In this document: positions 1-64,000 of the stretch, piece by piece
How the letters are laid out: every line of letters starts with the position of its first letter
Position numbering within the stretch: position 1 is the first letter of the stretch
DNA from: a candidate division WOR-3 bacterium
GTDB taxonomy: Bacteria > Hydrothermota > Tepidihabitantia > Tepidihabitantales > JAOUPE01
Assembly (NCBI GenBank): GCA_039801565.1
Contig: JBDRUX010000002.1
Location: 332 to 64,331 of the forward strand
Direction: 5' to 3'
Length of the DNA: 64,000 nucleotides
Notes under the pieces: generated by a model
What the model was told of the DNA's origin: nothing
What the model saw: the letters and a program-made list of their open reading frames with translations, nothing else
Database searches by the model: none
Translations under genes and position numbers: made by a program

Positions 1-260
1 AACTTCAACTGCGTCGAATCCTTAAGGAATTTCTTTTTCTCTTTCAAAATCCGATTTGGATTTGGTGGCTGTTAAAATGTGCAGAAGATTTAAGTGAAAT
101 CGCAATGCGGAACATAGGTTGAGCAAGGCGATGTAAAACACGAAACGCACCCCAGTTTTTTATTTCAATCAACCTTTGCCAAATATGTTTTCCAAACTGT
201 TCAATAAAACTGAAATGCCTAACGATTGACTTTTAAATATCTTTAGTTATCTTAAAACTT

Positions 261-965
261 ATGAACAATTATATTTTTAAACAAAAAACTGAGGAATGGC
301 TCAGAAAAATCGCACCTTATAATAAACATAAAATGAAGCTTAATCCGAAAAAGACTGTCTTGTTGGTAGTTGATATGCAGAATGACTTTATTAATAAAGG
401 TTCAGCAGTTTATACCCCAATGGCTGAAGCAATATTGCCGAACCTTAAAAAGTTAATTGTTCTCTGTCGCCGTTTAAAAATCCCTGTCATCTATACCGCC
501 CATTGTCATCAAGAACCGAAAATGGATGGTGGAATGACTGCTGAGTGGTGGCCAGAGTTAAAAAATAAAAAAGTCTTAGTGGCTGGGACAAAGGGAGCTG
601 AAATTTATCCCGCCATTGCACCTAAATCAAATGAGAAAATTATTTTTAAACACCGCTATAGCGCCTTTTACAACACCGAATTAGAAATTATTTTGCGTGG
701 CTTAGGTGTTACTGATTTAATTATCAGCGGGGTAATGACTAATATCTGTTGTGAATCAACGGCGCGTGACGCCTTTTTCCGAGATTTCCGAGTCTTCTTT
801 TTAGCTGATGGCACGGGTTCAGTGGATGAAGAACTCCATATCGGGTCATTGAGGAATTTGGCTTATGCCTTTGCTTATGTCACCACAGTTAGTGAAATCC
901 TAAAAAGGATTAACCCTTATCGTTTAAGAGTTCAAGATGGTTTAAATCGTTCAAGTCTATCTTAA
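261..965 (+). CDS. Isochorismatase-family cysteine hydrolase (nicotinamidase-like)
   Basis: VLLVVDMQNDF motif near N-terminus and conserved catalytic Cys context (ICCEST); 234 aa. Confidence 0.7.
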   Translation: MNNYIFKQKTEEWLRKIAPYNKHKMKLNPKKTVLLVVDMQNDFINKGSAVYTPMAEAILPNLKKLIVLCRRLKIPVIYTAHCHQEPKMDGGMTAEWWPELKNKKVLVAGTKGAEIYPAIAPKSNEKIIFKHRYSAFYNTELEIILRGLGVTDLIISGVMTNICCESTARDAFFRDFRVFFLADGTGSVDEELHIGSLRNLAYAFAYVTTVSEILKRINPYRLRVQDGLNRSSLS

Positions 966-1766
966 AAGTCGGCCAATTCGCTCCCAGCGAATCTTGGTTG
1001 GCGAAAGGATAATCCGAGCGATATTGGGAGCAGCATCCGAAGAAAAATAAATCACAAGTGGTTTGCCTTTAACATATTTCAAGTCTAATGGACCCCAAAA
1101 TCTTGAGTCTGAAGAGTTATCGCGATTATCACCCATTGCAAAAATACAGCCATCGGGCACGACGACTGGTCCAAAATTATCCCGCACCGCAGCACCAACT
1201 TCTGGATTATCAATGAACTTGGCTTTTTCCCATAACTCTTGATAATTGACATAGGGACTATTAAGTCCCCGGAATACTCTTAAGTCTTTATGGACAGCTG
1301 GGTATTGATTTTGGAGTTGGCCATTGACATAAAGTCTTTTATCCCTTATCTCTACCGTATCACCGGCTATAGCGATACATCTTTTGATAAAACTCCGAGG
1401 TGCATACCAATAGAAAAAATTTTTTTCTTTGTTCCAATACAAAGGCAATAATGGTAGCCAGCGGGGGAAAAAGCGAATATACTTTTCGCTTGGTTCAGGG
1501 AAATCCGGGTCTAAAGGATAACGAAAAACAACAATGTCGCCCCGTTTGGGCTTTTGGAAATTAATTAGCGTCTTATTGGTGAATGGCAGTTTGATACCAT
1601 AAATAAACTTATTAACTAACATAAAATCACCAATAAGAATGGTATCTTCCATCGAACCGGTTGGAACCATAAACGCCTCCACTACAAAGGAACGTAATAG
1701 TAACACTACTATAATTACCGGTCCCCAGGAAGCAATGAAATTTTTAATTGCTTTGCCGAATTTCAT
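957..1766 (-). CDS. lepB: Signal peptidase I
   Basis: N-terminal TM, GSMEDTIL (Ser box), GDNRDNSxDSRFWG C-terminal box typical of SPase I. Confidence 0.85.
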   Translation of the reverse strand: MKFGKAIKNFIASWGPVIIVVLLLRSFVVEAFMVPTGSMEDTILIGDFMLVNKFIYGIKLPFTNKTLINFQKPKRGDIVVFRYPLDPDFPEPSEKYIRFFPRWLPLLPLYWNKEKNFFYWYAPRSFIKRCIAIAGDTVEIRDKRLYVNGQLQNQYPAVHKDLRVFRGLNSPYVNYQELWEKAKFIDNPEVGAAVRDNFGPVVVPDGCIFAMGDNRDNSSDSRFWGPLDLKYVKGKPLVIYFSSDAAPNIARIILSPTKIRWERIGRLLR

Positions 1767-1945
1767 AATAATTTTTGATTATATTGGAATATAAGTAAAA
1801 GTCAATCAGACCGAATCAAACTCAACAAGAAAGTTCTATTTGAACTTTTGAACAATTTTGAACCATCTTTTTTACTAACCGTTAAAAAATGCCGGAATTT
1901 ATTCCTAACAGTTAAGGTTTTGCTATTTCCTTTAGACCTTGCTTA

Positions 1946-2605
1946 TTATATTTTTTCCCAAAGGAAACGCCAAAGTTTTTTGCCCTTGGAAACTAAGCCC
2001 TTTTCCATTATGAAGCTACCATCCTGAATAAAGGGGCGGAACTCTTGGGCATAATAGAGTCGGCGAGCACTGGGATTTTTGTGATACCAGCGCCGTCCCT
2101 GTTTAACAATTCGATGCAAAGTCGCATCATAAGTTCCGGCCTCGGTCTTAAAGCCGTAATCAATTAAAGTTATAAGCATTGCCACATGTCTTGGATAAGC
2201 GACAATTGCTTCGGCTTTATTCTTTTTTGCTAAATTTATGCCAAGTTCACACATAAAAATTGAATAGCGATTACCTCGATATTTGGGACGGACATAGGCC
2301 CGCGTAATCTCCCAGCGTTTCTTTTTTTTATTTGTTCCATCTTCCCAATTAGGGTCTAACCGGACATAGCCAATCCACTCGTCTTGCCCCTTACCTAACC
2401 AGATCTCTAATAATCCTTCTTTTGTCACAACATCAACATAACGACGAAACGAAACAAAATACTCATCAACCTTAAGTTCGGGCTCAGGTGGTTTGAATTT
2501 TGCCTCCGGCAAATTGGCAATATATCTCTGGAGTGCCTCATTGGAATCAGCCGGCACGCGCTCGACAATCTCGTTTATTAGTTGATGTAATATAACTTTG
2601 TGCAT
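1946..2605 (-). CDS. GNAT-family N-acetyltransferase (putative)
   Basis: AYVRPKYRGNRYS resembles GNAT motif A (R/Q-x-x-G-x-G/A); otherwise unrecognised. Confidence 0.4.
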   Translation of the reverse strand: MHKVILHQLINEIVERVPADSNEALQRYIANLPEAKFKPPEPELKVDEYFVSFRRYVDVVTKEGLLEIWLGKGQDEWIGYVRLDPNWEDGTNKKKKRWEITRAYVRPKYRGNRYSIFMCELGINLAKKNKAEAIVAYPRHVAMLITLIDYGFKTEAGTYDATLHRIVKQGRRWYHKNPSARRLYYAQEFRPFIQDGSFIMEKGLVSKGKKLWRFLWEKI

Positions 2606-2624
2606 TATCCTAATTCGCTAATAT

Positions 2625-5225
2625 TCAGCGTTTACTATAACTCAGTGCCTGAGCAATCAGTTGATTCAATTCTTCTTCAGTTTCTACTAACACGCGTCGC
2701 GATTTACTACCAACATAAGGTCCCACGATTCCAGCCTGTTCTAACTGGTCAATGATTCGACCGGCCCTTGCCCAGCCGACATCAAGCCGACGCTGTAACA
2801 TCGAGACCGATGCCTCCTTATGCTGATAGACCAATCTTGCTGCTTCAGCAAAAAATTCATCAATCTCCCTTAACGATTCTTTAGTGGTCAACCGTCTCTT
2901 ATCTGCCTGCTCGATTTCGGGCAAGGGGCGGTGATAATCTAAGGCTAATAGATTATCCGCAACATTCTCAGGCAGCAAAGAGTAGAGTAATTGCCGTTTC
3001 TCTTTAATCGCTGCCTTCTCCTTATCCAGGAGAATCTCTAAAGCCCCTTGCTGGATGATTTCCCGAGCCTTAATTCTACTCGCCGAAATGAAATTGTCAA
3101 GCAATTCCGTAAGGTAGTATTCACTCCAGAGGTCAACGATTCTTTTGGTCTCGGCAGCCGAGATAAATGCACCGTGCAGTCTTATCGGTTCACCTTTGCC
3201 CGGTGGTAGAAATAGCATATCACCGCGGCCTAAGAGTGATTCGGCTCCATTCATATCGAGAATGGTTCGGGAATCGGTCTTCGAGGCAACCTGAAAGGCA
3301 ATCCGACATGGAAAGTTAGCTTTGATTAAACCGGTGATCACATCCACCGAAGGACGCTGGGTGGCTAAAATTAGATGAATGCCAACCGCTCGGGACATCT
3401 GTGCTAAACGGGTAATCTTTTCTTCGATCTCGACCGGTGCCCGTAACATCAAATCGGCCAACTCATCAATTACTACTACGATATAAGGCTTTTTCGGTTT
3501 ACCCTCGTTGGTCATCTTCACATTATAGTCATTAATATCCCGGACCCCAGCCCGGGCAAACTCACCGTACCGCTGTTCCATTATCAAGATTACTTTATCT
3601 AATTCACCGATGGCTGATTTTGGGTCGATTGTAGTTGGACTTAAAAGATGTGGTATTGGGTTATAGATGGGTAATTCTAACTGTTTTGGGTCAATCGTCA
3701 AAAATCGAACATCCTGATAAGATGAACGATAGATGATACTGGTGATGATGCAATTGATACAAACACTTTTGCCCGAACCGGTGGTACCGGCAATTAGAAT
3801 ATGAGGCATCTCCCGTAAATCCGCACAATACGGTTCACCGGTGATTGTTTCACCCAATGCGAAACCTAAAGGTGACTCTTCATTGGCAAAAGCATCCGAA
3901 ATGAGAATCTTCTTTAAACTGACCATTCGGCGTTCTTTATTTGGGATTTCAATACCAACCGCTGATTTTCCCGGGATTGGTGCCAAAATCCGAATTCGCT
4001 CGGCTTGTAAGGAGAGGGCTAAATCATCGGCTAAATTCTCCACGCGTTGCACCTTTATTCCGGGGGCGGGTTGGAATTCAAACCGAGTAATCATCGGACC
4101 GGTTAAGATATTAGAAATCGTCCCCTCCACACCAAATTCCGCCAGTTTTTCTAAGAGTAATTCCGCACCCTGCCGGGCTTCACCAACATTTACTAATGAA
4201 TCCTTTTCCACCGGCGATTCCAATAGCGACAAAAATTGCTGCCGAAATTCATCCTTGGGGAATTTATAAGTTGGTTGCTGGGTCGGCGCCGTTATCACCT
4301 CTAAGTCCGGAGTCGCCGTGCTCGTTGGTTTTGCCGCTTCGGTAACCGGTATCGCTGGTTCTTTAATCCGAATCTGTTTCTTAAATAGACCAGCGACTAA
4401 CTTTACTAATTTTGACTCTTTCAAGCCGATAAACCATTTGCGCAAAGTTGTAAAACTGAGGACAAACCCCAAAAGCAAAAGAACAAGCAAAAGTAGGGTT
4501 CCGGCGCGGCCAATGATATTGACCAAACTGAAGATTATTGCTCTGCCTAATAGCCCACCTAAATAGAATTGACTCCTATTGAGTTGAATTTGTAAATTAG
4601 GTAAGAAATAAGTTAGATAAAGACTGAATAATAATACCCCTCCAATTATTATGCTGGAATAGATGAGATACGGTTTAACTTTTTCGCGGCGAAAACGGTT
4701 CAGCCCCCAAATTCCTAATAAAATTGGCAGGGTAAAAGAAATAATCCCTAAGCCAGTAAAAATTCTTTGGCTGAGCCAATAACCGAAACCACCACCCAAA
4801 TTTTTTGTGCCTGCAAGATAGGAATCAAAGGAAAGAATTAGAAATAAGGCTACTTGCCAATAGATACCGGCTTCAAACCAGAACCAGCGTCGGCGTTTCG
4901 CAAGCCTCTGGACCGACCAAATTACCAAACTAACAATGATTAAGTAAGTCCCCAGACCAAAAATATTTGACAACCAGCTTGCTACTGCTTGTCCAACAAT
5001 TCCACCCCAATTTGTTTCCGGCGACCTCTTGTTCAAGTCGAATGAGAAGACACTGGCAAAAATAAAGATTAAAAGCGCTAAAATTAAAAGGCTAGTCAAC
5101 CAACGCCAACCAGTTTCCGAAAGTTTTTTCCTTTTCGGTTCTTTCGATTTTTTATTTTTCATAGAATGCTTTGGCCCAGGAATAAAAAACTGAAAAAAGC
5201 GATAAAGGGTTGGATTAAAGACCAA
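2625..5225 (-). CDS. ftsK: DNA translocase FtsK/SpoIIIE
   Basis: N-terminal multi-TM region, Walker A IAGTTGSGKS, C-terminal gamma wHTH. The true start is probably the internal Met near 5162 (MKNKKSK…), giving only a 4-nt overlap with the upstream gene. Confidence 0.9.
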   Translation of the reverse strand: MVFNPTLYRFFQFFIPGPKHSMKNKKSKEPKRKKLSETGWRWLTSLLILALLIFIFASVFSFDLNKRSPETNWGGIVGQAVASWLSNIFGLGTYLIIVSLVIWSVQRLAKRRRWFWFEAGIYWQVALFLILSFDSYLAGTKNLGGGFGYWLSQRIFTGLGIISFTLPILLGIWGLNRFRREKVKPYLIYSSIIIGGVLLFSLYLTYFLPNLQIQLNRSQFYLGGLLGRAIIFSLVNIIGRAGTLLLLVLLLLGFVLSFTTLRKWFIGLKESKLVKLVAGLFKKQIRIKEPAIPVTEAAKPTSTATPDLEVITAPTQQPTYKFPKDEFRQQFLSLLESPVEKDSLVNVGEARQGAELLLEKLAEFGVEGTISNILTGPMITRFEFQPAPGIKVQRVENLADDLALSLQAERIRILAPIPGKSAVGIEIPNKERRMVSLKKILISDAFANEESPLGFALGETITGEPYCADLREMPHILIAGTTGSGKSVCINCIITSIIYRSSYQDVRFLTIDPKQLELPIYNPIPHLLSPTTIDPKSAIGELDKVILIMEQRYGEFARAGVRDINDYNVKMTNEGKPKKPYIVVVIDELADLMLRAPVEIEEKITRLAQMSRAVGIHLILATQRPSVDVITGLIKANFPCRIAFQVASKTDSRTILDMNGAESLLGRGDMLFLPPGKGEPIRLHGAFISAAETKRIVDLWSEYYLTELLDNFISASRIKAREIIQQGALEILLDKEKAAIKEKRQLLYSLLPENVADNLLALDYHRPLPEIEQADKRRLTTKESLREIDEFFAEAARLVYQHKEASVSMLQRRLDVGWARAGRIIDQLEQAGIVGPYVGSKSRRVLVETEEELNQLIAQALSYSKR

Positions 5226-5833
5226 AGGATTGGCACACCGGTCACTGACCCCAAAAAGATAATTCCCAATAGAATAAAAAATCCGTAACGCTCGAGTCTC
5301 ATATATTGGTAAGCGAGATTTGCTGGCAGCAGATAATATAAGATTTTGGAACCGTCTAACGGTGGGATCGGAATTAAATTAAATGCGGCAAGGATTAAAC
5401 CATAGAAAAAGAAAGAGAAACTGATGACACTGATAAATTCACCAAGATTGCTTGGCATTATTTTCATAAAAGCTGAAGCCGGCAGACCGTGTAAGGGACG
5501 AGCAAAGAAACGGATGAGAAGACTAAAAACCAAGGCGCAGAGCAAATTGGCGATTGGTCCAGCAATTGAAGCCAGCATCATATCGCGCCGCGGCTTTCGG
5601 AAATTGTAAGGATTTAAAGGCACTGGTTTTGCCCAACCGAAATGGAAAAGAAAAATGGCAATTGTGCCAATCGGGTCTAAGTGCTTTAAAGGATTAAGGG
5701 TCAAGCGACCATTAAGCCGAGCGGTTGGGTCACCCAATTTATCCGCAATGTAGCCGTGGGCAAACTCATGAATCGTCAGATTAAAAAGTATCGCCGGCGC
5801 CCGCAAGAGAAACAAAATTGGATTATCTAACAT
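5159..5833 (-). CDS. Site-2 protease family (peptidase M50) membrane metalloprotease
   Basis: HEFAHGY (HExxH) within a TM segment, multiple TM helices, LDGS-like second motif. Confidence 0.75.
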   Translation of the reverse strand: MLDNPILFLLRAPAILFNLTIHEFAHGYIADKLGDPTARLNGRLTLNPLKHLDPIGTIAIFLFHFGWAKPVPLNPYNFRKPRRDMMLASIAGPIANLLCALVFSLLIRFFARPLHGLPASAFMKIMPSNLGEFISVISFSFFFYGLILAAFNLIPIPPLDGSKILYYLLPANLAYQYMRLERYGFFILLGIIFLGSVTGVPILWSLIQPFIAFFSFLFLGQSIL

Positions 5834-7016
5834 TTCGCCTCACTAACTTTTTTAATAACTCTAATTCATCGGCGCGTGTCTTCACTTTGCCATCCAATCG
5901 CGCCAAAAGGATTTGGTCCAAAAGTTCGCTATAGATGGCGCCCGGTGTTATTCCTAATGCCTTCACATCATTGCCACCGAGTTCGGTCTTCACCATTTGA
6001 TACCTTTCCAAATAATTCTTAATTTTAATCGCAATCTTGGGATTTTCAACCAATTGGGCAATTTTCAAGGCATCATTGGAAAATTGGCGAAGGATTCGAT
6101 AGACCTCACTTGGATAAGTTGCTTTTTCCAATTGCTTGCGGACTTTAGGAAACTCTTGCCAATCCTTTATTGCGGTTGCCATTTCCTTGGTTATTGGGAA
6201 ATTAGCCGGTAGTTTAAATTGGGCTAAGAGGTGAATTAACCTAAGATTAGCATCTTTAACTTTTGCCACTTCTCGTAATTGGTTAAAAAAATTTCCTGTT
6301 AAATTCTTATTGAATAATGCCCTAAAGACTTTTTCTTGATTTAAGCGTTTAATCATCTTTTCCCAATTTTGTTCCTTTGCCATCAAGCGCAATTCGTTTA
6401 AGACCCGTTCACCCGAAAGAAGAGAGATTAATTTCTGATTAACTGCGCTTCTCAGCCATTGTAAGGTCTTTGGTTCAATTTTGAAATTGAACCTTTCGGC
6501 GAACCTGATGGCACGAAAGATGCGGGTCGGGTCGTCAATAAAACTTTTTGGATGCAGGGCACGGATGACCTTGTTTTTTAAATCTTCCCGACCTCGAAAC
6601 GGATCAATCAATTCACCGCTGACTAAATCCTCAGCCATTGCATTGATAGTGAAATCCCTTCGGTATAAATCGGCAATCAAATCCGCAGGAGCGACTTTAG
6701 GTAATTCGGCAGGTTTGGAATAGATTTCCTTCCGAGTCTGAGCGATATCAATATGCGTAATTGAATTACCATTGGTTTTCGCTTGGGGCAAAATGATTGT
6801 GCCGGTATTGAAATTTTGATAAAATTGGAACTTCGCATTAAGATTTGCAGCTAAATCTTTACCAATAATGTGAATCAATTTATCCACGACAATATCTAAG
6901 TCTTTGACCTTTCTTCCTAAAAGTTTATCTCTTAATGGTCCACCGACCAAATAGACTCGGCTATCATGGCTTTGGGCAATTTTTTTAAGATTATCAAGGA
7001 TATTACTAATTACCAT
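5823..7016 (-). CDS. cca: tRNA nucleotidyltransferase (CCA-adding)/poly(A) polymerase family
   Basis: VYLVGGPLRDKLLGRKVKDLDIVV head-domain motif (GG…RD…DxD). Confidence 0.8.
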   Translation of the reverse strand: MVISNILDNLKKIAQSHDSRVYLVGGPLRDKLLGRKVKDLDIVVDKLIHIIGKDLAANLNAKFQFYQNFNTGTIILPQAKTNGNSITHIDIAQTRKEIYSKPAELPKVAPADLIADLYRRDFTINAMAEDLVSGELIDPFRGREDLKNKVIRALHPKSFIDDPTRIFRAIRFAERFNFKIEPKTLQWLRSAVNQKLISLLSGERVLNELRLMAKEQNWEKMIKRLNQEKVFRALFNKNLTGNFFNQLREVAKVKDANLRLIHLLAQFKLPANFPITKEMATAIKDWQEFPKVRKQLEKATYPSEVYRILRQFSNDALKIAQLVENPKIAIKIKNYLERYQMVKTELGGNDVKALGITPGAIYSELLDQILLARLDGKVKTRADELELLKKLVRRNVR

Positions 7017-7117
7017 CGGAATGGGAAATCGGCAATCCTAAGTTCTAATCTCTCATCACCAGATTGAAGGTGTTGTTTCATAACTGTGAACGAAAAGGTA
7101 AAACAAGTAACAGCGGC

Positions 7118-7474
7118 TTAAAAACCGAGCCCTTTAGTCGACTCCTCTTTGCCCATAACCTTGATTTTACCAAACCGGTCTTCAAATTTCTTAATATTTT
7201 CCTCCAAAGCATTCAAGAGCAATCGGGCATGTTGTGGTGTCATAACAATCCGAGAAAAGACTTTAGCTTTAGGTAGACCAGGAAGGATACGAGCAAAATC
7301 AATGATGAATTCTGAGGCCGAATGAGCAATCAAGACAAAATTCGAATAAATGCCCTCAGACTCTTTCTCACCAATTTCAACCTGGATTGGTGGACCCTTT
7401 TGTTCTTCTGGCATATCACTCCTTTTAACCATTTTAAAGCAAATTAGCAAAATGTCAAGGTTCGATTCCTTCAA
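7118..7474 (-). CDS. DUF3467-family small protein
   Basis: YSNFVLIAHSASEFIIDF core resembles DUF3467; start codon uncertain (several in-frame Met); the start lies 10 bp from the IS end. Confidence 0.45.
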   Translation of the reverse strand: MKESNLDILLICFKMVKRSDMPEEQKGPPIQVEIGEKESEGIYSNFVLIAHSASEFIIDFARILPGLPKAKVFSRIVMTPQHARLLLNALEENIKKFEDRFGKIKVMGKEESTKGLGF

Positions 7475-7483
7475 ATGTCATTG

Positions 7484-8829
7484 CAAAGCGAAAATGTCCC
7501 CTTTAATTGCAAAACGAAAATGTCCCCTCCTCCTTTATTTAGTTATTATTATTTATATTATTATTTAAAGAGGACGAATGCAAGAACCATCAAAATCGTA
7601 TGTTAAACTGGGAGATAGAATTGTGATACTGACCGATGTTAAAAAGAGGTACCATCTCACTAAAACAAGCCAGCGAATTACTTAAAATCTCCTACCGCCA
7701 TGCCAAACGATTATACAAAATATTCAAAACCTCTGGTGTAATGGGACTCTTACCGAAAAAACGTACCAAACCACCCTGGAATAAAACTACCACCGAAATT
7801 AAACAGAAAATTATTAGCATTAAACAACAATTCCCCACCATTCCGCCTATGGCGGATTGCCATCTGACTGACTTGCTAAAAGAACAAGGCATAACCATCT
7901 CTCACGAAACTGTCCGCACCATCCTCATTCACAATCAACTCCACACCCCAAACCTTAAACTGAAACGACGCCCCCGAAAACGATTTGAAGCCGAAAAAGC
8001 CGGAAAATTGGTCCAGATGGATACCTCGCCTTATCATTGGTTACCAGCCATTGATAAGGAATTAAAGTTAATCCCTACCTTTGACGACCACTCCAGAAAA
8101 CCACTTGCCGCCCGAATTGCCGAACACGATACCACTTGGGAAAATATGGGTGTCTTAAGAAAAACGGTAGAGAAATATGGTATCTTCGAGACCCTTTATA
8201 CGGATTGTGATGCTAAATTCAAATACTATCGAACTAATTTCTCTTTATACTTCAATTATCAAAAACCACCGGAGGCGGTAGACACGCAAATTAGTCAGGC
8301 ATTAGCGGAATTGGGAATTATTATCCTTAACACCCATCCCCATGCGCCGCATGAAAAAGGAAAAATTAAACGTTTCTTTGGTTTCTTACAAGCCCGTTTA
8401 CCCATTGAATTTCAAAGGCATGGTATTACCACGCTAGCTGCGGCAAATCGGTATTTAGAAAAGTATTTAGACCGCTACAGTAGTCAATGGGTGCATAGTA
8501 CTACGGGGATAATTCCGGATGAGCGATTTAAGAATTCCTGTTTTAAGCCGTTACCGGCGGATTGTGATTTAGATGCGATTTTCTGTTTGCGCGAGACTCG
8601 CAAGGTAAAGAAGGACAATACCTTTAGCTATAAGGGGCAGACATTTCAATTGACCAATTTTAATTATCGGGCTTATTGGGGTGATGTTGAGATTGCGCTT
8701 CGGATTATTCCTGGGAAAGAAATTAGAGTCTATCATCAGGACCGATTAGTTCAAAGATTTCGTTATAATGGTGACCGATGATTGACAACCAAAAGAAAAA
8801 GTTTATCGTAAGGGGACATTTTGGCTTTG
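7484..8829 (+). mobile_element. Insertion sequence (~1.35 kb) with 19-bp imperfect terminal inverted repeats and one rve-type DDE transposase gene
   Basis: Left IR caaagcgaaaatgtcccct (7484-7502) versus the reverse complement of the right IR aggggacattttggctttg (8811-8829), 18/19 match. A second tandem copy of the left IR lies at 7509-7527. Flanks share gtcat/tcat, a possible target-site duplication. Confidence 0.7.
7636..8781 (+). CDS. DDE transposase/integrase (rve superfamily; IS481/ISNCY-like)
   Basis: N-terminal HTH; DDE candidates QMDTS…TDCDAKF…HAPHEKGKIKRFFG (E in a PQTQGKVER-like context). Confidence 0.7.
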   Translation: MLKRGTISLKQASELLKISYRHAKRLYKIFKTSGVMGLLPKKRTKPPWNKTTTEIKQKIISIKQQFPTIPPMADCHLTDLLKEQGITISHETVRTILIHNQLHTPNLKLKRRPRKRFEAEKAGKLVQMDTSPYHWLPAIDKELKLIPTFDDHSRKPLAARIAEHDTTWENMGVLRKTVEKYGIFETLYTDCDAKFKYYRTNFSLYFNYQKPPEAVDTQISQALAELGIIILNTHPHAPHEKGKIKRFFGFLQARLPIEFQRHGITTLAAANRYLEKYLDRYSSQWVHSTTGIIPDERFKNSCFKPLPADCDLDAIFCLRETRKVKKDNTFSYKGQTFQLTNFNYRAYWGDVEIALRIIPGKEIRVYHQDRLVQRFRYNGDR

Positions 8830-8874
8830 TCATAACCAGATTACTGTTTTCTGTTTTTGTAAGATATTGAAAAA

Positions 8875-9465
8875 TTGCCTGACTTTTTCAGAGCTCTCTT
8901 TAACTCTTGGCTAAATAAAATTAGTTATGACTTAACTAAATTCGGGTTGACACTGGATATAAAAAAACAGCCTAAACCACCAGTTCAAACCGCGATGCTT
9001 AAATTCAAAGAAGTTTTATATCAGTTGGGTTTAACTGAACAAAAATCGGCAAAGCTATCAATCACACTGGAGGTAGATGCCAATCCGCCTAAAGGTTTTA
9101 AAATCGAGACCTCTTTAATCACCCGGCATTTTGTCTTTGCGATTACTCATTTTGACATCTCCTCCCTTTATGCCCTTAAACTCCATGCCTGTTTTTTTCG
9201 AAAATATACCAAGGGCAGGGATTTCTACGATTTACTCTGGTATTTAGGCAGAAAAGCGGTTCCCAATTTCAAATTACTCAATAATGCGATTGAACAGACA
9301 GAAAAAAAGAAACTAAATATTAATGCCAATAACTTTCGAGAGTTTTTGCAAGAACATTTAGCAAAGATTGACTTTAATCAAGTGAAGCGAGATATTAGTA
9401 GATTTATTGAAGATAAAAATGAATTGAAATTGCTGGACAAAGCAACAATCCTAAAACTGGTTTGA
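8875..9465 (+). pseudogene. Nucleotidyltransferase AbiEii/DUF1814-family toxin, C-terminal fragment (N-terminal NTase domain missing)
   Basis: KGRDFYDLLWYL matches the conserved DUF1814 (AbiEii) C-terminal motif. The frame is closed by a stop at 8860-8862, so nothing can extend upstream. TTG start; lies 46 bp from the IS right end. Confidence 0.45.
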
Positions 9466-9479
9466 TTAAATGAGTTTAA

Positions 9480-10304
9480 TCATTCTTTTAAGCCGCTACG
9501 GGCATAGGATTCGATAATGTGGCGCTGGGCAAAGAAGAATAAAATGACTAGTGGTAAAATCGTTAGAGTTGATGCTGCCATTAATAAAGTATAATTGGTT
9601 GACTGTTCCCGAGAGAAATAAGCCAAGCCAACCTGTATTGGTCGAATTGAGTCACTGTGCGTGACAATCAAAGGCCAGAAGAATGAATTCCAACTGGCTA
9701 TGATGTTAAATACCACAATCGCAATCAGAGGTGCTTTGGATAAAGGAACGACAATTCGCCATAAAGTACTAAATCTACTACAGCCATCGATCTTTGCCGC
9801 ATCAAATAAATCTTGAGGCAAGGTCTTGAAGTGCTGTCTTAACATAAATATTGAGAAGATATTCACCATCCAAGGAACAATCATCGCCCAATAGGTATCA
9901 ATCCAACCTAAATTGTATAGAATCATATAAGAAGGAACTAAATAAACCGGCAGAGGAATCATCATCAGCGCCAAGAAGACCATAAACAGAACTTCTCTTC
10001 CCCAGAATTCAATCCGAGCAAAGGCATAAGCAGCTAAAACACCGGTGAAAAGAATACCAAATAGGGTGACTGCCGTAATGAAAATAGTATTGAGAAAGTA
10101 ACGGAAAAAGGAAATCTCTTGAAATACCTCGGGATAATTGGCAAAACGCCAAACTTCAGGTAGCCAGGTAGGCGGAAAACGCAATGCCTCTAAGGGTGTT
10201 TTTAATGACGTGAGAACCATCCAGATAAAGGGTAGAATCATAAGAATTCCACCCAAAATTAAGATTAAGTGAACTGGTATTAATTTAAAATTTGGTTTAG
10301 GCAT
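9480..10304 (-). CDS. Carbohydrate ABC transporter permease (MalG-like)
   Basis: EAA-loop region DAAKIDGCSRFSTLWRIVVP, 6 TM segments. Confidence 0.8.
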   Translation of the reverse strand: MPKPNFKLIPVHLILILGGILMILPFIWMVLTSLKTPLEALRFPPTWLPEVWRFANYPEVFQEISFFRYFLNTIFITAVTLFGILFTGVLAAYAFARIEFWGREVLFMVFLALMMIPLPVYLVPSYMILYNLGWIDTYWAMIVPWMVNIFSIFMLRQHFKTLPQDLFDAAKIDGCSRFSTLWRIVVPLSKAPLIAIVVFNIIASWNSFFWPLIVTHSDSIRPIQVGLAYFSREQSTNYTLLMAASTLTILPLVILFFFAQRHIIESYARSGLKE

Positions 10305-11247
10305 AATGAACCCTTTTTTCTAAGACGACTCTTTGTAAGATGGTCAAACTGAGAATGATTAAAAAGGCAAAAAAAGCAATCGCCGCGCCATAACCCAATC
10401 GCCATAATTCAAATGACTGTTCATAGAAATAATACATTACGACCCGGGTTGTGCCTAATGGTCCACCTGGCGGTGGTCCGGTCATTATCCAGACCTGGGC
10501 AAAGGTCTCAAAAGCCACAATCGTGCTCATAATCAAAATATAAAAAGTGGTTGGTGAGATTAAGTGCCAAGTGACATTCTTAAAGATTGACCATCTGCCT
10601 GCACCATCAATTTTTGCTGCCTCATAGTATTGATTGGGGATATTCTGTAATCCAGCCAGATAAATGACGATATTATAGCCAAGTCCTTTCCAGACTGACA
10701 TAATGATTAAGGCCACCATTGCAATTGATGGTCCGGCTAATATTGATGGCAATTTTATACCGATTGCCGAAAAGATGATATCGAAGAGACCTCTTGGGTC
10801 TTCTAACCATCTGATACCCGAAACTCCAATAAAAGATAACAAGTAATTTAATAGTCCACGTTCTGGGTTTAGTAGCCATTTCCAGACCACGGAGACCGCA
10901 ACAATTGAAGTAACCACTGGCAAGTAATAAGCGGTGCGATAAATACCTAATCCCTTGATCTTAGTATTAAGAAGTAGAGCAATAAACAGAGCCAAAAAGA
11001 GCATCAGAGGAACTGAAAAGATGACATACCAACCGGTATTGAGTAGTGACTGCCAAAAAACTGGGTCGGATAAGACATCAAGGTAGTTTTTTAATCCAAC
11101 AAATTTTCTTGGTCCAGCCATCCCCCAATCGAACAGACTTATCCGAACCGAATAGAAGATGGGAATGATTCGGAAGATGATTAGGATAATTAAAGCGGGT
11201 AAAAGATAACAATAACCAGATAGGGTTTCTTTTATCTTTCGGTTCAT
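10297..11247 (-). CDS. Carbohydrate ABC transporter permease (MalF-like)
   Basis: EAAKIDGAGRWSIFKNVTWHL EAA motif, multi-TM; 8-nt overlap with the downstream permease. Confidence 0.8.
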   Translation of the reverse strand: MNRKIKETLSGYCYLLPALIILIIFRIIPIFYSVRISLFDWGMAGPRKFVGLKNYLDVLSDPVFWQSLLNTGWYVIFSVPLMLFLALFIALLLNTKIKGLGIYRTAYYLPVVTSIVAVSVVWKWLLNPERGLLNYLLSFIGVSGIRWLEDPRGLFDIIFSAIGIKLPSILAGPSIAMVALIIMSVWKGLGYNIVIYLAGLQNIPNQYYEAAKIDGAGRWSIFKNVTWHLISPTTFYILIMSTIVAFETFAQVWIMTGPPPGGPLGTTRVVMYYFYEQSFELWRLGYGAAIAFFAFLIILSLTILQRVVLEKRVHYA

Positions 11248-11287
11248 AAGTCAAAAAAACTTTTTTTCGTGAATACTAAAAGCACAC

Positions 11288-11788
11288 TTATTTTAATTCG
11301 GTTTTAATTGCCACCACCGCTGCTTCAGCAAAATCTTTTTGCACCAAACAGGAAAGGACAGTTAGACTAGCACTAATCATCTCGATATTAATTCCTTTTT
11401 GGGCAAGAATTGAGAAAACTCTACCTGCAATACCTGGAGTGTGAGCTAATTCTTTACCAAAGATTGAAATCATCGCCACATTGCGGTCAACTAAAATATC
11501 GGATACCTTTATTTCAGGCAATTTTTCTTTTAAGTGTTGTAAAACCTTTTCGGTTTCGTCGGCTTTTATGGTGAAGGCAATATCGCAATGTTCCTTGGTT
11601 GTGCTGGTTTGGGTAATCATTTCAACATTGAAGCCGGCTTCGCCTAAACTGGAAAAGATTTGACTGGCGGTTCCTGGTTTATCGGGTACTGACTTCAGCA
11701 CAATTTTTACTAAATTGGTTCGCAATTCAATATTCTCGAAAACCTTATTCACCGTTGTTCCTTTACCAAAGTATAAATTTAAAGCCAA
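11288..11788 (-). CDS. Tandem ACT-domain protein (aspartokinase regulatory-subunit-like)
   Basis: Two ACT-like βαββαβ repeats (…PGTASQIFSSLGEAGFNVEMI… / …PGIAGRVFSILAQKGINIEMI…). Confidence 0.55.
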   Translation of the reverse strand: MALNLYFGKGTTVNKVFENIELRTNLVKIVLKSVPDKPGTASQIFSSLGEAGFNVEMITQTSTTKEHCDIAFTIKADETEKVLQHLKEKLPEIKVSDILVDRNVAMISIFGKELAHTPGIAGRVFSILAQKGINIEMISASLTVLSCLVQKDFAEAAVVAIKTELK

Positions 11789-11852
11789 ACGAAGTCAATA
11801 AATTATCCTTTCGGCTTGACACCAGCGCAATTTAAGGGTAGATTTAAAGCTA

Positions 11853-13157
11853 ATGGAAAGAGTTTTAGCCCGTGAAGTAAGAAATTATATCGGCAAAGAA
11901 ATTTTGCTAAAAGGTTGGATTCACCAAATCCGACCCTTAGGCAAGATTGCCTTTATTCTATTGCGTGACCGTAGTGGAATAGTGCAAACCATTGTCACGG
12001 ATGCCAAACAAATTAATCTGGCGGAGTTGGAACGCGAAAGTGCTGTAGCGATTTGGGGCAAAGTAAAAGAGGAACCACAGGCGCCTGGCGGTATCGAAGT
12101 CGAGGTTAAAAAGATTGATGTGATTGCGAAAACTTTGGCACCGTTGCCATTTGAAGTGAACCGGTCGCAGGAAATGTTGAATCTGAAGATTGATATGATT
12201 CTTGACCACCGCCCCTTCAGTTTAAGAAATCCTGAAATTGGTAGTGTCTTTAGAGTCCAAGCGGAAATTTGTCGCTCGTTTGCCGAATTTATGCGAATGA
12301 ACGATTTCTTAGAGGTTCACACCTCAAAAATTATTGCCCAAGGAACTGAAGGCGGAACGGCTTTATTTCCCATTCAATATTTCGAACAGAAAGCCTATTT
12401 AGCCCAAAGTCCTCAATTCTATAAACAGATGCTGGTTGGCGCGGGTTATGAACGAGTTTTTGAGATTGGTTTTGTCTATCGGGCTGAAGACCATGCCACC
12501 TCTCGGCATATCAATGAATATTTGAGTTTAGATTTTGAAATGGGCTTTATTGATTCTTATCAAGAGGTGATCGATTTAGAAATCGCCTTCTTGAAGTATC
12601 TTTTTAACAATCTAAGAACCAATTGTGCTAAGGAATTGGCAATATATCAAGTTGATTTGCCTGAGATTAAAGAGATTCCTCAAATCAGATTACTTGATGC
12701 TATCAATATTATCAAGAAGGAATTTGGCAAAGAATCGTCCCGACCTGATGATTTAGACCCGGAAGGTGAAAAATTAATCTGTGAATATACCCAAAAAAAA
12801 TACGGTTCGGATTTTGTCTATATCACCAATTACCCGGCTTCGGCTCGACCATTTTATACAATGCCTGACTTAGAAAATCCCGGTCTGACTAAAAGTTTTG
12901 ATTTGCTTTACAAAGGGTTAGAGGTGACAACCGGTAGTCAAAGGATTCACGATTACAATATGCTGGTGGAGAACATCCGACGATTTAATATGGACCCTAA
13001 CTCATTTGAATTTTATTTAGAAATTTTTCGTTATGGTATGCCGCCGCACGGAGGCTTAGCAATTGGCACCGAACGATTGACGCAACAGATTTTAGGGTTA
13101 AAGAATGTCCGCGAAGCGAGTTTTTTTCCCCGTGACCGCTACCGTTTAACACCATAG
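11853..13157 (+). CDS. aspS: Aspartate--tRNA ligase, archaeal/eukaryal type (class IIb)
   Basis: C-terminal …FRYGMPPHGGLAIGTERLTQQILGLKNVREASFFPRDRYRLTP, the AspRS2 signature; 434 aa. Confidence 0.8.
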   Translation: MERVLAREVRNYIGKEILLKGWIHQIRPLGKIAFILLRDRSGIVQTIVTDAKQINLAELERESAVAIWGKVKEEPQAPGGIEVEVKKIDVIAKTLAPLPFEVNRSQEMLNLKIDMILDHRPFSLRNPEIGSVFRVQAEICRSFAEFMRMNDFLEVHTSKIIAQGTEGGTALFPIQYFEQKAYLAQSPQFYKQMLVGAGYERVFEIGFVYRAEDHATSRHINEYLSLDFEMGFIDSYQEVIDLEIAFLKYLFNNLRTNCAKELAIYQVDLPEIKEIPQIRLLDAINIIKKEFGKESSRPDDLDPEGEKLICEYTQKKYGSDFVYITNYPASARPFYTMPDLENPGLTKSFDLLYKGLEVTTGSQRIHDYNMLVENIRRFNMDPNSFEFYLEIFRYGMPPHGGLAIGTERLTQQILGLKNVREASFFPRDRYRLTP

Positions 13158-13208
13158 GTGATTAAGTTTTCGCCTTGACAAGTCATCATTTAACAATAAA
13201 ATCAGATT

Positions 13209-14492
13209 ATGTTTATTGAAGAACTTGCTCGATATGTTGGTAAGGAAGTGACGATTCACGGCTGGGCGTATAATAAACGTTCTTCGGGCAAAGTTCGGTT
13301 CTTAATTGTTCGGGATGGTACCGGTTTTTTACAAACTGTCTTTTCCGAAAAAGATGTCTCGGCTGAGGCATTCGACTTAGCTGACCGGATACCCCAAGAG
13401 TCTTCTTTAACCGTGACCGGTACAGTCCGAGAGGATAAACGAGCACCCGGTGGATATGAGTTAATCGCCAAAGACTTAAAACTGATTCAAGAAGCCAAGA
13501 ACTATCCAATTACTCCGAAAGAACATGGTATTGAATTTCTGATGGAACATCGCCATCTCTGGTTGCGTTCCCGACGGCAACATGCAATAATCAGGATCCG
13601 TTCGGAGATTGTTAAGGCTTGTCGCGATTTTTTAGATGACCGAGGTTTTATTTTGGTGGATGCTCCAATCTTTACACCAGCTGCTTGTGAAGGAACCACC
13701 ACTCTATTCGAAGTTGACTATTTTGGTCAAAAGACCTACCTTACCCAATCTGGCCAACTTTATAACGAACCGGCAGCCGCGGCGTTTGGTAAGGTCTATT
13801 GTTTTGGTCCAACTTTTCGCGCCGAAAAGTCAAAGACCCGAAGGCATCTAACCGAATTCTGGATGTTAGAGCCAGAGGTGGCTTTTTTTGAGTTAGATGA
13901 TATTATTAATTTAGCTGAAGATTTAATCTGTTATGTGCTTGACCGAGTTCTTAATAAGCGGAACGAGGAATTAAAGACTTTGGAGCGAGATATTACAAAA
14001 TTAGCCAATATCAAAAAACCATTTTACCGAATCACTTACAATGAGGCATTAGAGATTTTAAATAAAAAGGGTCAAAAGGTGGAATGGGGTGAAGATTTTG
14101 GCGGTGATGAGGAGACTATCCTATCCGAATCATTCGATAAGCCAGTCTTCATTCATCGCTTTCCTCGGCAGTGCAAGGCGTTTTATATGAAGAGCGACCC
14201 CAAAGATGAAAAATTGGTATTGGGTGTTGATTTACTGGCTCCGGAAGGTTATGGTGAGATTATTGGCGGTGGACAAAGAGAAGATGATTTAGCTACCCTT
14301 GAAAAAAGGATTGAGGAGAATAAGTTGCCAAAACAAGCTTTTGAATGGTATTTGGATTTGCGCCGCTATGGGAGTTTTCCCCATTCCGGTTTTGGCTTAG
14401 GAATCGAACGGACTGTTGCCTGGATTTGTAAGGTCCATCATGTTCGTGAGACGATTCCTTTTCCTCGACTCTTAGAAAAGGTCTATCCATAA
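13209..14492 (+). CDS. asnS: Asparagine--tRNA ligase
   Basis: C-terminal [27 protein letters not shown]…VRETIPFPR, the AsnRS signature. Confidence 0.85.
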
Positions 14493-14522
14493 TGATAGGA
14501 ATTAAAGAGAAAGGAGGCAAAA

Positions 14523-14780
14523 ATGACTGAAAATAAAGTCGGTAAAGTGACCCACTTTTTTAATAAAATTAGTGTGGCGATTGTTGAACTAACCGACGGC
14601 GACTTAAAAATTGGCGATATGATCCATATCAAAGGGCACACTACTGATTTGACCCAAAAGGTTGAGTCAATGCAAATTGAACATAAGAATATCGAAAAGG
14701 CAGAAAAGGGACAATCAATCGGACTTAAGGTTTCAGCTCATGTTCATGAGAATGACATTGTCTATAAAGTGATTGAATAA
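14523..14780 (+). CDS. Small β-barrel protein (EF-Tu domain-2-like), uncharacterised
   Basis: G-K-V-x-H-F-F…VA-V-L…G-LK-GD-I-I-G pattern resembles translation-factor β-barrel domains; RBS present. Confidence 0.3.
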   Translation: MTENKVGKVTHFFNKISVAIVELTDGDLKIGDMIHIKGHTTDLTQKVESMQIEHKNIEKAEKGQSIGLKVSAHVHENDIVYKVIE

Positions 14781-14790
14781 AAGGAGGGCA

Positions 14791-14937
14791 ATGGCGAGAA
14801 GTAAGAGTAAACAAAAGCGACGTCGTCTCAAATTTCGCCTAAAAAGAAAAAGAAGAAAAGAACGCGCGAAACTTCAAACCCAAATTCCAAAACAACCAGA
14901 AGAGCCAAAAGTGATAACAACTGAAACAGTAGGCTAA
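14791..14937 (+). CDS. Unannotated 48-aa highly basic mini-protein (MARSKSKQKRRRLKFRLKRKRRKERAKLQ…)
   Basis: Strong SD aaggaggg 4-11 nt upstream of ATG at 14791. The gene fits exactly between the stop of the upstream gene (14780) and the GTG start of the downstream gene (14939). About 45% Lys/Arg in the first 30 residues. Confidence 0.45.
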   Translation: MARSKSKQKRRRLKFRLKRKRRKERAKLQTQIPKQPEEPKVITTETVG

Positions 14938-14938
14938 T

Positions 14939-15628
14939 GTGTTATTAGTATTTTTCCTTTGGCTCTTTACGGTTGCCCTGGCTAGTGTCCTAATTGCTTG
15001 GTATATTCGACAGCACGGTTTTTCGGATATGGCGGTGGCACTCTATATCATCTATTTGGCAATGGCGCAGATTCTGGCAGCAAAGATTCTTGCTTTCAAT
15101 TTCGGTATTTTTACGGTCTATGCTCCAGCCGGTGTGCTAATTTTCCCTTTTACCTTTCAGTTGATTGATATTGTTAATCAGGCATTCGGTCCGAAAGCGG
15201 TGCGTCGGATGATTCTTCAGGCTCTAATAACCCAAGTCTTTATGGTTCTATTTATCTTAATGGCGACGGTCGCGTTACCCGCTTCGTTTTGGCAGGCACA
15301 TAAAGCCTGGCAGGAAATAATGTCGCTGGTGCCAAGAATCATCTTGGCAAGTTGGATCGCCTTTTTTATCAGCCAAAACTTTGATGCCTTTATTTTTGCC
15401 TGGTTACAGCGATTAACCCACGAACGACACCTTTGGTTGCGCAATGTCTTAAGCGATGTGCCAAGTTTAGCTTTGGATAGTTTCATTTTTGTCTTTTTAG
15501 CATTTTATGGCAAGGCACCGGTCCTACCTTTAATCATTGGTCAAATTGTTACCAAATGCATTATTGGCTTGATTGATGCACCTTTTATTTATCTAAGTTA
15601 CGCCATTCTTCGTGCACCGAGGAGGTAA
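14939..15628 (+). CDS. Queuosine-precursor transporter YhhQ/DUF165 family (putative)
   Basis: 6-TM small membrane protein; resembles Vut_1/YhhQ family. queA is also in the window. Confidence 0.4.
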   Translation: MLLVFFLWLFTVALASVLIAWYIRQHGFSDMAVALYIIYLAMAQILAAKILAFNFGIFTVYAPAGVLIFPFTFQLIDIVNQAFGPKAVRRMILQALITQVFMVLFILMATVALPASFWQAHKAWQEIMSLVPRIILASWIAFFISQNFDAFIFAWLQRLTHERHLWLRNVLSDVPSLALDSFIFVFLAFYGKAPVLPLIIGQIVTKCIIGLIDAPFIYLSYAILRAPRR

Positions 15629-15647
15629 CTAAATTAAATCTTACCAG

Positions 15648-16292
15648 GTGCTGCTTTTCGATTTAGATGGCACCCTAATTGATTCCCGCCAAGATTTAAG
15701 TACTGCGGTTAGTTACGCATTGAAAAAACTGGATAGTTCCAAAACACCACCCAATAGTGACGAAATCATTGCTCAAGTTGGGAAACCACTTGCCGAAATC
15801 TGCCAAAATCTTGGTTATAACTTTTCACCAAAACAGATTACTTTGTTTGAACAGACCTATCGGTCATATTATGAAAGGCATTTTCGAGACCACACCAAAC
15901 TTTTTCCCGATGTAATGGCAACTCTTAAGCAATTACGCAAAAATCGAATTCGGATGGCGGTGATAACCACTAAACATCAAATTCAAGCCGATATGGTAAT
16001 TGAGGCGTTTGGGCTAAAGCCATATTTTCATTATGTTCGAGGCTGGTTGGAAGGAAGACAACATAAGCCTAATCCCGAGCCAGTCTTAGCAACCCTTGAA
16101 GTCTTGGATTGCCAGCCGAATGAAGCGCTTTTTGTTGGCGATACTGAACAAGATATTCTTTGTGGTCAGTCGGCAAAGGTTGATACTTGTGCGGTAACCT
16201 ATGGCTTTCGCAGTGCCCAATACCTTAAATCATTTAATCCCACCTATATCATAAGCAGTTTTTCACAACTTCTTTCGTTTGTTGGCACTTAG
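15648..16292 (+). CDS. HAD-family hydrolase (phosphoglycolate phosphatase-like)
   Basis: LLFDLDGTLIDS motif I; VGDTEQD motif IV. Confidence 0.8.
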   Translation: MLLFDLDGTLIDSRQDLSTAVSYALKKLDSSKTPPNSDEIIAQVGKPLAEICQNLGYNFSPKQITLFEQTYRSYYERHFRDHTKLFPDVMATLKQLRKNRIRMAVITTKHQIQADMVIEAFGLKPYFHYVRGWLEGRQHKPNPEPVLATLEVLDCQPNEALFVGDTEQDILCGQSAKVDTCAVTYGFRSAQYLKSFNPTYIISSFSQLLSFVGT

Positions 16293-16350
16293 ACCGTAAG
16301 AATTTAAATCAGGTTTTTATTTTAACAGAAAAGTTTTTGGTTTGTAGATA

Positions 16351-16384
16351 ATTTTTATTGACTTTTTTCAAAATTTATATTATA
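16351..16384 (+). promoter_or_regulatory. Near-consensus sigma70-type promoter (TTGACT-N17-TATAAT)
   Basis: ttgact tttttcaaaatttatat tataat, about 30 nt upstream of the start at 16414. Confidence 0.5.
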
Positions 16385-16413
16385 ATTAGATTGAAAGGGA
16401 AAAGGAGGTATGG

Positions 16414-16674
16414 ATGGCGATACCCGTAATGATAAGTTCGCTAAATATCCACACTACCAATGGAACCTTATTTATTGAACCGAGTTTTGCGGTTTCTTCG
16501 GATTGGTTGCCAAAATCGGAACAGAGTTATGATGTATCTTTTTATGGTCCCGACGGCTCCAAGGTTTGGCAAATCTTTGAGTTGAAACCGATGGAGGTTG
16601 AACTCATTGCCCAAAACTTTGGTTTGGGATTAGGGCGGCTTTATGAGATAAAAGACGACACCTTTGATATCTAA
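16414..16674 (+). CDS. Hypothetical small protein (86 aa)
   Basis: ORF with RBS aaggaggt and a consensus promoter; no recognisable domain. Confidence 0.4.
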   Translation: MAIPVMISSLNIHTTNGTLFIEPSFAVSSDWLPKSEQSYDVSFYGPDGSKVWQIFELKPMEVELIAQNFGLGLGRLYEIKDDTFDI

Positions 16675-16732
16675 CCTTTTGGCTACAGCTATCTTGAATT
16701 GACTTATTTCAAATTATTGTTATCATATTTTT

Positions 16733-17392
16733 GTGCTCACGCTTAATAAAATTAAGAAAGACCCCGAAGTAATAAGTTATATTGCCCAGGCGGATAAGTA
16801 TTTGGCAATCATCGGTTATACCGAACATGGCTCAAGACATGCCCGACTGGTTGCCAAAAATGCCAAGCAGATTCTTTTAGACCTCGGCTATGATGAAAGG
16901 ATAGCAGAACTTGCCGCCATTGCTGGTTATTTACATGACATCGGCAATGTGATTAGTCGGGAACGTCACGAACAGAGCAGCGCTTTGATTGCCAAAGACA
17001 TTTTGAGTCGCTTGGGATTTTCCTCAAAAGAGATTTCCGAAGTTATTGCTGCGATTGGTAATCATCACGAAGAAAACGGAACGCCGGTTTCAGAAATTTC
17101 CGCGGCTTTGATTCTGGCGGATAAGGCGGATGTGCATCGGAGTCGGGTGCGGAATCCCGAGTTTGTTAAATTTGATATTCATGACCGAGTTAACTTTGCA
17201 GTAAAACGTTCGACATTAACGGTTCACCGCAAAGAGCGAAGAATTGTTTTCGATTTAATTGTTGATACTAATATCGCACCAGTGATGGAATACTTTGAGA
17301 TTTTCCTTTCCCGAATGTTAATCTCGCGCAAAGCCGCTGATTTTCTGGAATGCAAATTTGAACTGGTTATCAATGGTAATAAATTAATCTGA
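16733..17392 (+). CDS. HD-domain metal-dependent phosphohydrolase
   Basis: H…HD motif (GSRHARLV…YLHDIGN) and downstream IGNHHEE…D. Confidence 0.65.
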   Translation: MLTLNKIKKDPEVISYIAQADKYLAIIGYTEHGSRHARLVAKNAKQILLDLGYDERIAELAAIAGYLHDIGNVISRERHEQSSALIAKDILSRLGFSSKEISEVIAAIGNHHEENGTPVSEISAALILADKADVHRSRVRNPEFVKFDIHDRVNFAVKRSTLTVHRKERRIVFDLIVDTNIAPVMEYFEIFLSRMLISRKAADFLECKFELVINGNKLI

Positions 17393-17522
17393 ACAAATGG
17401 CCGAAACACTTTTAATCCTTTTTCTTTTACGCCGCGTGGTTGATGTCCCATATATTGGAAAATTTATCGTTCGAATCTTAGAGGTGGTCGAGACACAACG
17501 CTCGTTATATCGGTAAATTTTT

Positions 17523-18626
17523 TTGACCGGTTTAAGTAAATCCATTAAAAAAGTATTCATTGCTACCGGCGAACCTTCAGGGGACCTTTATGGTTCAATT
17601 ATCGCCAGCGCACTTAAAAAGCTCAATAACAACCTTGTGATTTTGGGGATTGGTGCCGAGTTAATGAAAAAAAGCGGCGTTAAAATTATAAGAAGTTCAA
17701 AGGATTTAGCAACCTTTGGGTTTTTCGAAGGACTGACTAATTATTTACGGCTCAAAAGGATTTTTGAAGCGGTAGTTAGCGATTTAGTTTTAATTAGTCC
17801 CGATGTCTTTTTGCCAATCGCTTTTAGTGGCTTTAATCTAAAATTGGCAAAGCGGCTGAAAAATTTAGGGACAAAGATTATCTATTTCGCCCCTCCACAA
17901 ATTTGGGCGTGGGGGAGATGGCGCGCAAAAGATTTAAAAGAAAGTACCGATAAGGTGGTCTGTTTGTTTCCTTTTGAAGAAAAATTTTTCCAAGATTTGG
18001 GGATTAACGCTATTTATTTAGGCAACCCCTTGTTAGATTATATTGAGCAAGAAATTCGTTCCGAATGCACAGTCTTAAATTCGATTCCAGCTTCAGCCAA
18101 AATCATAACTTTTATGCCCGGGTCAAGGGAGATTGAGATTAAAAATCATTTGCCTTTGATGTTGGCGGTCTTTAAAAAGTTGCAGAACGAATTTACTAAT
18201 CTCTATGGCTTTGTTATTGCCGAAAAGTGCAAAAATTCACCAGAGATGGAATCGCTTCATTTCATAACCGAGCAAAAGTATCAAATAATGGCAAAATCCG
18301 ATTTAATTGTCCTATGTTCCGGAACCGCAGCCTTAGAGGCGGCAATTCTTAAAATTCCCCATCTTGCCGTTTACCGGCTGTCTTTGCCCAGCTATCTTTT
18401 GGCTCGATGCTTAGTGAAGATTAGGTGGTTTACTTTAACCAATATCATTTTACAAGAAGATGTTGTTTCTGAATTCATCCAGCCCAATTTAAAGAAATTA
18501 TATCCGGTGATAGTTGACTATCTTAAAAAACCGACTGGCGAAATTGTTGAAAAATTATCAAAGGTTAAAAAATTACTTGGTCAATCGGGCGCTGCTGAAC
18601 GAATCGCGCAAGCGATACTTGAGTAG
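17523..18626 (+). CDS. lpxB: Lipid-A-disaccharide synthase
   Basis: KVFIATGEPSGDLYG N-terminus, GT19 family length and pattern. Confidence 0.85.
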   Translation: MTGLSKSIKKVFIATGEPSGDLYGSIIASALKKLNNNLVILGIGAELMKKSGVKIIRSSKDLATFGFFEGLTNYLRLKRIFEAVVSDLVLISPDVFLPIAFSGFNLKLAKRLKNLGTKIIYFAPPQIWAWGRWRAKDLKESTDKVVCLFPFEEKFFQDLGINAIYLGNPLLDYIEQEIRSECTVLNSIPASAKIITFMPGSREIEIKNHLPLMLAVFKKLQNEFTNLYGFVIAEKCKNSPEMESLHFITEQKYQIMAKSDLIVLCSGTAALEAAILKIPHLAVYRLSLPSYLLARCLVKIRWFTLTNIILQEDVVSEFIQPNLKKLYPVIVDYLKKPTGEIVEKLSKVKKLLGQSGAAERIAQAILE

Positions 18627-18627
18627 A

Positions 18628-19053
18628 TTAAATTGGTTGATTTAGGTTATTTATTATTATCCTCCTTTGGTTATGATTGATAATCTCAATTTTGACCTTG
18701 ACCATACTTTCGGGAAGAACATCTTGGGCTCGTTCCGCCCATTCGATAAGTGAAACACCATCACCGTAAAGATATTGTTCAAGACCGAGTTCAATCAATT
18801 CATTGGGATTACCGACTCGATACAGGTCAATATGATAGACTGGCATTCTACCTTGATATTCGGTGACCATAACGAAGGATGGGCTTTTGACCAATTCTTT
18901 GACCCCTAACCCTTTGGCAACACCTTTAATCATCGTCGTCTTACCACTGCCCAGCTCGCCAAAAAATCCAACAACCATTCCGTTGGTTAAAACTTTACTA
19001 AGCCGAATACCAAGTTCAATCGTTTCATCCGACGATTTTGTTTCAAAAATCAT
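18628..19053 (-). CDS. tsaE: tRNA threonylcarbamoyladenosine biosynthesis protein TsaE
   Basis: P-loop GELGSGKTTMIKG, 141 aa, typical TsaE/YjeE. Confidence 0.85.
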   Translation of the reverse strand: MIFETKSSDETIELGIRLSKVLTNGMVVGFFGELGSGKTTMIKGVAKGLGVKELVKSPSFVMVTEYQGRMPVYHIDLYRVGNPNELIELGLEQYLYGDGVSLIEWAERAQDVLPESMVKVKIEIINHNQRRIIINNLNQPI

Positions 19054-19062
19054 TAAATTTAA

Positions 19063-19092
19063 AGCCCCTTCTTTTTATTTGAAGAAGGGGCT
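19063..19092 (-). terminator. Rho-independent terminator hairpin downstream of the thiolase gene
   Basis: agccccttctt…aagaaggggct inverted repeat with T-rich flank. Confidence 0.5.
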
Positions 19093-19106
19093 GATTGTGA
19101 TATATT

Positions 19107-20285
19107 TTAAATCAGTTCGACGCTCATCGCGACACTTTCACCACCACCTAAACAGATTGCGGCTAACCCTTTTTTCAAGTTTCGGTCCTTTAAAGCATAA
19201 AGGAGCGTTACCACAATTCGAGCGCCGCTGGCGCCAATCGGATGACCCAATGCCACTGCCCCGCCATTTACATTCACTTTATTTGGGTCTAAACCGAGTT
19301 CTTTGATATCGGCCAAGGTTTGTGAACTGAAAGCTTCATTGATTTCAATTAAATCAAAGTAGTTCACATCAACCCCAAGCATTTTAGTTAATTTCTGAAC
19401 CGCTTTCACTGGCGCATAAAATAGCATTTTTGGTTCGACACTCGCCGTAGTATAACCAGTGATTTTAGCTAAGGGTTTGATTCCGTATTCCTCGGCAGTC
19501 TCTTTTGCCATCACAACCACAGCGGCAGCACCATCGTTGATGCTTGAGGCGTTACCAGCAGTGATTGTGCCACCTTCTTTAAAGGCAGGACGCAATTTTG
19601 CCAGTGCTTCTAAGGTTGTGTCAGCGCGTGGTCCTTCATCAGTATCAACTATCACTGGTTCACCTTTCTTTTGGGGAATAGAGACCGGGGCGATTTCGGC
19701 TTTAAATTTACCGGCTTGGATTGCTGCAACCGCTTTCCGATGGCTATTGTATGCCCACTCGTCTTGCATTTGGCGGGTGATGCCCGAGCGTTCGGCAGTA
19801 AACTCACCTAATACACCCATATGGACATCTTCGAAAGCACACCAGATACCATCGTAAATCATACCATCTTTCAACTTCACATCACCCATTTTGTTACCAG
19901 TACGTAATTGGTATAAATAATATGGAACATTACTCATTGATTCCTGACCACCGGCTACAATTATTTTAGCGTCACCGGCTTTAATCTGCTGTGCCGCCAA
20001 GACGATTGCCATCATTCCTGAGCCACAGACTTTATTAACTGTAAGGGCTGGAATTTCTGGGGAAAGCCCAGCTTTGATTTGTGCTTGACGGGCTGGAGCT
20101 TGGCCTAAACCGGCCGGGCAGACATGCCCCATAATGACACCATCAATATTTTGTGGATTAATTTTGGAACGTTCGATTGCAGCTTTTATAGCAACCGCTC
20201 CAAGTTGCGGTGCCGACAATGTAGCAAGGCTACCCAAAAATCTCCCAACCGGGGTACGGGCAGCACCAGTGATTACGATATCCAT
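19107..20285 (-). CDS. Acetyl-CoA C-acetyltransferase (thiolase II)
   Basis: Thiolase signatures NKVCGSGM, NVNGGAVALGHPIGASGARI, C-terminal GGGESVAM. Confidence 0.9.
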   Translation of the reverse strand: MDIVITGAARTPVGRFLGSLATLSAPQLGAVAIKAAIERSKINPQNIDGVIMGHVCPAGLGQAPARQAQIKAGLSPEIPALTVNKVCGSGMMAIVLAAQQIKAGDAKIIVAGGQESMSNVPYYLYQLRTGNKMGDVKLKDGMIYDGIWCAFEDVHMGVLGEFTAERSGITRQMQDEWAYNSHRKAVAAIQAGKFKAEIAPVSIPQKKGEPVIVDTDEGPRADTTLEALAKLRPAFKEGGTITAGNASSINDGAAAVVVMAKETAEEYGIKPLAKITGYTTASVEPKMLFYAPVKAVQKLTKMLGVDVNYFDLIEINEAFSSQTLADIKELGLDPNKVNVNGGAVALGHPIGASGARIVVTLLYALKDRNLKKGLAAICLGGGESVAMSVELI

Positions 20286-20315
20286 TTTAACTCCTTTCTC
20301 TTCTTAATTAATTCT

Positions 20316-21083
20316 TTACCAATTCGGTTTTCTTTTTTCTAAAAATGCGGTCATCCCTTCCTTCGGTTCGCCGGAACCGAAGCAGGCACTGAACTGCCTT
20401 ATTTCTAAAGAATTTGCCGAGTGGAGGTCGGTATCAATACCCTGATTGATTGTCATCTTAGCAGCACGAATCGCCCTTGGACCTTTACTGGCAATTTTTT
20501 TTGCTGTCTCTTTGGTAATTTCTAAAAGTTTGTCGGCTGGAACAACCTTATTGACTAATCCGATACGGAGCGCTTCGTTAGCATCAATCGCTTCACCAGT
20601 ATAAATCAATTCTTTGGCAATACCAATGCCACAAAGCCGTGATAGCCGTTGGGTACCACCAAAACCAGGAATGATACCTAAATTAACCTCGGGCTGACCA
20701 ATCTTAGCGGTATCAGCCATAATTCGAAAATCGCAGGCCAAGGCAATCTCGCAACCACCACCCAAGGCATAACCATTAATTGCGGCGATAACCGGTTTGT
20801 TAATACCTTCAATTTTGTTTAAAGCCCGGTGACCATTCTGAGCAAATTCGCGAGCGTGAATTGGGTCAAAGTCTTTCATTTCATTAATATCAGCACCGGC
20901 AACAAATGCCTTGCCGGCACCGGTTAAGATAACTACCCGCAACTCTTCATCTTTGCCCAATTCTTCAAATACCTGCTCGATTTCTAAAACCACCTCGGTG
21001 TTCAACGCATTAACAGGTGGACGATTAATCGTGACGACCGCAATTCGGTCCTCCCTTTCAATATTAAGATATTTGGTCTCCAT
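20316..21083 (-). CDS. Enoyl-CoA hydratase/crotonase family
   Basis: Crotonase fold motifs AAINGYALGGGCEIALACD and FGGTQRL. Confidence 0.85.
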   Translation of the reverse strand: METKYLNIEREDRIAVVTINRPPVNALNTEVVLEIEQVFEELGKDEELRVVILTGAGKAFVAGADINEMKDFDPIHAREFAQNGHRALNKIEGINKPVIAAINGYALGGGCEIALACDFRIMADTAKIGQPEVNLGIIPGFGGTQRLSRLCGIGIAKELIYTGEAIDANEALRIGLVNKVVPADKLLEITKETAKKIASKGPRAIRAAKMTINQGIDTDLHSANSLEIRQFSACFGSGEPKEGMTAFLEKRKPNW

Positions 21084-21286
21084 TATGCCTCCTTAAAATT
21101 AACAAAAGCCAAATCACTAATCGCCTTTTTTTATCGAATAAATTGGTTGGGAAAAATTCGAGGTAAAAAGACAAATCCATTGTTAGTTAAAATATACTGA
21201 AAAAGATTAAATTTTCAAGTATTAAGTAATAGTTTAAAAATTTGTTGTTATTTAATTCATTGACATAGCCTTTTCTTATTGATAAA

Positions 21287-22144
21287 TTGATTAGGTTCTC
21301 AATGCGTTGGTTAATATATCAACAAGCAAGTAAACGATTCCCTTATCTTTTATTGATTGAGCACGAGGCTGGTAAATTTTTAAGTTATGCGGTGCAGGAT
21401 AAATGGCCCGGTCCGGGGAAAAATATTTTTTGTATCCCAGGTCAAGGGTTGACTGAAGACCAACTACCGAAAGAATTGGAATTATTAGATTCCTGTGATA
21501 TTAAGAAACTTGCCCGTTACGGTCGGAAGTTGGTAGTAATTTTAGACCGCAAGGTGAAGAAACGGTCTTGGTTCTTAACCGTGGAAAAACAATCAAAAAC
21601 CAAGCCGGGAAAGACTTACGAGCAAACTTTCTGGATTACCCAGGCATCAGCAGTTGCCCACCGCGGCGGTGCTTACCTTTCCGAAGCCGGTAAGCGGCGC
21701 GATTTGACTATTGTTTGTGATAAAAGAGAACGCTACGGTTACAGTTTTCCCAAATATACTATTGAGAAAATCAATTTGCCTATTGGTGACTATGCCTTAA
21801 AATTGTCGAACGGTAAAATAATTGCAGTAGTGGAGCGTAAGACCAAAGATGGCTTTATCCATGAAATCGCAACCTTTGACGTCCTGAAGGCACGGTTATT
21901 AGAGATGATTGAGTCTTATAAGTACTGTGCCTTGCTGATCGAGACGAATTATTCCGATTTAATTGATCCGAAGAAGTGTAAATTCTATTCAGCAGGATTT
22001 GTGGCAGAGGTTATCGCTGAACTCTTTGCCAATTTTCCAAAGTTACAGATTGTCTTCTGCTCGAACCGAATATTTGCCCAAGAATGGATTGAACGCTATT
22101 TTCAACGTATCGCCAAAATCGAAGAACCAAGACTGATGCGTTGA
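21287..22144 (+). CDS. ERCC4-type (XPF/Mus81-like PD-(D/E)xK) nuclease-domain protein with uncharacterised N-terminal domain
   Basis: C-terminal GDYALKLSNGKIIAVVERKTKDGF matches the ERCC4 GDx(n)ERKxxD signature; the ~150-aa N-terminus is unrecognised. Confidence 0.5.
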   Translation: MIRFSMRWLIYQQASKRFPYLLLIEHEAGKFLSYAVQDKWPGPGKNIFCIPGQGLTEDQLPKELELLDSCDIKKLARYGRKLVVILDRKVKKRSWFLTVEKQSKTKPGKTYEQTFWITQASAVAHRGGAYLSEAGKRRDLTIVCDKRERYGYSFPKYTIEKINLPIGDYALKLSNGKIIAVVERKTKDGFIHEIATFDVLKARLLEMIESYKYCALLIETNYSDLIDPKKCKFYSAGFVAEVIAELFANFPKLQIVFCSNRIFAQEWIERYFQRIAKIEEPRLMR

Positions 22145-22427
22145 GTTCCTTTCAACCGGAAATTTTTTAAAGATAAAATAAGAATTTCTTTTAACTATTA
22201 GAAATTTAAATAGTAGTTTACCCGGTAAAAGTAGTTTAGGTATAAGAGAGACTTGGTATTGCCCTTTGGTTTTTAATTACCCTTAAGTCTTATCTACGAT
22301 TTAACCCGTTCGCTCTTCTAAGATTTTATATTGCATATACTTATACCATTAGCCATTTTGTTTACTTTAATAATTGTATAAAAATTGAGTTATCGGTCTA
22401 CTTCCCAAATGGCTTTTCGGGCTATTC

Positions 22428-22631
22428 AGTAGGTAAGCCGGTGGGCTAGCCTCTGGGCAGTTCGGTGGGTTGACCACCCCCTTGCCTACCGGCTAGCCCG
22501 GGGGCTAGCCTATGGGCTAGGCTGCTCCATAGTCAACCAGTTTGCCAGCCATATAGCCTACTCGCTTGCCCGGTAGGTTGACCAGCGGATTACCAAGTAG
22601 ACTATCCAGAGGGTAGCCGGGTGGGTAAACC
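22428..22631. repeat. GC-rich degenerate tandem array with ~12-bp period (~17 units) containing three copies of the palindrome GGCTAGCC
   Basis: Units such as ggtgggctagcc / taccggctagcc / cgggggctagcc / tatgggctaggc / agccatatagcc / tactcgcttgcc. No open frame (stops and indels break every frame). Sits in a 730-bp gap between convergent genes. Confidence 0.6.
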
Positions 22632-22872
22632 GGAGGTTCGGTTAAGGAGCTGGTCATTAATTTAGTTTTTAATCAATCGCGGTATCGGCTTTTGCCTTTG
22701 ATATTGAAACCAATTAGAAGGTCGGTAAGGCAATTGTAGTGATGACAGAGTATAAAGTGGGCTTTGAACTAAATTAGAGATTCAATTCCAAACTTGTTGT
22801 AATGACTGGTTATTGGTGTTTAATTTAAGGCAAATTAGCCAATTTCCCAATCCCAAAATTGTAAAAGTTAAC

Positions 22873-25587
22873 TTATCGCATCCGTAAAACCTTATCACTG
22901 CTCAGATTACTGCCTTGCCTCAGCTCAACAAAGTAGACACCGTTTGGTAGTTGCCGATTATTGAAATCAGTGCCATCCCAAATAACCGATTTGGTAACAA
23001 GGCGCTTGAAACTCTTTACCAATTTACCCGCTGCATTATAGATATTCAATTGGGCATTCTGGTAATTACTGATCAGCAATTTAATAGCTACCTGTTTTGC
23101 GAATGGATTAGGAGCCAAGGATAAGACAGGTAAGTTGGTTTTAACAAAGGTCTTTGGTGCTTCTTTTATTTCGGCTGGTGGTAACACTTCGCCAAAGAAA
23201 GTGAGAATTCGTGCCATTATAACCCATTTCTGAGTGTAGCGGGTAGGGTTGCCAGCAATCGCCTCAAAGGGAAATCCAAAATAGACCACTTTATAGGTAT
23301 TGGAATAATGGATACCACCATAAATCGTATCTGGATTAGCGACATAGTGATGGCTACCGGTTGCACCGCCAATCGGCTGAATACCGTCCATTGATAACGC
23401 ATTATTGGCGCCACCAGTTCCCATCAAGGCTAAAGTATCAGTACTGCTATTACCAATCGGGTCGCCATCAATTCCTCTGACTCGGGGCATTGAACCAGTG
23501 GTTACTCGATTGAGTAGATAACGGGCGTGAAGGTAGTTGGTATAAAATGGTTGGCTACCGATTTCTTGGCCCAAATTCTGGCCGCATAAGAAAAGATTGC
23601 CACCATTATCTAAATAGGAACTAAGTGCGGTAATATCGCTGTTGGTTAAAGTCTGAGTGCTATCAAGACCGCAGAACCAAACTACCACCGGATAATGATT
23701 TAAAGTGTCAAGGGGTGGTGAACCTTGCGCAGTAACCGTCCATAGTTTATAAAGGACGCCAAGGCTATCACAAGCCTGTTTATACCATTGCTCAATATTG
23801 CCACCATCGTCATCATCAACCAAAAGGACCCTTGGTGCACCAACCGGAATGGTTAACTGTTCGTCTAAATCGTAACTGGGTGGTGTCGCATCTTTAGTGA
23901 TGGCGAATCTCACACGGTGCGGAACTGCATTGGGGTGGACATAAAAGATAAAGGAATCGGCTGAACAGTTTCGACTTGTGCCACCTGGTATATCAGGGAA
24001 TGTTGCAGTAGGATGTAAAATTGTGATTGTGGTATCAAGAGTGGTCATTGTAGCTGAAACATTGGTTGCAGTTTGCCAATAAGGGTCGTTCATCAAAGTG
24101 ATAACCACGGCACAAGTCTCACCTAAGTCCGGATAGCCGTTGTTATTACCAGTTCGGTCAACAATTCGATAATCGGTCATTTGGAGATAACAGCGAATTG
24201 GCTGATGAATCGCCTTACCGACATTGATTCGGCCGTGTCCTAAAAGTCCAAGCCGGTAGGTTGAATCCGGCATCGAGTCGCAGGACTGGAAGATTCGAGT
24301 CGTGCATTCGGCATTGGTCATAGTTGGATAGGCTGACTTTAAAAGAACTGCTAACCCACCGACACAAGGTGAAGCGGCTGAGGTGCCTCCAAATTCCCGC
24401 ATATAACGATTTCCGACATCAGTTGAATAGACATCAGTGCCCGGTGCGGCTAAGTCAACCCAAGGCGCATAATTAGATTGTTCGCCGCCATACCAGATTG
24501 AACGACGATCAAAACGGTCGGATGCGGCAGTGGCAATCACATGGTCATAACAAGCTGGATAACGGGGTGCACCACCTGAATAGGTATTACCAGCTGATGC
24601 ACTTAAGACGCAACCTTGTGACCAGGCATATTGAATCGCATAATCTAAAGATGATTGATAGCCAGAGCCGCCCCAACTCATACTAATTGCAAATGCGCCA
24701 TTGTCTGCAACATAATATAGGGCTTGAATTGCACAATAGGTATAAATACCGGTGGCATCGCCGCAACGCAAAGCCGTGCCCCGGGCGTGAAATCCAATGC
24801 TGGTGACACCGCGCTGATTGTCTGATACCGCAACCGCTGCCCCAAAACAGAGTGTACCGTGACTTTCATCCATCGTCTCATTGATTGGATTGTTGTCCCA
24901 GCCGTAAAAATCCCAACCAATTACATCATCAATATAGCCATTACCATCATTATCCACCCCATCTTCGTCGCCACCGGGTGGTGGACCTGGGTTAAATCGG
25001 CCATTGTGGTTAATATCTTCTTCCGGATTTATCCAGAGATTATCTTCAATATCCGGATGCGTCCATTCCAATCCTTCGTCAATGATTGCTACCCAAACCA
25101 GCGTATCACCCTGACAAATATCCCAGGCGCGTTCACATTGTAAATTACGATGGTGCCATTGTTGCGAATAGAGGGAATCATTTGGCACGTAGTCTAATTT
25201 AAAGACAAAATTTGGCTCCGCATACTCAATTGCCGGACAATTTTTATAGGCAGCGATTAAATCAATAACTTTTAATGTTTCTGGAAAGACAAATAGATAG
25301 ACCAAATCAATGCCCAATCTTAAGGCATTTTCATTAGGTTTTGGGTTGCGATAAGCTTTGTCAATCGTTTGGGTCTTGTAAAAGTGATTCAATTTATCAA
25401 CTGCAGGAATACCAGTTAAGGCGATACCGTCTTGATATTGAATGTTAATTAGGCCACGATATTCCGGTTTGAATTGGACGATTAAATGCCCAGCAACAAA
25501 CTTGTCCGGAAATTCCGGTGCACTGGTAATCGGCAGGGCGAATCCAATTGCCAGTACAGATAACAAGATAACCATCAGGTTCTTCAT
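22873..25587 (-). CDS. S8-family subtilisin-like serine peptidase with T9SS C-terminal sorting domain
   Basis: Signal peptide; Asp box AIIDEGLEWTHPD, His box HGTLCFG, Ser box GGTSAASPCVGG; C-terminal …LNIYNAAGKLVKSF…NGVYFVEL… Por_Secre_tail-like. Confidence 0.85.
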   Translation of the reverse strand: MKNLMVILLSVLAIGFALPITSAPEFPDKFVAGHLIVQFKPEYRGLINIQYQDGIALTGIPAVDKLNHFYKTQTIDKAYRNPKPNENALRLGIDLVYLFVFPETLKVIDLIAAYKNCPAIEYAEPNFVFKLDYVPNDSLYSQQWHHRNLQCERAWDICQGDTLVWVAIIDEGLEWTHPDIEDNLWINPEEDINHNGRFNPGPPPGGDEDGVDNDGNGYIDDVIGWDFYGWDNNPINETMDESHGTLCFGAAVAVSDNQRGVTSIGFHARGTALRCGDATGIYTYCAIQALYYVADNGAFAISMSWGGSGYQSSLDYAIQYAWSQGCVLSASAGNTYSGGAPRYPACYDHVIATAASDRFDRRSIWYGGEQSNYAPWVDLAAPGTDVYSTDVGNRYMREFGGTSAASPCVGGLAVLLKSAYPTMTNAECTTRIFQSCDSMPDSTYRLGLLGHGRINVGKAIHQPIRCYLQMTDYRIVDRTGNNNGYPDLGETCAVVITLMNDPYWQTATNVSATMTTLDTTITILHPTATFPDIPGGTSRNCSADSFIFYVHPNAVPHRVRFAITKDATPPSYDLDEQLTIPVGAPRVLLVDDDDGGNIEQWYKQACDSLGVLYKLWTVTAQGSPPLDTLNHYPVVVWFCGLDSTQTLTNSDITALSSYLDNGGNLFLCGQNLGQEIGSQPFYTNYLHARYLLNRVTTGSMPRVRGIDGDPIGNSSTDTLALMGTGGANNALSMDGIQPIGGATGSHHYVANPDTIYGGIHYSNTYKVVYFGFPFEAIAGNPTRYTQKWVIMARILTFFGEVLPPAEIKEAPKTFVKTNLPVLSLAPNPFAKQVAIKLLISNYQNAQLNIYNAAGKLVKSFKRLVTKSVIWDGTDFNNRQLPNGVYFVELRQGSNLSSDKVLRMR

Positions 25588-25714
25588 TTTGTGCCTCCTT
25601 GTTTCATTGCTTCAATATAACTATACAATTTTTTGGTGGACTGTCAATCATTTAATTCAAAATTTTTTATTTACGAAATAAGAAAAATGGTTATAATAAG
25701 ACTTAGGAGGCAAA

Positions 25715-26197
25715 ATGGTAAGTATTCTTTTGGGTAGTGATACCGATTTACCGATTATGCAAGAGACCGCAAAGATGCTTGAGAACTTTGGCATTGATTT
25801 TGAGATAAAGATTCTTTCGGCGCATCGGACACCGGAGGCGGTTCGAAGCTATGTGAAACAAGCGGAAAAGAAGGGTATTAAAATATTTATCGCCGGGGCA
25901 GGTGGCGCCGCCCATCTACCTGGTTTGGTTGCCGCTTATACCACTTTACCAGTTATCGGTGTCCCACTTGGTTCAGAATTAAATGGACTCGACTCGCTTT
26001 TTTCTATTGTCCAGATGCCGAAGGGCGTACCAGTTGGAACCGTAGCAATCGGTAAAGCCGGAGCAATCAATTCGGCAATATTGGCTGCGGAAATTTTAGC
26101 CCTGAGCGATAAAGACTTAAAGAGAAAATTGCAAGATTACCGAAAAAATCTCGAAAGAGAAGTTTTGAACAAGTCAAAATCGTTAGGGAGGAAGTGA
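25715..26197 (+). CDS. purE: N5-carboxyaminoimidazole ribonucleotide mutase
   Basis: VSILLGSDTDLPIM…AGGAAHLPGLVAA…VIGVP typical PurE. Confidence 0.9.
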   Translation: MVSILLGSDTDLPIMQETAKMLENFGIDFEIKILSAHRTPEAVRSYVKQAEKKGIKIFIAGAGGAAHLPGLVAAYTTLPVIGVPLGSELNGLDSLFSIVQMPKGVPVGTVAIGKAGAINSAILAAEILALSDKDLKRKLQDYRKNLEREVLNKSKSLGRK

Positions 26198-26862
26198 TGC
26201 TTAAGAAAATCCTTATCATTGGTTTCGGCTTAGGGATAATAATGTCAGGTTTTAGCCAAAAACCAAAGAAAGGAGAAAAGGTGAAATTACCGGAACCGAA
26301 ATATTCAAGTAAAATAAGCGTTGAAGAGGCCTTAAAGGATCGGCGGTCGGTTCGTTCCTATAAAAATGAGCCATTAACCTTAGAAGAGGTATCACAACTC
26401 TTATGGGCTTGTCAAGGCAAAACTGCCGAATGGGGTGGCAGGACTGCGCCATCGGCCGGTGCTACTTATCCCTTAGATGTTTACCTGGTGGTAGGTAATG
26501 TGACCGGACTTGCTTCGGGTGTCTATAAATATGAACCAGATGACCATAGTATCGAGATGATAAAAGAAAAAGATGTTCGCAACGATTTAGCTGGCGCTGC
26601 CTGGGGACAAGCCTTTATTGCCAAAGCGCCCATCACCATTGTCTTAACTTGTATCTATCGGCGAACGACCGGTCGTTATGGCGAACGGGGAGTTCGTTAT
26701 GTCCATATGGAAGCCGGGCATTGCGGACAAAATGTCCATCTGCAATGCGAAACAATGGGGTTAGGGACTGTGATGGTTGGTGCGTTCAGCGATGAACGGG
26801 TAAAAGAGATTTTAGGAATTAAAGCCGAACCATTATATATTATTCCAATTGGTAAGAAATGA
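26194..26862 (+). CDS. SagB/ThcOx-type dehydrogenase (nitroreductase superfamily)
   Basis: DRRSVRSY…LSQLLWACQG…PSAGATYPLDVY pattern of SagB-type FMN dehydrogenases; N-terminal hydrophobic segment; 4-nt overlaps on both sides within the purE–purC operon. Confidence 0.55.
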   Translation: MMLKKILIIGFGLGIIMSGFSQKPKKGEKVKLPEPKYSSKISVEEALKDRRSVRSYKNEPLTLEEVSQLLWACQGKTAEWGGRTAPSAGATYPLDVYLVVGNVTGLASGVYKYEPDDHSIEMIKEKDVRNDLAGAAWGQAFIAKAPITIVLTCIYRRTTGRYGERGVRYVHMEAGHCGQNVHLQCETMGLGTVMVGAFSDERVKEILGIKAEPLYIIPIGKK

Positions 26863-27760
26863 GGAAATGCTAGAGGCATTGATTAAAACCGAACTATCTG
26901 ATTTAAAGTTATTCAAACGGGGTAAGGTGCGCGATATTTATGAAATAGATGACGCTCTTTTAATCATCGCTACTGACCGTGTCTCAACCTTTGATGTTGT
27001 ATTACAAGATGGCATTCCCGACCGGGGTAAGGTCTTAACTCAACTCTCTTGCTTCTGGTTTGACTATTTTAAGACGAAGATCAAAAGCCATCTGATTAGT
27101 GCGGATGTGAACCAATTTCCTAAAGAGTTACAACAATACCGAACAATGCTTGATAAACGGGCAATGTTGGTGAGGAGATGTCAACCCATTAAGATTGAGT
27201 GTGTGGCGCGAGGGTATTTGGCTGGCTCGGGTTGGGTGGAGTATCAACGGTCAGGAACAGTTAGTGGTATAAAATTACCAAAAGGGCTGACCGAATCTTC
27301 CCGGCTTCCTGAAATAATCTTTACGCCCACCACAAAAGCTGAGACCGGACACGATATGAGTTTGACTATTCAAGAAATGATTGATTTAATCGGCGCCGCA
27401 TTGACCGAAAAGTTAAAAGACTTGACCATAAAAATTTATGAAGAAGCCTGCCAATATGCCGAAACGAGAGGAATCATAATTGCTGACACTAAGTTTGAAT
27501 TTGGTTTTCTTAATAATGAGCTGGTAATAATTGATGAGCTTTTAACTCCGGATTCGTCTCGTTTCTGGGATAAACAAGAATACCGGGTGGGTAGTTCGCC
27601 ACCAAGTTATGACAAACAATACCTAAGGGATTACTTAATCAATATTGGCTGGGATAAAAATCCACCGGCACCGAAATTGCCACCCGAGGTAATTACAATG
27701 ACCAGAAATAAGTATCTGGAGGCTTATTATCGGTTAACCGGTAAAAAATTGGAATGCTGA
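26849..27760 (+). CDS. purC: Phosphoribosylaminoimidazole-succinocarboxamide synthase
   Basis: KRGKVRDIYEIDDALLIIATDRVSTFD SAICAR-synthetase motif. Confidence 0.9.
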   Translation: MVRNEEMLEALIKTELSDLKLFKRGKVRDIYEIDDALLIIATDRVSTFDVVLQDGIPDRGKVLTQLSCFWFDYFKTKIKSHLISADVNQFPKELQQYRTMLDKRAMLVRRCQPIKIECVARGYLAGSGWVEYQRSGTVSGIKLPKGLTESSRLPEIIFTPTTKAETGHDMSLTIQEMIDLIGAALTEKLKDLTIKIYEEACQYAETRGIIIADTKFEFGFLNNELVIIDELLTPDSSRFWDKQEYRVGSSPPSYDKQYLRDYLINIGWDKNPPAPKLPPEVITMTRNKYLEAYYRLTGKKLEC

Positions 27761-28776
27761 CCAAAGATTTTGATTACTATCTACCCAAGGAACTGATTGC
27801 TCAAGAACCAACGGAAAAAAGGGACGAGTCAAGACTTTTAATTCTTAGTCGCCAGACCGGTGAGATAAAGGAGACAATTTTCAAAGAAATTATCAATTAC
27901 CTTAATCCAACCGACCTTTTAGTTTTGAATGATACCAGGGTGATAAAAGCCCGAATCTTTGGTCAACTCCTGTCTGACCGCAAGGTGGAATTACTCTTAT
28001 TAAGAGAAATTTCGTCGGGTATTTGGGAGACATTAGCGCGCCCAGCCAAGAAGGTTAAACCGGGTGGTAAAATAAGATTTGGCGAATACGAAGCTACAAT
28101 CCTCGAAAGGAAAGAGTCCGGTGTTCGTATTGTCCAATTCTCACCTGACAATATCAGTAATCTTTTAAATAAGTACGGCGAACTTGCCTTACCACCTTAT
28201 ATTAAAAAACCGTGCCAAGACCCTAACCGTTACCAGACGATTTATGGCAACAAACACGGTGCAATTGCGGCACCAACCGCTGGTCTCCATTTTACTGAAG
28301 AACTGTTAAAAGCAATTCGTGCCAAAGGCGTAACTACCCTATTTATAACCCTGCACTGTGGTTTGGGGACATTTCGTCCGGTAAAGGTAGAAAAAGTTGA
28401 AGAACATAGGATGTATCCCGAAGAATTTGTGATAAATGATGATACGGCACAAAAGGTTAATCAGGCGAAAGCTGAAAAGCGAAGAGTAATTGCGGTTGGC
28501 ACAACAGTCGTGCGGGCATTAGAAACCCAAGCCTATCAACAAAAAAAAGAATGGCGATTGAAGCCAGGGCAGGGACTGACCAATCTTTATATCTATCCTG
28601 GCTATGAATTTAAAATTGTTGATGCAATGGTTACCAACTTTCATTTGCCTAAATCTACCCTTTTAATGTTAGTTTGCGCCTTTGCCAATAAGGAGTTGAT
28701 TTTTAAGGCTTATGATTATGCGATAAGAAACCGATTCCGATTCTATAGCTTTGGCGATGCGATGCTAATTATTTAG
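27754..28776 (+). CDS. queA: S-adenosylmethionine:tRNA ribosyltransferase-isomerase
   Basis: FDYYLPKELIAQEP…RDESRLLIL N-terminus and C-terminal FYSFGDAMLI. Confidence 0.9.
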   Translation: MLTKDFDYYLPKELIAQEPTEKRDESRLLILSRQTGEIKETIFKEIINYLNPTDLLVLNDTRVIKARIFGQLLSDRKVELLLLREISSGIWETLARPAKKVKPGGKIRFGEYEATILERKESGVRIVQFSPDNISNLLNKYGELALPPYIKKPCQDPNRYQTIYGNKHGAIAAPTAGLHFTEELLKAIRAKGVTTLFITLHCGLGTFRPVKVEKVEEHRMYPEEFVINDDTAQKVNQAKAEKRRVIAVGTTVVRALETQAYQQKKEWRLKPGQGLTNLYIYPGYEFKIVDAMVTNFHLPKSTLLMLVCAFANKELIFKAYDYAIRNRFRFYSFGDAMLII

Positions 28777-28797
28777 GAAATCTTAAGATCAATTCGT

Positions 28798-30183
28798 ATG
28801 GAAGCTTTAACGGTTGAAGAGATTGTAACTGCAACTGATGGTAAACTATTATCCGGCGATTTAAATAGAAAAATTAATAACATCTCGATTGACTCCCGGA
28901 CCATCAAACCTAATGATTTGTTCATCGCAATTAAAGGGAAAAATTTTGATGGTCATAGTTTTGTCTCGGAAGCCTTGGCAAAAGGTGCAATTGGGGCAGT
29001 GGTCGCGGATGCAAATATTAAATCAAGTCAAGCAATTCTGATTAAGGTTAAAGATACCAGAGAAGCTTTAGGCAATATTGCTCGTTATTACCGCGGCAAA
29101 TTCAAACCGTTAGTGATAGCAGTTACTGGTAGTAATGGCAAAACAACGACCAAAGAGATGATCGCCGGAATTTTAGGGAAAAGAATGCGAATCGTTAAGG
29201 CAAAAGATAGCTTTAACAACGAAATTGGTGTTCCACTAACGATTTTAGGGATAGATTTCCAAACCCAGGCTTTAATCTTAGAAATTGAAATGAACCTTTT
29301 GGGTGGGACAAGGCGATTAGCCGAAATTGCTAAACCACAAATTGGAGTGGTGACCAATGTTGGTGACACCCACTTAGAATTCTTAGGTAGTCGCGAAAAT
29401 GTGATGAGAGAGAAGGCGGAACTTATCGAATCATTAACCCCTGACGGTGTCGCAATTCTTAATGCTGATGATGAGTTAGTAATGGCAATTGGCGAAAACT
29501 TTCCCAAAATCCAAAAGTTGACTTTTGGACTAAATCAGCCAGCCGATATTTTTGCCAAGCAAATCCTTGATTTAACAACCAATGGTTGTCATTTTATGTT
29601 ACAGGGCAAGTACCGGACCCGGCTTCATCTTTTAGGCACACACAATATTTATAACGCACTGGCGGCGATTGCAACAGTCAAGGCTTGTGGGTTTGATTTT
29701 GCTCCGATTGTTTCCGCAATTGAGGAGTTCAGACCAGTTACAATGCGAATGGAAATTGTGCGGATTAAAGATTTGACAGTTATCAACGACACCTATAATG
29801 CTAATCCCCAGTCAATGAAAACAGCTCTGGCAACATTGGCTAAGATTGACTCTGATGGCAAAAAAATTGTTGTCCTGGGCGATATGTTAGAGTTAGGTGC
29901 AGGTAGTGAGTTCTTTCATTATACGCTTGGTCAAGAAGCGGCAAAAATTGCCGATGTGATTCTGGCGATTGGTAAATTTAGCCGAAATGTTATCGAGGGT
30001 GCCCTACAAGTTGGAATTAATCCGGAAAATGCCAGGAACTACGAAAATAACAAGGACCTCCTTACAAACTTAATTGACATTATCCAACCTAAAGATACAA
30101 TACTAATTAAAGGTTCCCGAGCAATGCATTTGGAATGGTTGCTCGAGGGACTTAAAACTGAGTATGAAAAAAAGACCGATTAA
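28798..30183 (+). CDS. murF: UDP-N-acetylmuramoyl-tripeptide--D-alanyl-D-alanine ligase
   Basis: VTGSNGKTTTKEM P-loop; Mur ligase middle and C-terminal domains. Confidence 0.9.
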   Translation: MEALTVEEIVTATDGKLLSGDLNRKINNISIDSRTIKPNDLFIAIKGKNFDGHSFVSEALAKGAIGAVVADANIKSSQAILIKVKDTREALGNIARYYRGKFKPLVIAVTGSNGKTTTKEMIAGILGKRMRIVKAKDSFNNEIGVPLTILGIDFQTQALILEIEMNLLGGTRRLAEIAKPQIGVVTNVGDTHLEFLGSRENVMREKAELIESLTPDGVAILNADDELVMAIGENFPKIQKLTFGLNQPADIFAKQILDLTTNGCHFMLQGKYRTRLHLLGTHNIYNALAAIATVKACGFDFAPIVSAIEEFRPVTMRMEIVRIKDLTVINDTYNANPQSMKTALATLAKIDSDGKKIVVLGDMLELGAGSEFFHYTLGQEAAKIADVILAIGKFSRNVIEGALQVGINPENARNYENNKDLLTNLIDIIQPKDTILIKGSRAMHLEWLLEGLKTEYEKKTD

Positions 30184-32035
30184 GATAACGGATACCACCT
30201 TAAGAGACGGTCATCAGTCCCTTTGGGCGACTCGGATGACAACGAACGAAATGTTGCCAATTGTGGAAAAGATGGATAAGATTGGCTATTGGTCATTAGA
30301 AGTTTGGGGTGGCGCAACTTTTGATGTCGCATTAAGATATCTAAACGAAGACCCTTGGGACCGATTAAGCCAATTGCGCTCGCACATCAAAAATACTAAA
30401 CTCCAAATGCTTTTACGTGGCCAGAATATCGTTGGGTATCGGAATTATCCCGACGATTTGTTAGAAGCCTTTGTTATCAAATCTGCTGAACGGGGTATTG
30501 ACATTTTTCGGATTTTCGATGCCTTAAATGATACCCGGAATTTAGAAAAAGCGATTAAATTTGTTAAGAAACAGAATAAACATGCCCAAGGAACGCTCTG
30601 CTACACAATAAGCCCGATTCACACCGTGAAATATTATCTGCAAAAAGCTAAAGAACAAGCGGAACTTGGTATTGATAGCATTTGTATCAAGGATATGGCA
30701 GGAATCCTTGGTCCAAATCCAGGCTACGAATTAGTTAGTGCCTTGAAAAGTGAATTTAAATTTCCAGTTCAACTTCACTCTCATGCCTCAAGTGGGATGG
30801 TGGTGGCTACTTATTACCGAGCGGTTGAAGCCGGTGTTGATATTATTGATACGGCTCATGCCCCATTGGCTTTCGCCTTTTCCCAGCCAGCAGTTGAGAC
30901 AATCGTCGCAATGTTCGCTAATACTCAATACGACCCGGGCTTAGAACTCTCTTTAATTGAAGAGGTATCCGATTATTTCGAAAAAGTTCGTCAAGAGCGA
31001 AATCTAACAGTCGAGAAGATGATTGATGAGATGGTAATTACGCATCAGATTCCAGGCGGGATGGCTTCGAATCTTTTAGCCCAATTGAAAGAACAAAAGG
31101 CAACGGAGCGATTAAAAGAAGTTTTAGAAGAAGTACCAAAAGTTCGCCGGGACTTAGGTTATCCACCTTTAGTCACACCAACCAGTCAAATTGTTGGCGT
31201 CCAAGCGGTCTTCAATGTCTTAGCTGGTGAACGGTATAAGATTGTACCCAAAGAAGTGAAAGATTATGCAAAAGGACTCTATGGCCGACCACCAGCACCA
31301 ATTAAAGAAAGTGTTCGGAAAAAGATTTTGGGTAATGAAAAGCCGATTGACGCAAGACCGGCTGATTTATTAGAACCAATCTTAGAGAAAGTAAAAAAAG
31401 AAGTGCCAAAAGATCTAATACTAAAAGAGGAAGACTATATCTCTTATGCTTTATTTCCTGAAGTCGCTTTGAAGTTTTTTAATGAACGGAAAAATCCCAG
31501 CCAACCTGAAGCAGTCGCTCCAATCGGTGCTTCAGGCACAAAGGAGGCAACAGTGAATGAACTGAATGGTGTTAAAGTTGTCAAAGAATTGATTGAACTG
31601 GCTAATAAGAACAATTTAGCGGAACTGGAATGGGATTTTGGGGGCAATCGGATCAAAATCCGCCGGGCTGGCCATCTTGTCGCCGAAGCGATGCCAGAGC
31701 CGATGCCCAGAAGCCAACTCCTTGAGCAACCGGTCAGCGATATCAAAGATAGTAAAATAACTTCCACTGAAGTCAAAACCGAACTAGTTAAAAAATATGA
31801 GGAGATTAAATCACCGATGGTTGGGGTATTCTATAGCCGACCGCGACCGGATGCACCACCGTTTGTGGAAAAAGGCGATATCGTCGAACCTGGGCAAACA
31901 CTCTGTATTATTGAAGCGATGAAACTGATGAACGAAATCGAAGCTGAGAAGAAATGCAAGATTATGGAAATTTTGGTTGAGGATGGTGAATCGGTCGAAT
32001 ACGGTGAACCATTATTTTTAGTTGAACCAGCCTAA
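30164..32035 (+). CDS. Carboxyltransferase 5S subunit fused to a C-terminal biotinyl domain (oxaloacetate decarboxylase α / pyruvate carboxylase subunit B type)
   Basis: ITDTTLRDGHQS…EVWGGATFD TIM-barrel carboxyltransferase domain; C-terminal EAMKLMNEIEAEK biotin-attachment motif (AMKM-like). Confidence 0.8.
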   Translation: MKKRPIKITDTTLRDGHQSLWATRMTTNEMLPIVEKMDKIGYWSLEVWGGATFDVALRYLNEDPWDRLSQLRSHIKNTKLQMLLRGQNIVGYRNYPDDLLEAFVIKSAERGIDIFRIFDALNDTRNLEKAIKFVKKQNKHAQGTLCYTISPIHTVKYYLQKAKEQAELGIDSICIKDMAGILGPNPGYELVSALKSEFKFPVQLHSHASSGMVVATYYRAVEAGVDIIDTAHAPLAFAFSQPAVETIVAMFANTQYDPGLELSLIEEVSDYFEKVRQERNLTVEKMIDEMVITHQIPGGMASNLLAQLKEQKATERLKEVLEEVPKVRRDLGYPPLVTPTSQIVGVQAVFNVLAGERYKIVPKEVKDYAKGLYGRPPAPIKESVRKKILGNEKPIDARPADLLEPILEKVKKEVPKDLILKEEDYISYALFPEVALKFFNERKNPSQPEAVAPIGASGTKEATVNELNGVKVVKELIELANKNNLAELEWDFGGNRIKIRRAGHLVAEAMPEPMPRSQLLEQPVSDIKDSKITSTEVKTELVKKYEEIKSPMVGVFYSRPRPDAPPFVEKGDIVEPGQTLCIIEAMKLMNEIEAEKKCKIMEILVEDGESVEYGEPLFLVEPA

Positions 32036-32074
32036 GTAATTTAGCCGATGTAGCTAACAACCGATGATGAAAAG

Positions 32075-33613
32075 ATGAAAAAGAGAACGATTCGAATTGT
32101 GGACACAACCTTCCGGGATGCCCACCAATCCCTTTTGGCAACGCGGTTGCGAACCGAAGATATGTTACCAATTGCCGAAGCGATGGACCGAATTGGTTTT
32201 TATAGTCTGGAGGTCTGGGGTGGGGCAACTTTTGATGTCTGTATCCGGTATCTCAATCAAGACCCTTGGGAAAGGCTGCGGCGTTTAAAGAAGGCATTTC
32301 CCAATACACCTTTACAAATGCTCTTGCGCGGCCAAAATTTAGTGGGTTATCGCCATTATCCTGACGATGTGGTAAAAGAGTTTATTCGTTTGGCACGAAA
32401 AAATGGAATTGATATTTTTCGCATTTTTGATGCCCTCAACGACCTACGGAATATGGAGGTTCCAATCAAGGCAGCTAAAGCTTCTGGTGCCCATGTTCAA
32501 GGTGCAATCTCTTATACGACAAGCCCGGTCCATACGATTGAAAATTTTGTCAAAATTGGCAAGGAATTAGAGGCATTGGGATGCGATTCGCTTTGTATCA
32601 AAGATATGGCAGGACTAATTTCGCCCAAAGCGGCTTATGAGTTGATAAAAGCATTAAAAAAGGAAATCCGAATACCAATTGACCTACATACCCATTGTAC
32701 CAGCGGTATGGGACCTATGAGTTACTATGCGGCCTGTGAAGCTGGGGTTGATATTATTGACACCGCTTTTTCACCATTGGCCGGTGGCAGCTCCCAACCC
32801 GCTACGGAAATTATGGTCGCCAGTTTGCAAGAGACCGCTAATCCGACCAATCTCGACTTAGCGTCATTGATTGAAATTGGCCGATATTTCTTAAAGGTGC
32901 GAGAAAAATATCAGAGATTTTTTAGTCCATTAGCCGAAAAGACTGATACCAGTGTCTTGATTCATCAAATCCCTGGTGGAATGTTATCAAATCTCTATTC
33001 ACAATTGAAGGAACAAAAAGCTTTGGATAAATACCAGGCAGTATTGGAAGAGACACCAAGGGTGCGAAAAGACTTAGGCTATCCACCATTAGTTACCCCA
33101 ACCAGTCAGATTGTTGGTAGTCAAGCGGTAATCAATGTCTTGACCGGCAAGCGCTATGAACGTGTGACTCAGGAAGTTAAAGATTATCTTTTGGGACTTT
33201 ATGGGCGACCGCCCGGTCCAATTGCTGAAGAGTTAAGAAAAAAAATAATTGGTGATGCCAAACCAATCGAATGTCGGCCAGCCGATTTATTAAAACCGGA
33301 ACTTGAAACTCGACTTAAAGAAGCCAAAGAATTAGGACTCTTACGCCCAGGACAGGAAGAAGAAGATTTGGTCACTTACGCTTTATTTCCAACTATCGCA
33401 CCAAAATTTTTAAGAGGTGAAGTAACCCCAGAAGTTATCGAAGAACCATTGGTCCTCGAAACTAATGAAGACGAATTAAAAATTGTGGCAATTGCCGCTG
33501 CCTTATCTAAGGCCTTAAAACCAACTTTAACCACCCGGCAGCCAATAGCAATGCTAAGGGAGTCATTAATTAGTCCTTGGAAACTGGTTGGCTTAAGAGA
33601 AAGTATGCGATGA
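32075..33613 (+). CDS. Carboxyltransferase 5S subunit paralog (no biotinyl domain)
   Basis: IVDTTFRDAHQS…EVWGGATFD; same domain order as 30164..32035, broadly similar in sequence, but ends before any biotinyl domain. Confidence 0.8.
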   Translation: MKKRTIRIVDTTFRDAHQSLLATRLRTEDMLPIAEAMDRIGFYSLEVWGGATFDVCIRYLNQDPWERLRRLKKAFPNTPLQMLLRGQNLVGYRHYPDDVVKEFIRLARKNGIDIFRIFDALNDLRNMEVPIKAAKASGAHVQGAISYTTSPVHTIENFVKIGKELEALGCDSLCIKDMAGLISPKAAYELIKALKKEIRIPIDLHTHCTSGMGPMSYYAACEAGVDIIDTAFSPLAGGSSQPATEIMVASLQETANPTNLDLASLIEIGRYFLKVREKYQRFFSPLAEKTDTSVLIHQIPGGMLSNLYSQLKEQKALDKYQAVLEETPRVRKDLGYPPLVTPTSQIVGSQAVINVLTGKRYERVTQEVKDYLLGLYGRPPGPIAEELRKKIIGDAKPIECRPADLLKPELETRLKEAKELGLLRPGQEEEDLVTYALFPTIAPKFLRGEVTPEVIEEPLVLETNEDELKIVAIAAALSKALKPTLTTRQPIAMLRESLISPWKLVGLRESMR

Positions 33614-34116
33614 GATTCTTAACCACTATTCAGGACCGGACTTTTGAAATTGAAATATACCCTTCTGAAAACGGCAGGGTATCAGTTCGAGTTGATAAAG
33701 AGCCGGTTTATTTAGACTACGAGACCGATAAAAATGGTGTTCTCGCTACTTTGATCATTGATGGGAGGAGATACGAGGTGCGGTGCGACGACTCAGGCGG
33801 TAAGTGTAAAGTCTATCTTTGGCAAAAATCTTATGATGTGACACTGGCAAAAGCCGAGGTCAAATCCAACAATGAAATAACCTCAGCCGAAGTCGCTCAT
33901 CGTATCATCCGGGCTCCGATGTCAGGCTTGGTAATTGCAATCTACGCCAAACCAGGGGAAAATGTTAAACCAGGCGATGCTTTAATTCTTTTAGAAGCAA
34001 TGAAGATGCAAAACGAAATTCGTAGCCCAATTGCTGGTAAAATTAGTAGGATCTATGCCAAAGTTGGTAAAACAGTTGAAAAAGGCGAAAAATTATTAGA
34101 ATTAGAACCATTTTGA
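33577..34116 (+). CDS. Biotin carboxyl carrier (biotin/lipoyl attachment domain) protein
   Basis: C-terminal LEAMKMQNEIRSPIAGKI biotinylation motif; overlaps the upstream carboxyltransferase by 37 nt. Confidence 0.75.
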   Translation: METGWLKRKYAMRFLTTIQDRTFEIEIYPSENGRVSVRVDKEPVYLDYETDKNGVLATLIIDGRRYEVRCDDSGGKCKVYLWQKSYDVTLAKAEVKSNNEITSAEVAHRIIRAPMSGLVIAIYAKPGENVKPGDALILLEAMKMQNEIRSPIAGKISRIYAKVGKTVEKGEKLLELEPF

Positions 34117-34209
34117 CAATAAATTCTTTCTTGACTTCGGTTCAAAATTTTGGTATCTATTCTCATACAGTATTGTTTTATTTTTTTAAATTATAAAAAG
34201 GAGGTACTG

Positions 34210-35937
34210 ATGCAAAAACCAATGTGCCTACTCCTACTGGGATTAGTAGTAGGAATTAGTCTTGCCTCGGATGGAACACTTTGGATTGGCAAAAGCCGAC
34301 CCGAAGCGTTTTCCTGTCCAAATCCAACACCAACGCTAACTCAACTGCCAACGGGTGATAACCCTGACACTGATACCCTCTACTACGATGAGCGAACCGC
34401 GTATACTGCTTGGATTTACTACCGTGAGAATAATGGTTGGGGCGTTAAATTTAATGCCCCGGCTGACAATGGAACAATCACCGGTGCCTTGGTTTATCTT
34501 TGGAGTTCATCCTGGCCTGTTCCTGGTGGTAACCGGTTCAAGGTTCGGGTTGTGGATTCGGATGGACCCAACGGTGCTCCCGGCACTACCCTTTATGAAT
34601 CGGATATCGTTACCGGTAATCGTGGTCAATGGAATAATGTTCCAATGTCAGTACCGTTCACGAACCGCAACTTTTACATCTTCTATGTTCAAGTTGATTC
34701 TTACCCAATGTGTCCTGCCTTAGGCATTGACCGGTTTGATAATGCTCCTGATGGTGTAAAATGGCAATTGACCAGTGGTAGCTACTCTCAAGAATCGGAT
34801 CGGTTCGGTGAATGGCTAATTAGAGCCTTGATTGACTGGACCCCGCAGAATAATAATATGGGCACTCTTTTCTTCGGCAATATGCCAATTGAGACCTTAC
34901 CCAATATTAGTCTTCAGATGCGTGGAACTGTTAAGAACTTTGGTAGTCAACCGGCTGCGGCTGGTGTCCCAGTAAAGATGCAAATAACCGGTCCTTTGGG
35001 TTATGTCTATAACGACTTTGACCAGGCAACCACGGTTACTCTGCAAAGAGGTCAGACCCAGTTGATTACTTTTTCTCCAAATTGGCATGTGCCCGACACA
35101 ATGGGTAACTACACGATCAAAATCTGGACTGAACTGGCTGGTGATGAATATCCACAAAATGATACAATCACTCGTACCTTAAGTATTGGTCGTTGGATTA
35201 CTTATGCTAATTGGAATAATCCCTATTGGATTACTTGGGCGAGCCCAGAACGGGCGGTGGAATTCATTCCCGGAAATTTCGGACTAACCTATCCTTTCTC
35301 GATATCCCGAGTCAAGGCACAATTCTATCTCCATCCCCAACGGCCTTGGGATGACAGCCTTTTTAGTTTCAAAATTTATGGCAATGACGGCGCAACTTTA
35401 CTTTATCAATCGGATACTATAAGGTCACCAGGTAGTTCGACACAAACCCACGATGTTGTACCGCCAGTAGCAATAACTTCGGGTAACTTTTATGTGGCGG
35501 TTGCACCCCGCAGTTATAGTGGCTTTCCGTCCAGTTTAGCCGACGATTCGGTGCAAAACCATAGTTTTTACGGCGGAGCGGGTTCTTGGATACCGTGGCC
35601 GTATGGTGAACTCTTTATTGCGGCTGCGGTTAGACAAGGCGTTGGTATTGAAGAAAAGTCGAATCCGGCTTTTTCTCGGCCCAAACTGACTGTGACCAAT
35701 TATCCCAATCCGACGAACAATCTTATCCGTATCGAATGGCAGATTCCGGAAAAAGGTAATCTCCGGATCGACCTTTTCGATGTCACGGGACGAGAAGTGA
35801 AAACGATTTATGACAATTACGCCGAAGCTAATGGCATCATCTACATGCGAACTGAAGATTTAGCCGCCGGCGCTTATCTGATTCGTTTGCGTAATGGCAA
35901 AGAGACTGCGACTGCCAAACTATTAGTGCAAAAATAA
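34210..35937 (+). CDS. Secreted hypothetical protein with T9SS C-terminal sorting domain
   Basis: Start moved to the ATG at 34210 (RBS aaaggagg; signal peptide MQKPMCLLLLGLVVGISLA). C-terminal …NLIRIEWQIP…LRIDLFDVTGREV…GAYLIRL… is a T9SS CTD. Confidence 0.7.
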   Translation: MQKPMCLLLLGLVVGISLASDGTLWIGKSRPEAFSCPNPTPTLTQLPTGDNPDTDTLYYDERTAYTAWIYYRENNGWGVKFNAPADNGTITGALVYLWSSSWPVPGGNRFKVRVVDSDGPNGAPGTTLYESDIVTGNRGQWNNVPMSVPFTNRNFYIFYVQVDSYPMCPALGIDRFDNAPDGVKWQLTSGSYSQESDRFGEWLIRALIDWTPQNNNMGTLFFGNMPIETLPNISLQMRGTVKNFGSQPAAAGVPVKMQITGPLGYVYNDFDQATTVTLQRGQTQLITFSPNWHVPDTMGNYTIKIWTELAGDEYPQNDTITRTLSIGRWITYANWNNPYWITWASPERAVEFIPGNFGLTYPFSISRVKAQFYLHPQRPWDDSLFSFKIYGNDGATLLYQSDTIRSPGSSTQTHDVVPPVAITSGNFYVAVAPRSYSGFPSSLADDSVQNHSFYGGAGSWIPWPYGELFIAAAVRQGVGIEEKSNPAFSRPKLTVTNYPNPTNNLIRIEWQIPEKGNLRIDLFDVTGREVKTIYDNYAEANGIIYMRTEDLAAGAYLIRLRNGKETATAKLLVQK

Positions 35938-35959
35938 CCAGAAATAAAAACATAAAAAC

Positions 35960-35992
35960 AGAGGGGCGATTAAATCGCCCCTCTTAATTTTA
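35960..35992. terminator. Bidirectional rho-independent terminator between convergent genes
   Basis: agaggggcgatt-aa-atcgcccctct perfect hairpin with T-runs on both sides. Confidence 0.7.
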
Positions 35993-36006
35993 TTTGCCAA
36001 ATGAAT

Positions 36007-36537
36007 TTAACTTATTGCCATATCTAATATGCGTTCAAATGCGGAATAGGTAATTTGGTCAAATAGAACAAAAACTACCTTTTTGATATTACCCTTTTGC
36101 TTGATATGACTAATTACTTCATCAACCATTATCTCAGCACATTTTTCTTTAGAAAACCCGCCGACCCCAGTACCAAGGGCAGGAAAGGCGATACTATCTA
36201 ATTTAAACTTTTCAGCTAACTTAAGGCTGTTGCGAGTCGCTAATCTTATTTTGTTTTCATCGGTTTTAAAATCTTCACCCATTACTGCGGCGTGAATTAC
36301 ATATTTTGTCCGGAGTTTACCGGCTCCGGTAATGACAGCTTCGCCGACTTTAATTGGTCCTTGGGCAACTGCTTCTTGTTCAATTACCTTGCCGCCTTTA
36401 CGCTTGATCGCACCAGCTACACCGCCACCCATCCATAGGTGATTGTTAGCGGCATTGACAATCGCATCGCTATTCTGTTCGGTAATATCACCTAAGACTA
36501 AACCAATTATACTATCCTGAAATTTATATTGTTTCAT
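36007..36537 (-). CDS. Macro-domain protein (O-acetyl-ADP-ribose deacetylase-like)
   Basis: IVNAANNHLWMGGGVAGAI macro-domain motif. Confidence 0.8.
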   Translation of the reverse strand: MKQYKFQDSIIGLVLGDITEQNSDAIVNAANNHLWMGGGVAGAIKRKGGKVIEQEAVAQGPIKVGEAVITGAGKLRTKYVIHAAVMGEDFKTDENKIRLATRNSLKLAEKFKLDSIAFPALGTGVGGFSKEKCAEIMVDEVISHIKQKGNIKKVVFVLFDQITYSAFERILDMAIS

Positions 36538-36989
36538 TCGTTTTGGGTAATAATTGTTATGACTTCTTCAGCACTTTTGGCACGGTTCAACTGAACACGA
36601 ATCGCTTCATTGCGTAAGATTTTTGAAAGTCGGGCTAAAGTTATAATGTATTCCGATTTTTTTTCGTCAGGCGCGGCAATTAAAAAGATTAGATGAGAGG
36701 GCTTGCCATCGAGACTTGAAAAATCAACCCCATTTCGCGAACGGCCAAAAGCCAGCACGATATCTTTTACCGCTTTGGTTCGGGCATGGGGAATGGCAAC
36801 GCCAAAACCAATTCCAGTGCTTTCCAAGTTCTCACGGCGTAAAATTGCCGAAAAAAACTCATCCGTATCATTAACAATTCCCTGCTCAATTAGGACATTG
36901 GCTAATTCCTTTATCGCTTCTATTTTCTCTTTTGCTTTTAGGTCTAAAACAATGGCTGACGGTGCTAACAATTCTGATATTTTTTGCAT
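36534..36989 (-). CDS. ptsN: PTS EIIA-type-2 domain protein (PtsN / EIIA-Ntr-like)
   Basis: GVAIPHAR active-site His context, 151 aa. Confidence 0.7.
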   Translation of the reverse strand: MQKISELLAPSAIVLDLKAKEKIEAIKELANVLIEQGIVNDTDEFFSAILRRENLESTGIGFGVAIPHARTKAVKDIVLAFGRSRNGVDFSSLDGKPSHLIFLIAAPDEKKSEYIITLARLSKILRNEAIRVQLNRAKSAEEVITIITQNE

Positions 36990-37134
36990 CGCTCCTCCTT
37001 ATTAAATGATTCGGTGCCACCGAATTTTGCTAAGCAAAAATTACACCGGTAATGCCAACGGTTATTCTTTTTCGAAAAAACTAAAAGTGAACTTCTACTA
37101 AATTTTAGGCTTAATTGCTGCCAATTGGTTCTAC

Positions 37135-37518
37135 TCATCTTATGATCAATGTCTTACTCGACGGTAACTGGTTAATTAATTCGCTAATATTTAATTTCGA
37201 TTGATTTCCGACAATCATCCCATCCAAGTTAAATGTCTGAAGAATCTCAATTAACTTATTCTCGGGTCGACCTTCTTCCAAAATTAACGAAATTTTAACA
37301 TTTCTTTCAAAGGCATCATCTTCAATTTCATAAAGTCTTGACCAGGCAGTTTCTTCCTGATTGGACGGTAGTCTTTTATCTTTTCTTTTCGTTGCTCCTT
37401 TTATAATAAAAACCGCAAAAATTCGGGCATTTAAAATCTTAGCAAATTGTAATGCCCAGGTCGCTATTTCTTTATTAACCGGGCTATCATCCACATAAAG
37501 TAATAGCTTTTCTAACAT
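37135..37518 (-). CDS. Universal stress protein (UspA)-like, short
   Basis: Start reassigned to the internal Met (MLEKLLLYVDDSP…) to avoid a 110-nt overlap with mnmE; C-terminal DGMIVGNQSK…LIIR resembles Usp. Confidence 0.4.
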   Translation of the reverse strand: MLEKLLLYVDDSPVNKEIATWALQFAKILNARIFAVFIIKGATKRKDKRLPSNQEETAWSRLYEIEDDAFERNVKISLILEEGRPENKLIEILQTFNLDGMIVGNQSKLNISELINQLPSSKTLIIR

Positions 37519-37519
37519 C

Positions 37520-38872
37520 TCACTTGCCGATACAAAATTGCGCAAAAATCTGGTTGAGAATTTCTTCGTTAGTGACCTTACCAGTGATTTCGCCCAAGGC
37601 GTCAAGAGCGATTCGTATTTCCAGAGCAATTGTTTCTAAATAATTTTCCTTTTGAGCTCGCACTAAAGCATTTTGGGCTTGGCGCAAAGCCTCGATATGA
37701 CGCCGGTTGGTGATGAAATATTCGGAATCGTTTTTTGCCTGGAATAGCTTGGCCAGCGCCTTTTTTAATTCGCTAATCCCTTGATTATAACGAGCTGAGG
37801 TTCTTATAACCTTTTGTCCATTAATGCCTGGTAAATTCGTAAAGCTAAATTTACTCTTTAAATCAATTTTATTTAAGACGAAAAGGCATCTTTTTTCTTT
37901 AATCGCCTCCAGGACCATTTTATCCTCGTAAGTGGGTGGTTTCGAGTTATCAAAAATGGCTAAAACTGAATCGGCTGCTTTTAAATAATCATAAGTTTTA
38001 ACGACCCCCAAAGCTTCGACTTTTCCTTTGGTTTGTCTAATACCCGCCGTATCCACTAAACGAATTAAAGTGTCGCCAATGATTGTTCTTTCCTCTAAAC
38101 TATCCCGTGTTGTGCCTGGAATTTCGGTAACCAATGCCCGTTCTCTCTCTAATAAGCAATTAAAAATACTCGATTTGCCGACATTGGGTTTGCCAACAAT
38201 CACCACCAAAGCTCCCTCGCGCAAAAATCGTTCGCTTTCCCCTTTACTAATAAATCTTCCAATTTTGTTTTCTACCTTTTTGAGTGCCCGGTGAATCTTT
38301 TTTATTGGGTTAATCCTTTCATTCTCTTCAAATTCCAAGGCGTTTTCAGTTAAACAAAGGATATCTTTCAACTCATTACCGATTTCTTCAATTACTTTTG
38401 ATAAAGTGCCGACCAACTGGCTTAATGCACTGCGTCGAGCGGTTTCGGTTTTAGCATTAACTAAATCTAAGATTGCTTCGGCTTGGACAATATCCATCCT
38501 ACCAGAAAGAACTGCCCGTTTGGTGAATTCACCGGGCTGAGCCAGTCGGGCACCTTGTTCTAATAGTATCTTTAGTATCGTGTCAGCCACAAATGTCCCA
38601 CCATGACAAGATATTTCCACCATATCTTCGCCAGTATAACTTTTGGGTTTGCGAAAAACTGAGAGTAAGACAGTATCAATTATCATTTGGTTTTTAGGAT
38701 TTATAATCTTACCGTAATGGATGGTGTGAGTTGGACATTGGGTTGGCCGTTTCCCAACAAATATCTTATCGGCAATTGTTAAAGCGGAATTGCCCGATAA
38801 CCTTATTACTGCAATGCCACCGATACCTGGAGGTGTAGCAATAGCCGCTATGGTATCATTCCAATTAATCAT
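37520..38872 (-). CDS. mnmE: tRNA modification GTPase MnmE
   Basis: G-domain GKPNVGKSS, DTAGIR, NKID; C-terminal CIGK. Confidence 0.9.
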   Translation of the reverse strand: MINWNDTIAAIATPPGIGGIAVIRLSGNSALTIADKIFVGKRPTQCPTHTIHYGKIINPKNQMIIDTVLLSVFRKPKSYTGEDMVEISCHGGTFVADTILKILLEQGARLAQPGEFTKRAVLSGRMDIVQAEAILDLVNAKTETARRSALSQLVGTLSKVIEEIGNELKDILCLTENALEFEENERINPIKKIHRALKKVENKIGRFISKGESERFLREGALVVIVGKPNVGKSSIFNCLLERERALVTEIPGTTRDSLEERTIIGDTLIRLVDTAGIRQTKGKVEALGVVKTYDYLKAADSVLAIFDNSKPPTYEDKMVLEAIKEKRCLFVLNKIDLKSKFSFTNLPGINGQKVIRTSARYNQGISELKKALAKLFQAKNDSEYFITNRRHIEALRQAQNALVRAQKENYLETIALEIRIALDALGEITGKVTNEEILNQIFAQFCIGK

Positions 38873-38925
38873 TAATTTTAGGCTATTAACCGATATTTTC
38901 TTCCATTCCAGCCGTTAAGTCAATT

Positions 38926-39420
38926 CTAAGTTGACAGCTTGCTTGGAGCGATAATTACATTCTTCTTAGTTCCACTTCCAATCGTATAAACTTTTACTTG
39001 CGGTATCGAGGCCAATGCCTTTTCGACTACTTCCCGTTCTCGGTCATTCAATAGGTCCAATGCCATCTCACGACCGGTTTCGGAGACAATCTTGGCAACA
39101 GCTAAGGCTTTTTTGCAAAGAAAATTCTCACGGCGTAACCGATAACCACTCACATCCACCATTAAACCTGGCATATTAGAATATTTCCGTTGGATAATGG
39201 CGCGCGTCAAGTATTGAATTGATTTCAGGGTAGCCCCACGCCGACCAATTAAAAGGCCATTGGAATAACGGGTTTTGATATTGGCGTAATAACCAAGGTC
39301 GGTTTTTTTCACTTCAATTTTGGCTTTCACACCAATGAAATTGACTAAGTCCCGGACGACTCCTTCAATTTCAATTGCTAACTGGTCAAGGGTTTGTCCA
39401 CTGGTAGTAGTTTCTGCCAT
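38926..39420 (-). CDS. jag: Jag/KhpB-like RNA-binding protein (KH + R3H)
   Basis: KH-like N-terminus, C-terminal R3H region; conserved position between yidC and mnmE. Confidence 0.75.
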   Translation of the reverse strand: MAETTTSGQTLDQLAIEIEGVVRDLVNFIGVKAKIEVKKTDLGYYANIKTRYSNGLLIGRRGATLKSIQYLTRAIIQRKYSNMPGLMVDVSGYRLRRENFLCKKALAVAKIVSETGREMALDLLNDREREVVEKALASIPQVKVYTIGSGTKKNVIIAPSKLST

Positions 39421-40985
39421 CTTATACCTCCTTTACGCGCAACTAAACTCTCCGCAATCGAGAGGATATTATAAATGAACCAATACAACTGTAATCCAGA
39501 TGGAAAGTTTAAAAAGATTACAGTTAAAAAAAGCGGCATAAATACTGTAAGCGCCATATTCCGTTTATCGGCGCTGGTTAAAAGATTCTGAGCCAAAAAC
39601 GAACCCCCCATCAGAATCGGTAAAATATAAAGGGGGTCTTTTAACGATAAATCTTTAAGCCAAAAGACAAAATTAGCCCGCCGCAAATCAATCGTTGAAC
39701 GTAAAACCGAATAGAGCGCCCAGAAGATTGGTAACTGGATAATTAACGGCAAGCAACCCGAAAGGGGATTGATTTTATAAAGTTTGTACAATTGCATCGT
39801 CTCCCGATTTAATGCTTGGGGGTCATTTTTATAGCGTTTTTTCAATTCTTCCAATTTGGGTTGTAAAAGTTGCATCTGGCGCATCTGTTTAGTAGAACTA
39901 CGCGTCAGCGGCCAAAAGATTACTTTCATTAGAATCGAGAAAATAACCAAGGCGACGCCATAATTGCCAAAAATTCGAAAAAGAAAACCAAGAATTTTTA
40001 AGATAGCATAACTGAAAGGCTTGGGCCAACCTAATTCAATAGTATTTTCTAAACCAAGATTATAGCCTTTTAACAAGTCGTACTTTAAAGGACCTAAGAA
40101 TACGAGGAACTTGGTTTCGTTGGGTATTGATTTTATTCCTGCTGTTAAGGCGATTCGATTGTTAGACAATACCTTAGCAGATACGTTATCGAACTTAACA
40201 TTTAATCCGATTAAGTTTAAAAGAAAGTATTTGGAACGAAGCCCTACCCAATCTAACTTGTCAGTACGGTTTATTCCGTTTTTCAATTTTCTTGCCGTGT
40301 AACCATTGATTGTTTTACCGGCTTTGCAGTAGAAACGAAAATGTGCCAAATCATCGGAGACATTAGGTTCGGTCACGGTTAAACCATCGTCAATTCGCAA
40401 AGTTAATCCATCAGTTGCGCCATCAACTTGGAGGGAGAGATTAAGGGTATAATCCTGGTTTAACCGCCAAATCTTCTTGAATTTTATTACTCGATTTTCG
40501 AGTTCATTTAACTGGAATTTTCCTTCATATTCGATAGTTGAATCAACCAACTTAGTCGTCATCATTAAATCGGATAAATCTAATTCCTTGTTATTAGCTA
40601 ATAGACTATTGGCAAAGAAACTTGAACCTTCGGGAACTAATTCGGCGTTATGTTCTTTCAGCCACACCGATTTAATCACGCCACCTCGATTGGAAAAAGT
40701 AAGCCTTAACTTAGGATTTTCTAATACGGTTGTGGTTTCAGGTAAAGTGGAATCAATTAGTTTCTGGATTTTTGCGGTTGGAGGGGTGGCTTGTTTAATC
40801 GTTTCCGGTTTAATAACTTCTTCACTCTTTTTTTCGCTTTCGGGCGGGACAGAAGAGACGGGTGAGGTGGGGCGGAATAGATACTGCCAGAGAATAAGAA
40901 TTAAGAAGATTATTCCGAAGGCGATGATTATCCGTTTCGTATCATCCATCTTATTGACGATTTTTAAGTTCTGGTACTGGGTCAT
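39378..40985 (-). CDS. yidC: Membrane protein insertase YidC
   Basis: Large periplasmic domain plus conserved C-terminal TM core (…GCLPLIIQLPIFWALY…). Confidence 0.9.
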   Translation of the reverse strand: MTQYQNLKIVNKMDDTKRIIIAFGIIFLILILWQYLFRPTSPVSSVPPESEKKSEEVIKPETIKQATPPTAKIQKLIDSTLPETTTVLENPKLRLTFSNRGGVIKSVWLKEHNAELVPEGSSFFANSLLANNKELDLSDLMMTTKLVDSTIEYEGKFQLNELENRVIKFKKIWRLNQDYTLNLSLQVDGATDGLTLRIDDGLTVTEPNVSDDLAHFRFYCKAGKTINGYTARKLKNGINRTDKLDWVGLRSKYFLLNLIGLNVKFDNVSAKVLSNNRIALTAGIKSIPNETKFLVFLGPLKYDLLKGYNLGLENTIELGWPKPFSYAILKILGFLFRIFGNYGVALVIFSILMKVIFWPLTRSSTKQMRQMQLLQPKLEELKKRYKNDPQALNRETMQLYKLYKINPLSGCLPLIIQLPIFWALYSVLRSTIDLRRANFVFWLKDLSLKDPLYILPILMGGSFLAQNLLTSADKRNMALTVFMPLFLTVIFLNFPSGLQLYWFIYNILSIAESLVARKGGIRWQKLLPVDKPLTS

Positions 40986-41229
40986 AACCGCCAGCCCAGA
41001 ATGGATTGCACCTTAAGACCCTTTTTACACTCAAAAACAATCCTCGGCTTATTCCGTAGCGGCGCAACGCAAGAATTGAATATTCCGAACAGGATGGATA
41101 AAACCGACAAGTGTTAGGCAATAATGGGGAAATTAGCTGCTGGTAGCAATGAATTAAAAAGACCAATAAATTACATATCAATTTTTTACTCCTTTGGCTA
41201 ATGACAAAAGTTCCTCTTGTAATTGCCAA
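40951..41229 (-). CDS. yidD: Membrane protein insertion efficiency factor YidD
   Basis: YQQLISPLLPNTCRFYPSCSEY signature. Confidence 0.85.
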   Translation of the reverse strand: MAITRGTFVISQRSKKLICNLLVFLIHCYQQLISPLLPNTCRFYPSCSEYSILALRRYGISRGLFLSVKRVLRCNPFWAGGYDPVPELKNRQ

Positions 41230-41513
41230 TAGGTCTTACCCACCGCATTGGGGTGGGCTTGGATGACATATTCAAATCCTTCAGTAAAAGATTCTTTGTT
41301 CCGGCGATAGATTTCGCGGAGTCGGCGTCGGATTAAATTTCTCATTACCGCAGTCTTGATATCTTTGGCGACTAAGAAGGCAACCCGTTTTCGATTGGCA
41401 GGCAGGTAGCGTAGCGTCAAATTTTCCGTTTGTCGGTGACCACCCTTTTTCAAAACTTGTTCAATCTCCTTCCGTTTTCGAATGATTTCATACTTCTTTA
41501 AGGTTTGGCGCAT
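41178..41513 (-). CDS. rnpA: Ribonuclease P protein component
   Basis: Basic ~110-aa protein with RNR-like motif (LIRRRLRE) immediately downstream of rpmH. Confidence 0.85.
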   Translation of the reverse strand: MRQTLKKYEIIRKRKEIEQVLKKGGHRQTENLTLRYLPANRKRVAFLVAKDIKTAVMRNLIRRRLREIYRRNKESFTEGFEYVIQAHPNAVGKTYWQLQEELLSLAKGVKN

Positions 41514-41540
41514 AATTCATAGTCAGATTGTCGCAATTGT

Positions 41541-41678
41541 TTATACCGCCAGCCGTTTCCTTCCTTTTTTTCGCCGCCGCTTGAGCACTTTCTGACCGCC
41601 TTTGGTTCGCATTCGAGCCCGGAACCCATGGGTCCGCTGCCGTTTAATTTTTGATGGTTGATAAGTTCTTTTTGGCAT
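41541..41678 (-). CDS. rpmH: 50S ribosomal protein L34 (absent from the ORF track, <60 aa)
   Basis: Translation [45 protein letters not shown]; RBS aaagaggtg upstream; canonical rpmH–rnpA order. Confidence 0.9.
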
Positions 41679-41845
41679 AAATCACCTCTTTTTCAATTAT
41701 TGAAAATCTTGGGCAACTTAATCTTGATTTTAATCCTTTTCGAGTTGTCACCCTAATTTGCATTATAAAACAAAGATTGATAAAGTCAAGGATTATTAAA
41801 ACAAAAACTTCTTGACTTTGCAAGCAACTGGTTTATTATTCCCGT

Positions 41846-42961
41846 ATGAACTATCGTCTTTTCCAAATCATTGGGATTAATTTAGTTCTAATCGTCTTCA
41901 TTTCAAGTTGTCAGAAAAGAGAAACCGAAGGTATGCTTTGCTGGCGCTTTAGGACCGATGGCGATGTTTATTCATCACCCGCAATTGGTTGGGATGGGAC
42001 AATCTATTTTGGTTCTAATGACGGTAAGCTCTATGCCTTAAATCCGGATGGCACAATGAAATGGCAATTTTTGACCGCTAATCAAGTATCCGCTTCGCCG
42101 GCGATTAGTTCAGATGGTACTGTCTATTTCCGTTCTTGGGATTATTATCTTTATGCTTTAAATTCTGATGGCACTTTAAAATGGCGGTTTCTCACCGATG
42201 GGGTTGGAACATCTTCACCTGCCATTGGGCCTGACGGCGTCATTTATGTTGGTTCAGCCGATAAAAATCTTTATGCAGTAAGTCCGGATGGCAGCGAAAA
42301 GTGGCGGTTTCGGACTAATGGTAATATCTTTTCCTCACCAGCGGTAGATTCTTTGGGCACGGTCTATTTTGGTTCGGAAGATTCTTGCCTCTATGCGATT
42401 AATTCTGATGGCAGATTAAAATGGCGATTCAAAACCAATGATAAGATTCATTCTTCACCGGCAATTGGTTTGGATGGAACAATCTATATCGGCTCTTTTG
42501 ACCATAATCTCTATGCGATAAACCCTAATGGTACCGAAAAGTGGCGATATGCGACTGGGGAGATTGTCAAATCTTCACCAGCGATTGGTCCGGATGGTAC
42601 TATTTATGTCGGTTCGCGTGACCATTTCCTCTATGCCTTAAACCCGAACGGCACAATGAAATGGTGTTACAAAACCGATGGTGCAATAATTTCTTCCCCA
42701 GCCATTGGTTCCGATGGCACAATCTATATCGGTTCAAGGGATAGTTGCTTATACGCAATAAGCGCTGACGGTTCTTTAAAATGGCGATACAAAACTGACG
42801 ATAATGTTGAATCTTCACCAACGATAGATGCGAAGGGAACAATCTATTTTGGTTCCAATGATAATCACTTCTATGCGGTATTCGGTTCAGGAGCAATTGC
42901 TTTGGCTCCTTGGCCAAAATTCCGCGGTAACTTAAAAAATACTGGTTTTAGCGACCAATAA
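41846..42961 (+). CDS. PQQ-like β-propeller repeat lipoprotein (BamB-like)
   Basis: Lipobox ISSC; eight repeats of the type GxDGxLYALNxDGTxKWxF. Confidence 0.7.
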   Translation: MNYRLFQIIGINLVLIVFISSCQKRETEGMLCWRFRTDGDVYSSPAIGWDGTIYFGSNDGKLYALNPDGTMKWQFLTANQVSASPAISSDGTVYFRSWDYYLYALNSDGTLKWRFLTDGVGTSSPAIGPDGVIYVGSADKNLYAVSPDGSEKWRFRTNGNIFSSPAVDSLGTVYFGSEDSCLYAINSDGRLKWRFKTNDKIHSSPAIGLDGTIYIGSFDHNLYAINPNGTEKWRYATGEIVKSSPAIGPDGTIYVGSRDHFLYALNPNGTMKWCYKTDGAIISSPAIGSDGTIYIGSRDSCLYAISADGSLKWRYKTDDNVESSPTIDAKGTIYFGSNDNHFYAVFGSGAIALAPWPKFRGNLKNTGFSDQ

Positions 42962-42963
42962 AT

Positions 42964-43518
42964 ATGGCTAAAAAACTTATTATGGTGGGAAAGGAAAGTC
43001 TTATTGTAGTTTTGGTTTCAGTAATACTGGCAGGCGCTGTAATCATCTGCTGTGCTAAAACGGAAACTCAAACTTCAATCGTCATCAAAGAGTTAGGCTT
43101 CATAATGAAAGTGCCAAAGGGTTGGAAAGTTGGTGAACCTTCGCTAAAAAGGGACAAAAAATGGCTTGTTACTAAAGATGGCGATCATTGCTTCCCAGCG
43201 GAAAAGAATTCTTATCCTTTTGGCAGAGTTTGGACCTTTCCGGCTGAAAACTTTTCTTCCCTTGATGAATATGTCCACACGATACCTACTTTGCATGGTA
43301 AGACTCTGCAGGAGTCGGCTATTACAGTTTGTGGATTTGATGGCATTGAGGTTATTGGTTCAGGGATTGGCGAGAATCAGATTCCAGTTAAAGGAATCTA
43401 TCAATACTTTGCCAAAGATGATAATTTCATTGTTGCTTCGTTTTTGACCATTGCTGATTCTTTCCTTCAACAGGAATCAATTTTCCGGGCGGCTTTAAAA
43501 ACGATTATTATAAAATGA
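42964..43518 (+). CDS. Hypothetical protein with N-terminal signal/TM segment
   Basis: ORF only; translationally coupled to the upstream gene. Confidence 0.35.
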   Translation: MAKKLIMVGKESLIVVLVSVILAGAVIICCAKTETQTSIVIKELGFIMKVPKGWKVGEPSLKRDKKWLVTKDGDHCFPAEKNSYPFGRVWTFPAENFSSLDEYVHTIPTLHGKTLQESAITVCGFDGIEVIGSGIGENQIPVKGIYQYFAKDDNFIVASFLTIADSFLQQESIFRAALKTIIIK

Positions 43519-43736
43519 TATAGTGAATGATATAAGACCTTTGGCTCAAGTGGTGACTGATGGTTACTCGGTTCAACAAACATTGGATGGTGGATATACC
43601 ATTGGCGACTGGATCTTAGTGTGTCGATGGATGTGATGAAACACAGAAGAAGTTAACCTCAGAAACCAATCCCCTGACCGGCTTTCCAATCACTCTTCCA
43701 ACTAACTTATCTTCTAACTTCAGAGTTATTCTTCTT

Positions 43737-43898
43737 GCCAACCTATCCGTCAACTTGCAAATCAATATCCGAACTGGCTTGCAAACCTTTCTTCAAACCA
43801 AATCCCTAAGCAACCGATTGGGCAAACCTAAGACCTAACTCCGATACTGTCCCCTATACCGCCTACAGGGTAGCCAGGGGCTAGCCCCGGGCTAGCCC
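43737..43898. repeat. Second degenerate 9-13-bp-period array ending in two GGCTAGCC palindromes, related to the 22428-22631 array
   Basis: …agggtagccaggggctagccccgggctagccc (compare 22603 agggtagccgggtgggtaaacc); recurring (A)ACC/TCC/GCC ends every 9-13 nt; ORF-free 740-bp gap. Confidence 0.45.
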
Positions 43899-44137
43899 TT
43901 AATGATATGTCGAGATGATATAAGGCTCTGAAAATAAATAAGTTAACTGAAATTTAGAAAAATTAATGTTTTTAGGGAAAATTTCCATTCGTCTAAGATA
44001 GAAAAGTTACCTACCAAATACTCCTGAAGGATAAACAGAGCATAATTAAACTTCCTGAATGCTAACCTGCTTGGATTATTAAGAGTTAGTTTACTCCTAT
44101 ACTTTCTGAAGTTGAAAACTCAAAAAATAAATTTTAA

Positions 44138-44165
44138 TTGACTTTCGAGGTTTATTTAATATAAT
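44138..44165 (+). promoter_or_regulatory. Near-consensus sigma70-type promoter upstream of tldD (TTGACT-N16-TATAAT)
   Basis: ttgact ttcgaggtttatttaa tataat, about 95 nt upstream of the ATG at 44260. Confidence 0.45.
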
Positions 44166-44259
44166 GAATAACTTGGTGAGATAAAACTTTAGCAAGATAT
44201 TATCAATGCAAAAATTGCCGATGTTCGAACAAGTCACAACTTTATACTAAGGAGGCGAT

Positions 44260-45696
44260 ATGGCTAAAGATTTAATCAATTTGGCATTAGATACCGTTAA
44301 AGCTTTGGGCGCAACTTATGCCGATGTCCGGTTGATTCGGCACCAGACCGAACAGATTACGGTGAAGAATCAAAGGGTCGAGGTTTTGAAACGGGACCAA
44401 GATGCTGGTATCGGTATTAGAGTGATTGCCCAAGGCTGTTGGGGTTTTGCCGCTACGGCAAAATTGGATAAAAAGAGTATCGAGCGAACTGCCGGTTTAG
44501 CGGTTAAGGTAGCCAAGGCAAGTGCCCGTCTGAAGGATAAGGATGTGATGCTCTCTGAAGCTGAGAAGGTAACCGATACTTATCAGACCAAAATTGAAAT
44601 TGACCCATTTTCGGTGTCACTCGATGAAAAGATAAACTTGCTTTTAAATGTCAACCAGACAATGCTAAAGGTGAAAGGAATTAAAGTGTGTAATTCTGAA
44701 CTCTATTTTTCCAAGAAGTATCAGGTTTTTGGTTCGACCGAGAATTCTTATATTGAGCAGACGATTTATCAGTCCGGTGGTTACATTGATGCTACTGCGG
44801 TTAAGGGTAATATTACTGGCGAACGCTCCTATCCAGGAATGCACGGTCATTACAAATGTGCCGGTTACGAATTTATTAAAAGTCTGGATTTTTTAGCCAA
44901 TGCCGAGCGGGTGGCAGAAGAAGCGGTCGCTTTGACCAAAGCCAAAGAATGCCCGAAGATTGAAACAACTGTTATCCTTGATGGTTCAATGGTGGCAATT
45001 CAGGTGCACGAGACGGTTGGTCATCCAACCGAACTGGACCGTGTCTTGGGGACCGAAGTGAGTTTAGCCGGTAAGAGTCATCTTACACTGGATAAATTAA
45101 ATAGTTTTCGGATGGGTTCGGATATTGTGAACATAACCGCTGATGCTACAATTGAAGGTGGTTTGGGTTCATTTGGTTATGATGACGAAGGGGTTCGGGC
45201 ACAAAGGGTTTATTTGATTAAAGATGGTATCTTTTGCGGTTATTTGACATCAAGAGAGACCGCCAAGGTTTTAAATCAACGCAGTAATGGCACGATGCGG
45301 GCGGATTCCTGGGCATCAATCCCTTTGATTAGAATGACCAATATCAACTTAGAACCAGGAACCTGGAAATTTGAAGACTTATTAGCGGATACCGAAGATG
45401 GAATCTATTTTGAATCGGCTGGTAACCCATCAATTGACGATAAGAGACTTAATTACAACATCCATTCCGAGATTGGTTGGATTATTAAGAATGGGAAGAG
45501 GACCGAAATGATCAGGCGACCGAGTTTTACTGGGATATCTTATGAGATTTGGCGCAATTGTGATGCGATATGTTCTAAGGATTACTGGGAAGTTTGGGGC
45601 GTGCCGAATTGCGGCAAAGGTGACCCTGGACAAACAATGCAGGTGGGACATGGTGCTGCCCCGGCAAGATTTCGTAAGATTAAAGTTGGTAGTTGA
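44260..45696 (+). CDS. tldD: TldD-family metallopeptidase
   Basis: HETVGHPTELDR HExxxH motif; TldD/PmbA fold; 478 aa. Confidence 0.85.
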   Translation: MAKDLINLALDTVKALGATYADVRLIRHQTEQITVKNQRVEVLKRDQDAGIGIRVIAQGCWGFAATAKLDKKSIERTAGLAVKVAKASARLKDKDVMLSEAEKVTDTYQTKIEIDPFSVSLDEKINLLLNVNQTMLKVKGIKVCNSELYFSKKYQVFGSTENSYIEQTIYQSGGYIDATAVKGNITGERSYPGMHGHYKCAGYEFIKSLDFLANAERVAEEAVALTKAKECPKIETTVILDGSMVAIQVHETVGHPTELDRVLGTEVSLAGKSHLTLDKLNSFRMGSDIVNITADATIEGGLGSFGYDDEGVRAQRVYLIKDGIFCGYLTSRETAKVLNQRSNGTMRADSWASIPLIRMTNINLEPGTWKFEDLLADTEDGIYFESAGNPSIDDKRLNYNIHSEIGWIIKNGKRTEMIRRPSFTGISYEIWRNCDAICSKDYWEVWGVPNCGKGDPGQTMQVGHGAAPARFRKIKVGS

Positions 45697-45708
45697 CAGG
45701 AGGAAAAG

Positions 45709-47040
45709 ATGTTAGATAAGAATCGAACCCGTGAGTTATTAGAAATCGGGCTAAAGAGTGTTAAAGCCGACCAGATTGAAGTAGGCATCTTTTCAACCGA
45801 ACGAGGAACTACGAGGTTTGCTAATTCAATAATCCATCAGAATATGGTGGTGGAAAGTCCTTATCTCTGGGCAAGGGTGATCTTAAAAAATAAGATTGGC
45901 GGTATTGCTACCAAGGAACTGCATCCTGAAGGAGTTAAAAATGCAATGCAAAAAGCCTTGGAATTGGCAGAACATCAGAAACCAGATAAGGAATTCAAAA
46001 GTTTGCCTAAGCCCGGAGCAAAAAGACGGATTGGTTTGAAAAAAGAGCCAGTCTTTGTGACCCCGGAAGAACGGGCAAAGGCGGTTGAGCAAATCGTTAA
46101 GGTCTGTAAAAAAGATAATCTCGAAGCCGCGGGTGTGATTCATACTAGCCGTTATAGTTTGGGTGTGGCTAATTCCTTAGGAATCTTCAATTACGATTGG
46201 TCAGCCGATACTTGGGTTTCAATCACTGCAATGTCAGACGATAGTTCGGGTTATGCGAGCGCTTATGTAAAAAATTTCGATGATGTTGATTTTACTGCCT
46301 TGGCAGAAAAGGCAGTGGAAAAAGCAATCGCCAGTAAGAATCCAATCGAAATTGAACCGGGTAAATATACGGTTCTATTAGAAGAACCAGCAGTAGCTGA
46401 ACTTATCTCTTTCTTAGACTTTTATGAATTCGGTGCTAAAGCTTATGACGAAAGGCGTAGCGTTATCTCAAAAAAGATGGGGAAAAGAATAACCGGTAAG
46501 AATATCACAATTATTGAAGATGCCTATCATCCCAAAACGATTGGTTTGCCTTTTGACTTTGAAGGAGTACCGAAGAAGAAAGTCGTGATTATTCAAAACG
46601 GAATTGCCAAGAATGTGGTCTTTGATTCATTCTACGCCCAAAAATTGGGCAAAAAGAATACCGGTCATGCTTTACCCCAACCTAATACAATGGGTCCTTT
46701 ACCATTGAACCTTGTGATTAAACCAGGTAAGATTCCAAGAGCCAAGATGATCGAAGCGATTGAGAAAGGAATTCTGGTTACTCGGTTCTGGTATACCCGA
46801 ATGGTTGACCCGGATAAGACCTTGCTAACTGGAATGACCCGAGATGGGACTTTCTTGATTGAGGATGGAAAGATTACTAAAGGTTTAAAGAATATGCGGT
46901 TTTTGATTAATGTCTATGAGACCTTAAAATCGGTTCGGCTGATTTCAAAAGAGACGGTACTTTGTGGTGAAGGTATTTCTGTGGTAGCACCAGCAATGGT
47001 GATAGATAACTTCAATTTCGCCAGCAAGACTCATTATTAG
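45709..47040 (+). CDS. pmbA: TldE/PmbA-family protein
   Basis: TldD/PmbA family without the HExxxH motif; partner of tldD. Confidence 0.8.
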   Translation: MLDKNRTRELLEIGLKSVKADQIEVGIFSTERGTTRFANSIIHQNMVVESPYLWARVILKNKIGGIATKELHPEGVKNAMQKALELAEHQKPDKEFKSLPKPGAKRRIGLKKEPVFVTPEERAKAVEQIVKVCKKDNLEAAGVIHTSRYSLGVANSLGIFNYDWSADTWVSITAMSDDSSGYASAYVKNFDDVDFTALAEKAVEKAIASKNPIEIEPGKYTVLLEEPAVAELISFLDFYEFGAKAYDERRSVISKKMGKRITGKNITIIEDAYHPKTIGLPFDFEGVPKKKVVIIQNGIAKNVVFDSFYAQKLGKKNTGHALPQPNTMGPLPLNLVIKPGKIPRAKMIEAIEKGILVTRFWYTRMVDPDKTLLTGMTRDGTFLIEDGKITKGLKNMRFLINVYETLKSVRLISKETVLCGEGISVVAPAMVIDNFNFASKTHY

Positions 47041-47237
47041 AAATGAATTAAATTATCGAAATTGTAAAGAAGAGGAGGTCGCAAGCACTTGTTGAACCTG
47101 GCGTTTTAGCCAAAGTCGAATTTTCACACACTCTCTATCGTCAATAAGGATTGGTCGCTTAAAAGACTTTGAGGATAGCGGTAATTTACGAATAACTTTT
47201 GATTCAAAAATTAACACTTTGCTCAAAAGTAGATGAT

Positions 47238-49808
47238 TTATTCAAGAAGGACTAATTTGCTAATCAATTTTGCCTTATTCTCTTTTTGTTTCGTAACTTC
47301 ACTTGAGGAATAGATTAAGATAAAATATACCCCTTTGTTTAATTTCTTGCCCTTAGAATCTTTGCCGTTCCAGATGATTTTATCGTTACTCAATGAGAAT
47401 TCGGTAACTTTTTTACCTAAGGCATTGAAGATTTTCAAAACAGCACCTTCTTCAGTTTCAATATAAAATCTTTTGCCCAAAGTCGGATAGATTTTTGATT
47501 TACCCTCTCGCTTTTCATCTTCGATTCCGTAAATATTGTCTTTTATCATCCCTAATCTGCTTTCTCTTTCTATATAGACATATAAACGATTATTGGAAAA
47601 GTCAAAGCGACGTCTTTTATGCAAATGTGCCCGACTCATTTCAGGAAAAGTTGCCACTATCTGATTGGTTTGACAATCAACAATCTTTACTGGTTCAAAC
47701 CCAATATGGGTATCAAGGGGTGAAAAATATAACTTATTGTTTAACCTGTTCCAAAATAGACCTGTAACAAAGCCCGGTTGTCCGCCCAATATCGAATCGC
47801 ATAGGTTATTGGTATTACAATCCCACACATATATTTTATTGACATTTGAGGGGGAATGATAGTCCAATGCCAGGTATAATTTATCATCAATCTCGTTATA
47901 TTCACTACGGGTGAAAGTTCGGGGGTAGACAAAAGGTAAATAACCAATCAGGCTATCATTAAATCGGTCATACATTCCTTTTCCAGCATAAACCCGTAAG
48001 TCGCCATGAGTCCGAAAGTGAATGTCGCCACGCAAAATGTTGGTATCGCGCTTTATTACGGTGTCTTTAAAGCAATCTATTACCACCATACCACCATCAT
48101 TGCCAATCATATAAACTTTATTGGTTAAAGAATCAAATTCGATATCCCCTTCTTGGTCAGCAGAATGGGTTGTATTCAATATCTTTACAATTGAATCACG
48201 AGAACAATCAATTACATAACTTATTGGCCAGCCATAATAAGAAATATCCAGGGTGTATAGTTTATCAACGATTGGGCTATAAGCAAAGCGATAATATGAA
48301 ATTAAACGACCAAGCGTTTTAATCACACTGTCGGTTCGGCTATCCAAGACCGCGATATAATGAGGATAGGAGACATAAATTTTGTTATGGAATGGAGCGA
48401 AACCAAAGTCAGCTAAACCATAACCTCTGGGCGCAACTTTAACCTGATGGATTGGTCTTTGATTCTCGCTGTTAAAAACAAAGATGTAAGGACGATAGTT
48501 ATTCGCGCAGTAAAGTTTATGCTCAAGGGGATTTAATAAGATACCATTTACACATTGGGTACCATTGTAGATAACTCCCTTGACAGCATGGTTTAAACAA
48601 TCAAAGACAATGATTGCCTCACCCATACCTCGGTCAATATAAATTTTTCCCCTAATTAAATGAAGAAATGGTCTAGCCTCACCACCCATTTCATCGGGCA
48701 ATCCATGACGACTCACTGTATGAGTTGATAAGTCAATAACGATTAAGGTATCGTCACTAAAGCAGTATAATTCATTTTGCGGTGGGTAAAAACGGAGGCC
48801 GGGTCCGGTCATCACAGACACAAATATTGAATCAATTATTCTACCAGAAAGGATGTCAACAATGTAAACATATCTTGAACCGGAATAAGTGTAGTAAATC
48901 TTTTGGTCTACTGAGTTAAGGTCAAATCCGAAGCCGTCTTCAGGTGAATTGGCAATGTCAATCCGTTGAATCTTTTGATTGGTCCAGCAATCAATCTCAT
49001 AAATTGAGATGTCGCAACTTTCGGTGCTAACCGAAACATAGAGCCGATTTCTTATTGTATCTATCTCATACTCGTTTTGGTCAAAAATTAACTCAGGCAA
49101 AGGAATTGTGGTAAGAATGCTATCAGCATTACAATCAATGACCACTAACCCTATGGTATCAGAAATTTTAACTCGCCCAATTGCATACAGACAGTTGTTA
49201 ACCGGATTCCATTTTAATGATGGGTAGTAATCGTAAAAGTAACTAAAAATTCTGAATCTTACTGTCTTGGTAATTTGATGGCTATTGCCATCAATCACAT
49301 AGATAAGGGTATCCAAGTCTGAACTAGCACCGTTATTTTCTTTTACCAGATAGACTTTGTTACTAATTGGACTGACACAAAACTGGGCTTCGTTTCCGAA
49401 GCCAAAACTCCTGCGTGGAAAAGGAATGATACCAATAGTTTGCCGGGTCCGACAGTCAACAATATGTAGACTATCATAATATGAACGATAAGGCTTGCAC
49501 CAGATATAAAGACAATTATTACTCGGGTTCCATTCCAACCACCCGGGACAACTTGCTTGGTCGCCATTAATTCGGATTGGCTCGACCTTTTCATCGTTTT
49601 CACAGTCAATGGTTACAAAGGTTTCATTAAAGCCAATAAGATAAATTTTGTCATCAATTGAGTTCCAAACCATTTTGCTTGTTCCGCAGGTTCCACTAAA
49701 GCTATCAGGCATATAGAGGTAACCTTCAAACCACTGGGCGGTTGATAAAACAGGGGTTTGTAAGCAAAAAACAAATAGATGTAGAAACAAAATTTCCAAT
49801 TTTTTCAT
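47238..49808 (-). CDS. YVTN-type β-propeller repeat secreted protein with T9SS C-terminal sorting domain
   Basis: Signal peptide; about 13 repeats of Y(V/I)(I/V)DCxTxx(I/V) (YVIDCSRDSIV, VVIDCFKDTVI, YVWDCNTNNL…); C-terminal KIFNALGKKVTEF…KGVYFILI CTD. Confidence 0.7.
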   Translation of the reverse strand: MKKLEILFLHLFVFCLQTPVLSTAQWFEGYLYMPDSFSGTCGTSKMVWNSIDDKIYLIGFNETFVTIDCENDEKVEPIRINGDQASCPGWLEWNPSNNCLYIWCKPYRSYYDSLHIVDCRTRQTIGIIPFPRRSFGFGNEAQFCVSPISNKVYLVKENNGASSDLDTLIYVIDGNSHQITKTVRFRIFSYFYDYYPSLKWNPVNNCLYAIGRVKISDTIGLVVIDCNADSILTTIPLPELIFDQNEYEIDTIRNRLYVSVSTESCDISIYEIDCWTNQKIQRIDIANSPEDGFGFDLNSVDQKIYYTYSGSRYVYIVDILSGRIIDSIFVSVMTGPGLRFYPPQNELYCFSDDTLIVIDLSTHTVSRHGLPDEMGGEARPFLHLIRGKIYIDRGMGEAIIVFDCLNHAVKGVIYNGTQCVNGILLNPLEHKLYCANNYRPYIFVFNSENQRPIHQVKVAPRGYGLADFGFAPFHNKIYVSYPHYIAVLDSRTDSVIKTLGRLISYYRFAYSPIVDKLYTLDISYYGWPISYVIDCSRDSIVKILNTTHSADQEGDIEFDSLTNKVYMIGNDGGMVVIDCFKDTVIKRDTNILRGDIHFRTHGDLRVYAGKGMYDRFNDSLIGYLPFVYPRTFTRSEYNEIDDKLYLALDYHSPSNVNKIYVWDCNTNNLCDSILGGQPGFVTGLFWNRLNNKLYFSPLDTHIGFEPVKIVDCQTNQIVATFPEMSRAHLHKRRRFDFSNNRLYVYIERESRLGMIKDNIYGIEDEKREGKSKIYPTLGKRFYIETEEGAVLKIFNALGKKVTEFSLSNDKIIWNGKDSKGKKLNKGVYFILIYSSSEVTKQKENKAKLISKLVLLE

Positions 49809-49853
49809 ATCTGAACCCTTTTTATTTTATCATGGCGTCTGGTATCACCGTTT

Positions 49854-51212
49854 TTAGTTTTTAATTAATTTTCCTTTGAATTCATAATTCTTGGTTGTCA
49901 ATCGGTAGAAGTAGATTCCGCTTGAAGCATCTGACCAATTCAGAGAATATTCTTTATCGCCACTGCTGATTAGAAATTCTCGTGTCAGTTTGCCGGAAGC
50001 GTCGTAAATTTTTAGTCGTGCTACGGTCTTCAATACCTCAGAGAAGCTAATTAATATTTGGTTACGGGATTTCTGGGTAACTCGAACCGGTTTCGGTAAA
50101 AGTTGGGAAGCCGTAGTTTGACCACCTTCAGATTCAGTAACTGGTGGTTCATAAAATCCGACCGCGAAATGATATGCTCCAAAAGTTGCCCAAATTCCTC
50201 TTTTTGGTCCCCAGGACTATCCCAATAACCAAATGCCAAATCAGCTCCTCGACCAACTCCATAATTTGGGTCGGGTGGGTCAAAATCGTCATTCCACAGA
50301 TCGGCGCTTGGGTGATACTGGTGGAAATCATTTCGTGGCCAATTATTACTACTTACACCTTCGAAAGCATAAAGCCTGTCGGAATTCGATGGTACTTTTT
50401 CTGACCCTAAAATTCCATCGCCAGCCAGTGAACCACCAGAACGGACATAGCCTGGCACTACATGTTTTTGTGTCCAATTATTTCGCGCTATATCATAAAC
50501 GTAAAATAATCGTGATTCTCCACCTCTTAAGGCAAAAATCTGATTCCCATTATAAGCATCAGGCCAAAATGCCAGGTCGGCCCCATAACCATGAACAAAA
50601 TCAACTAACTTTTCCCAATGGCTTTTTACAGGATTTCCTCTCGGACCCGCTGGTTTTAGCAGTCGGCGATAGACCCAAAAGCCATCATTTCTTTCAGCAT
50701 CAGAAGCCCACCCGCCTAAGTAGTATAAGTTAATATAGGTCCCATCGGTGTTACCGGTTTTGAGACTTAAGCCATGACCTTTATTACGGTTATGAGGAAC
50801 CGTATCCAAAATTGTCCAAGTATTAGTAGGTATGTCGTATTCATAGATATGACCAGTTCTTTGGTGGTCACCGCTTATGTCATAGGGAATAGCAAATACC
50901 TTGTATTCCTGAGGGATTGAGTTTTGATTATGCCAAGCACAAATTGCCGAACCCCATTCGGGAATATCGGACAACGGCTCTAAGGTTTGCCATTCGTTAT
51001 TAGCTTGGTTATAAGCTCGGAATACAGTATTTTCTTCATGTCGAAATAAGACATAAAGACAACCTCGGTCGTTTGCACTCCTTATCCCGAAAGTCATCGC
51101 GGTGGATTCGTCTTGGGGATATGGATGGGTATTAGTTGGATAATACCATACACCTTGCTGACTAAAGACCAAAATTGGAAAAAGCAATAATATATATATA
51201 TATATATCGCAT
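49854..51212 (-). pseudogene. Kelch-like β-propeller T9SS cargo gene disrupted at two simple-sequence tracts (candidate phase-variable or decaying gene)
   Basis: Best-supported ATG (51210-51212, SD gaagggagggg) is out of frame with the body because of the (TA)8.5 tract at 51191-51207. The body frame (ORF 50051..51187) then stops. An intact T9SS CTD (…LKIYDASGKLTREFL…GIYFYRLTTKNYEFKGKLIKN*) lies at 49854-~50200 in the -1 frame, and the switch point is the A5/T5 run at 50201-50205. Confidence 0.65.
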
Positions 51213-51592
51213 AGCCCCTCCCTTCGTTATTGTTTTGATTGGCATTTGTAATGCCTTAATAAAGATACCAGACGCCATTGGTCTTATATAAAGTATAAGA
51301 CAATTTGTATTTGTGTCAAGGAAAATTTTTGAAGCACTCGGATTTGTAAGCAAGGGTATAATGTATTAGACTAACCTTAAATTACTCAAGGGTGTAAAAC
51401 CTTTGACAATGCCTGAGTTATTTATTTATAAATCAGAGGAGCTGTGTGATTAGTGCGAGCAAAAATTTTTTCTATTCAAGGTTTTGATAACGGAAAGCGT
51501 ATTATCGTCCTACCTCTTGGGCGTCAAAAAAGTTTGATATAAAATTTATTCACTTTATAAAAAATTTTATTAGTTAAACGATTTGTTTAAAA

Positions 51593-53074
51593 TTACAACC
51601 CTGCGATTTCGGCAAAATGAAGTCGGTAGATGGCAAAGCGTAAGGCTAAAGGAAATAACCTTGGCTTTTTGAATAACGACCAAAAAATCAAATTCCAAAA
51701 ATGGAACCGATCTGGCTTAATTAAGCCAATAATTAGAAATGATTTAACCAGAGCTTTAATATAGTAGAAACGGAAACCGGTGGGTTTTCGTTTTGGTGGC
51801 TTATAATTTTTAAAAAACTCTTTCACCCTGGGATAATAACTTTTAGCTGAATAGAGTAGTTCCAAGACACCTTTATAACCTTGAATTAAAGGCTCACTTC
51901 CCATCTTAGGAATGATATTAGTCGCAAACGCAGTGTTGTTACCACCGATATCTTCATTCTCTACCAATCTGCCCTCCTGTTTCAGTCGTTCGTAAAGTTT
52001 TGAACCGCGTGGAGCATTGAGCAAACCAACCATTGCAGTTACAATGCCGCTTTTTTGAATGAATTTCACCAGACGTAAAAATATTGATGCGTCATCGTTG
52101 TCAAAACCAAGGATGAATCCACTATCCACGACAAAACCAAAACATTGCAGTTTCTTTGCTGCCTGCAACAAGTCACGACCTTTATTGGGTATTTTATTAC
52201 ACTCGGCAAGACTTTTTTCGTTTGGAGTTTCAATTCCAACAAAGAGGACATCAAAACCAGCTTGAATCAACATCCGCATCAATTCTTCGTCATCAGCCAA
52301 ATTGATTGAGACCTCGGCGGAAAAAGAGAACGGATAATTATGTGCCTTCATCCATTCGGTTATTGCCGGTAGGATTTCCATTTTTAGTCCTTGCTTATTG
52401 CTAATGAAATTGTCATCGGCTAATGTCACGCCACCTTTCCAACCCGCTCGATAAAGAGAATTGAGTTCGCCAATGATTCGCTCTTTGCTCTTCATCCGAT
52501 GCTTACGACCAAAAAGCGTAACAATATCACAGAACTCACAGTCATAAGGACAACCGCGCGATAGCTGAATTATCATTGTTGAATATTTTTTCATATCAAT
52601 CAAGTTCCATAATGGGTAGGGTGTATTATTCAAATCCGGTTTTTGAGTAGTCGTGTAAATGTGCTTTGGTGTGCCGTTGGCTAAATCGGCAAGAAACTCA
52701 GGTAAAGTTATTTCGGCTTCGTTAAGAACCAGATAGTCAATCTCAGTAAAGTTTTCCGGCTCCGAGGTGAAAAGTGGTCCGCCGGCAACTATCTTTTTAC
52801 CGAGTTTTTTGCATCGTTCGACAACTTGTTTGACCCCTTGGCGTTGGACAACCATTGCGCTAATAAAGACATAATCCGCCCATTCCAAATCCGAATCTTT
52901 TAATTGGGTTACATTCATATCAATTAAGCGTTTTTCCCAATCTTTGGGTAACATTGCCGCAACCGTTAATAAACCCAACGGCGGCATCGTTGCTTTTTTT
53001 GAGATAAATTTAAGTGCCCGGCGGAAACTCCAAAAAGTATCCGGACAAAATGGATAAACCAAAAGTATTTTCAT
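51593..53074 (-). CDS. B12-binding domain radical SAM protein (DUF4070-type C-terminus)
   Basis: N-terminal B12-binding Rossmann-like domain; CPYDCEFC (CxxxCxxC) radical-SAM cluster motif. Confidence 0.75.
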   Translation of the reverse strand: MKILLVYPFCPDTFWSFRRALKFISKKATMPPLGLLTVAAMLPKDWEKRLIDMNVTQLKDSDLEWADYVFISAMVVQRQGVKQVVERCKKLGKKIVAGGPLFTSEPENFTEIDYLVLNEAEITLPEFLADLANGTPKHIYTTTQKPDLNNTPYPLWNLIDMKKYSTMIIQLSRGCPYDCEFCDIVTLFGRKHRMKSKERIIGELNSLYRAGWKGGVTLADDNFISNKQGLKMEILPAITEWMKAHNYPFSFSAEVSINLADDEELMRMLIQAGFDVLFVGIETPNEKSLAECNKIPNKGRDLLQAAKKLQCFGFVVDSGFILGFDNDDASIFLRLVKFIQKSGIVTAMVGLLNAPRGSKLYERLKQEGRLVENEDIGGNNTAFATNIIPKMGSEPLIQGYKGVLELLYSAKSYYPRVKEFFKNYKPPKRKPTGFRFYYIKALVKSFLIIGLIKPDRFHFWNLIFWSLFKKPRLFPLALRFAIYRLHFAEIAGL

Positions 53075-53124
53075 TATTAATTATACTACCTTATGTTTAA
53101 TAAGTCAATGAAACAACCCAAGAG

Positions 53125-54612
53125 TTAAGGAAAGATGCGCTTCCCCGCTTTATAGACCTCAAGGATTTGAAAATCTAAGGTCTCGAAAGGGTCAGCCGAT
53201 AAAACCAAGAAATCAGCCAAAAAATTAGGTTTTAACACCCCAATCTCATTTTCCTTAAAGATAGCATAAGCACCATTTTTGGTGAATAGCTGGAAGGCTT
53301 CCCGATGGGTTAGCCGGTGCTCTAAATTTGGGTGATTTACTGCTGATTTGATACCAAGCACTGGGTCAAGCGGCGTAATTGGCGAATCCGAGCCACCACA
53401 AAGGGTTATTCTGGTATCAATTAACTTCCGATAGGGGTTAGTAAGTTTGTAGCGTTCACCCAAGCGCTCCGCATACATTTTGTCCGAACCGCCCCAGTAA
53501 TATTCAAATGCTGGCTGAACCGAAAGGATAATGCCAAGTTTAGCTATTCGTTCAATCAGATTATCATTTAGGAGTTCGGCATGCTCAATCCGATGACGCA
53601 ATAAATTTTCTTGGAGAAATTTCTCATAGCAACTGACCACTTGGTCAATCGCGCGGTCGCCAATCGCATGTACTGCAATCTGAAGTCCGGCTGCGGAAGC
53701 CTCTTGGAAAAAATTGAGCAATTCTTCATCCTGAAAATAGAGAATTCCTTTATTGCCCGGCTCGTCTTCATAATCTTCGGTCAGTGCTGCAGTGCGAGAA
53801 CCAAATGAACCGTCAATCAAAATACAACCGCCAATTCGAGTAAGTCCGAGCGCTTTGACTCGTTCGACATCTTGCGTTTGGTAAAAAGGAACCACTTCGA
53901 TTGGTAATTTATCCTTTACTTTAAGCAATAACTGGAAAGAGTCATCGTCCGGTGCATCTGAACCAATCATTGCGACGATTGTCGTTATACCTTTGACAAT
54001 GGCTTGTTTGCAGGCTAAAGATATCGCTTCAATTTTAATATCCGGATTTAAGAATTGCCGAAATTTTTTGGCCGCTATTTCAAATGCCTTGCCACGAACC
54101 ACACCGCTGGGAATTTTGTAATGGTCAAGTTCGACTCCCACTTCTAAACCACTACCAAAAACGAACTCCAATCCTTTGGTATTAAGAACCGCTGAGTGAC
54201 CATCAATTCGATACAAAATTACTGGAATATCCTTGATGACTTTATCCAATTCAATTCGAGTCGGAAAACGCTTTTCCTTTAAATTTTCCGGTTCAAGATT
54301 ATAACCAATAAGAAATTTAAGCCCTTTATTTTTGCTTCGACCAGTGAGTAATAAATCGAATACTTCTTCTAAGGATTGGGCAGTAGAAAAATTTGGCAGT
54401 AGGAACTGCAAACCAGTACCAAGTATATGGACATGAGAGTCAATGAAACCAGGAATAATGAATTTGTCTTCAAAATCTATTTTGGGCTCATCAGGGATTG
54501 AAATAGATTCGTCAGTGACTTTTAAAATCTTTGTGTCTTTGACCAAAAGATTCCTAAATACCCCATTTTCTTCATCAAAAGTATAAATTCTTTTGGCCGA
54601 AAAGATTGGCAT
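53125..54612 (-). CDS. Amidohydrolase-family metal-dependent hydrolase
   Basis: GFIDSHVHILGTG (HxH) start of TIM-barrel amidohydrolase; 495 aa. Confidence 0.65.
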   Translation of the reverse strand: MPIFSAKRIYTFDEENGVFRNLLVKDTKILKVTDESISIPDEPKIDFEDKFIIPGFIDSHVHILGTGLQFLLPNFSTAQSLEEVFDLLLTGRSKNKGLKFLIGYNLEPENLKEKRFPTRIELDKVIKDIPVILYRIDGHSAVLNTKGLEFVFGSGLEVGVELDHYKIPSGVVRGKAFEIAAKKFRQFLNPDIKIEAISLACKQAIVKGITTIVAMIGSDAPDDDSFQLLLKVKDKLPIEVVPFYQTQDVERVKALGLTRIGGCILIDGSFGSRTAALTEDYEDEPGNKGILYFQDEELLNFFQEASAAGLQIAVHAIGDRAIDQVVSCYEKFLQENLLRHRIEHAELLNDNLIERIAKLGIILSVQPAFEYYWGGSDKMYAERLGERYKLTNPYRKLIDTRITLCGGSDSPITPLDPVLGIKSAVNHPNLEHRLTHREAFQLFTKNGAYAIFKENEIGVLKPNFLADFLVLSADPFETLDFQILEVYKAGKRIFP

Positions 54613-54613
54613 A

Positions 54614-55927
54614 TTACAACTTAGGTACGATTTTGGCTACTGCTTCGATATGATATGTTTGGGGAAATAAATCAACCAATTCGATTGCCGAGACTTCGTA
54701 GCCTATATGGTCAAAAATTGCTAAATCGCGGGCTAAGGTTGTCGGATTACAACTGATATAGATTATCTTTTTGGGTCTTAATCCAGCGATTCCTTCAATC
54801 AATTCTTTACCACAGCCTTTGCGCGGCGGGTCAAGGATAACCGCATCAACCTGTTGGAAGTTTTTTATTCCTTGCTCAGCTGGAGCGGCAATAAATTCAA
54901 CATTATTGATTGTGTTTATCCTCAAACTCTCATTAGCATCAAGCACTGCGATTCGATTAATCTCAATACCCGTGACCTTATCAACAAAATCCGCCAGCGG
55001 AATTGTAAAGGTTCCGACTCCGGCAAATAAGTCTAAGACTCGCTCTTGGCCAGTCGGAGCTAATAATTTGATTACTTGCTTCACCAATGTTTCAGTTTGG
55101 GCGGTATTGACTTGAAAGAAAGAACCCGCCGAAATGCGGAATCGTTTATTTAAGACCGTTTCAAAATAATAATCCTGACCGATTAGTTTCTTATATTCAT
55201 CACCCAAAATTCGATTAGTTTTAACTGGATTGCGATTCTGGACAACGCCGACAATGCCGTCAAAACTTTTGGGTAATTCTTCGTAGACTCCTCGGGCAAG
55301 ACTGGCTTCTTGCGTCACGATTATGACAAGATATTGATTGGTATTAAATCCTTTTCGGATTATAATGTGCCGGATATTGCCCGAATGTTTAATCTCATCA
55401 TAAACTGTTTCACCGGCTTTTTTAATTGAGTTCTTTAAAAAACTTTTGATTTCATCAAAAGTAGTGGGATGGAGCAGACATTTTTCAATATCAATCACTT
55501 GATGAGTCTGACGCTTGAAGAAACCAATTTTATGAGGCGGTGCTAATGGATATTGGGTCTTATTACGATAATGCCATTCCGAAGGCGCAGGTAATGGATT
55601 CTTCGCAGGAAAAAACACCTTGCCAATTCTTTGTAGAGTTTCATTAGCAATAAGTTTCTTGACAACAAGTTGGTAATCATACTTGAGATGTTGGAGTTGG
55701 CATCCACCGCAAGATAGGAAATGGGGACAAAGGGGCGTAACCCGGAAGGGGGAGGGTTCGATGATTTCTTTGATTTGCCCAATGTAGTAGTTTTTCTTTT
55801 TCTTTTTTATTGCGATTAAAACCCGGTCTTGCGGAACTGAATACGGAACAAAAACCTTGACACCATTATAGTTGCCAATGCCATCGCCACCGTAAACAAT
55901 TTTATCAATCACAAGTTCAATTAACAT
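54614..55927 (-). CDS. rlmD: 23S rRNA (uracil-5-)-methyltransferase RlmD/RumA family
   Basis: TRAM N-terminus, [4Fe-4S] Cys cluster CPHFLSCGGCQLQH, class I SAM-methyltransferase C-terminus. Confidence 0.8.
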   Translation of the reverse strand: MLIELVIDKIVYGGDGIGNYNGVKVFVPYSVPQDRVLIAIKKKKKNYYIGQIKEIIEPSPFRVTPLCPHFLSCGGCQLQHLKYDYQLVVKKLIANETLQRIGKVFFPAKNPLPAPSEWHYRNKTQYPLAPPHKIGFFKRQTHQVIDIEKCLLHPTTFDEIKSFLKNSIKKAGETVYDEIKHSGNIRHIIIRKGFNTNQYLVIIVTQEASLARGVYEELPKSFDGIVGVVQNRNPVKTNRILGDEYKKLIGQDYYFETVLNKRFRISAGSFFQVNTAQTETLVKQVIKLLAPTGQERVLDLFAGVGTFTIPLADFVDKVTGIEINRIAVLDANESLRINTINNVEFIAAPAEQGIKNFQQVDAVILDPPRKGCGKELIEGIAGLRPKKIIYISCNPTTLARDLAIFDHIGYEVSAIELVDLFPQTYHIEAVAKIVPKL

Positions 55928-55940
55928 TTAAGGTTCATTT

Positions 55941-56483
55941 TTACCAAGAAGTGATGGTTCGACGAACAATTTCTGAGGCAAGTTTCGCAATGGCCTTTTC
56001 GATTCCTTTTTCTTCGGTTCCGTTTTTAGGGTCATTAGGGTTATAAGTTATCCAGGCGGAAACCGATTCTTCCCAGATTGTTTCCGATTTAACCCTATCT
56101 TCGCATTTACAAAAGGCGTCAATCGTGATTTGATAAGCATAGACGTTCTGTTGGGCATCATAAGCTTGGGGGGTTCTATTATAACCGGTAATTCGGCACT
56201 CCAAAACGACATTGGCATTCTCAAGATTGGTTACACGTAGGTGACGGTCTTTGGTGAAGGCACTAACCAATGAGTCGGTCAAAGCCTCACCCAAGCCGGG
56301 TCGGATTGTTTGATTTTCAACTAAGGGAATCGCTATTGTCTTGAGATGAGGTGCAAGTAGGGCTTGGGTCGAATATCCGCAACAACCAAGAAAGAATAAA
56401 ATTAAGCAGGAAATTATGCCAAATGACCAAAACTTATTAAACCAAAATAGGTGCTGGATTAAATATCTGCCTAATTTAATCAT
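55941..56483 (-). CDS. Lipoprotein, putative LptE-like
   Basis: Signal peptide + lipobox (LGCCG); 180 aa; weak resemblance only. Confidence 0.35.
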   Translation of the reverse strand: MIKLGRYLIQHLFWFNKFWSFGIISCLILFFLGCCGYSTQALLAPHLKTIAIPLVENQTIRPGLGEALTDSLVSAFTKDRHLRVTNLENANVVLECRITGYNRTPQAYDAQQNVYAYQITIDAFCKCEDRVKSETIWEESVSAWITYNPNDPKNGTEEKGIEKAIAKLASEIVRRTITSW

Positions 56484-56577
56484 CTATTAAATAGTCTATA
56501 AAAATTGTTACTCTGTCAAGGTTATCTAAAATCTTCCTGATTCTTGACACTTGCTTTATTTTCTTTAGAATACGATT

Positions 56578-57243
56578 GTGATTGAGTTTATTGGTGTCAC
56601 AAAAACTTACGGCAATAATTGGACAGCGCTAAACCAAATTAATCTTAAGATTGAGAAGGGTGAATTTGTCTTTGTAACTGGACCGACCGGAGCAGGAAAG
56701 ACGACGCTGCTTCGTTTAATTTACCGAGAAGAATTACCAACCGTTGGAGTAGTTAATGTTTTAGGATATAATGTCGCATCATTAAGACCAAATGATATAC
56801 CGAATCTAAGAAGACAGATTGGAATAGTTTTTCAAGATTTTAAACTGCTCAATGAAAGAACCGTCTATGAAAATCTTGAATTTGCCTTAAGGGTTATCGG
56901 TACACCAAGAGCGGTTATTAAGAAAAAAATTGCCGATACCCTTGACCGCTTAGCTATTTGGCATAAGAAAGACCACTATCCGTTTGAACTTTCGGGCGGC
57001 GAACAGCAGAAGGTATCATTGGCTCGGGCATTGGTCAAAGACCCGACAATTCTTTTAGCCGATGAACCGACCGGTAATATTGATCCGGAAGGCGCTGCGG
57101 AGATTTTAACTATATTTAAAGAATTAAATTATCAAGGAACAACTGTGGTTATGGCAACGCATAATACCGAATTGGCTCAAAACAGTCGAAAACGGCGCAT
57201 TGCCTTAGAGAAAGGGAAGATTTTTTTCGATGGCGTCGGTTGA
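56578..57243 (+). CDS. ftsE: Cell-division ABC transporter ATP-binding protein FtsE
   Basis: Walker A GPTGAGKTT, LSGGEQQ signature, 221 aa; followed by ftsX. Confidence 0.9.
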   Translation: MIEFIGVTKTYGNNWTALNQINLKIEKGEFVFVTGPTGAGKTTLLRLIYREELPTVGVVNVLGYNVASLRPNDIPNLRRQIGIVFQDFKLLNERTVYENLEFALRVIGTPRAVIKKKIADTLDRLAIWHKKDHYPFELSGGEQQKVSLARALVKDPTILLADEPTGNIDPEGAAEILTIFKELNYQGTTVVMATHNTELAQNSRKRRIALEKGKIFFDGVG

Positions 57244-58084
57244 TTTTACCCTACAAGAATCGGCACGAAATTTGGCACGCAATCGCGGTACATTTTTCTT
57301 AGCAACAATTGTTCAAGCAATCTGCTTATTGCTCTTTTCAATATTTCTTTTAATAACCCTAAATCTATTCAAGGCAGTGACAATTGCTCAGAAGCGCATC
57401 GAAGTCTATGCCTTTCTTGACGACCGAGCCGATAAACAGAAACTTATTGAAAACATCAAATTATTACGCGGTGTAGCCGACGTCCGTTATGTATCAAAAG
57501 AAGAAGCTTTAGTCGAATTAAGGGATGATTTAGGAGAAAGCGCCGGCTTAGTTGATGTCTTAGAGACTAATCCCTTGCCAGCGTCGCTTCGCATCCAACT
57601 GGAGAGTGGCAGTAAAACGTTAAACAATTTAAATAAGATTGAAGAGAAAATTTCGGTAATGCCCGGAGTGAGAGAAGTTTGGTCAGGTAAAGAGATTTTG
57701 CAACGGTTAGATAAAATCTTGCGTTTAGTGGTTGGATTGGATATTGCGCTTTTAATCATTATTAGCCTCTCTATAATCTTCATCTCATTCCAGACCATTG
57801 AAGCAACCATCCTTTTGCGGAGTCGTGAGATTGAAATTATGCGGCTGGTTGGTGCAACCGAAAGAACGGTGCGTGGGCCATTTCAAATCGAGGGCGTCGC
57901 CCAAGGATTAATCGGTGGCATTATCGCTTCAATTTTGGTTTCGGTATTTTATTACTTTTTGCAAGGTCAATTACCTTTACCAAATTTTCCCTATTTAGTT
58001 GTCTTTGGTGTTAATATCCTGTTTGGTTGTCTTTTAGGCTTAATTGGCTCAGAACTTGCTTTAAATAAAACAAAGGTTCGCTGA
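57230..58084 (+). CDS. ftsX: Cell-division permease FtsX
   Basis: 4-TM FtsX-like permease with periplasmic loop; follows ftsE. Confidence 0.85.
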   Translation: MASVDFTLQESARNLARNRGTFFLATIVQAICLLLFSIFLLITLNLFKAVTIAQKRIEVYAFLDDRADKQKLIENIKLLRGVADVRYVSKEEALVELRDDLGESAGLVDVLETNPLPASLRIQLESGSKTLNNLNKIEEKISVMPGVREVWSGKEILQRLDKILRLVVGLDIALLIIISLSIIFISFQTIEATILLRSREIEIMRLVGATERTVRGPFQIEGVAQGLIGGIIASILVSVFYYFLQGQLPLPNFPYLVVFGVNILFGCLLGLIGSELALNKTKVR

Positions 58085-58092
58085 AAATTTAT

Positions 58093-59229
58093 ATGTTGAA
58101 AGCCAGAAGGGAAAAGTTATTTCTGAGTTTCTTGTTATGTTTAGTTTTGCCGATTTTTGCTCAAGATGAGATTGATGCGTCCAGACAAGAGTTAGAAAAG
58201 ACTCGTGAGAAATTGCGGGAGGTTCAAGAATACTTGAAAAATTTGGAAGAGGAAGAACGAAGTGTGTTAGCCCGAATTGAAGGGTTTGAACAAAAAATCT
58301 ATTTAACCCAAAAGTTGATTCAAGAATTGAAGAAAGTGCAAACATTGACCGAACAGGAAATTAATAGCATTAAACTTTCGATTCGTAATACCGAAGCAAA
58401 AATTGAAAAACGGACTAAAGATTTAGCGGCACGATTGGTCACCATCTACAAATATGGTCGGCTTTTTCCATTAGAGGTGTTGCTTTCAGCACGTTCAATG
58501 CCCGATGTCTATAAAAGGATGGTTTATCTAAGAATTATTGCCCAAGACGACCAAACCGCAATGCAAGAATTGAATATCTTGAAAGAAAATTTAGAAGTCC
58601 AGAAGAAAAATTTAAGTAAGAAATTAGCCGAGTTGACTCAACTTCGAGCCGAACGGGAAAAAGAGAGGTTATCGTTAAAAAAGTCACTCGATTTAGAAAC
58701 GAAGTTGTTGAAAAAAGTCCGCACCACCAAAGAAGAGAAGCGAACGATGGAGTTGGAATTACAAGAAGCAGCCGCCAAATTAGAAAAATTGATTGCAGAG
58801 TTGGAACGAAAACGACGGGAAAGGAAATTGGCAATTGGTACTCATCCTTTAGAAATTAACAAAGGCCGATTGCCTTGGCCTTATCGGGGGAATGTCGTCG
58901 CTAATTTTGGTAGCCAGGTTCATCCTAAATATAAAACCAAAACTCGCAATACCGGAATTGATATCGAATGTCCAAGAGGCAGTGTTATCTCAGCAATTGG
59001 TGCCGGTCGGATAGTTTATGCTGACCGATTTATGGGTTATGGCAATTTAGTAATTATTGACCACGGTGACGGTTATTATTCGCTTTACTCGAACCTTTCT
59101 GAAATGTTTGTCAGTGTTGGAATGAATGTTGAACCTGGCCAACGTATTGGTAAGGTCGAAACAAATCTCCATTTTGAATTGCGAAAAGAAGGGCAACCGG
59201 TTGACCCATTAGAATGGCTCGCTAAATAA
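58093..59229 (+). CDS. envC: Coiled-coil + M23/LytM-domain protein (EnvC-like murein hydrolase activator)
   Basis: Long N-terminal coiled coil; C-terminal M23 domain (IDHGDGYYSLYSNL). The second metal motif reads HFE rather than HxH, so it is possibly non-catalytic like EnvC. Confidence 0.7.
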   Translation: MLKARREKLFLSFLLCLVLPIFAQDEIDASRQELEKTREKLREVQEYLKNLEEEERSVLARIEGFEQKIYLTQKLIQELKKVQTLTEQEINSIKLSIRNTEAKIEKRTKDLAARLVTIYKYGRLFPLEVLLSARSMPDVYKRMVYLRIIAQDDQTAMQELNILKENLEVQKKNLSKKLAELTQLRAEREKERLSLKKSLDLETKLLKKVRTTKEEKRTMELELQEAAAKLEKLIAELERKRRERKLAIGTHPLEINKGRLPWPYRGNVVANFGSQVHPKYKTKTRNTGIDIECPRGSVISAIGAGRIVYADRFMGYGNLVIIDHGDGYYSLYSNLSEMFVSVGMNVEPGQRIGKVETNLHFELRKEGQPVDPLEWLAK

Positions 59230-59233
59230 CCAA

Positions 59234-60307
59234 ATGGGTTTTTCGGCAATTGTGAATCAGGATTCAGCCAAGGCTCAACTCATTGCCGATTTAAAGGCGC
59301 GACACTTTCCGGCCTATTTATTCGTCGGTCCAAGGGGCGTCGGCAAAAGAACGACCGCCTTGACTCTAACCAAGGCGTTATGTTGTGAAAACCGAGCTTT
59401 CGATTCTTGTGATGAATGCCGACGCTGTAAGGCAATTGAGAATCTCAATTATCCGGATCTGAGAGTTATTTTTCCAGTTGCGCCGGGTTCTGGGGAAGAA
59501 GAAAATGGAGAAGGGGCAAGGATTGCGGAATTACAAAAAGAGTATGCCTACGACAAGATTCGACCAGAAACACCTAACAATGGGACAATTTCGATTGGGC
59601 GAATCCGAGAATTGAAATATGAAATGGGATTGCCGCCTTACGGTGGAAAAAGGCGTGTGGTGATAATCTTAGATGCCGACCGATTGACTAACGAAGCAGC
59701 CAATTCTTTCTTAAAGACTTTAGAAGAACCGCAAGCCCAGACGAGTTTTATTTTAATCACCGAGCGAAGCTCCGCCCTGCCCGCAACAATTCGTTCTCGT
59801 TGTCAAATCGTCCGATTTTTTAGTATCCCGGCACAAACGATTGCCCATTTCCTCAAAACCCGGTACAAAATTCCAGAAAGTTTGGCAACAATCGCGGCAG
59901 AAGTGGCAGAAGGGAGTGTCCGACGCGCCTTGGAGTATTTGAAAGACCCAGAACAATTTCTACCGGAGGCGATAAAAGACTGGTTTAGACAGCCTGAGCG
60001 AACTAAATTGAATCTTGCCCAAATCAGTCTAACCCTGAAAGAATTACCGGTTAACCAGTTAATAAATGCACTAATCTTTATTTACCGCCAAGCCATTTTT
60101 GCTAAACTTGGTATTAAGACCCATTATACAGAAATCTGCCAAAAACTGGTTGACCCATTTGGTAAAATTGATTTATCAATAATGTTAGCAAAAATCGAAT
60201 ACTTATTAAAAGCATTAGCTGACGCCGAACTCTATTTAAATAAACGGCTATTTATTCACTCCGTTCTCGTTAAATCTTTGGCTGAAGAAAAGAAAACAAT
60301 TTGTTAA
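59234..60307 (+). CDS. holB: DNA polymerase III subunit delta'
   Basis: P-loop-like GPRGVGKRT, zinc module CxxC…CxxC, AAA+ clamp-loader fold. Confidence 0.85.
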   Translation: MGFSAIVNQDSAKAQLIADLKARHFPAYLFVGPRGVGKRTTALTLTKALCCENRAFDSCDECRRCKAIENLNYPDLRVIFPVAPGSGEEENGEGARIAELQKEYAYDKIRPETPNNGTISIGRIRELKYEMGLPPYGGKRRVVIILDADRLTNEAANSFLKTLEEPQAQTSFILITERSSALPATIRSRCQIVRFFSIPAQTIAHFLKTRYKIPESLATIAAEVAEGSVRRALEYLKDPEQFLPEAIKDWFRQPERTKLNLAQISLTLKELPVNQLINALIFIYRQAIFAKLGIKTHYTEICQKLVDPFGKIDLSIMLAKIEYLLKALADAELYLNKRLFIHSVLVKSLAEEKKTIC

Positions 60308-60310
60308 GGA

Positions 60311-62914
60311 TTATTTCAGATATATCACTTTGCCCCAAAAACTCTTTTCATTTTTGGGAAACGAGATATGGTAAAAGTAAATTCCGGCGGGAACTGGACT
60401 ATTGGTTAAATCCACACCCCGCCACACTAATTCCGGCTCGCTTGATGTGATGCGATAGATACAGCGACCATTCAAATCATAAATTTCCAAGTCAACATTT
60501 TGGGTCATCTTAGCAGTAATGCTAAAATGAATTGCTTTAGAAAACGGTTGGGGAAAGACTTGGATTTTTGGTTCGGTTTTAGTATTGGTAATTTCAACAA
60601 TACCGGTTAACCAATTAAGACAGAGTTCCATAAATTGAACCCGAGTCAAAAATTGGGGATAGGTCGGTGGACGATTGATTGCCTCAAAACCGAACCCCAA
60701 ATAGATAAGACGACTCTCGGTAACTGGGTCAGCATAATAGATGCCAGCGCCCTGATTGGCAATCGTATCATAGACTAAGAAGATATGGGAAAAGGAATCG
60801 GATGTGATTTGGTCTCTTGAGTTCTGATTATTAGCCCCACCGACACCGATAGTTGCACTGCCCGAGAAGTTGGTACCGAAGGGGTCAAACCGATTACCAA
60901 AGACAAAATAACCGCTCTGATTGGGTTGGATAAATCGAGCGTGCAAGACATCTTGATAAAAAGCGGTTGCCCCTAACTCCTGTCCGATGTTCTGACCAGT
61001 CAAAAAGAGCTTACCACCAGTAGCCAGTAAAGCAGTGATGCTATCCTGGTCATTACTGTCTAAGGTATTATTTATTGCATCACCGGTATACCAGACAACC
61101 GTGGACAATCGAAATCTTGGTACGGTGTGAATTGGCACCGGACCTTGTAAGCCTCGTCGCCAGACAACATAGCTGAGATTCAGACTATCAAAAGTTGTGG
61201 TGTAATACTGCTCATAGCGATGGAGCGAATCATCATTGACCAATAAAAGATGGGCAGGATTAAGGGCAAAAATTAGATTGGTATCACCGTAGATAATTAC
61301 CGAATAGGTTCGATTCGGATAGGGGAGAGCAGGCAATACCAGAATCCTAAATATAGTATCAACTAAGGTTAACTGGAAATTGCCGATTGTATCCGAATTG
61401 GTCGAGTCAAAAGGAATTGTATCTGTGCCAAGATAGGCTTTCAATCTGGCTTGAATCGGTAAGCCAGAGGTTGAATCCGAAAGATTACCAGTAATATTAC
61501 ACCAATGATAAGTTTTAATCGAAAGTCTTGCGGTATCATTTTTTGGATTGGAATCATTCAAGGTAGTGAAACTTATCACATTTAACATTCCAGGTGAAAG
61601 TAACTGTCCGGATAAGATATTGATTGTCTCTGAGGCAAGAAATGGTATTGGTCCGGTATTAGAAAATATCGTATCTTCATAACCATTATAACTTAATATA
61701 GTGGTGACCGGAACTGAATTTAAGCCTTGAGAACCAAAGTTGGTTATAACTGCTTTAAGGTTTAAGGTATCACCAGGCAGATGGATTCTTGGTCGGTTTG
61801 GCTCATAAATACTAAGGACTCCGGCATCATAGGAATAGGTTGGTGTAACAAAGACATCCATCCCCATAAAGACTAAATAAGTTGAGACCCAGGTCTGGTC
61901 ATTGGTTGAAGGTTCGTTCCAGGTAGCAGGGATTCCACCATCATCATCACGGTCTTGCAATAGTAAGGTATCGGTCAAGATATGATGGATTGACCAGAGG
62001 GTATCGTTATGGGTAATATTGGCACAGGCGCGATAACCATTTGCCAACCAGATATTCCAAGAGTTATTCCATTGCCCGACCGGATAAAAGAAAGGCAAGG
62101 AATCTTTATAGGTTCGAATCCAATTTTTACCGGTTATCGTATCTTCGAGCCAGATTGAATTACCAACTCCCCAGATTGCTGTGCCACCGGACATTGCCCA
62201 GTTGCCCGAGGCAAGACGATTTCTCGCATCCGCTTCAATCCAAGTTCGCACCCGATTGCCATAAGTCAATGCGGTATCTTTGGCAATCGGATTATTTCTT
62301 TCTTTGGCATAATGATAAAGCATTCCGGCGGCAAAAGCGGTGACAAAGGCATTTAAGGAATTCGTTAATGGTAATGGATGGCTGTACATATATTCTAAGC
62401 AGGTATCAGTGTAAGGAATGAATGAAGAGTCGCCATAGACCTGACGATATTTCCTTTCGGCGAAGAATGCTAAACCGCAATTCCAGACACAATAATAGTC
62501 TGGTCCTTCGCGATAAGCTGGATAGCGCAGCACATAAAGCCAAGCTCGACGGATATTGGTCCGGTAGTCATCCCGACCAGTCAGTTCATACCACCTTGAC
62601 CAGACCCAAATCGCCTCTTGGGTATTATCGGTCTCAATGATATTGGGTAGATGTTCAGCTTCGATAATACCGCCAAAATCCGGTGATGAAGAATCGGAGA
62701 CCTGATACCGAGCAACAAAATCCGCGGTCTGCTTTATCTCGTAAAGGTAATTAAAACGGTCAATGGCTTTTCCAAAAATCTTGGGCGGAGGGGAAAAACG
62801 GGGTTCAAAATTCTTTTCAAAGAGTTCAATTTCTGATTCTGACCAAGGGGTTGTAGCGAATACGGAACAAATTGAGAAAATTAGAAATAGGGTAAAATAT
62901 TTAAAGGATTTCAT
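60311..62914 (-). CDS. Large secreted hypothetical protein with T9SS C-terminal sorting domain
   Basis: Signal peptide MKSFKYFTLFLIFSICSVFA; C-terminal …LEIYDLNGRCIYRI…AGIYFYHI… CTD. Confidence 0.7.
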   Translation of the reverse strand: MKSFKYFTLFLIFSICSVFATTPWSESEIELFEKNFEPRFSPPPKIFGKAIDRFNYLYEIKQTADFVARYQVSDSSSPDFGGIIEAEHLPNIIETDNTQEAIWVWSRWYELTGRDDYRTNIRRAWLYVLRYPAYREGPDYYCVWNCGLAFFAERKYRQVYGDSSFIPYTDTCLEYMYSHPLPLTNSLNAFVTAFAAGMLYHYAKERNNPIAKDTALTYGNRVRTWIEADARNRLASGNWAMSGGTAIWGVGNSIWLEDTITGKNWIRTYKDSLPFFYPVGQWNNSWNIWLANGYRACANITHNDTLWSIHHILTDTLLLQDRDDDGGIPATWNEPSTNDQTWVSTYLVFMGMDVFVTPTYSYDAGVLSIYEPNRPRIHLPGDTLNLKAVITNFGSQGLNSVPVTTILSYNGYEDTIFSNTGPIPFLASETINILSGQLLSPGMLNVISFTTLNDSNPKNDTARLSIKTYHWCNITGNLSDSTSGLPIQARLKAYLGTDTIPFDSTNSDTIGNFQLTLVDTIFRILVLPALPYPNRTYSVIIYGDTNLIFALNPAHLLLVNDDSLHRYEQYYTTTFDSLNLSYVVWRRGLQGPVPIHTVPRFRLSTVVWYTGDAINNTLDSNDQDSITALLATGGKLFLTGQNIGQELGATAFYQDVLHARFIQPNQSGYFVFGNRFDPFGTNFSGSATIGVGGANNQNSRDQITSDSFSHIFLVYDTIANQGAGIYYADPVTESRLIYLGFGFEAINRPPTYPQFLTRVQFMELCLNWLTGIVEITNTKTEPKIQVFPQPFSKAIHFSITAKMTQNVDLEIYDLNGRCIYRITSSEPELVWRGVDLTNSPVPAGIYFYHISFPKNEKSFWGKVIYLK

Positions 62915-62956
62915 AAAAAGAAGGATACAAAATTATTGCTAATGGTCAAGTTGGAA

Positions 62957-63520
62957 TTAAATTGAGATGATAACTTCTTTTGGTCGTTCGTATTTAATTG
63001 TGACTTGATAAACTCGATTCCGTTTCTTAGTATAAGCCTTGATTCGATATTGATAGCCGGTTTGGGGGTCGTAGCCAGCCAGTCCCCGCCGAATTGGCAG
63101 AACTTGATTGCGTTCGCTTGCCCAAACACTAACTACTACCTCAATAATAGCACTTGGGTCGTAAAGAAAGGAATCCTTGTCATCTTGAGAAAGACCGCGA
63201 AAGACGTCACCGGCAATTTCAACATGGGAATGAAAGTTGCCTAAGAAACGGAGGCGATAACGATTTGCCAGTTCGGTCCTTCGATTCAAGGCATGCCAGA
63301 CCTGACTCCAATGTTTAAAAATCACTCCGGAGCGACTCTTTTTGCCACCCCGGTAGTAGACTGCTTTTTTAACAACTAACCTTTTATTCTTATCAATCGT
63401 ACCAAAAAGAAAACCAAAGGTCTCGGCTTTCATCTTCTTCTCATAGCCCAGTTTTGCTCGCTGGCAAATCTCTTGGACCACTGAATCGGTAAGATAAATC
63501 GGACCCCGAAATAGTGCCAT
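62957..63520 (-). CDS. JAB/MPN (Mov34)-like domain protein (putative metalloisopeptidase)
   Basis: E…HSHVEIAGDVFRGLSQDD resembles a JAMM E-HxH-S-D motif with atypical spacing. Confidence 0.35.
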   Translation of the reverse strand: MALFRGPIYLTDSVVQEICQRAKLGYEKKMKAETFGFLFGTIDKNKRLVVKKAVYYRGGKKSRSGVIFKHWSQVWHALNRRTELANRYRLRFLGNFHSHVEIAGDVFRGLSQDDKDSFLYDPSAIIEVVVSVWASERNQVLPIRRGLAGYDPQTGYQYRIKAYTKKRNRVYQVTIKYERPKEVIISI

Positions 63521-63611
63521 TATTTATTATACCATAAAAACTTCAAAAGTTCCAGTTGAATTTAAGATATCTCCTGCTGCGGTTTTTTAATATTTTATGG
63601 TGCAAATTAAA

Positions 63612-63682
63612 CTGGGGGACAGGGATTCGAACCCCGATAGACAGATCCAGAGTCTGCCGTCCTGCCGTTAGACGATCCCCCA
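63612..63682 (-). tRNA. tRNA-Gln (anticodon CUG)
   Basis: Manual fold: acceptor UGGGGGA/UCCCCCA (U1:A72 as in tRNA-Gln), 3-bp D-stem GUC/GAC, anticodon stem GCAGA/UCUGU (5 bp, one G-U) with loop C-U-CUG-G-A, T-arm CGGGG-UUCGAAU-CCCUG; CCA not encoded. Confidence 0.75.
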
Positions 63683-64000
63683 ATAAGTAGCAGCTTATTA
63701 AGCATAAGCCAGATTTGCCCGATAGTCAAGAATTTCTGATTGCAATAACGGTAGCAGCATTAAAACAATTTAGTGTACTGCTCTTTGAAAAATTCCAAGT
63801 AGACGTCTGCTTTCAAGCTTAAGAGTGCTATTGGGGAGCTCGGTTTGAGGACTTACGAAAAGAAAGAATTAAGATTAGCGGTTAAGAACACTGAGCGTTA
63901 AGAAAATATGTTTGGGCACTGCTTTTTCTACTATCAAACTGATTAAGAGCCTTTTTAAAGAAAGAAGGTAAGATAATAAGTTTTAAGTTATCGTGCCGTT

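Follow-up and report, generated by a model that had tools for sequence, protein, structure and literature searches.

Insertion sequences (ISs) of the IS1202 family differ widely in their transposases, the stated identity among members ranging from 25 to 60%. The papers on the family model the transposase on TnsB, and a repeat lying just inside the terminal one has been described for its members (PMC10132070). For the subgroup that generates 5-bp duplications, recognition of XerC-bound dif has been proposed, whereas the two papers that define the family found no target for the long-duplication subgroups. In AbiE systems, the toxin AbiEii is defined by motifs I and II (hG[G/S]-x15-DhD, with an Arg in motif II), III (K…R), and IV (+DxxD), and mutants in motifs I and II are nontoxic and do not bind GTP (PMC3985639).

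Here, we describe a locus from a candidate division WOR-3 bacterium in which an IS lies between a DUF3467 gene and a shortened abiEii gene (Table 1). The whole stretch of 64,000 nucleotides that was analyzed is referred to as the window, and related loci carry numbers with the prefix L. An earlier, sequence-only reading had described the locus as a lone intact IS beside a truncated toxin gene.

TABLE 1 Features of the locus, in window coordinates
Feature	Position	Strand	Remarks
DUF3467 gene	7118..7415	-	98 aa from ATG 7415; AAGGAG ribosome-binding site before ATG
σ70-type promoter of the DUF3467 gene	7431..7458	-	TTGACA (7458-7453), N16, TAAAAT (7436-7431); reads away from the IS
Spacer between -35 hexamer and IS tip	7459..7475	.	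17 nt; expected place of the left copy of a 16-18 bp duplication
Defective IS, assigned to the IS1202 family (ISTde1-like)	7476..8837	+	1362 bp; ends from alignment with L003-L008 and L094-L101 and from perfect duplications in L007 and L101
Left terminal inverted repeat	7476..7503	+	Tip TGTCATTG; outer AAAATGTCCCCT site
Inner (subterminal) left repeat	7510..7528	+	26 bp after outer repeat; same spacing in L003, L005-L007, L094-L100
Native transposase start and 22 correct codons (MQEPSKSYVKLGDRIVILTDVK), then out of frame to a stop	7578..7685	+	35-codon stub; matches N terminus of P0001 and of other 395-400 aa relatives
Remaining transposase ORF	7636..8781	+	381 aa; annotated MEO0113947.1; lacks first 19 residues of the HTH region
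A5 run with one extra A relative to intact copies (+1 frameshift)	7641..7645	+	Extra A missing from L101, L003, L004
AAA (Lys) replacing GAA, catalytic Glu of the DDE triad (E264K)	8368..8370	+	G in L101, L003, L004
Outward-facing promoter-like site at right end	8782..8809	+	TTGACA, N16, TATCGT
Right terminal inverted repeat	8810..8837	+	Single repeat in window copy; tip AACC
Sequence between IS tip and AbiEii homology	8838..8898	.	61 bp
ΔN AbiEii remnant	8875..9465	+	196-aa ORF, MEO0113948.1; homology 8899-9462 = toxin residues 76-263
ABC permease gene	9480..10304	-	Synteny with sister species resumes exactly here

Family and ends of the element

The presence of a DDE transposase of the rve type was confirmed: the ORF at 7636-8781 encodes an rve/HTH transposase, with matches to the Pfam domains HTH_32, HTH_28, and rve, and is accompanied by terminal inverted repeats. 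Judged by its sequence, the element is a member of the IS1202 family and probably of its ISTde1-like long-duplication subgroup. The NCBIfam model ISNCY_2 scored 239.5 bits, just under its cut-off of 250, and a tblastn comparison with the ISKpn21 transposase gave 27% identity over 97% of the length (E ~1e-20). The single HTH and DDE (rve-like) ORF and its size fit the family (394 to 507 aa; 1.3 to 2.0 kb). E264…Q271 and the pair D169-D170 are invariant, ISKpn21 included, with E264 changed to Lys in the window copy. Relative to ISKpn21, the transposase has an 8-aa insertion between D209 and E264 and stops where the C-terminal extension of ISKpn21 begins. Duplications in the 15-18 bp range of the ISTde1 subgroup were found in L007 (16 bp) and L101 (18 bp), both perfect and abutting TGT…ACA; the window copy has none. 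Placement in this subgroup draws on these features and on published ends and flanks, ISKpn21, the only named transposase compared, belonging to a different subgroup.

Intact relatives encode transposases of 395 to 400 aa in elements of 1278 to 1470 bp. Loci L010 to L082 (24 to 29% identity) were left out of the comparison because an automated direct-repeat scan (at least 12 nt) found no duplication-flanked TGT…ACA elements among them. In viral contigs, neither transposase relatives nor further IS ends were found.

Twelve related copies fix the ends of the element as 5'-TGT…ACA-3'. The sequence-only reading had recognized a real IS and bounded it at 7484-8829; the relatives place its true ends at 7476 and 8837. 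The 19-nt repeat reported at its termini is present, three times in fact (7484-7502, 7510-7528, and, on the minus strand, 8811-8829; 0.02 matches expected by chance), but the full inverted repeat is about 28 nt long (7476-7503 / 8810-8837); imperfect repeats of ~24 to 28 bp characterize the IS1202 family. It matches at 23 of 28 positions, counted by hand on the sequence, and its 27-nt arms match at 85%. A second left copy, taken for a tandem duplication at 7509-7527, does exist, at 7510-7528, as a subterminal site typical of the family rather than an accidental duplication, and is presumed to be a second transposase-binding site. In most copies, paired AAAATGTCCCCT sites stand 26 bp apart at the left end and 24 bp apart at the right. 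The right ends of the relatives carry two repeats, 24 bp apart, whereas the window copy carries only one. Every related copy whose end lies inside its contig has a TGT left tip and an ACA right tip; the window copy has TGT and ACC, a private change (AACC, versus AACA in all 11 related loci with a right end). The inverted-repeat pair itself was present in all other copies. In the promoter-like site that faces outward at the right end, both hexamers are conserved across the family, with TATCAT or TATTAT as the second one in relatives, and the spacer varies.

Lesions of the window copy

Neither "lone" nor "intact" proved to be an apt description of this IS. An intact 400-aa copy, MEO0115099.1 (P0001), is 98% identical and lies elsewhere, probably in the same metagenome-assembled genome (MAG) judging from the neighboring accession series, and the sister assemblies break inside the IS. 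The intact sibling L101 shares 98.5% nucleotide identity with the window IS.

An extra A frameshifts the transposase gene of the window copy at codon 23. With one A removed from the A5 run, the gene encodes 400 aa at 98% identity to P0001. We considered programmed frameshifting at GTT AAA AAG and rejected it: the shift required is +1, relatives have a single ORF and lack the additional A, and a run this short would not sustain transcriptional slippage. The second lesion, E264K, is the sole violation by the window copy among 138 invariant columns; the catalytic Glu is conserved in ISKpn21 and in distant relatives, with Gln at E+7. The window copy has nine private changes at positions where L101, L003, and L004 agree, and the right 50 bp of the IS carry 4 substitutions and a 24-bp deletion, versus ~1.2% divergence elsewhere. 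Given the frameshift, E264K, the lost inner right repeat, and the changed tip, the window copy appears to have lost the capacity to produce active transposase, and its right end may serve poorly as a substrate even when an intact sibling provides the enzyme. The "hypothetical protein" of the current annotation would be better described as a frameshifted IS1202-family transposase with a dead catalytic site. The frameshift and E264K could conceivably each be an assembly or consensus error, since each is seen in one MAG contig only, the sister contigs starting at window positions 8406 and 8668. Illumina-type assembly rarely miscounts an A5 run.

Position of the insertion relative to a promoter

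To the left of the IS lies a DUF3467 gene (Pfam PF11950; E 5.9e-27). Its start is most likely ATG 7415; the longest ORF, 118 aa from TTG 7474, is matched by Pfam from aa 23 and is probably an over-extension. The promoter of the gene, which matches the consensus at 11 of 12 positions, falls within the extended ORF. The IS had been reported to sit 10 bp from the DUF3467 start, a distance that has to be revised: the left tip of the IS lies upstream of both the -35 hexamer, at 17 bp, and the start codon, at 60 bp, and the transposase gene is directed away from the promoter. This promoter is not part of the IS, because the duplications of L007 and L101 separate promoter from tip and because L005 and L006, which are 95% identical, differ in their flanks and downstream genes. 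A T-arm-like stretch in the left flank (GGTTCGATTCC) was considered as a tRNA fragment and dismissed, as ARAGORN finds no tRNA there.

The left end lies 15 to 18 bp from a σ70-type -35 hexamer in 10 of the 12 related copies (P ~5e-21). The duplications of L007 and L101 abut TGTCAA, and L095 and L096 share a 15-bp half-site pair. Among published flanks, the duplication directly abuts the TTG of a -35 in 22 of 34 ISTde1-group insertions and 23 of 32 IS1202-group insertions. Insertions beside a degenerate -35 keep a TATAAT at the correct spacing; position therefore seems to be set relative to the whole promoter, which suggests recognition of promoter-bound RNA polymerase or σ, in analogy to what has been proposed for XerC-bound dif. 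The duplication classes of 5-6, 16-17, and 27-28 bp are steps of one helical turn.

On balance, we favor the view that the long-duplication IS1202 subgroups (ISTde1, 16-18 bp; IS1202, 24-29 bp; and the WOR-3 lineage) are "promoter hunters," in which the duplication abuts the upstream edge of a σ70/σA-type -35, and that this pattern is both real and not already described. We found no description of promoter targeting by these subgroups in the IS1202-family literature. In most cases it is the left end that is turned toward the promoter, with the transposase gene directed away from it.

A remnant of AbiEii to the right of the element

The ORF downstream of the IS matches AbiEii profiles (Pfam PF08843, E 4.6e-14; PADLOC AbiEii, E 1.9e-49). 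Both its KGRDFYDLLWY motif and the in-frame stop upstream (8860-8862) were found as reported in the sequence-only reading. The reading was also right that the N-terminal nucleotidyltransferase part is missing, but 75 of ~263 residues are gone rather than half. None of the 120 best homologs (217 to 296 aa, mostly 263 to 264) starts near residue 76, in keeping with a truncation rather than a native start. The fragment is 62 to 72% identical to the nearest full-length AbiEii proteins aligned and retains motifs III (KLHACFFRKY) and IV (GRDFYD), which are invariant in the alignment. In the homologs, motifs I and II read VGGTALR…RRFSEDLDF at residues 46 to 66. Motifs I (GG) and II (DLD) are encoded neither in the upstream frames nor elsewhere in the 64-kb window, and the missing N terminus of abiEii was likewise not found elsewhere in the window.

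An upstream partner gene, the companion that the sequence-only reading had proposed to look for, is present at four full-length abiEii loci and encodes 206 to 217 aa where complete (that of L090 is cut at the contig end); the two partners that were scanned (L085 and L087) score as AbiEi (E down to 5.6e-54). A tblastn search of the 64-kb window with the partner proteins found nothing (best E 2.0). With no abiEi gene and residues 1 to 75 missing, no functional AbiE system remains. We infer that the fragment is what is left, as a pseudogene, of an AbiE type IV toxin-antitoxin (abortive-infection) module and, because published mutants in the missing motifs I and II are inactive, that it is nontoxic. 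The annotated AbiEii is accordingly a remnant without catalytic motifs. The remnant may retain residual expression or function, since it is open over 196 codons in an AT-rich genome and lies downstream of the outward promoter of the IS.

Junctions and history of the locus

The window copy has no target duplication; the 17-mer GGTTCGATTCCTTCAAA occurs only once in the window. A duplication of 4 to 5 bp (gtcat/tcat) had been suggested, but these bases belong to the inverted repeat, and the true duplications, in L007 and L101, are 16 to 18 bp long. The right flank has no -35-like TTG at 15 to 18 bp from the tip. The sequence from 8838 to 8898 scored at the null mean when compared with the 5' 250 nt of four full-length abiEii genes, and it resembles no other sequence compared. 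It was also considered as a decayed GGTALR…DLDF in the other two frames, a reading we rejected: the DNA scores against the four homologs do not differ from the mean of shuffled sequence, and each of the four tblastn alignments begins at residue 76. L091, from a sister species, shares gene order with the window between the aspartyl/asparaginyl-tRNA synthetase homolog and the permease stop (window 9482), beyond which the two diverge. A scan of contigs for an IS-free ancestral site gave only two partial matches. The contig of L091 extends just 1.7 kb past the point where synteny is lost, L093 is not syntenic, and the IS-free state of the DUF3467 side was not recovered.

These observations make it probable that the locus is the scar of two dead mobile and defense genes, a decayed IS and a decapitated abiEii, whose right junction is secondary. 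The left end has the canonical geometry of the group, which points to the left junction as the original one, and the IS would thus have inserted at the DUF3467 promoter. After insertion, the copy would have decayed through the frameshift, E264K, the 24-bp loss of the inner right repeat, and the change of the right terminal base, and DNA to its right would have been deleted or exchanged. The lack of a target duplication suggests that the right junction is secondary, and it is likely that DNA to the right of the IS was deleted or rearranged. The missing duplication is a weak sign of biological rearrangement, because most metagenomic copies likewise lack one and the L096 contig, at least, joins the flanks of two different insertions. 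The sequence-only reading had attributed the decapitation of AbiE to IS insertion and deletion. The truncated AbiEii without an antitoxin stands, but direct decapitation is not supported: the homology starts only at ~8899, 61 bp from the IS tip and after sequence that matches nothing. Hence abiEii was not the site of insertion, and filler DNA or one or more additional events would separate it from the IS.

Other histories can be weighed against this one. After inserting near or into the abiE operon, the IS might have made an adjacent deletion, through intramolecular transposition from its right end, that took away abiEi together with the first 75 codons of abiEii. It is the side of abiE facing the IS that is missing, the right end lacks a duplication, synteny breaks on both sides of the segment comprising the IS and ΔabiEii, and the IS1202-family literature ascribes duplication-less copies to intra-replicon events. 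We nevertheless consider such a deletion unlikely, because a deletion made by transposase ends exactly at an intact IS tip; here, the tip base departs from that of all 11 related loci, AbiEii homology begins 61 bp further on, beyond sequence unrelated to abiEii, and the left junction marks the DUF3467 promoter, not abiE, as the original target. An exchange of flanks, in which homologous recombination between two IS copies (an inversion or deletion) joined the DUF3467 flank to one with an abiEii already truncated by an unrelated event, is a possible though doubtful alternative. At least two copies are probably present in the same MAG, such exchange is the usual reason given in the family papers for missing duplications, the changes in the right 50 bp far exceed the divergence elsewhere, and filler between tip and abiEii fits a preexisting flank. 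Against this, private changes occur throughout the element and do not cluster on one side of a crossover, no second copy with reciprocal flanks was found among the 64-kb window and short contigs, and the right flank lacks a -35-like TTG at that distance from the tip.

That the 65-kb MAG contig was threaded through a multicopy IS, joining nonadjacent loci and possibly mixing IS copies, is improbable. In its favor, the breaks of the sister assemblies within the IS fall at two distinct points, 4 positions in 8476-8508 distinguish L083 from the window, and L095 and L096 show that flanks of different insertions are joined in such data. The right junction, private lesions included, is nonetheless identical in three assemblies, and private single-nucleotide changes along the window copy would let an assembler tell the sibling apart; a chimera would in any case leave the IS family, the damaged right end, and the truncated toxin as described. 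Least probable of all, and by our estimate a very long shot, is that the 196-aa fragment is a functional, domesticated C-terminal AbiEii domain (e.g., a decoy or regulator) transcribed from the outward promoter of the IS. Its 196 open codons are identical in three assemblies, the promoter-like site at 8782-8809 points into the ORF, and motifs III and IV are retained. However, no ribosome-binding site precedes the TTG start, no homolog among the best 120 begins near residue 76, and the catalytic motifs, in which mutants are inactive, are missing; moreover, the only records of the exact sequence come from three WOR-3 MAG assemblies that are closely related, and it is alone in its 90%-identity cluster.

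The locus is ordinary genome wreckage and, taken alone, of little weight: it records the decay of defense modules (AbiE) and insertion sequences in an uncultured WOR-3 lineage. The link of the long-duplication IS1202 subgroups to promoters is strong and spans phyla, and it matters more than the locus itself. Should experiments bear it out, it would be a family-wide case of promoter-directed transposition in bacteria. The choice of site would follow a "safe haven" logic, because insertion leaves core promoters whole and displaces only what lies upstream of them. Promoter targeting would further give access to the question of how a DDE transposase acting as a single protein recognizes a protein-DNA landmark. 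Through the outward -35 or promoter that the elements carry at their right end, it would be a means of rewiring promoters, and tools for site-directed insertion might be built on it.

Comparison with known systems

AbiE (AbiEi/AbiEii) and the DUF1814 / MenT nucleotidyltransferase toxins share motif III and motif IV (+DxxD) with the fragment, which differs from them in lacking residues 1 to 75, including motif I (GG) and motif II (R…DxD). For the IS, the IS481 family offers an rve-type DDE domain, an N-terminal HTH, and TGT tips, and it gave the second-best NCBIfam match. Membership in IS481 was rejected on the score of NF033577 (120.1 bits, versus a cut-off of 224) and on the Gln, rather than Lys/Arg, at E+7. 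IS481 duplications are shorter than 16-18 bp.

Transposases of the Tn7 TnsB / Mu MuA type also act on TGT/ACA tips with several subterminal transposase-binding repeats, which are predicted here. Unlike Tn7, the WOR-3 element is a single-gene IS, without TnsA, TnsC, TnsD or TnsE-like accessory genes. The ISAjo2/ISAba32-type elements, which are targeted to dif/pdif sites through XerC/D, resemble it in that the recognized feature lies on the left-repeat side and directly abuts the duplication and in that the orientation is fixed. They differ in making duplications of 5 to 6 bp beside the XerC arm, as opposed to 16 to 18 bp beside a σ70-type -35 hexamer here.

The closest counterpart is the ISTde1 subgroup of the IS1202 family (ISTde1, ISCARN53/62/63, and ISHahy13, among others; formerly the ISNCY/IS1202 group). 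Shared with it are a length of 1.3 to 1.5 kb, a single HTH and DDE transposase of 394 to 430 aa without a C-terminal domain, 5'-TGT…ACA-3' tips, imperfect inverted repeats of ~27 bp, and, close to both ends, a further internal copy of the inner repeat. Also common to both are the DD pair between D1 and D2, the Gln at E+7, the insertion of 5 to 10 aa between D2 and E, and, in the relatives though not in the window copy, target duplications of 16 to 18 bp. The host, in contrast, belongs to candidate division WOR-3, which does not appear in the subgroup's list of phyla. The right tip reads TGTTAYGAC instead of the TGTCAA common there, and the family of the window element carries a complete outward promoter ~55 bp inside the right end. 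The window copy stands apart further in being itself defective.

Family and limits of the insertion sequence

The sequence-only reading had described 19-nt terminal repeats, with the left repeat duplicated, around an rve transposase ORF, and these features are real. The repeat CAAAGCGAAAATGTCCCCT is found at 7484-7502, again at 7510-7528, and inverted at 8811-8829, the latter two each with one mismatch; 0.02 matches would be expected in the window by chance. We compiled relatives of this insertion sequence (IS) from metagenomes (loci L003-L008), exact-protein look-ups (L094-L100), and a second WOR-3 MAG (L101). Wherever the contig reaches that end, all related copies have the tips 5'-TGTC(A/G)… on the left and …RTAACA-3' on the right, beyond which the flanking DNA varies between copies. 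Perfect target duplications abut both tips in L007 (16 bp, CAAAACAATTAGTAAC) and L101 (18 bp, GGGAAAAACCCCAGTATA). The shared tips and these duplications set the limits of the window IS. The bases gtcat/tcat, previously proposed as its target duplication, instead fall within the inverted repeat, which has 27-nt arms (85%). The window IS has no target duplication: GGTTCGATTCCTTCAAA, the 17-nt sequence adjoining its left tip (7459-7475), occurs only once in the window. This would-be duplication resembles the tRNA T-arm, GGTTCGAnTCC. ARAGORN detected no tRNA or tRNA fragment at 7459-7475, and the sole tRNA that it found in the window is a tRNA-Gln at 63611-63683.

The left flank of L095 shares a 15-bp half-site with the right flank of L096. 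Here, the halves of one insertion's duplication, TGATAAAAATTTCTG, are split across contigs, and L096 joins its TGATAAAAATTTCTG right flank to the left flank of a different insertion. This mixing reflects either assembly of a multi-copy IS or recombination between copies, and absent duplications in metagenome contigs therefore need cautious reading.

The top NCBIfam match of the transposase ORF is ISNCY_2 (239.5 bits; cut-off, 250), with the IS481 model far below (120 bits versus a cut-off of 224). An intact 400-aa relative, P0001 (MEO0115099.1), is 27% identical, over 97% of its length, to an "ISNCY-like element ISKpn21 family transposase"; ISKpn21 is a listed member of the IS1202 family (PMC10132070). 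The alignment contains D148, a DD pair (D169-D170), D209, E264, and a Gln at E+7. Compared with ISKpn21, P0001 lacks the C-terminal extension and has an insertion of 8 aa that separates the second Asp from the Glu. The DD pair, the Gln at E+7, the Asp-Glu insertion, and the lack of a C-terminal extension are signatures of the IS1202 family and its ISTde1 subgroup (Siguier et al., bioRxiv 10.1101/2022.12.17.520857; Harmer et al.). Further agreement with this group comes from the tips (TGT/ACA), the duplications of 16-18 bp, and the inner repeat, which has a second internal copy near each end. Placed by these signatures, the IS appears to add a new member, from candidate division WOR-3, to the ISTde1-like subgroup of the IS1202 family.

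Features of the IS locus in the window
Feature	Position	Strand	Details
DUF3467 start	7415	-	Preceded by promoter, then ribosome-binding site
DUF3467 promoter, TTGACA-N16-TAAAAT	17 bp from IS left tip	-	11/12 consensus positions
IS element	7476-8837		1362 bp; from tips and duplications of related copies
Transposase ORF	7636-8781		381 aa; HTH_32, HTH_28, rve
Lys codon AAA replacing Glu264	8368-8370		Glu aligns with ISKpn21 catalytic Glu
Promoter-like site (TTGACA-N16/17-TAT(C/T)AT in related copies; -10 TATCGT here)	8782-8809		Outward-facing; in related copies between transposase stop and inner right repeat
AbiEii remnant ORF	8875-9465	+	196 aa; MEO0113948.1; Pfam AbiEii, E 4.6e-14

Insertion next to promoters

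The IS had been placed 10 bp from the start of the neighboring DUF3467 gene, with possible effects on its promoter. The distance to the start codon is in fact 60 bp, and the core promoter is undamaged. A similar arrangement recurs among the relatives: TTGAC begins 15-18 nt outward of the left tip in 10 of 12 independent related insertions (P of about 5e-21, given a background of 0.6% for TTGAC in a four-position window). Each such TTGAC has a -10-like hexamer behind it; the spacers measure 14-17 nt, in most cases 16-17, and the genes downstream differ between insertions. The arrangement is seen at window 7431-7475 and in the left flanks of L004-L008, L095-L097, and L101. In L007 and L101, the duplication exactly spans the gap between hexamer and tip.

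We then examined the flanks of curated insertions listed in Supplementary Table 1 of Siguier et al. (bioRxiv 10.1101/2022.12.17.520857). A full promoter was defined as TTG plus a -10 hexamer with at least 4/6 matches, A2 and T6 among them, the two separated by 15-19 nt, and every other offset within the same published flanks served as the control.

Promoter elements abutting the duplications of published insertions (P, binomial)
Group	Rows	Left TTG	Left full promoter	Right TTG	Control rate, TTG / promoter	P, TTG / promoter
ISTde1 (15-18 bp)	34 with duplication	22	19	9	1.7% / 0.24%	5e-31 / 4e-41
IS1202	32 (31 with 24-29 bp, one with 17 bp)	23	21	2	1.7% / 0.47%	4e-34 / 1e-41

The commonest promoter spacer in these flanks is 17, and the hosts belong to many phyla. 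IS1202 itself is listed with three copies, all of which conform, and in the IS1202 group most "misses" keep a perfect TATAAT correctly spaced from a -35 that is degenerate or shifted by 1-2 nt. The flanking sequences thus strongly support insertion of long-duplication IS1202-family elements with the duplication abutting a σ70-type -35 and the left end mostly facing the promoter. Siguier et al. (bioRxiv 10.1101/2022.12.17.520857) describe targeting for the 5-bp subgroup alone, and the IS1202-family papers report no target for the long-duplication subgroups (Siguier et al.; Harmer et al.). We found no description of promoter targeting by this family in the literature, our coverage of which was incomplete, so that prior knowledge is possible; the target preference of these two subgroups is apparently undescribed.

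The right end of the element also has a promoter-like site, whose hexamers are conserved, with a variable spacer, across copies that are 68-98% identical (L003-L008, L094-L101). In the window, it is directed into the AbiEii remnant. It could drive transposase expression across a circle junction, a role that has been suggested in copy-out-paste-in elements, or it could drive flanking genes. The right tip of most published ISTde1-group elements, TGTCAA, reads outward as TTGACA.

Decay of the window copy

Intact relatives encode transposases of 395-400 aa that start with MQEPSKSY… or MVK…. In the window, 22 codons after the native start at 7578 are correct before the frame changes, and the A-run at 7641-7645 has five A's versus four in intact copies. 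Deletion of one A in silico yields a 400-aa protein that is 98% identical to P0001. Of the 138 columns in which 13 relatives do not vary, this protein departs from only one, with Lys in place of Glu264. Programmed frameshifting is not a credible rescue of the transposase, because the change needed is +1 and the relatives have a single ORF. Compared with the intact copy in L101 (98.5% identical), the window IS has nine private changes at positions where L101, L003, and L004 agree, including loss of 24 bp of the inner right-hand repeat, an altered -10 in the right-end promoter-like site (TATCGT), and a changed terminal base (ACC versus ACA). With a frameshift, E264K, and a damaged right end, the element is not intact, contrary to the earlier claim. 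Nor is it lone: P0001 is probably in the same MAG, because it shares an accession series with the window transposase ORF (MEO0113947.1), and contigs of two sister assemblies end within the IS. In one sister assembly, L083, positions 1-469 differ from window positions 8406-8875 at four sites, clustered at 8476-8508 inside the IS, and the sequence is identical across the damaged right end and 3.7 kb downstream. The differences suggest either gene conversion between IS copies or a consensus that mixes several of them.

A truncated AbiEii toxin gene and the right junction of the IS

The ORF downstream of the IS has many homologs of 263-264 aa, and its homology covers toxin residues 76-263 (window 8899-9462), on which alignment, tblastn, and PADLOC agree. 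The absent 75 residues carry VGGTALR…RRFSEDLDF, that is, motifs I and II, mutation of which abolishes GTP binding and toxicity (Dy et al., PMC3985639). Motifs III and IV are kept, the latter being the KGRDFYD motif recognized earlier, and the in-frame stop at 8860 closes the frame as described. A partner gene (206-217 aa where complete) lies upstream of all four full-length homologs examined, and the two partners scanned both score as AbiEi (E down to 5.6e-54). Neither an AbiEi gene nor the toxin N-terminus was found in the 64-kb window. None of the best 120 homologs starts near residue 76, and the shorter ones among them (217-243 aa) retain the DLD motif. The missing motifs, the absent partner, and the lack of homologs with this start together indicate that the ORF was correctly read as a truncated AbiEii toxin. 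The refuting outcome proposed earlier, full-length homologs with the same start, did not occur.

In L085, a locus from another WOR-3 MAG, an intact abiEi-abiEii pair adjoins genes for a BsaWI-like restriction enzyme and an N6/N4 DNA methyltransferase (4370-7673), forming a small defence island. The AbiE context differs in each of the four full-length loci, consistent with mobility.

The toxin gene was also thought to have been decapitated by the IS. The truncation stands, and homology begins 61 bp past the tip. The gap (8838-8898) aligned no better than shuffled sequence with the 5' 250 nt of four full-length abiEii genes and had no match in the window or any fetched locus. The junction between IS and remnant is identical in two other assemblies. 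A sister-species contig (L091; permease 90% identical) is collinear with the window between an aspartyl/asparaginyl-tRNA synthetase homolog and the permease stop at window 9482, past which it has an unrelated gene and neither abiE nor DUF3467. L091 also has a 122-aa DUF559 (Vsr-like endonuclease) gene at 7193-7561, between two ABC permease genes, the second of which it overlaps at the start; in the window, these permease genes overlap directly (10297-10304). This DUF559 gene looks like a small selfish-gene insertion within an operon.

The left junction is probably original, because the family's canonical target is there, and the right junction is secondary. The latter could have arisen by a deletion nicking the tip or by exchange with another IS copy; an assembly join is less likely. 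Published surveys explain copies that lack a duplication by intra-replicon recombination (Siguier et al., bioRxiv 10.1101/2022.12.17.520857), and metagenome contigs can mix flanks, as L095 and L096 show. For these reasons, we consider truncation of abiEii by the IS possible and, in its direct form, rather unlikely. The situation is an ordinary one: within a rearranged interval, a decayed IS1202-family copy lies beside an AbiEii fragment that is dead. About half of the details first read from the locus were wrong.

A model for target choice

Because the -10 spacing is kept despite a poor -35, the landmark for insertion would be a promoter complex, with σ region 4 or RNA polymerase as the feature recognized, and not TTGACA on its own. 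A rival explanation is that the landmark is read directly as a sequence like the element's own TGTCA tip or AAAATGTC binding motif. Duplications in the family fall into classes of 5-6, 16-17, and 27-28 bp, separated by steps of about 11 bp. Because this is one helical turn and the landmark always abuts the duplication, one strand-transfer site may be anchored at the landmark, and the other may step along one face of the helix. This model fits the subgroup-specific transposase indels that have been reported (Siguier et al., bioRxiv 10.1101/2022.12.17.520857). The dif-targeting subgroup of the IS1202 family has the same geometry: its landmark, too, lies on the side of the left repeat and directly adjoins the duplication.

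Follow-up and report, generated by a model that had tools for sequence, protein, structure and literature searches.

A probable lineage-specific interspersed repeat with a 12-nucleotide period in a candidate division WOR-3 bacterium

In a 64-kb stretch of DNA from a candidate division WOR-3 bacterium (the whole of this stretch is hereafter the window), a GC-rich intergenic array at 22392-22657, which we call r1, is probably a single copy of a non-coding interspersed repeat specific to one lineage, a narrow subgroup within candidate division WOR-3. The element would consist of a decayed 12-nt tandem array with a GC hairpin cap and would be mainly selfish or neutral. Its periodicity, its membership in a family, the dispersal of that family within one genome and its patchy presence in near relatives are observed directly, no coding or conserved-RNA signal was seen, and we infer the mobility of the elements from their distribution only. 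Nothing that we found shows that the cell needs the element.

The array r1 lies between convergent genes, as an earlier note on this DNA had described; the plus strand carries an ORF with an ERCC4 domain, and the minus strand an S8 peptidase with a T9SS sorting domain. That note had recognized about 17 units at 22428-22631; the array itself stands, and its limits widen to a periodic zone of about 22392-22657 with approximately 22 degenerate 12-nt units, a few 11- and 13-nt units among them, as seen in a register listing. The 12-bp periodicity is borne out by base autocorrelation over 22428-22631 (z = 8.7, 8.3 and 6.5 at lags 12, 24 and 36, with negative values at lags 3, 6 and 9) and by a Fourier scan, in which the best period is 12.0. 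By autocorrelation, r1 and a second array, r2, are the two most 12-periodic places of the window. The plus-strand unit consensus of r1 is roughly NGNGGGCTAGCC, and the GC content of the array is about 57%; the GC profile runs at 0.55-0.64 within it versus 0.23-0.38 in the spacer, in line with the earlier description of a GC-rich array in AT-rich surroundings. Tandem Repeats Finder recovers only 2.5 copies because the units are degenerate. They are contiguous 12-mers without spacers, which sets them apart from the conserved 23-55-nt repeats and unique spacers of CRISPR arrays.

The palindrome GGCTAGCC, reported for three sites in r1, was located at 22444, 22491 and 22503, and elsewhere in the window it occurs only in r2 (43879 and 43890). 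These five occurrences compare with 0.39 expected, and shuffles never reached that number. In r1 the three copies are part of a palindrome and hairpin core at 22418-22523, to which no strand is assigned, with GGCTAGGC at 22515 and arms at 22418-22451 and 22467-22500; about 37 nt of this core (GCCTACnGGnTAGCC..GGGGCTAGCC) are common to r2. On the minus strand, a 5' part with a C/G ratio of 2.31 is followed by the hairpin cluster, which suggests a minus-strand orientation for r1, although this is uncertain because the units are near-palindromic. The array is a G/C-balanced, CTAG-rich and strongly self-pairing variant of the repeat family.

The second array had been placed at 43737-43898. Its existence is confirmed and its start shifts to near 43656: approximately 17 degenerate 12-nt units (consensus AACCTnCnAACC) occupy 43656-43866 on the plus strand. 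The array r2 is C-rich and G-poor (C 34%, G 10%), and its best 78-nt window on the plus strand, with a C/G ratio of 5.0, ranks in about the top 0.2% of windows. Its 3' cap, at 43852-43898 on the plus strand, reads CCCTATACCGCCTACAGGGTAGCC, then GGGGCTAGCCCC (43877-43888) and GGGCTAGCCC, and forms an 11-bp hairpin without a U tail. The array at the same locus in a relative (L130) ends in the same cap, CCCTATACCG..TAGGG..GGGGCTAGCCCC. An imperfect direct repeat of about 25 nt, missed by the automated repeat search owing to a 1-nt indel, brackets r2 on the plus strand. Its left copy at 43514-43540, AATGATAT(n5)ATGATATAAG as read from the sequence, overlaps a weak promoter-like site at 43495-43524, and its right copy at 43900-43925, AATGATAT(n6)ATGATATAAG, directly follows the r2 hairpin; contig L122 of a 97%-identical relative begins exactly within this right copy. 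Further downstream, a promoter-like site for the TldD gene at 44138-44165 on the plus strand (TTGACT-16-TATAAT, 11/12) puts r2 in the interval that separates one transcription unit from the following one. Scans of the r1 and r2 gaps gave no intrinsic terminator, the hairpins being without U tails; genuine intrinsic terminators are present elsewhere in the window. A third GC-rich gap (40986-41845) was considered as a further array and rejected, as it holds rpmH, rnpA and yidD.

We surveyed 391 kb of DNA from this bacterium and its relatives and found eight independent arrays, all of them intergenic and all from the closest relatives. The best Fourier period is 12.0 in seven of the eight and 11.75 in the other, single copies span 230-300 nt, and densities of 2 per 64 kb and 3 per 34.5 kb were seen. 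The unit consensus is not the same from array to array. The perfect 12-nt palindrome GGGGCTAGCCCC, equal in length to the array period, ends four arrays (r2, L130, L150/L151 and L152B), in each case 3'-terminal on the C-rich strand, and occurs nowhere else in the 391 kb. Folding predicts a stable terminal hairpin in all copies, and in the L126 and L152A copies the 12-nt units stand between one hairpin box on the 5' side and another on the 3' side. On the oriented strand C/G exceeds 1 in all arrays, whereas the coding strands of this genome have G > C. Alignments of r1 to r2 and to the L130 array score 35-46 against 17-18 +/- 2 for shuffled sequences, the longest being that of r1(+) to L130(-) (46 against a null of 18 +/- 2). 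A decay gradient away from the 3' palindrome was considered as a general feature and is supported only in part: L130 and L152B show it clearly, r2 and L150 not at all.

Dispersal within one genome is most evident on a 34.5-kb contig that holds three arrays. Two of these are 83-84% identical over 231-247 nt, with similarity lost abruptly at both ends, and their contexts are unrelated: one lies directly after a stop codon and the other, by our reading of the sequence, between two divergent promoter-like sites. Up to five of the eight arrays lie next to the 3' end of genes whose products are T9SS-sorted (L126, L130, L152B, L149, and r1 if it is on the minus strand), and most of the arrays next to such genes are sense to the upstream gene. 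This adjacency hints at a function or an insertion preference and counts against a reading as neutral repeats. The L150 array neighbours an insertion sequence; a link between the two was rejected, as the insertion sequence is independent, with terminal inverted repeats and a target-site duplication of its own. A pattern scan of genome contigs with GGCTAGCCN{2,6}GGCTAGCC was too unspecific to find family members, and those Bacteroidota matches that we looked at proved to be ordinary AAAGGCTAGCC-loop-GGCTAGCCTTTT hairpins.

Presence of the arrays differs among close relatives. Upstream of TldD, an array is present in the window organism and in relatives of 88% and 84% identity, and absent in a 92% relative, in two other relatives of 88-89%, and in every relative of 79% or less whose contig extends far enough upstream. 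At the S8 locus, where the earlier note had proposed looking for r1 in related genomes, the outcome was divided: an 86% relative has a different array in the opposite orientation (L149), for which a reliable alignment to r1 was not obtained, and 80% and 73% relatives have no array downstream of the gene. Unit sequences of arrays at orthologous loci are unalignable. A comparison of two MAGs of one species gives four changes in the 266-nt r1 array versus two in 535 nt of flank, with a mean divergence of 1.08% over 21.9 kb; between these two strains, change in r1 is no slower than the genome average, with no visible constraint. The number of r1 units is the same in three assemblies (L001, L002 and L157) and the L126 array is identical in four, and such identity across several samples implies that current turnover is slow.

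We propose that the arrays arose when a 12-nt GC-rich unit, akin to the palindrome, was amplified in tandem. Whole elements might then have been copied to further sites between genes, either through recombination or through a transposase supplied in trans, after which the units would decay roughly neutrally; decay of this kind would make the element mainly selfish or neutral DNA. Most copies present an array that is C-rich on one strand, with at least one very stable GC hairpin capping the 3' end of that strand. Because of this anatomy, a C>G tract and then a strong hairpin, the likeliest side effect on the host is that an element co-transcribed behind a gene should promote transcript-end formation or stabilize the 3' end. 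An interspersed repeat is characterized by related copies at unrelated places between the genes of one genome, by restriction to a lineage and by variable presence among close relatives, and all three are seen here. For the arrays, no mobilizing enzyme, terminal inverted repeats or clean target-site duplication was found. The ends shared by L126 and L152A (CAGCCCCCGA... and ...TACCCCC(A/T)CCC) are both C-rich on the same strand, not inverted as in a MITE, and the short flanking matches TTAA (r2), TAATA(A)G (L152B) and TAAG (L152A) do not go beyond chance in AT-rich spacers. No Y1/RAYT transposase gene is among the 39 window proteins scanned with Pfam, and the only transposase-like ORF in the window, at 7636-8781, is of the rve type. 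The suggestion of a REP-like or mobile family is supported in its broad sense, by the dispersed related arrays, the 84% copies and the variable presence, and not in the strict sense of a REP or MITE, with no terminal inverted repeats found and no RAYT among the window proteins scanned.

A functional alternative, which we consider unlikely, is that the arrays are Rho-dependent terminators or insulators, with the C-rich strand forming the 3' UTR of the upstream gene. Rho hexamers would load on the cytosines phased at 12 nt, and the GC hairpin would either make RNA polymerase pause or shield the trimmed 3' end. Formally, such a role might fit the anatomy. In RhoTermPredict, a rut site is a window of 78 nt in which C/G > 1 and a C recurs every 11-13 nt, followed by a GC hairpin within 150 nt, and natural terminators of this kind share with the arrays the C > G tract, the C spacing, the hairpin at no more than 150 nt and the location 3' of a stop codon (PMC6407284). 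Windows of this description are present in r2(+) (C/G 5.0, a chain of six) and r1(-) (2.31, a chain of seven), each with hairpins after the phased C residues, and r1(+) reaches 1.5; the terminal hairpin is found in all copies. The C/G ratio above 1 on the oriented strand, opposite to the coding strands, would also suit a terminator, as would the location of r2, L126, L130 and L152B, which are sense and just 3' of a gene, and the genes upstream of r1 and r2 have no intrinsic terminator following them.

These operational criteria are permissive, however. Natural rut sites are unstructured and are not visible tandem repeats; low structure is seen in r2 and not in r1, which is highly structured (z -2.5 to -5.5, with long hairpins), and both r1 and L130 pair strongly with themselves (z -4 to -9). 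The periodicity is in all four bases and not in YC specifically, and cryo-EM points to about 9-10 nt for each Rho subunit instead of 12 (PMC12360218). For some copies no transcript from a neighbouring gene is expected, or the array is antisense to the gene upstream: by our own reading, L152A is placed between two divergent promoter-like sites and should not be transcribed from either flanking gene, and L149 runs antisense to the S8 gene, a gene already provided with a canonical terminator. Two hairpins already precede L152B after the stop codon, and the two-strain comparison shows no constraint. Unlikelier still is an extended form of this idea, in which the elements would be portable transcription-boundary cassettes: mobile DNA whose 12-nt-phased C tract loads hexameric Rho and whose cap pauses the polymerase or protects the 3' end, spreading between genes with an apparent preference for the 3' ends of T9SS-secreted-protein genes and resetting transcript ends. 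If the terminator reading were true, this would be a rare case of a Rho-loading signal that can be read straight from the sequence and that travels as a mobile unit.

We consider it improbable that the array is a gene for a structured small RNA, transcribed from its own promoter, whose functional helices are formed by the palindromes. Such a gene would account for the GC-rich island that r1 forms inside an AT-rich spacer, for the weak promoter-like site immediately 5' of r2 and for the stable 3' hairpin in every copy. It would also explain why r1 folds better than shuffled sequences on both strands (z -3.3 on the plus and -2.5 on the minus strand; -5.5 and -3.9 against mononucleotide shuffles), although any array of near-palindromic units is expected to fold well. 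In r2, by contrast, the whole array folds no better than shuffles (z -0.24) and only the cap folds. An Rfam 15 search of the window matched only a tRNA at 63612-63682; for both array gaps nothing was better than E = 0.2, all far below family cut-offs, and no family matched even at E = 10, so that no Rfam family explains the array. By our own reading of the fold, some strain changes break predicted r1 pairs without compensation. Together with the unalignable sequences at orthologous loci and the rate of change between the two strains, these results turn against the structured non-coding RNA that had been offered as one explanation.

Quite improbable, too, is the protein-binding-site array that had been put forward beside it, that is, DNA sites for a dimeric protein that recognizes a CTAG-centred palindrome and polymerizes in a 12-bp register, like an operator or centromere. 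Proteins of the MetJ type and plasmid ParR/omega-type proteins bind tandem palindromic boxes. The palindrome GGGGCTAGCCCC is perfect over 12 bp and limited to these elements, and CTAG is otherwise strongly avoided (16 observed versus 233 expected, with 6 of the 16 in arrays). Against this, only one to four units per array are near the palindrome and the others match it at chance level, so most units are too decayed for equivalent sites; the unit consensus varies between arrays, no candidate binding protein is consistently adjacent to the arrays examined, and near relatives differ in array presence.

A purely local, degenerate minisatellite without relatives elsewhere, an outcome that the earlier note had allowed for, would agree with the mere 2.5 clean copies of Tandem Repeats Finder and with the plasmid, phage and viral collections, in which the arrays found no match; it is refuted, and retains very little probability, by the second array in the window, the six more in close relatives that share the terminal palindrome, and the two paralogous copies on one contig.

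The reading to which we give the least credence is a small protein gene of four-residue repeats (G-x-x-hydrophobic), with TAG read-through or truncated at 46 residues. The gap had been described as free of ORFs, which does not hold strictly: a mechanical 46-aa ATG ORF in r1 runs at 22517-22657 on the minus strand and then continues through exactly three in-frame TAG codons, each within GGC-TAG-CC, where sibling units read GGC-TAC or GGC-TAT. We judge it a non-gene. No gene is called there in L001 or L157, the L002 annotation lists none after the peptidase, its translation has no homologue among 5.8 billion proteins, and it has no Pfam match; the one strain difference inside it changes, by our own frame reading, GGC (Gly) to GAC (Asp). 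Recoding or read-through of TAG was rejected, as the genetic code is standard with TAG an ordinary stop that ends 8 of 53 genes, the sole tRNA of the window is an ordinary tRNA-Gln(CTG), and frames are inconsistent between arrays, the L130 array having, by our own reading, TAA as well as TAG in the corresponding frame. A glycine-zipper protein on the G-rich strand was likewise dismissed: hand translation finds that strand open in L126 and L152B, giving (G-S-x-L/F)n, and many stops in r1 and r2. No frame is consistently open in the arrays, and the earlier note had likewise described r1 as lacking a continuous reading frame; the open frame and strand vary by array, and that of r2 has no start codon. 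Between two paralogous copies, five of six frames have stops in both and the sixth has one stop in one copy, and the best frame has 10 synonymous versus 20 non-synonymous codon changes, without a synonymous excess. We conclude that r1 is not a gene. Tandem units without stop triplets are automatically open in several frames, and such GC-rich open frames could mislead gene callers. Large pneumococcal BOX elements are likewise open in several frames (PMC3049150).

An interspersed repeat, the reading that we prefer, would add a previously undescribed family to WOR-3, a phylum without cultures in which molecular genetics is essentially lacking. Short-read assemblies break at the arrays, in that contigs L122 and L150 start at or inside an element, and the arrays could serve as strain or lineage markers. 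As it stands, the family is a curiosity of genome architecture and not a new mechanism.

Among known repeats, a REP is a single imperfect palindrome of 20-40 nt with a conserved GTAG/CTAC head and a cognate RAYT. Like the REP and BIME elements mobilized by RAYTs, the WOR-3 elements contain extragenic GC-rich palindromes, and in L130 and L152B a CTAC/GTAG tetranucleotide abuts the palindrome (GGGGCTAGCCCCTAC); TAC follows the 12-nt palindrome in these two arrays and GCCTAC is found near the palindromes in r1 and r2. They differ in being 12-nt periodic arrays. The MIRU/VNTR loci of mycobacteria are intergenic tandem repeats at several loci, often between co-oriented genes. The WOR-3 arrays resemble them in being intergenic tandem repeats at several loci, whereas MIRU units are 40-100 bp long and vary in number between strains; in r1 (three assemblies) and L126 (four) the number is constant. 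The STRR of heterocystous cyanobacteria are tandem arrays of short units, spread over many non-coding loci within a lineage and not known to have a function, and in this arrangement the WOR-3 arrays are similar. STRR are heptamers without a palindromic cap, while the WOR-3 arrays have a period of 12, are far more decayed and end in a GC hairpin or palindrome.

The BOX elements of Streptococcus pneumoniae (boxA-boxB(n)-boxC) have a repeated internal unit of about 45 nt. As with the WOR-3 family, they are small intergenic interspersed repeats limited to one species group, they are modular, with terminal boxes around a tandem internal module and extensive predicted secondary structure, and large copies contain ORFs on both strands that are not genes (PMC3049150). 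BOX elements have been judged parasitic, with slow current transposition and a likely effect on co-transcribed genes (PMC3049150). The WOR-3 unit differs in its 12-nt length, in its strong C > G strand asymmetry and in belonging to another phylum; the likeness considered here is one of architecture. In kind, the family is comparable to BOX, STRR or MIRU repeats.

The array first described at r1 proves to be one of several such structures, and we show here a non-coding, dispersed and lineage-restricted repeat of 230-300 nt, composed of decayed 12-nt units and closed by a hairpin or palindrome cap. The palindromes, the 12-nt period and the rise in GC over the spacer reported in the earlier note are all borne out. 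GGCTAGCC occurs at 22444, 22491, 22503, 43879 and 43890, which makes five copies in the 64-kb window versus 0.39 expected, and no shuffle got to five. Autocorrelation of bases across 22428-22631 gave z = 8.7 at lag 12, 8.3 at lag 24 and 6.5 at lag 36, with negative values at lags 3, 6 and 9, the reverse of ordinary coding sequence. A Fourier scan of r1 also found 12.0 to be the best period, and when all of the 64 kb was ranked, the most 12-periodic 150-nt windows came from r1 and the second array, r2. Both arrays exist as claimed, but each is wider than the first reading gave: laid out in rows of 12, r1 runs from ~22392 to 22657 in ~22 units, a few of them 11 or 13 nt, and the periodic zone of r2 extends from ~43656 to 43898. 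Tandem Repeats Finder reported only 2.5 copies in r1 because the units are degenerate. GC content is 0.55-0.64 in the array versus 0.23-0.38 in the spacer around r1, where the neighbours are an ERCC4-domain ORF (+) and an S8 peptidase with a T9SS C-terminal sorting domain (-). The tetranucleotide CTAG is ~15-fold under-represented in the window (16 observed versus 233 expected by base composition), and six of the 16 copies fall within r1 and r2; restriction avoidance or repair bias are possible causes of this scarcity.

Relatives were retrieved via the flanking proteins, and 391 kb of WOR-3 DNA was scanned for a period-12 signal. Eight independent arrays were found: r1, r2, and those on contigs L126 (the array recurs on L127, L129 and L133), L130, L149, L150 (its array recurs on L151) and L152, which carries two, L152A and L152B. 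The best period was 12.0 for seven and 11.75 for one, and the unit consensus varies among them (e.g. AACCTnCnAACC, ACTCCCGAAGCn, AGGCTAGACC, ACnCCCTAAGCn). All eight have C/G > 1 on one strand, from 1.15 (r1) to 3.3 (r2), and on that strand every one of them ends 3' in a very stable hairpin. GGGGCTAGCCCC, a perfect 12-nt palindrome and thus equal in length to the period, is confined within the 391 kb to r2, L130, L150/L151 and L152B, always at this 3' end. Its alignments place r1 in the same family: it has ~37 nt in common with r2 (GCCTACnGGnTAGCC..GGGGCTAGCC) and ~80 nt with the L130 array, with scores of 35-46 versus 17-18 +/- 2 for shuffles. Unlike the other arrays, r1 is G/C-balanced and rich in CTAG palindromes, which makes its orientation uncertain; we place it on the (-) strand because C/G is 2.31 in the 5' part of this strand, ahead of a hairpin cluster, and because the longest alignment pairs r1(+) with L130(-). 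GGCTAGCC alone is not specific to the WOR-3 element, since GGCTAGCC-loop-GGCTAGCC also occurs in several Bacteroidota (L014, L019, L047, L049, L081), in ordinary terminator-like hairpins flanked by A/T runs. A different motif, TTTTTAACCACAGA...CACAGAGAA...TTTAGCCATAGAGG, recurs in the relatives' intergenic spacers (L126 3816-4017; L130 3569-3671; L152 21280-21500). It fills the TldD-PmbA spacer in two relatives; this spacer is 12 nt long in the window, which holds no clear copy of the motif.

Dispersal is seen in a pair of related copies. Since L133 overlaps L152 (2,613 nt, 100% identity), a single 34.5-kb segment holds the array at the TldD locus, L152A and L152B. The TldD-locus copy and L152A share 83-84% identity across 231-247 nt, with abrupt loss of similarity at both ends, and sit in unrelated contexts: the former starts right after the stop codon of a T9SS-sorted-protein gene, and the latter lies between two divergent genes and between their promoter-like sites (the L152 promoter-like sites, like the short duplications flanking arrays, were read by eye and are not tool output). 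No inverted repeats were found at the shared ends. An array upstream of TldD is present in the window, an 88% and an 84% relative; it is absent from the 92% relative, from two other 88-89% relatives and from every relative at <=79% whose contig reaches far enough upstream. One 88% relative that lacks the array has a C-rich hairpin, CCCTCACCCTACCCCACTCCCGCAAGGGTAGGAGGGAGG, upstream of TldD (L156 120-165), perhaps a remnant, perhaps unrelated. At the S8 locus, a canonical intrinsic terminator in the 86% relative is followed by a different array in opposite orientation; in the 80% relative an array lies upstream of the gene beside an unrelated IS, with none downstream, and the 73% relatives lack arrays altogether. 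This IS (L150 222-1551; DDE_Tnp_1 transposase, inverted ends CTGATTTACCCCCAC, 10-bp duplication GGTGAGTTGG) is inserted upstream of the S8 peptidase gene, a few bases past the array copy. On either side of r2 (43514-43540 and 43900-43925) lies an imperfect direct repeat, AATGATAT(n5-6)ATGATATAAG, and both copies hold TGATATAAG, which resembles an extended -10 element. A long target duplication, promoter duplication and chance are all possible origins of this repeat. The L122 contig (97% relative) begins exactly within the right copy.

Within species the arrays are stable and are not hypervariable VNTRs: the r1 unit count is equal in three assemblies and the L126 array is identical across four. 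Two MAGs of the source species differ by 4 substitutions in the 266 nt of r1, 2 in 535 nt of flanks and 1.08% on average over 21.9 kb, so that r1 gives no sign of purifying selection. Across the 728-nt gap, two same-species assemblies differ by a single indel, a duplicated TATACC (6 nt) within the AT-rich spacer (L002 ~5312-5317, window ~22244). Searches of viral, plasmid and phage collections turned up no array copy.

The arrays probably arose when a GC-rich unit of 12 nt, akin to the palindrome, was amplified in tandem; whole elements would then have been copied into new intergenic sites, as their distribution suggests, after which the units would drift. In L130 and L152B the units match the palindrome less well the farther they lie from the cap; r2 and L150 show no such gradient. 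The behaviour proposed here has been described for the parasitic small interspersed repeats BOX, RUP and SPRITE (PMC3049150).

The arrays could alternatively be Rho-dependent terminators: their anatomy formally fits the operational definition, which asks for C/G > 1 and a C every 11-13 nt in a 78-nt window, followed by a GC hairpin within 150 nt (PMC6407284). C/G reaches 5.0 in r2 and 2.31 in r1(-), with phased-C chains of 6-7, and the C-tracts locally reverse the genome's strand skew, since coding strands here are G-rich. Moreover, four of the eight arrays lie in sense just 3' of a gene, and both window gaps lack an intrinsic terminator. Against a required terminator function, however, L152A is placed where no flanking transcript is expected, L149 (86% relative) is antisense behind a gene with its own terminator, r1 and L130 are heavily self-paired, and the period is carried by all four bases and not by YC specifically. 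Recent structural work suggesting ~9-10 nt per Rho subunit (PMC12360218) also counts against a 12-nt fit. Given these points, transcript-end formation is plausibly a side effect of the element and not the reason it exists. As many as five of the eight arrays lie beside the 3' end of a gene for T9SS cargo, and the window has three more genes of this kind with no array beside them; the association is suggestive, not established.

As for the structured RNA proposed earlier, the array matches no Rfam family, the window yielding one tRNA and nothing else at gathering thresholds and the r1 and r2 gaps no meaningful match at E = 10. Folding of r1 is better than that of shuffles (z -2.5 to -5.5), an excess expected of near-palindromic units, and r2 folds at shuffle level except for its terminal hairpin.

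Nor is r1 a gene. An ATG ORF, 22657->22517 (-), encodes 46 aa and runs on in frame past exactly three TAG codons, all in GGC-TAG-CC where sibling units have GGC-TAC or GGC-TAT. No gene is called within the array in three assemblies, the ORF has no Pfam match, and its translation shares words with none of 5.8 billion proteins. The long open frame of r2 is positioned differently and lacks a start codon, and the corresponding frame of the L130 array, as read from its sequence, has many TAG and TAA. A pair of paralogous copies shows differences at 40 of 231 positions, with 10 synonymous versus 20 non-synonymous codon changes in the best frame; stops interrupt both copies in five of the six frames and one copy in the remaining frame. 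Tandem units free of stop triplets leave several frames open automatically, an effect recorded in large pneumococcal BOX elements (PMC3049150). Recoding of TAG is rejected, as the window uses the standard genetic code, with TAG a normal stop in 8 of 53 long ORFs, and its sole tRNA is tRNA-Gln(CTG).

The window comes from the chromosome of an uncultured candidate division WOR-3 bacterium and carries ordinary housekeeping genes. The S8 peptidase beside r1 has identical coding on a Logan contig and GCA_965649045.1, and the TldD protein next to r2 and its near homologues carry WOR-3 names in source records. The apparent gap at 40986-41845 (-) holds three small genes under the ORF-list cut-off (rpmH, rnpA and yidD), upstream of yidC, a KH-domain jag-like gene and mnmE, a classic origin-proximal cluster to which dnaA is not adjacent. 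In a 99%-identical MAG (L157 13432-14273) the ERCC4-domain gene, a single 285-aa ORF in the window (21287-22144), is called as two genes of 146 and 134 aa, and in L002 (5400-5514) unrelated sequence replaces it at the r1 gap boundary. Elsewhere, an rve/HTH_32 integrase-like ORF (both domains under Pfam cut-offs) followed by an AbiEii-family toxin ORF (7636-9465) may form a small mobile or defence islet, and two class II tRNA-synthetase paralogues (tRNA-synt_2 with an OB anticodon-binding domain) lie in tandem at 11853-14492.

Among known systems, the element differs from MITEs in having no terminal inverted repeats and from VNTRs in showing no copy-number change, and by the defining test of each it is not a CRISPR array, a gene or a member of any Rfam family. 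Rho-dependent terminators offer a functional analogy. REP/BIME sequences are a looser parallel, to which the element might belong; its 12-nt periodic architecture is unlike that of REPs, and the readable part of the genome showed no RAYT gene. The nearest likenesses are interspersed repeats of modular or tandem build, namely BOX, cyanobacterial STRR and mycobacterial MIRU. We file the element as a new family of a known kind, the bacterial interspersed intergenic repeats, among which its precisely 12-nt periodic, strand-asymmetric build is unusual.

Follow-up and report, generated by a model that had tools for sequence, protein, structure and literature searches.

The locus analyzed here lies in a 64,000-nt stretch of DNA (the window) from a MAG of candidate division WOR-3. 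It contains a broken gene (gene 1) and, downstream of it, an intact partner (gene 2). The coordinates that a first-pass annotation had given for the broken gene all hold on re-reading of the sequence. The features of gene 1, in the order of transcription, are as follows.

51225..51215, minus strand: strong SD, GAAGGGAGGGG, read from the sequence.
51212..51210, minus strand: ancestral ATG start; orthologues start with MRYI... at the homologous ATG.
51207..51190, minus strand: (AT)9 microsatellite in signal-peptide codons 3-8, OFF at present.
51212..51162, minus strand: 16-codon abortive ORF read from the ATG, MRYIYIYIIAFSNFGL, with its stop at 51164..51162.
51187..50051, minus strand: TTG-initiated body ORF of 378 aa (ORF translation).
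51187..50206, minus strand: kelch-type body, a six-bladed beta-propeller, read in the TTG-51187 frame and assigned from a Kelch_4 match and the folds similar to the P0002 model.
50205..50201, minus strand: A5 run with an apparently fixed 1-nt deletion (-1 frameshift) in the last propeller blade.
50200..50051, minus strand: tail of the body ORF past the frameshift, out of frame, with its stop at 50053..50051.
50200..49854, minus strand: -1 frame encoding the final strands of the propeller (RGIWATFG and VGFYEPP) and, after a linker, the T9SS type A C-terminal domain (CTD), with its stop at 49856..49854.
About 50063..49857, minus strand: T9SS type A C-terminal sorting domain within the -1 frame.

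Comparison with two intact orthologues (P0002 and P0003; 56-57% identity) revealed two lesions, a frameshift at the AT tract and another at the A5 run, both of which interrupt one ancestral ORF. Apart from these, the 453-codon ORF contains zero stops and keeps every family-invariant residue in the orthologue alignment. Only truncated products are present in the 90% protein cluster of the gene. The intact orthologues begin with MRYI at an ATG and carry both RGIWATFG and the CTD; they do not show the lack of a CTD or the TTG start that the first-pass annotation had named as counting against it. The SD-ATG context is kept as CGAAGGGAGGAGCT-ATG in the orthologues of two further lineages (L004 and L005).

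The T9SS C-terminal domain that had been proposed for the -1 frame was recovered by two models above their curated cut-offs: TIGR04183 (T9SS type A sorting domain; 38.2 bits, cut-off 23) and PF18962 (28.9 bits, cut-off 27), each of which matched only the repaired protein and the -1 frame. The body matched Kelch_4 (22.6 bits, cut-off 21.6). A structure model of the intact orthologue P0002, of moderate quality (pLDDT 66), was all-beta, and its top PDB folds were kelch propellers, galactose oxidase and propeller lectins. By inspection, a putative signal peptide composed of MR, a hydrophobic core and VFS|QQ aligns with MRYIILALLPLLVFS of the intact orthologues, and it exists only when the AT tract has 7, 10 or 13 units. 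No T9SS machinery was seen in the 64-kb window, which encodes four further T9SS-CTD proteins, all intact; these lend circumstantial support to a T9SS machinery encoded elsewhere in the genome.

The tract over the signal-peptide codons, previously described as (TA)8.5, is in fact (AT)9 (18 nt), and is the only dinucleotide repeat of at least five units in the 64 kb. It originates from TAT ATA (Tyr-Ile) codons that are present in all orthologues. A frame table of repeat numbers agreed with the earlier claim that the tract puts the SD-preceded ATG out of frame with the 378-aa body, the two being in frame at n = 7, 10 and 13 only. One added unit does restore the frame, giving MRYIYIYILLLFPILVFSQQ at n = 10; the string originally offered for this allele has one more YI and corresponds to n = 13.

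Repeat numbers in related genomes, which the first-pass annotation had suggested comparing, show that the length of the tract varies. The allele n = 9 is found in the window and in an independent Logan assembly (L013, 100% identical over 3,418 nt), n = 12 in a second assembly (L001, GCA_965649045.1) and n = 14 in a third strain (L002, 99.5% identical), and flanking identity among the genomes with these alleles is 99.5-99.99%. Across 16,265 nt, the window and L001 differ by 1 mismatch and one 6-nt gap; this gap is the AT tract, the sole indel. The AT tract is a hypermutable, slipped-strand hot spot. All three known alleles are OFF and between them they occupy both wrong frames, and no ON allele (n = 7, 10 or 13) occurs among them.

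With regard to the A5 run, adding 1 nt joins the body and CTD frames as had been proposed, and the protein repaired in this way can be aligned over its whole length with P0002 and P0003; the orthologues read ...Q(K/R)RGIWATFG in a single frame and then the CTD. The frameshift does not lie just before the CTD as first described: in the repaired protein it falls at residue ~337, within the last blade (...GYWDSPGDQK|RGIWATFG...), ~47 residues ahead of the CTD (residues 385-451), and maps to the predicted last-blade strands 329-337 and 345-349 of the P0002 model. The run itself is ordinary, as the window contains 171 runs of A5, 129 of T5 and a further 129 A/T runs that are 6 to 8 nt long. It is identical in the window and L001, the two of two assemblies that cover the site (the L002 contig ends before the run and L013 falls short of it). 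A short, common homopolymer that is identical in both covering assemblies does not behave as the second simple-sequence switch once proposed. The run looks like a fixed loss of 1 nt, from A6 to A5, by which two last-blade strands and the CTD would be lost.

Disruption of this gene appeared to be a recurrent event. The orthologues were found to be broken independently in four other lineages: L003 (5' sequence deleted between two CCCAAGA repeats, ~241 nt deleted internally, and a frameshift different from that in the window), L010 (an in-frame stop), L011 (TAG at codon 26 and a frameshift) and P0013 (a frameshift after ...LPHG). P0016, considered as a linker truncation, was rejected since it ends in frame, probably at a contig end. 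Between the window and L003, dN/dS was 0.22 in the true frame and 0.7-1.5 in shifted frames, a value that reflects older history and suggests that the gene was under constraint until recently; between the window and L002 it was 0.41, from 5 differences only. The gene family is rare. No relatives were found by a protein profile search of species-representative genome contigs, a 23-nt junction probe gave 0 matches against genome contigs, and a search of metagenome contigs added one new lineage only (L010).

Simple sequence repeats (SSRs) are also found in other lineages at the 5' end of the two-gene cassette, namely (TC)12 in the L010 leader, C8 in L008, and A9 and (TA)5 in L004. In about 122 kb of loci, 5/6 SSR sites sit at this position. 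Such 5' clustering across lineages hints at selection for switchability.

Gene 1 is flanked by the following elements, which bear on its expression together with gene 2.

51292..51319, minus strand: best sigma-70-like promoter match, TTGACA-16-TATACT (11/12 consensus positions).
51264..51278, minus strand: 5' arm of an inverted repeat, ATGGCGTCTGGTATC, in the 5' UTR; perfect 15-nt complement of 49832..49846.
51241..51255, minus strand: small hairpin in the 5' UTR, GGCAT-tacaa-ATGCC, immediately ahead of the SD; also in the predicted local fold.
49832..49846, minus strand: 3' arm of the inverted repeat, GATACCAGACGCCAT, between the gene 1 stop and the gene 2 SD.
47238..49808, minus strand: gene 2, intact and encoding a beta-propeller T9SS cargo of 856 aa; it lies downstream of gene 1 as its conserved partner.

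The promoter match is the best site in 47000..51700, as a consensus match only, which may not follow the rules of WOR-3; the predicted transcript start lies ~5-7 nt upstream of the 5' arm. The pair of genes is also found in L004, L007 and L011. A consensus scan gave no promoter-like site in the 45-nt spacer between them, and gene 2 is probably co-transcribed with gene 1.

The inverted-repeat arms have only two copies in the 64 kb, and an inverted repeat of 15-20 bp surrounds the gene in 7/7 lineages with co-varying arms. Judging from this pattern, the repeat probably forms a long-range RNA stem. At the position of the leader hairpin, the other clade has ATGGAT-aat-GTCCAT, ATGGGT-aat-ACCCAT and ATGGAT-aat-TTCTAT (with a G.U pair); co-variation of this hairpin rests on direct reading only, as MAFFT mis-registered the short leader hairpins. 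The local fold of the 5' UTR was not significant (z = -0.96), and the arms had no convincing local structure. At the gathering threshold, Rfam found only a tRNA-Gln in the whole window, and the leader and arms matched no known RNA family. An invertible DNA segment (inverton) was also considered and rejected: genes 1 and 2 have the same orientation in all assemblies spanning both, no recombinase family occurred among the neighbours examined, and the arms contain U.G and G.U pairs, which suit pairing as RNA better than identity as DNA. Separately, two 730-nt non-coding gaps have only the GGGCTAGCC motif in common.

Taken together, the probable reading of this locus is a recently inactivated T9SS kelch-type propeller gene with a live microsatellite, carrying two lesions of different kinds. 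The (AT)n tract would have expanded from the TAT ATA (Tyr-Ile) codons conserved near the beginning of the signal peptide, and replication slippage would alter n by whole units, with the ATG staying in frame at n = 7, 10 and 13; an in-frame tract would encode (Tyr-Ile)n within the signal peptide. Mechanically, such a tract would amount to a frameshift switch between ON and OFF like that of H. pylori oipA. The change from A6 to A5, on the other hand, would be an ordinary, fixed 1-nt deletion that takes away two blade strands and the CTD. Since this lesion lies in the last blade and costs the CTD, the product would be expected to be misfolded and unsortable even from an in-frame AT allele. As in a pseudogene, more than one lesion disrupts the ORF in comparison with the intact orthologues, and the A5 lesion is common to independent assemblies (the window and GCA_965649045.1). 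We infer that the gene is now a pseudogene and that its inactivation was recent, because the remaining ORF is clean and its past divergence was under purifying selection. Gene decay had been offered in the first-pass annotation as the alternative to phase variation, and the independent breakage in four lineages favours it. Of the phase variation itself, the unstable slipped-strand AT tract stood; the absence of an ON allele and the fixed second lesion told against the rest. Long dinucleotide tracts are seldom found in bacteria unless they are under selection, which counts against a simply dead gene.

A possible but rather doubtful alternative is that (AT)n is a selected phase-variation switch that is still in use. 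Two versions of it may be envisaged: either an intact A6 allele exists in part of the population, or in-frame translation of gene 1 shields the operon mRNA from premature termination and thereby tunes the expression of gene 2. Several properties expected of a slipped-strand contingency locus are indeed present. The 5' coding tract is long enough for slippage, with (AT)9-14 directly after codon 2; the repeat number differs between close genomes (n = 9, 12 and 14 in near-identical genomes, the tract being the sole indel in 16.3 kb); and its place in the signal-peptide codons resembles that of the CT repeats in H. pylori oipA (PMC10564699). The recurrence of SSRs at the 5' end of the cassette in L010, L008 and L004 and the past purifying selection evident from dN/dS point in the same direction, as does an intact gene 2 only 45 nt downstream that has no promoter-like site of its own. 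In SRR27730018, whose contigs are 100% identical to the window, the Logan contigs break off at either side of the 3' portion of gene 1, which could reflect population heterogeneity. However, ON and OFF alleles were not found side by side, as zero of the three known alleles are ON; three OFF alleles would arise by chance with a probability of (2/3)^3 = 0.30, so that the allele states by themselves are compatible with a live switch. Moreover, the remaining ORF is not intact: the A5 frameshift, common to L001 and thus present in both covering assemblies, destroys the last propeller blade, and A5 is too short for useful switching rates. Both lineages with a long SSR (the window clade and L010) bear another inactivating lesion, and the polarity effect on gene 2 is pure conjecture.

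A broader proposal, which we consider unlikely, is that the two-gene T9SS cassette acts as a contingency locus throughout its family in free-living WOR-3. Here, 5' SSRs would have been seeded independently, gene 1 would be repeatedly switched off or lost, and the co-varying RNA stem and leader hairpin might couple the state of gene 1 to the processing, stability or expression of the operon mRNA.

A sequencing or assembly artefact, with the gene intact in the organism and the frameshifts being SSR or homopolymer miscalls, appears very improbable. The source is a MAG and both lesions lie in simple sequence, which is error-prone on some platforms. Nevertheless, (AT)9 was exactly reproduced by an independent Logan assembly and A5 by GCA_965649045.1, and the alleles are 3 and 5 whole units apart, unlike one-unit stutter. 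In addition, the window has ~430 A/T runs of at least 5 nt, yet no other split gene was seen among those checked; the other genes, among them those for the four T9SS-CTD proteins and many housekeeping genes, have their full length. Because both lesions were independently reproduced and no other split genes were seen among those checked, the sequencing errors suggested in the first-pass annotation are not a likely cause.

Programmed recoding, by which a -1 slip at C-CAA-AAA-G, a 2-nt slip on the AU repeat, or both would make the gene functional as it is, can hardly be credited: a -1 slip of tRNA-Lys on A-AAA would yield exactly ...DQKRGIW... and a 2-nt shift on a dinucleotide repeat should preserve codon-anticodon pairing, but the site is no X-XXY-YYZ heptamer, the region is single-frame in the orthologues, shifts of opposite sign would be needed (20 nt in the window and L011 and 22 nt in L003, vs 21 nt in intact genes), and the AT alleles lie in both wrong frames, so that no single recoding event could serve all of them.

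Slipped-strand switches are textbook for host-adapted pathogens. There is little record of them from uncultured environmental phyla or among T9SS cargo, and our full-text literature searches returned no case of either. The hypermutability of the AT tract is visible directly from public assemblies. At the same time, the locus is a caution that repeat-length variation over a start codon alone makes no working switch, because a second, fixed lesion is present here and the relatives decay repeatedly. The co-varying inverted repeat around the cistron is the more original lead and, if it is an RNA stem, would represent a new mRNA architecture.

Finally, we compared the locus with known systems. In H. 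pylori oipA (hopH), and likewise in sabA and hopZ, CT repeats in the signal-peptide codons cause slipped-strand switching. As in oipA (PMC10564699), a dinucleotide repeat lies directly past the start codon, where it forms part of the signal-peptide coding sequence of an exported protein, surface-bound or secreted; its number of units sets the frame (ON/OFF), and copy number varies between strains. The two differ in the repeat (AT here, CT there), in the product (putative T9SS cargo here, an outer-membrane porin-like adhesin there) and in the host (a free-living uncultured WOR-3 bacterium here, whereas H. pylori is a host-adapted pathogen), and the WOR-3 gene has no known ON allele and bears a second, non-reversible frameshift. 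In Mycobacterium leprae, TA copy number ranges from 11 to 13 between close strains at loci without coding function, and is used for strain typing (PMC6449029). The WOR-3 tract resembles these neutral TA/AT microsatellites near or in pseudogenes in that its copy number varies between close strains, and such neutral variation implies that length variation alone is no proof of a switch. In contrast with the massive genome decay of M. leprae, the 64-kb window is otherwise intact, and the WOR-3 tract lies exactly over the start and signal peptide. Like the T9SS type A cargo of Bacteroidota (TIGR04183/PF18962), gene 1 combines a propeller body with a CTD, and a putative signal peptide is present in its orthologues; unlike in that cargo, body and CTD lie in different frames. 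Long-range processing stems around a whole RNA unit are exemplified by the RNase III stems on either side of 16S and 23S rRNA. The putative WOR-3 stem is similar to them in having complementary 15-20-nt segments up- and downstream of one unit, with compensatory changes; in contrast with the rRNA stems, it has no Rfam match and brackets a protein cistron of ~1.4 kb in a two-gene operon.

Gene 1, the disrupted T9SS cargo gene of this window, is represented in a MAG of candidate division WOR-3 by the product MEO0113990.1, and its reading frames are governed by the following features:

51225 to 51215, minus strand: strong SD (GAAGGGAGGGG) ahead of the ATG
51212 to 51210, minus strand: ATG start, then CGA
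51207 to 51190, minus strand: uninterrupted (AT)9, directly after ATG-CGA
50205 to 50201, minus strand: A5 run at the boundary between the body frame and the -1 frame

The present frame from the ATG comprised 16 codons (MRYIYIYIIAFSNFGL*, stop at 51164 to 51162), and the long body ORF (51187 to 50051, 378 aa) lay in another frame, its sole possible start being a TTG without SD. According to a repeat-number frame table, n = 7, 10 or 13 AT units would connect the ATG to the body and give MRYIYI(YI)nLLLFPILVFSQQ.... The -1 frame after A5 was open as far as 49854 and encoded a T9SS type A sorting domain (TIGR04183, 38.2 bits, cutoff 23; PF18962, 28.9, cutoff 27). The AT tract was the only dinucleotide repeat of at least five units in the 64 kb, and the A5 run was unremarkable as sequence (the window has 300 runs of A5 or T5, and a further 129 A/T runs exceed that length).

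Relatives were sought among 5.8 billion proteins, and few were recovered. The intact P0002 (445 aa) and P0003 (454 aa), which were 56-57% identical, began with MRYIILALLPLLVFS... or MRYLLLALLPLLVFS... and ran through ...GYWDSSGVQRRGIWATFG... directly on into the CTD. With both lesions repaired in silico, the window protein aligned with them end to end and kept all invariant residues, which bore out the first-pass annotation in treating the two frames as one broken ORF. Orthologue DNA had the SD and ATG as in the window, with a TAT ATA (Tyr-Ile) proto-repeat at the site of (AT)9. Both lesions thus interrupt one ancestral gene. Pfam matched the body to Kelch_4, and an all-beta structure model of P0002, of moderate quality (pLDDT 66, pTM 0.64), matched six-bladed kelch domains, galactose oxidase and propeller lectins; the body is a kelch-type propeller. 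The frameshift, at repaired residue ~337, lies ahead of the last-blade strands RGIWATFG and VGFY, so that it takes away part of the propeller along with the CTD (residues 385-451).

Comparison of assemblies from the same strain or sister strains revealed the following alleles of the AT tract:

L001 (GCA_965649045.1): (AT)12; 1 mismatch and one 6-nt gap (the AT tract) against the window over 16,265 nt
L002 (GCA_039801525.1): (AT)14; 99.5% identity to the window
L013 (Logan contig of SRR27730018): (AT)9; 100% identity over 3,418 nt

Length differences were whole multiples of the AT unit, and the tract is hypermutable. It is a genuine tract for slipped-strand frameshifting, of the kind seen in H. 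pylori oipA. The slippage proposed in the first-pass annotation was thus supported by length variation in near-identical genomes, but not by an in-frame allele: 9, 12 and 14 units were all out of frame, a result with a chance probability of 0.30 and uninformative taken alone.

The A5 run had also been taken for a simple-sequence site; however, it is a short, common run, the same in the window and L001 (the contigs of L002 and L013 stop short of it), and reads as a fixed 1-nt loss. In the sister lineage L003 (94-96% identical) the homologous site was GATAAAAAAAGAGG, with an extra C 12 nt upstream whose removal would put DSPGDKKRGIW in frame. The window A5 is best read as one A dropped from a short run, and the lesion seems fixed and ordinary. 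It is odd that three independent frameshifts fell in this one 21-nt A-rich stretch, the linker GY(W/Y)-RGIWATFG (window 50200 to 50222; L003 about 3480 to 3510; L011 about 1225 to 1250), which could point to a hot spot for mutation.

The following orthologues were disrupted, by deletion, nonsense codon or frameshift:

L003, 2752 to 4954: promoter, 5' arm of the inverted repeat described below, SD, start codon and AT tract all missing, through a deletion bounded by two direct repeats of CCCAAGA; a further ~241-nt deletion inside the gene; own frameshift
L010 (39% identity), 3001 to 4347: in-frame stop at about codon 89
L011, 263 to 1600: TAG at codon 26; linker frameshift
P0013 (protein, 73% identity): starts MRYIILVLL, repeat unexpanded; frameshift after ...LPHG

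Gene 1 has broken independently in these four lineages besides the window, and was intact in four others (P0002, P0003, P0004 and P0005). The downstream partner cargo gene (gene 2) had a GAA-to-TAA stop in L003. Past evolution of gene 1 was constrained despite the repeated decay, as judged from dN/dS.

dN/dS between the window and L003
Gene 1 body, true frame: 0.22
Gene 1 body, shifted-frame controls: 0.7-1.5
Gene 2: 0.20
Radical-SAM neighbour: 0.08

We lean towards gene 1 being a recent pseudogene that carries a live microsatellite: a second, non-reversible lesion would already have killed the gene in this strain where the AT tract sits. A switch that still functions, by means of A6 alleles carried by part of the population or of polarity on the probably co-transcribed gene 2, is rather doubtful. 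A census of about 122 kb of non-redundant loci (dinucleotides of at least 5 units, A/T runs of at least 9, G/C runs of at least 7) placed five of six simple repeats at -372 to +5 relative to the gene 1 ATG:

Window: AT tract, at the gene 1 start
L010, 2788 to 2811: (TC)12, in the leader or a small uORF (MSRVN...); (CT)3-4 in L007 and L008
L008, 5629 to 5636: C8, shortly 5' of gene 1 in that lineage
L004, 5771 to 5779 and 5908 to 5917: A9 and (TA)5, both shortly 5' of gene 1 in that lineage

This clustering is the best argument that switchability may be under selection in the family, although both long-tract lineages bear additional inactivating lesions. An artefact is very improbable, since a separate Logan assembly repeated (AT)9, making the call independent of assembler, L001 reproduced A5, and the other window genes checked were full length. 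Errors are not widespread in the assembly: 93% of the window lay in stop-to-stop ORFs; neighbouring or overlapping ORFs that looked like possible halves of split genes were distinct full-length families (Usp, MnmE, KhpB/Jag, YidC, RnpA, M50 peptidase, FtsK); AspRS, AsnRS, LpxB, thiolase, MurF and two carboxylase subunits were also full length; and the four other T9SS-CTD proteins (34150 to 35937, 22873 to 25587, 47238 to 49808 and 60311 to 62914), one an S8 subtilase, were intact and had no simple repeat. Recoding is the least credible reading: the frameshift site has no slippery heptamer and, because GY(W/Y) codons and AGA-GGA are 20 nt apart in the window and L011 and 22 in L003 (21 in intact genes), the shifts needed have opposite sign, so a conserved programmed frameshift can be ruled out.

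Several further observations concern the window and its relatives. L013 (window 50852 to 54269) and L015 (a contig of the same run; 44499 to 49822), both 100% identical, leave the 3' two-thirds of gene 1 uncovered between them, and the L002 contig breaks off within gene 1 at 50430; heterogeneity of strains at this gene may lie behind these contig ends. At 5760 to 5771 (window 55407 to 55594), L002 has 10 nt in place of about 186 nt of a TrmA-like methyltransferase gene, thereby split into 111 and 263 aa products; either a gap in the assembly or a true deletion could explain this. An ISNCY/IS481-like transposase (7636 to 8781, plus strand, 381 aa; NF033594 239.5 bits, just below the cutoff of 250) lies between the arms of an exact inverted repeat of 13 nt, AAAATGTCCCCTT, and is therefore probably part of an intact IS element. 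Two ~730-nt stretches (22145 to 22872 and 43519 to 44250) lack ORFs of at least 80 codons and have G+C-rich cores (up to 63%; window 41%) with repeated palindromic GGGCTAGCC(C) motifs; they showed no further similarity to each other and no Rfam match. Tandem paralogues comprise two pyruvate-carboxylase-subunit-B/oxaloacetate-decarboxylase-alpha genes (30164 to 32035 and 32075 to 33613) and a non-discriminating AspRS adjoining AsnRS (11853 to 13157 and 13209 to 14492).

The part most deserving follow-up is an inverted repeat that brackets the cistron:

51278 to 51264, minus strand: 5' arm, ATGGCGTCTGGTATC, in the 5' UTR
51241 to 51255, minus strand: small hairpin GGCAT-tacaa-ATGCC, in the 5' UTR between 5' arm and SD, directly upstream of the SD
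49846 to 49832, minus strand: 3' arm, between the gene 1 stop and gene 2 SD; perfect 15-nt complement of the 5' arm

The arm sequence occurred only at these two sites in the 64 kb, and among 55 window genes none had a longer exact inverted repeat on its flanks; each lineage (window, L004, L005, L007, L008, L010, L011) had exactly two copies, one either side of gene 1. In the seven-lineage alignment 92% of cells paired, versus 36-58% with the partner slid, and 7 of 20 pairs had changed on both sides, one of them GC-to-UA in two separate clades. None of 500 shuffles reached the observed pairing score, a weak control with only 7 related sequences; the slide control and repeated double changes are stronger evidence. 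U.G and G.U pairs were present, and calculated duplex energies were -28 to -38 kcal/mol. In the other clade the hairpin kept its position but had another sequence (ATGGAT-aat-GTCCAT, ATGGGT-aat-ACCCAT; read by eye, as MAFFT could not register hairpins). The best promoter-like site (51319 to 51292) would start the mRNA a few nt before the 5' arm, and no Rfam family matched the arms or leader. The arms are probably a long-range 5'UTR/intercistronic RNA stem, which may act in processing or stability; an inverton is disfavoured, with no recombinase near the locus and a single orientation in all assemblies.

Full-text literature searches found no report of simple-repeat switching for T9SS cargo or in WOR-3. 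In M. leprae, TA repeats (TA11-13 between strains) vary neutrally in length beside pseudogenes (PMC6449029), so length variation by itself is no proof of function. In H. pylori oipA, CT repeats lie within signal-peptide codons (PMC10564699); gene 1 likewise has a dinucleotide tract there, AT instead of CT. Tempered by clear signs of gene death, this is a known principle, the slipped-strand dinucleotide tract among the codons of a signal peptide, here with an unusual host and an unusual secretion system.
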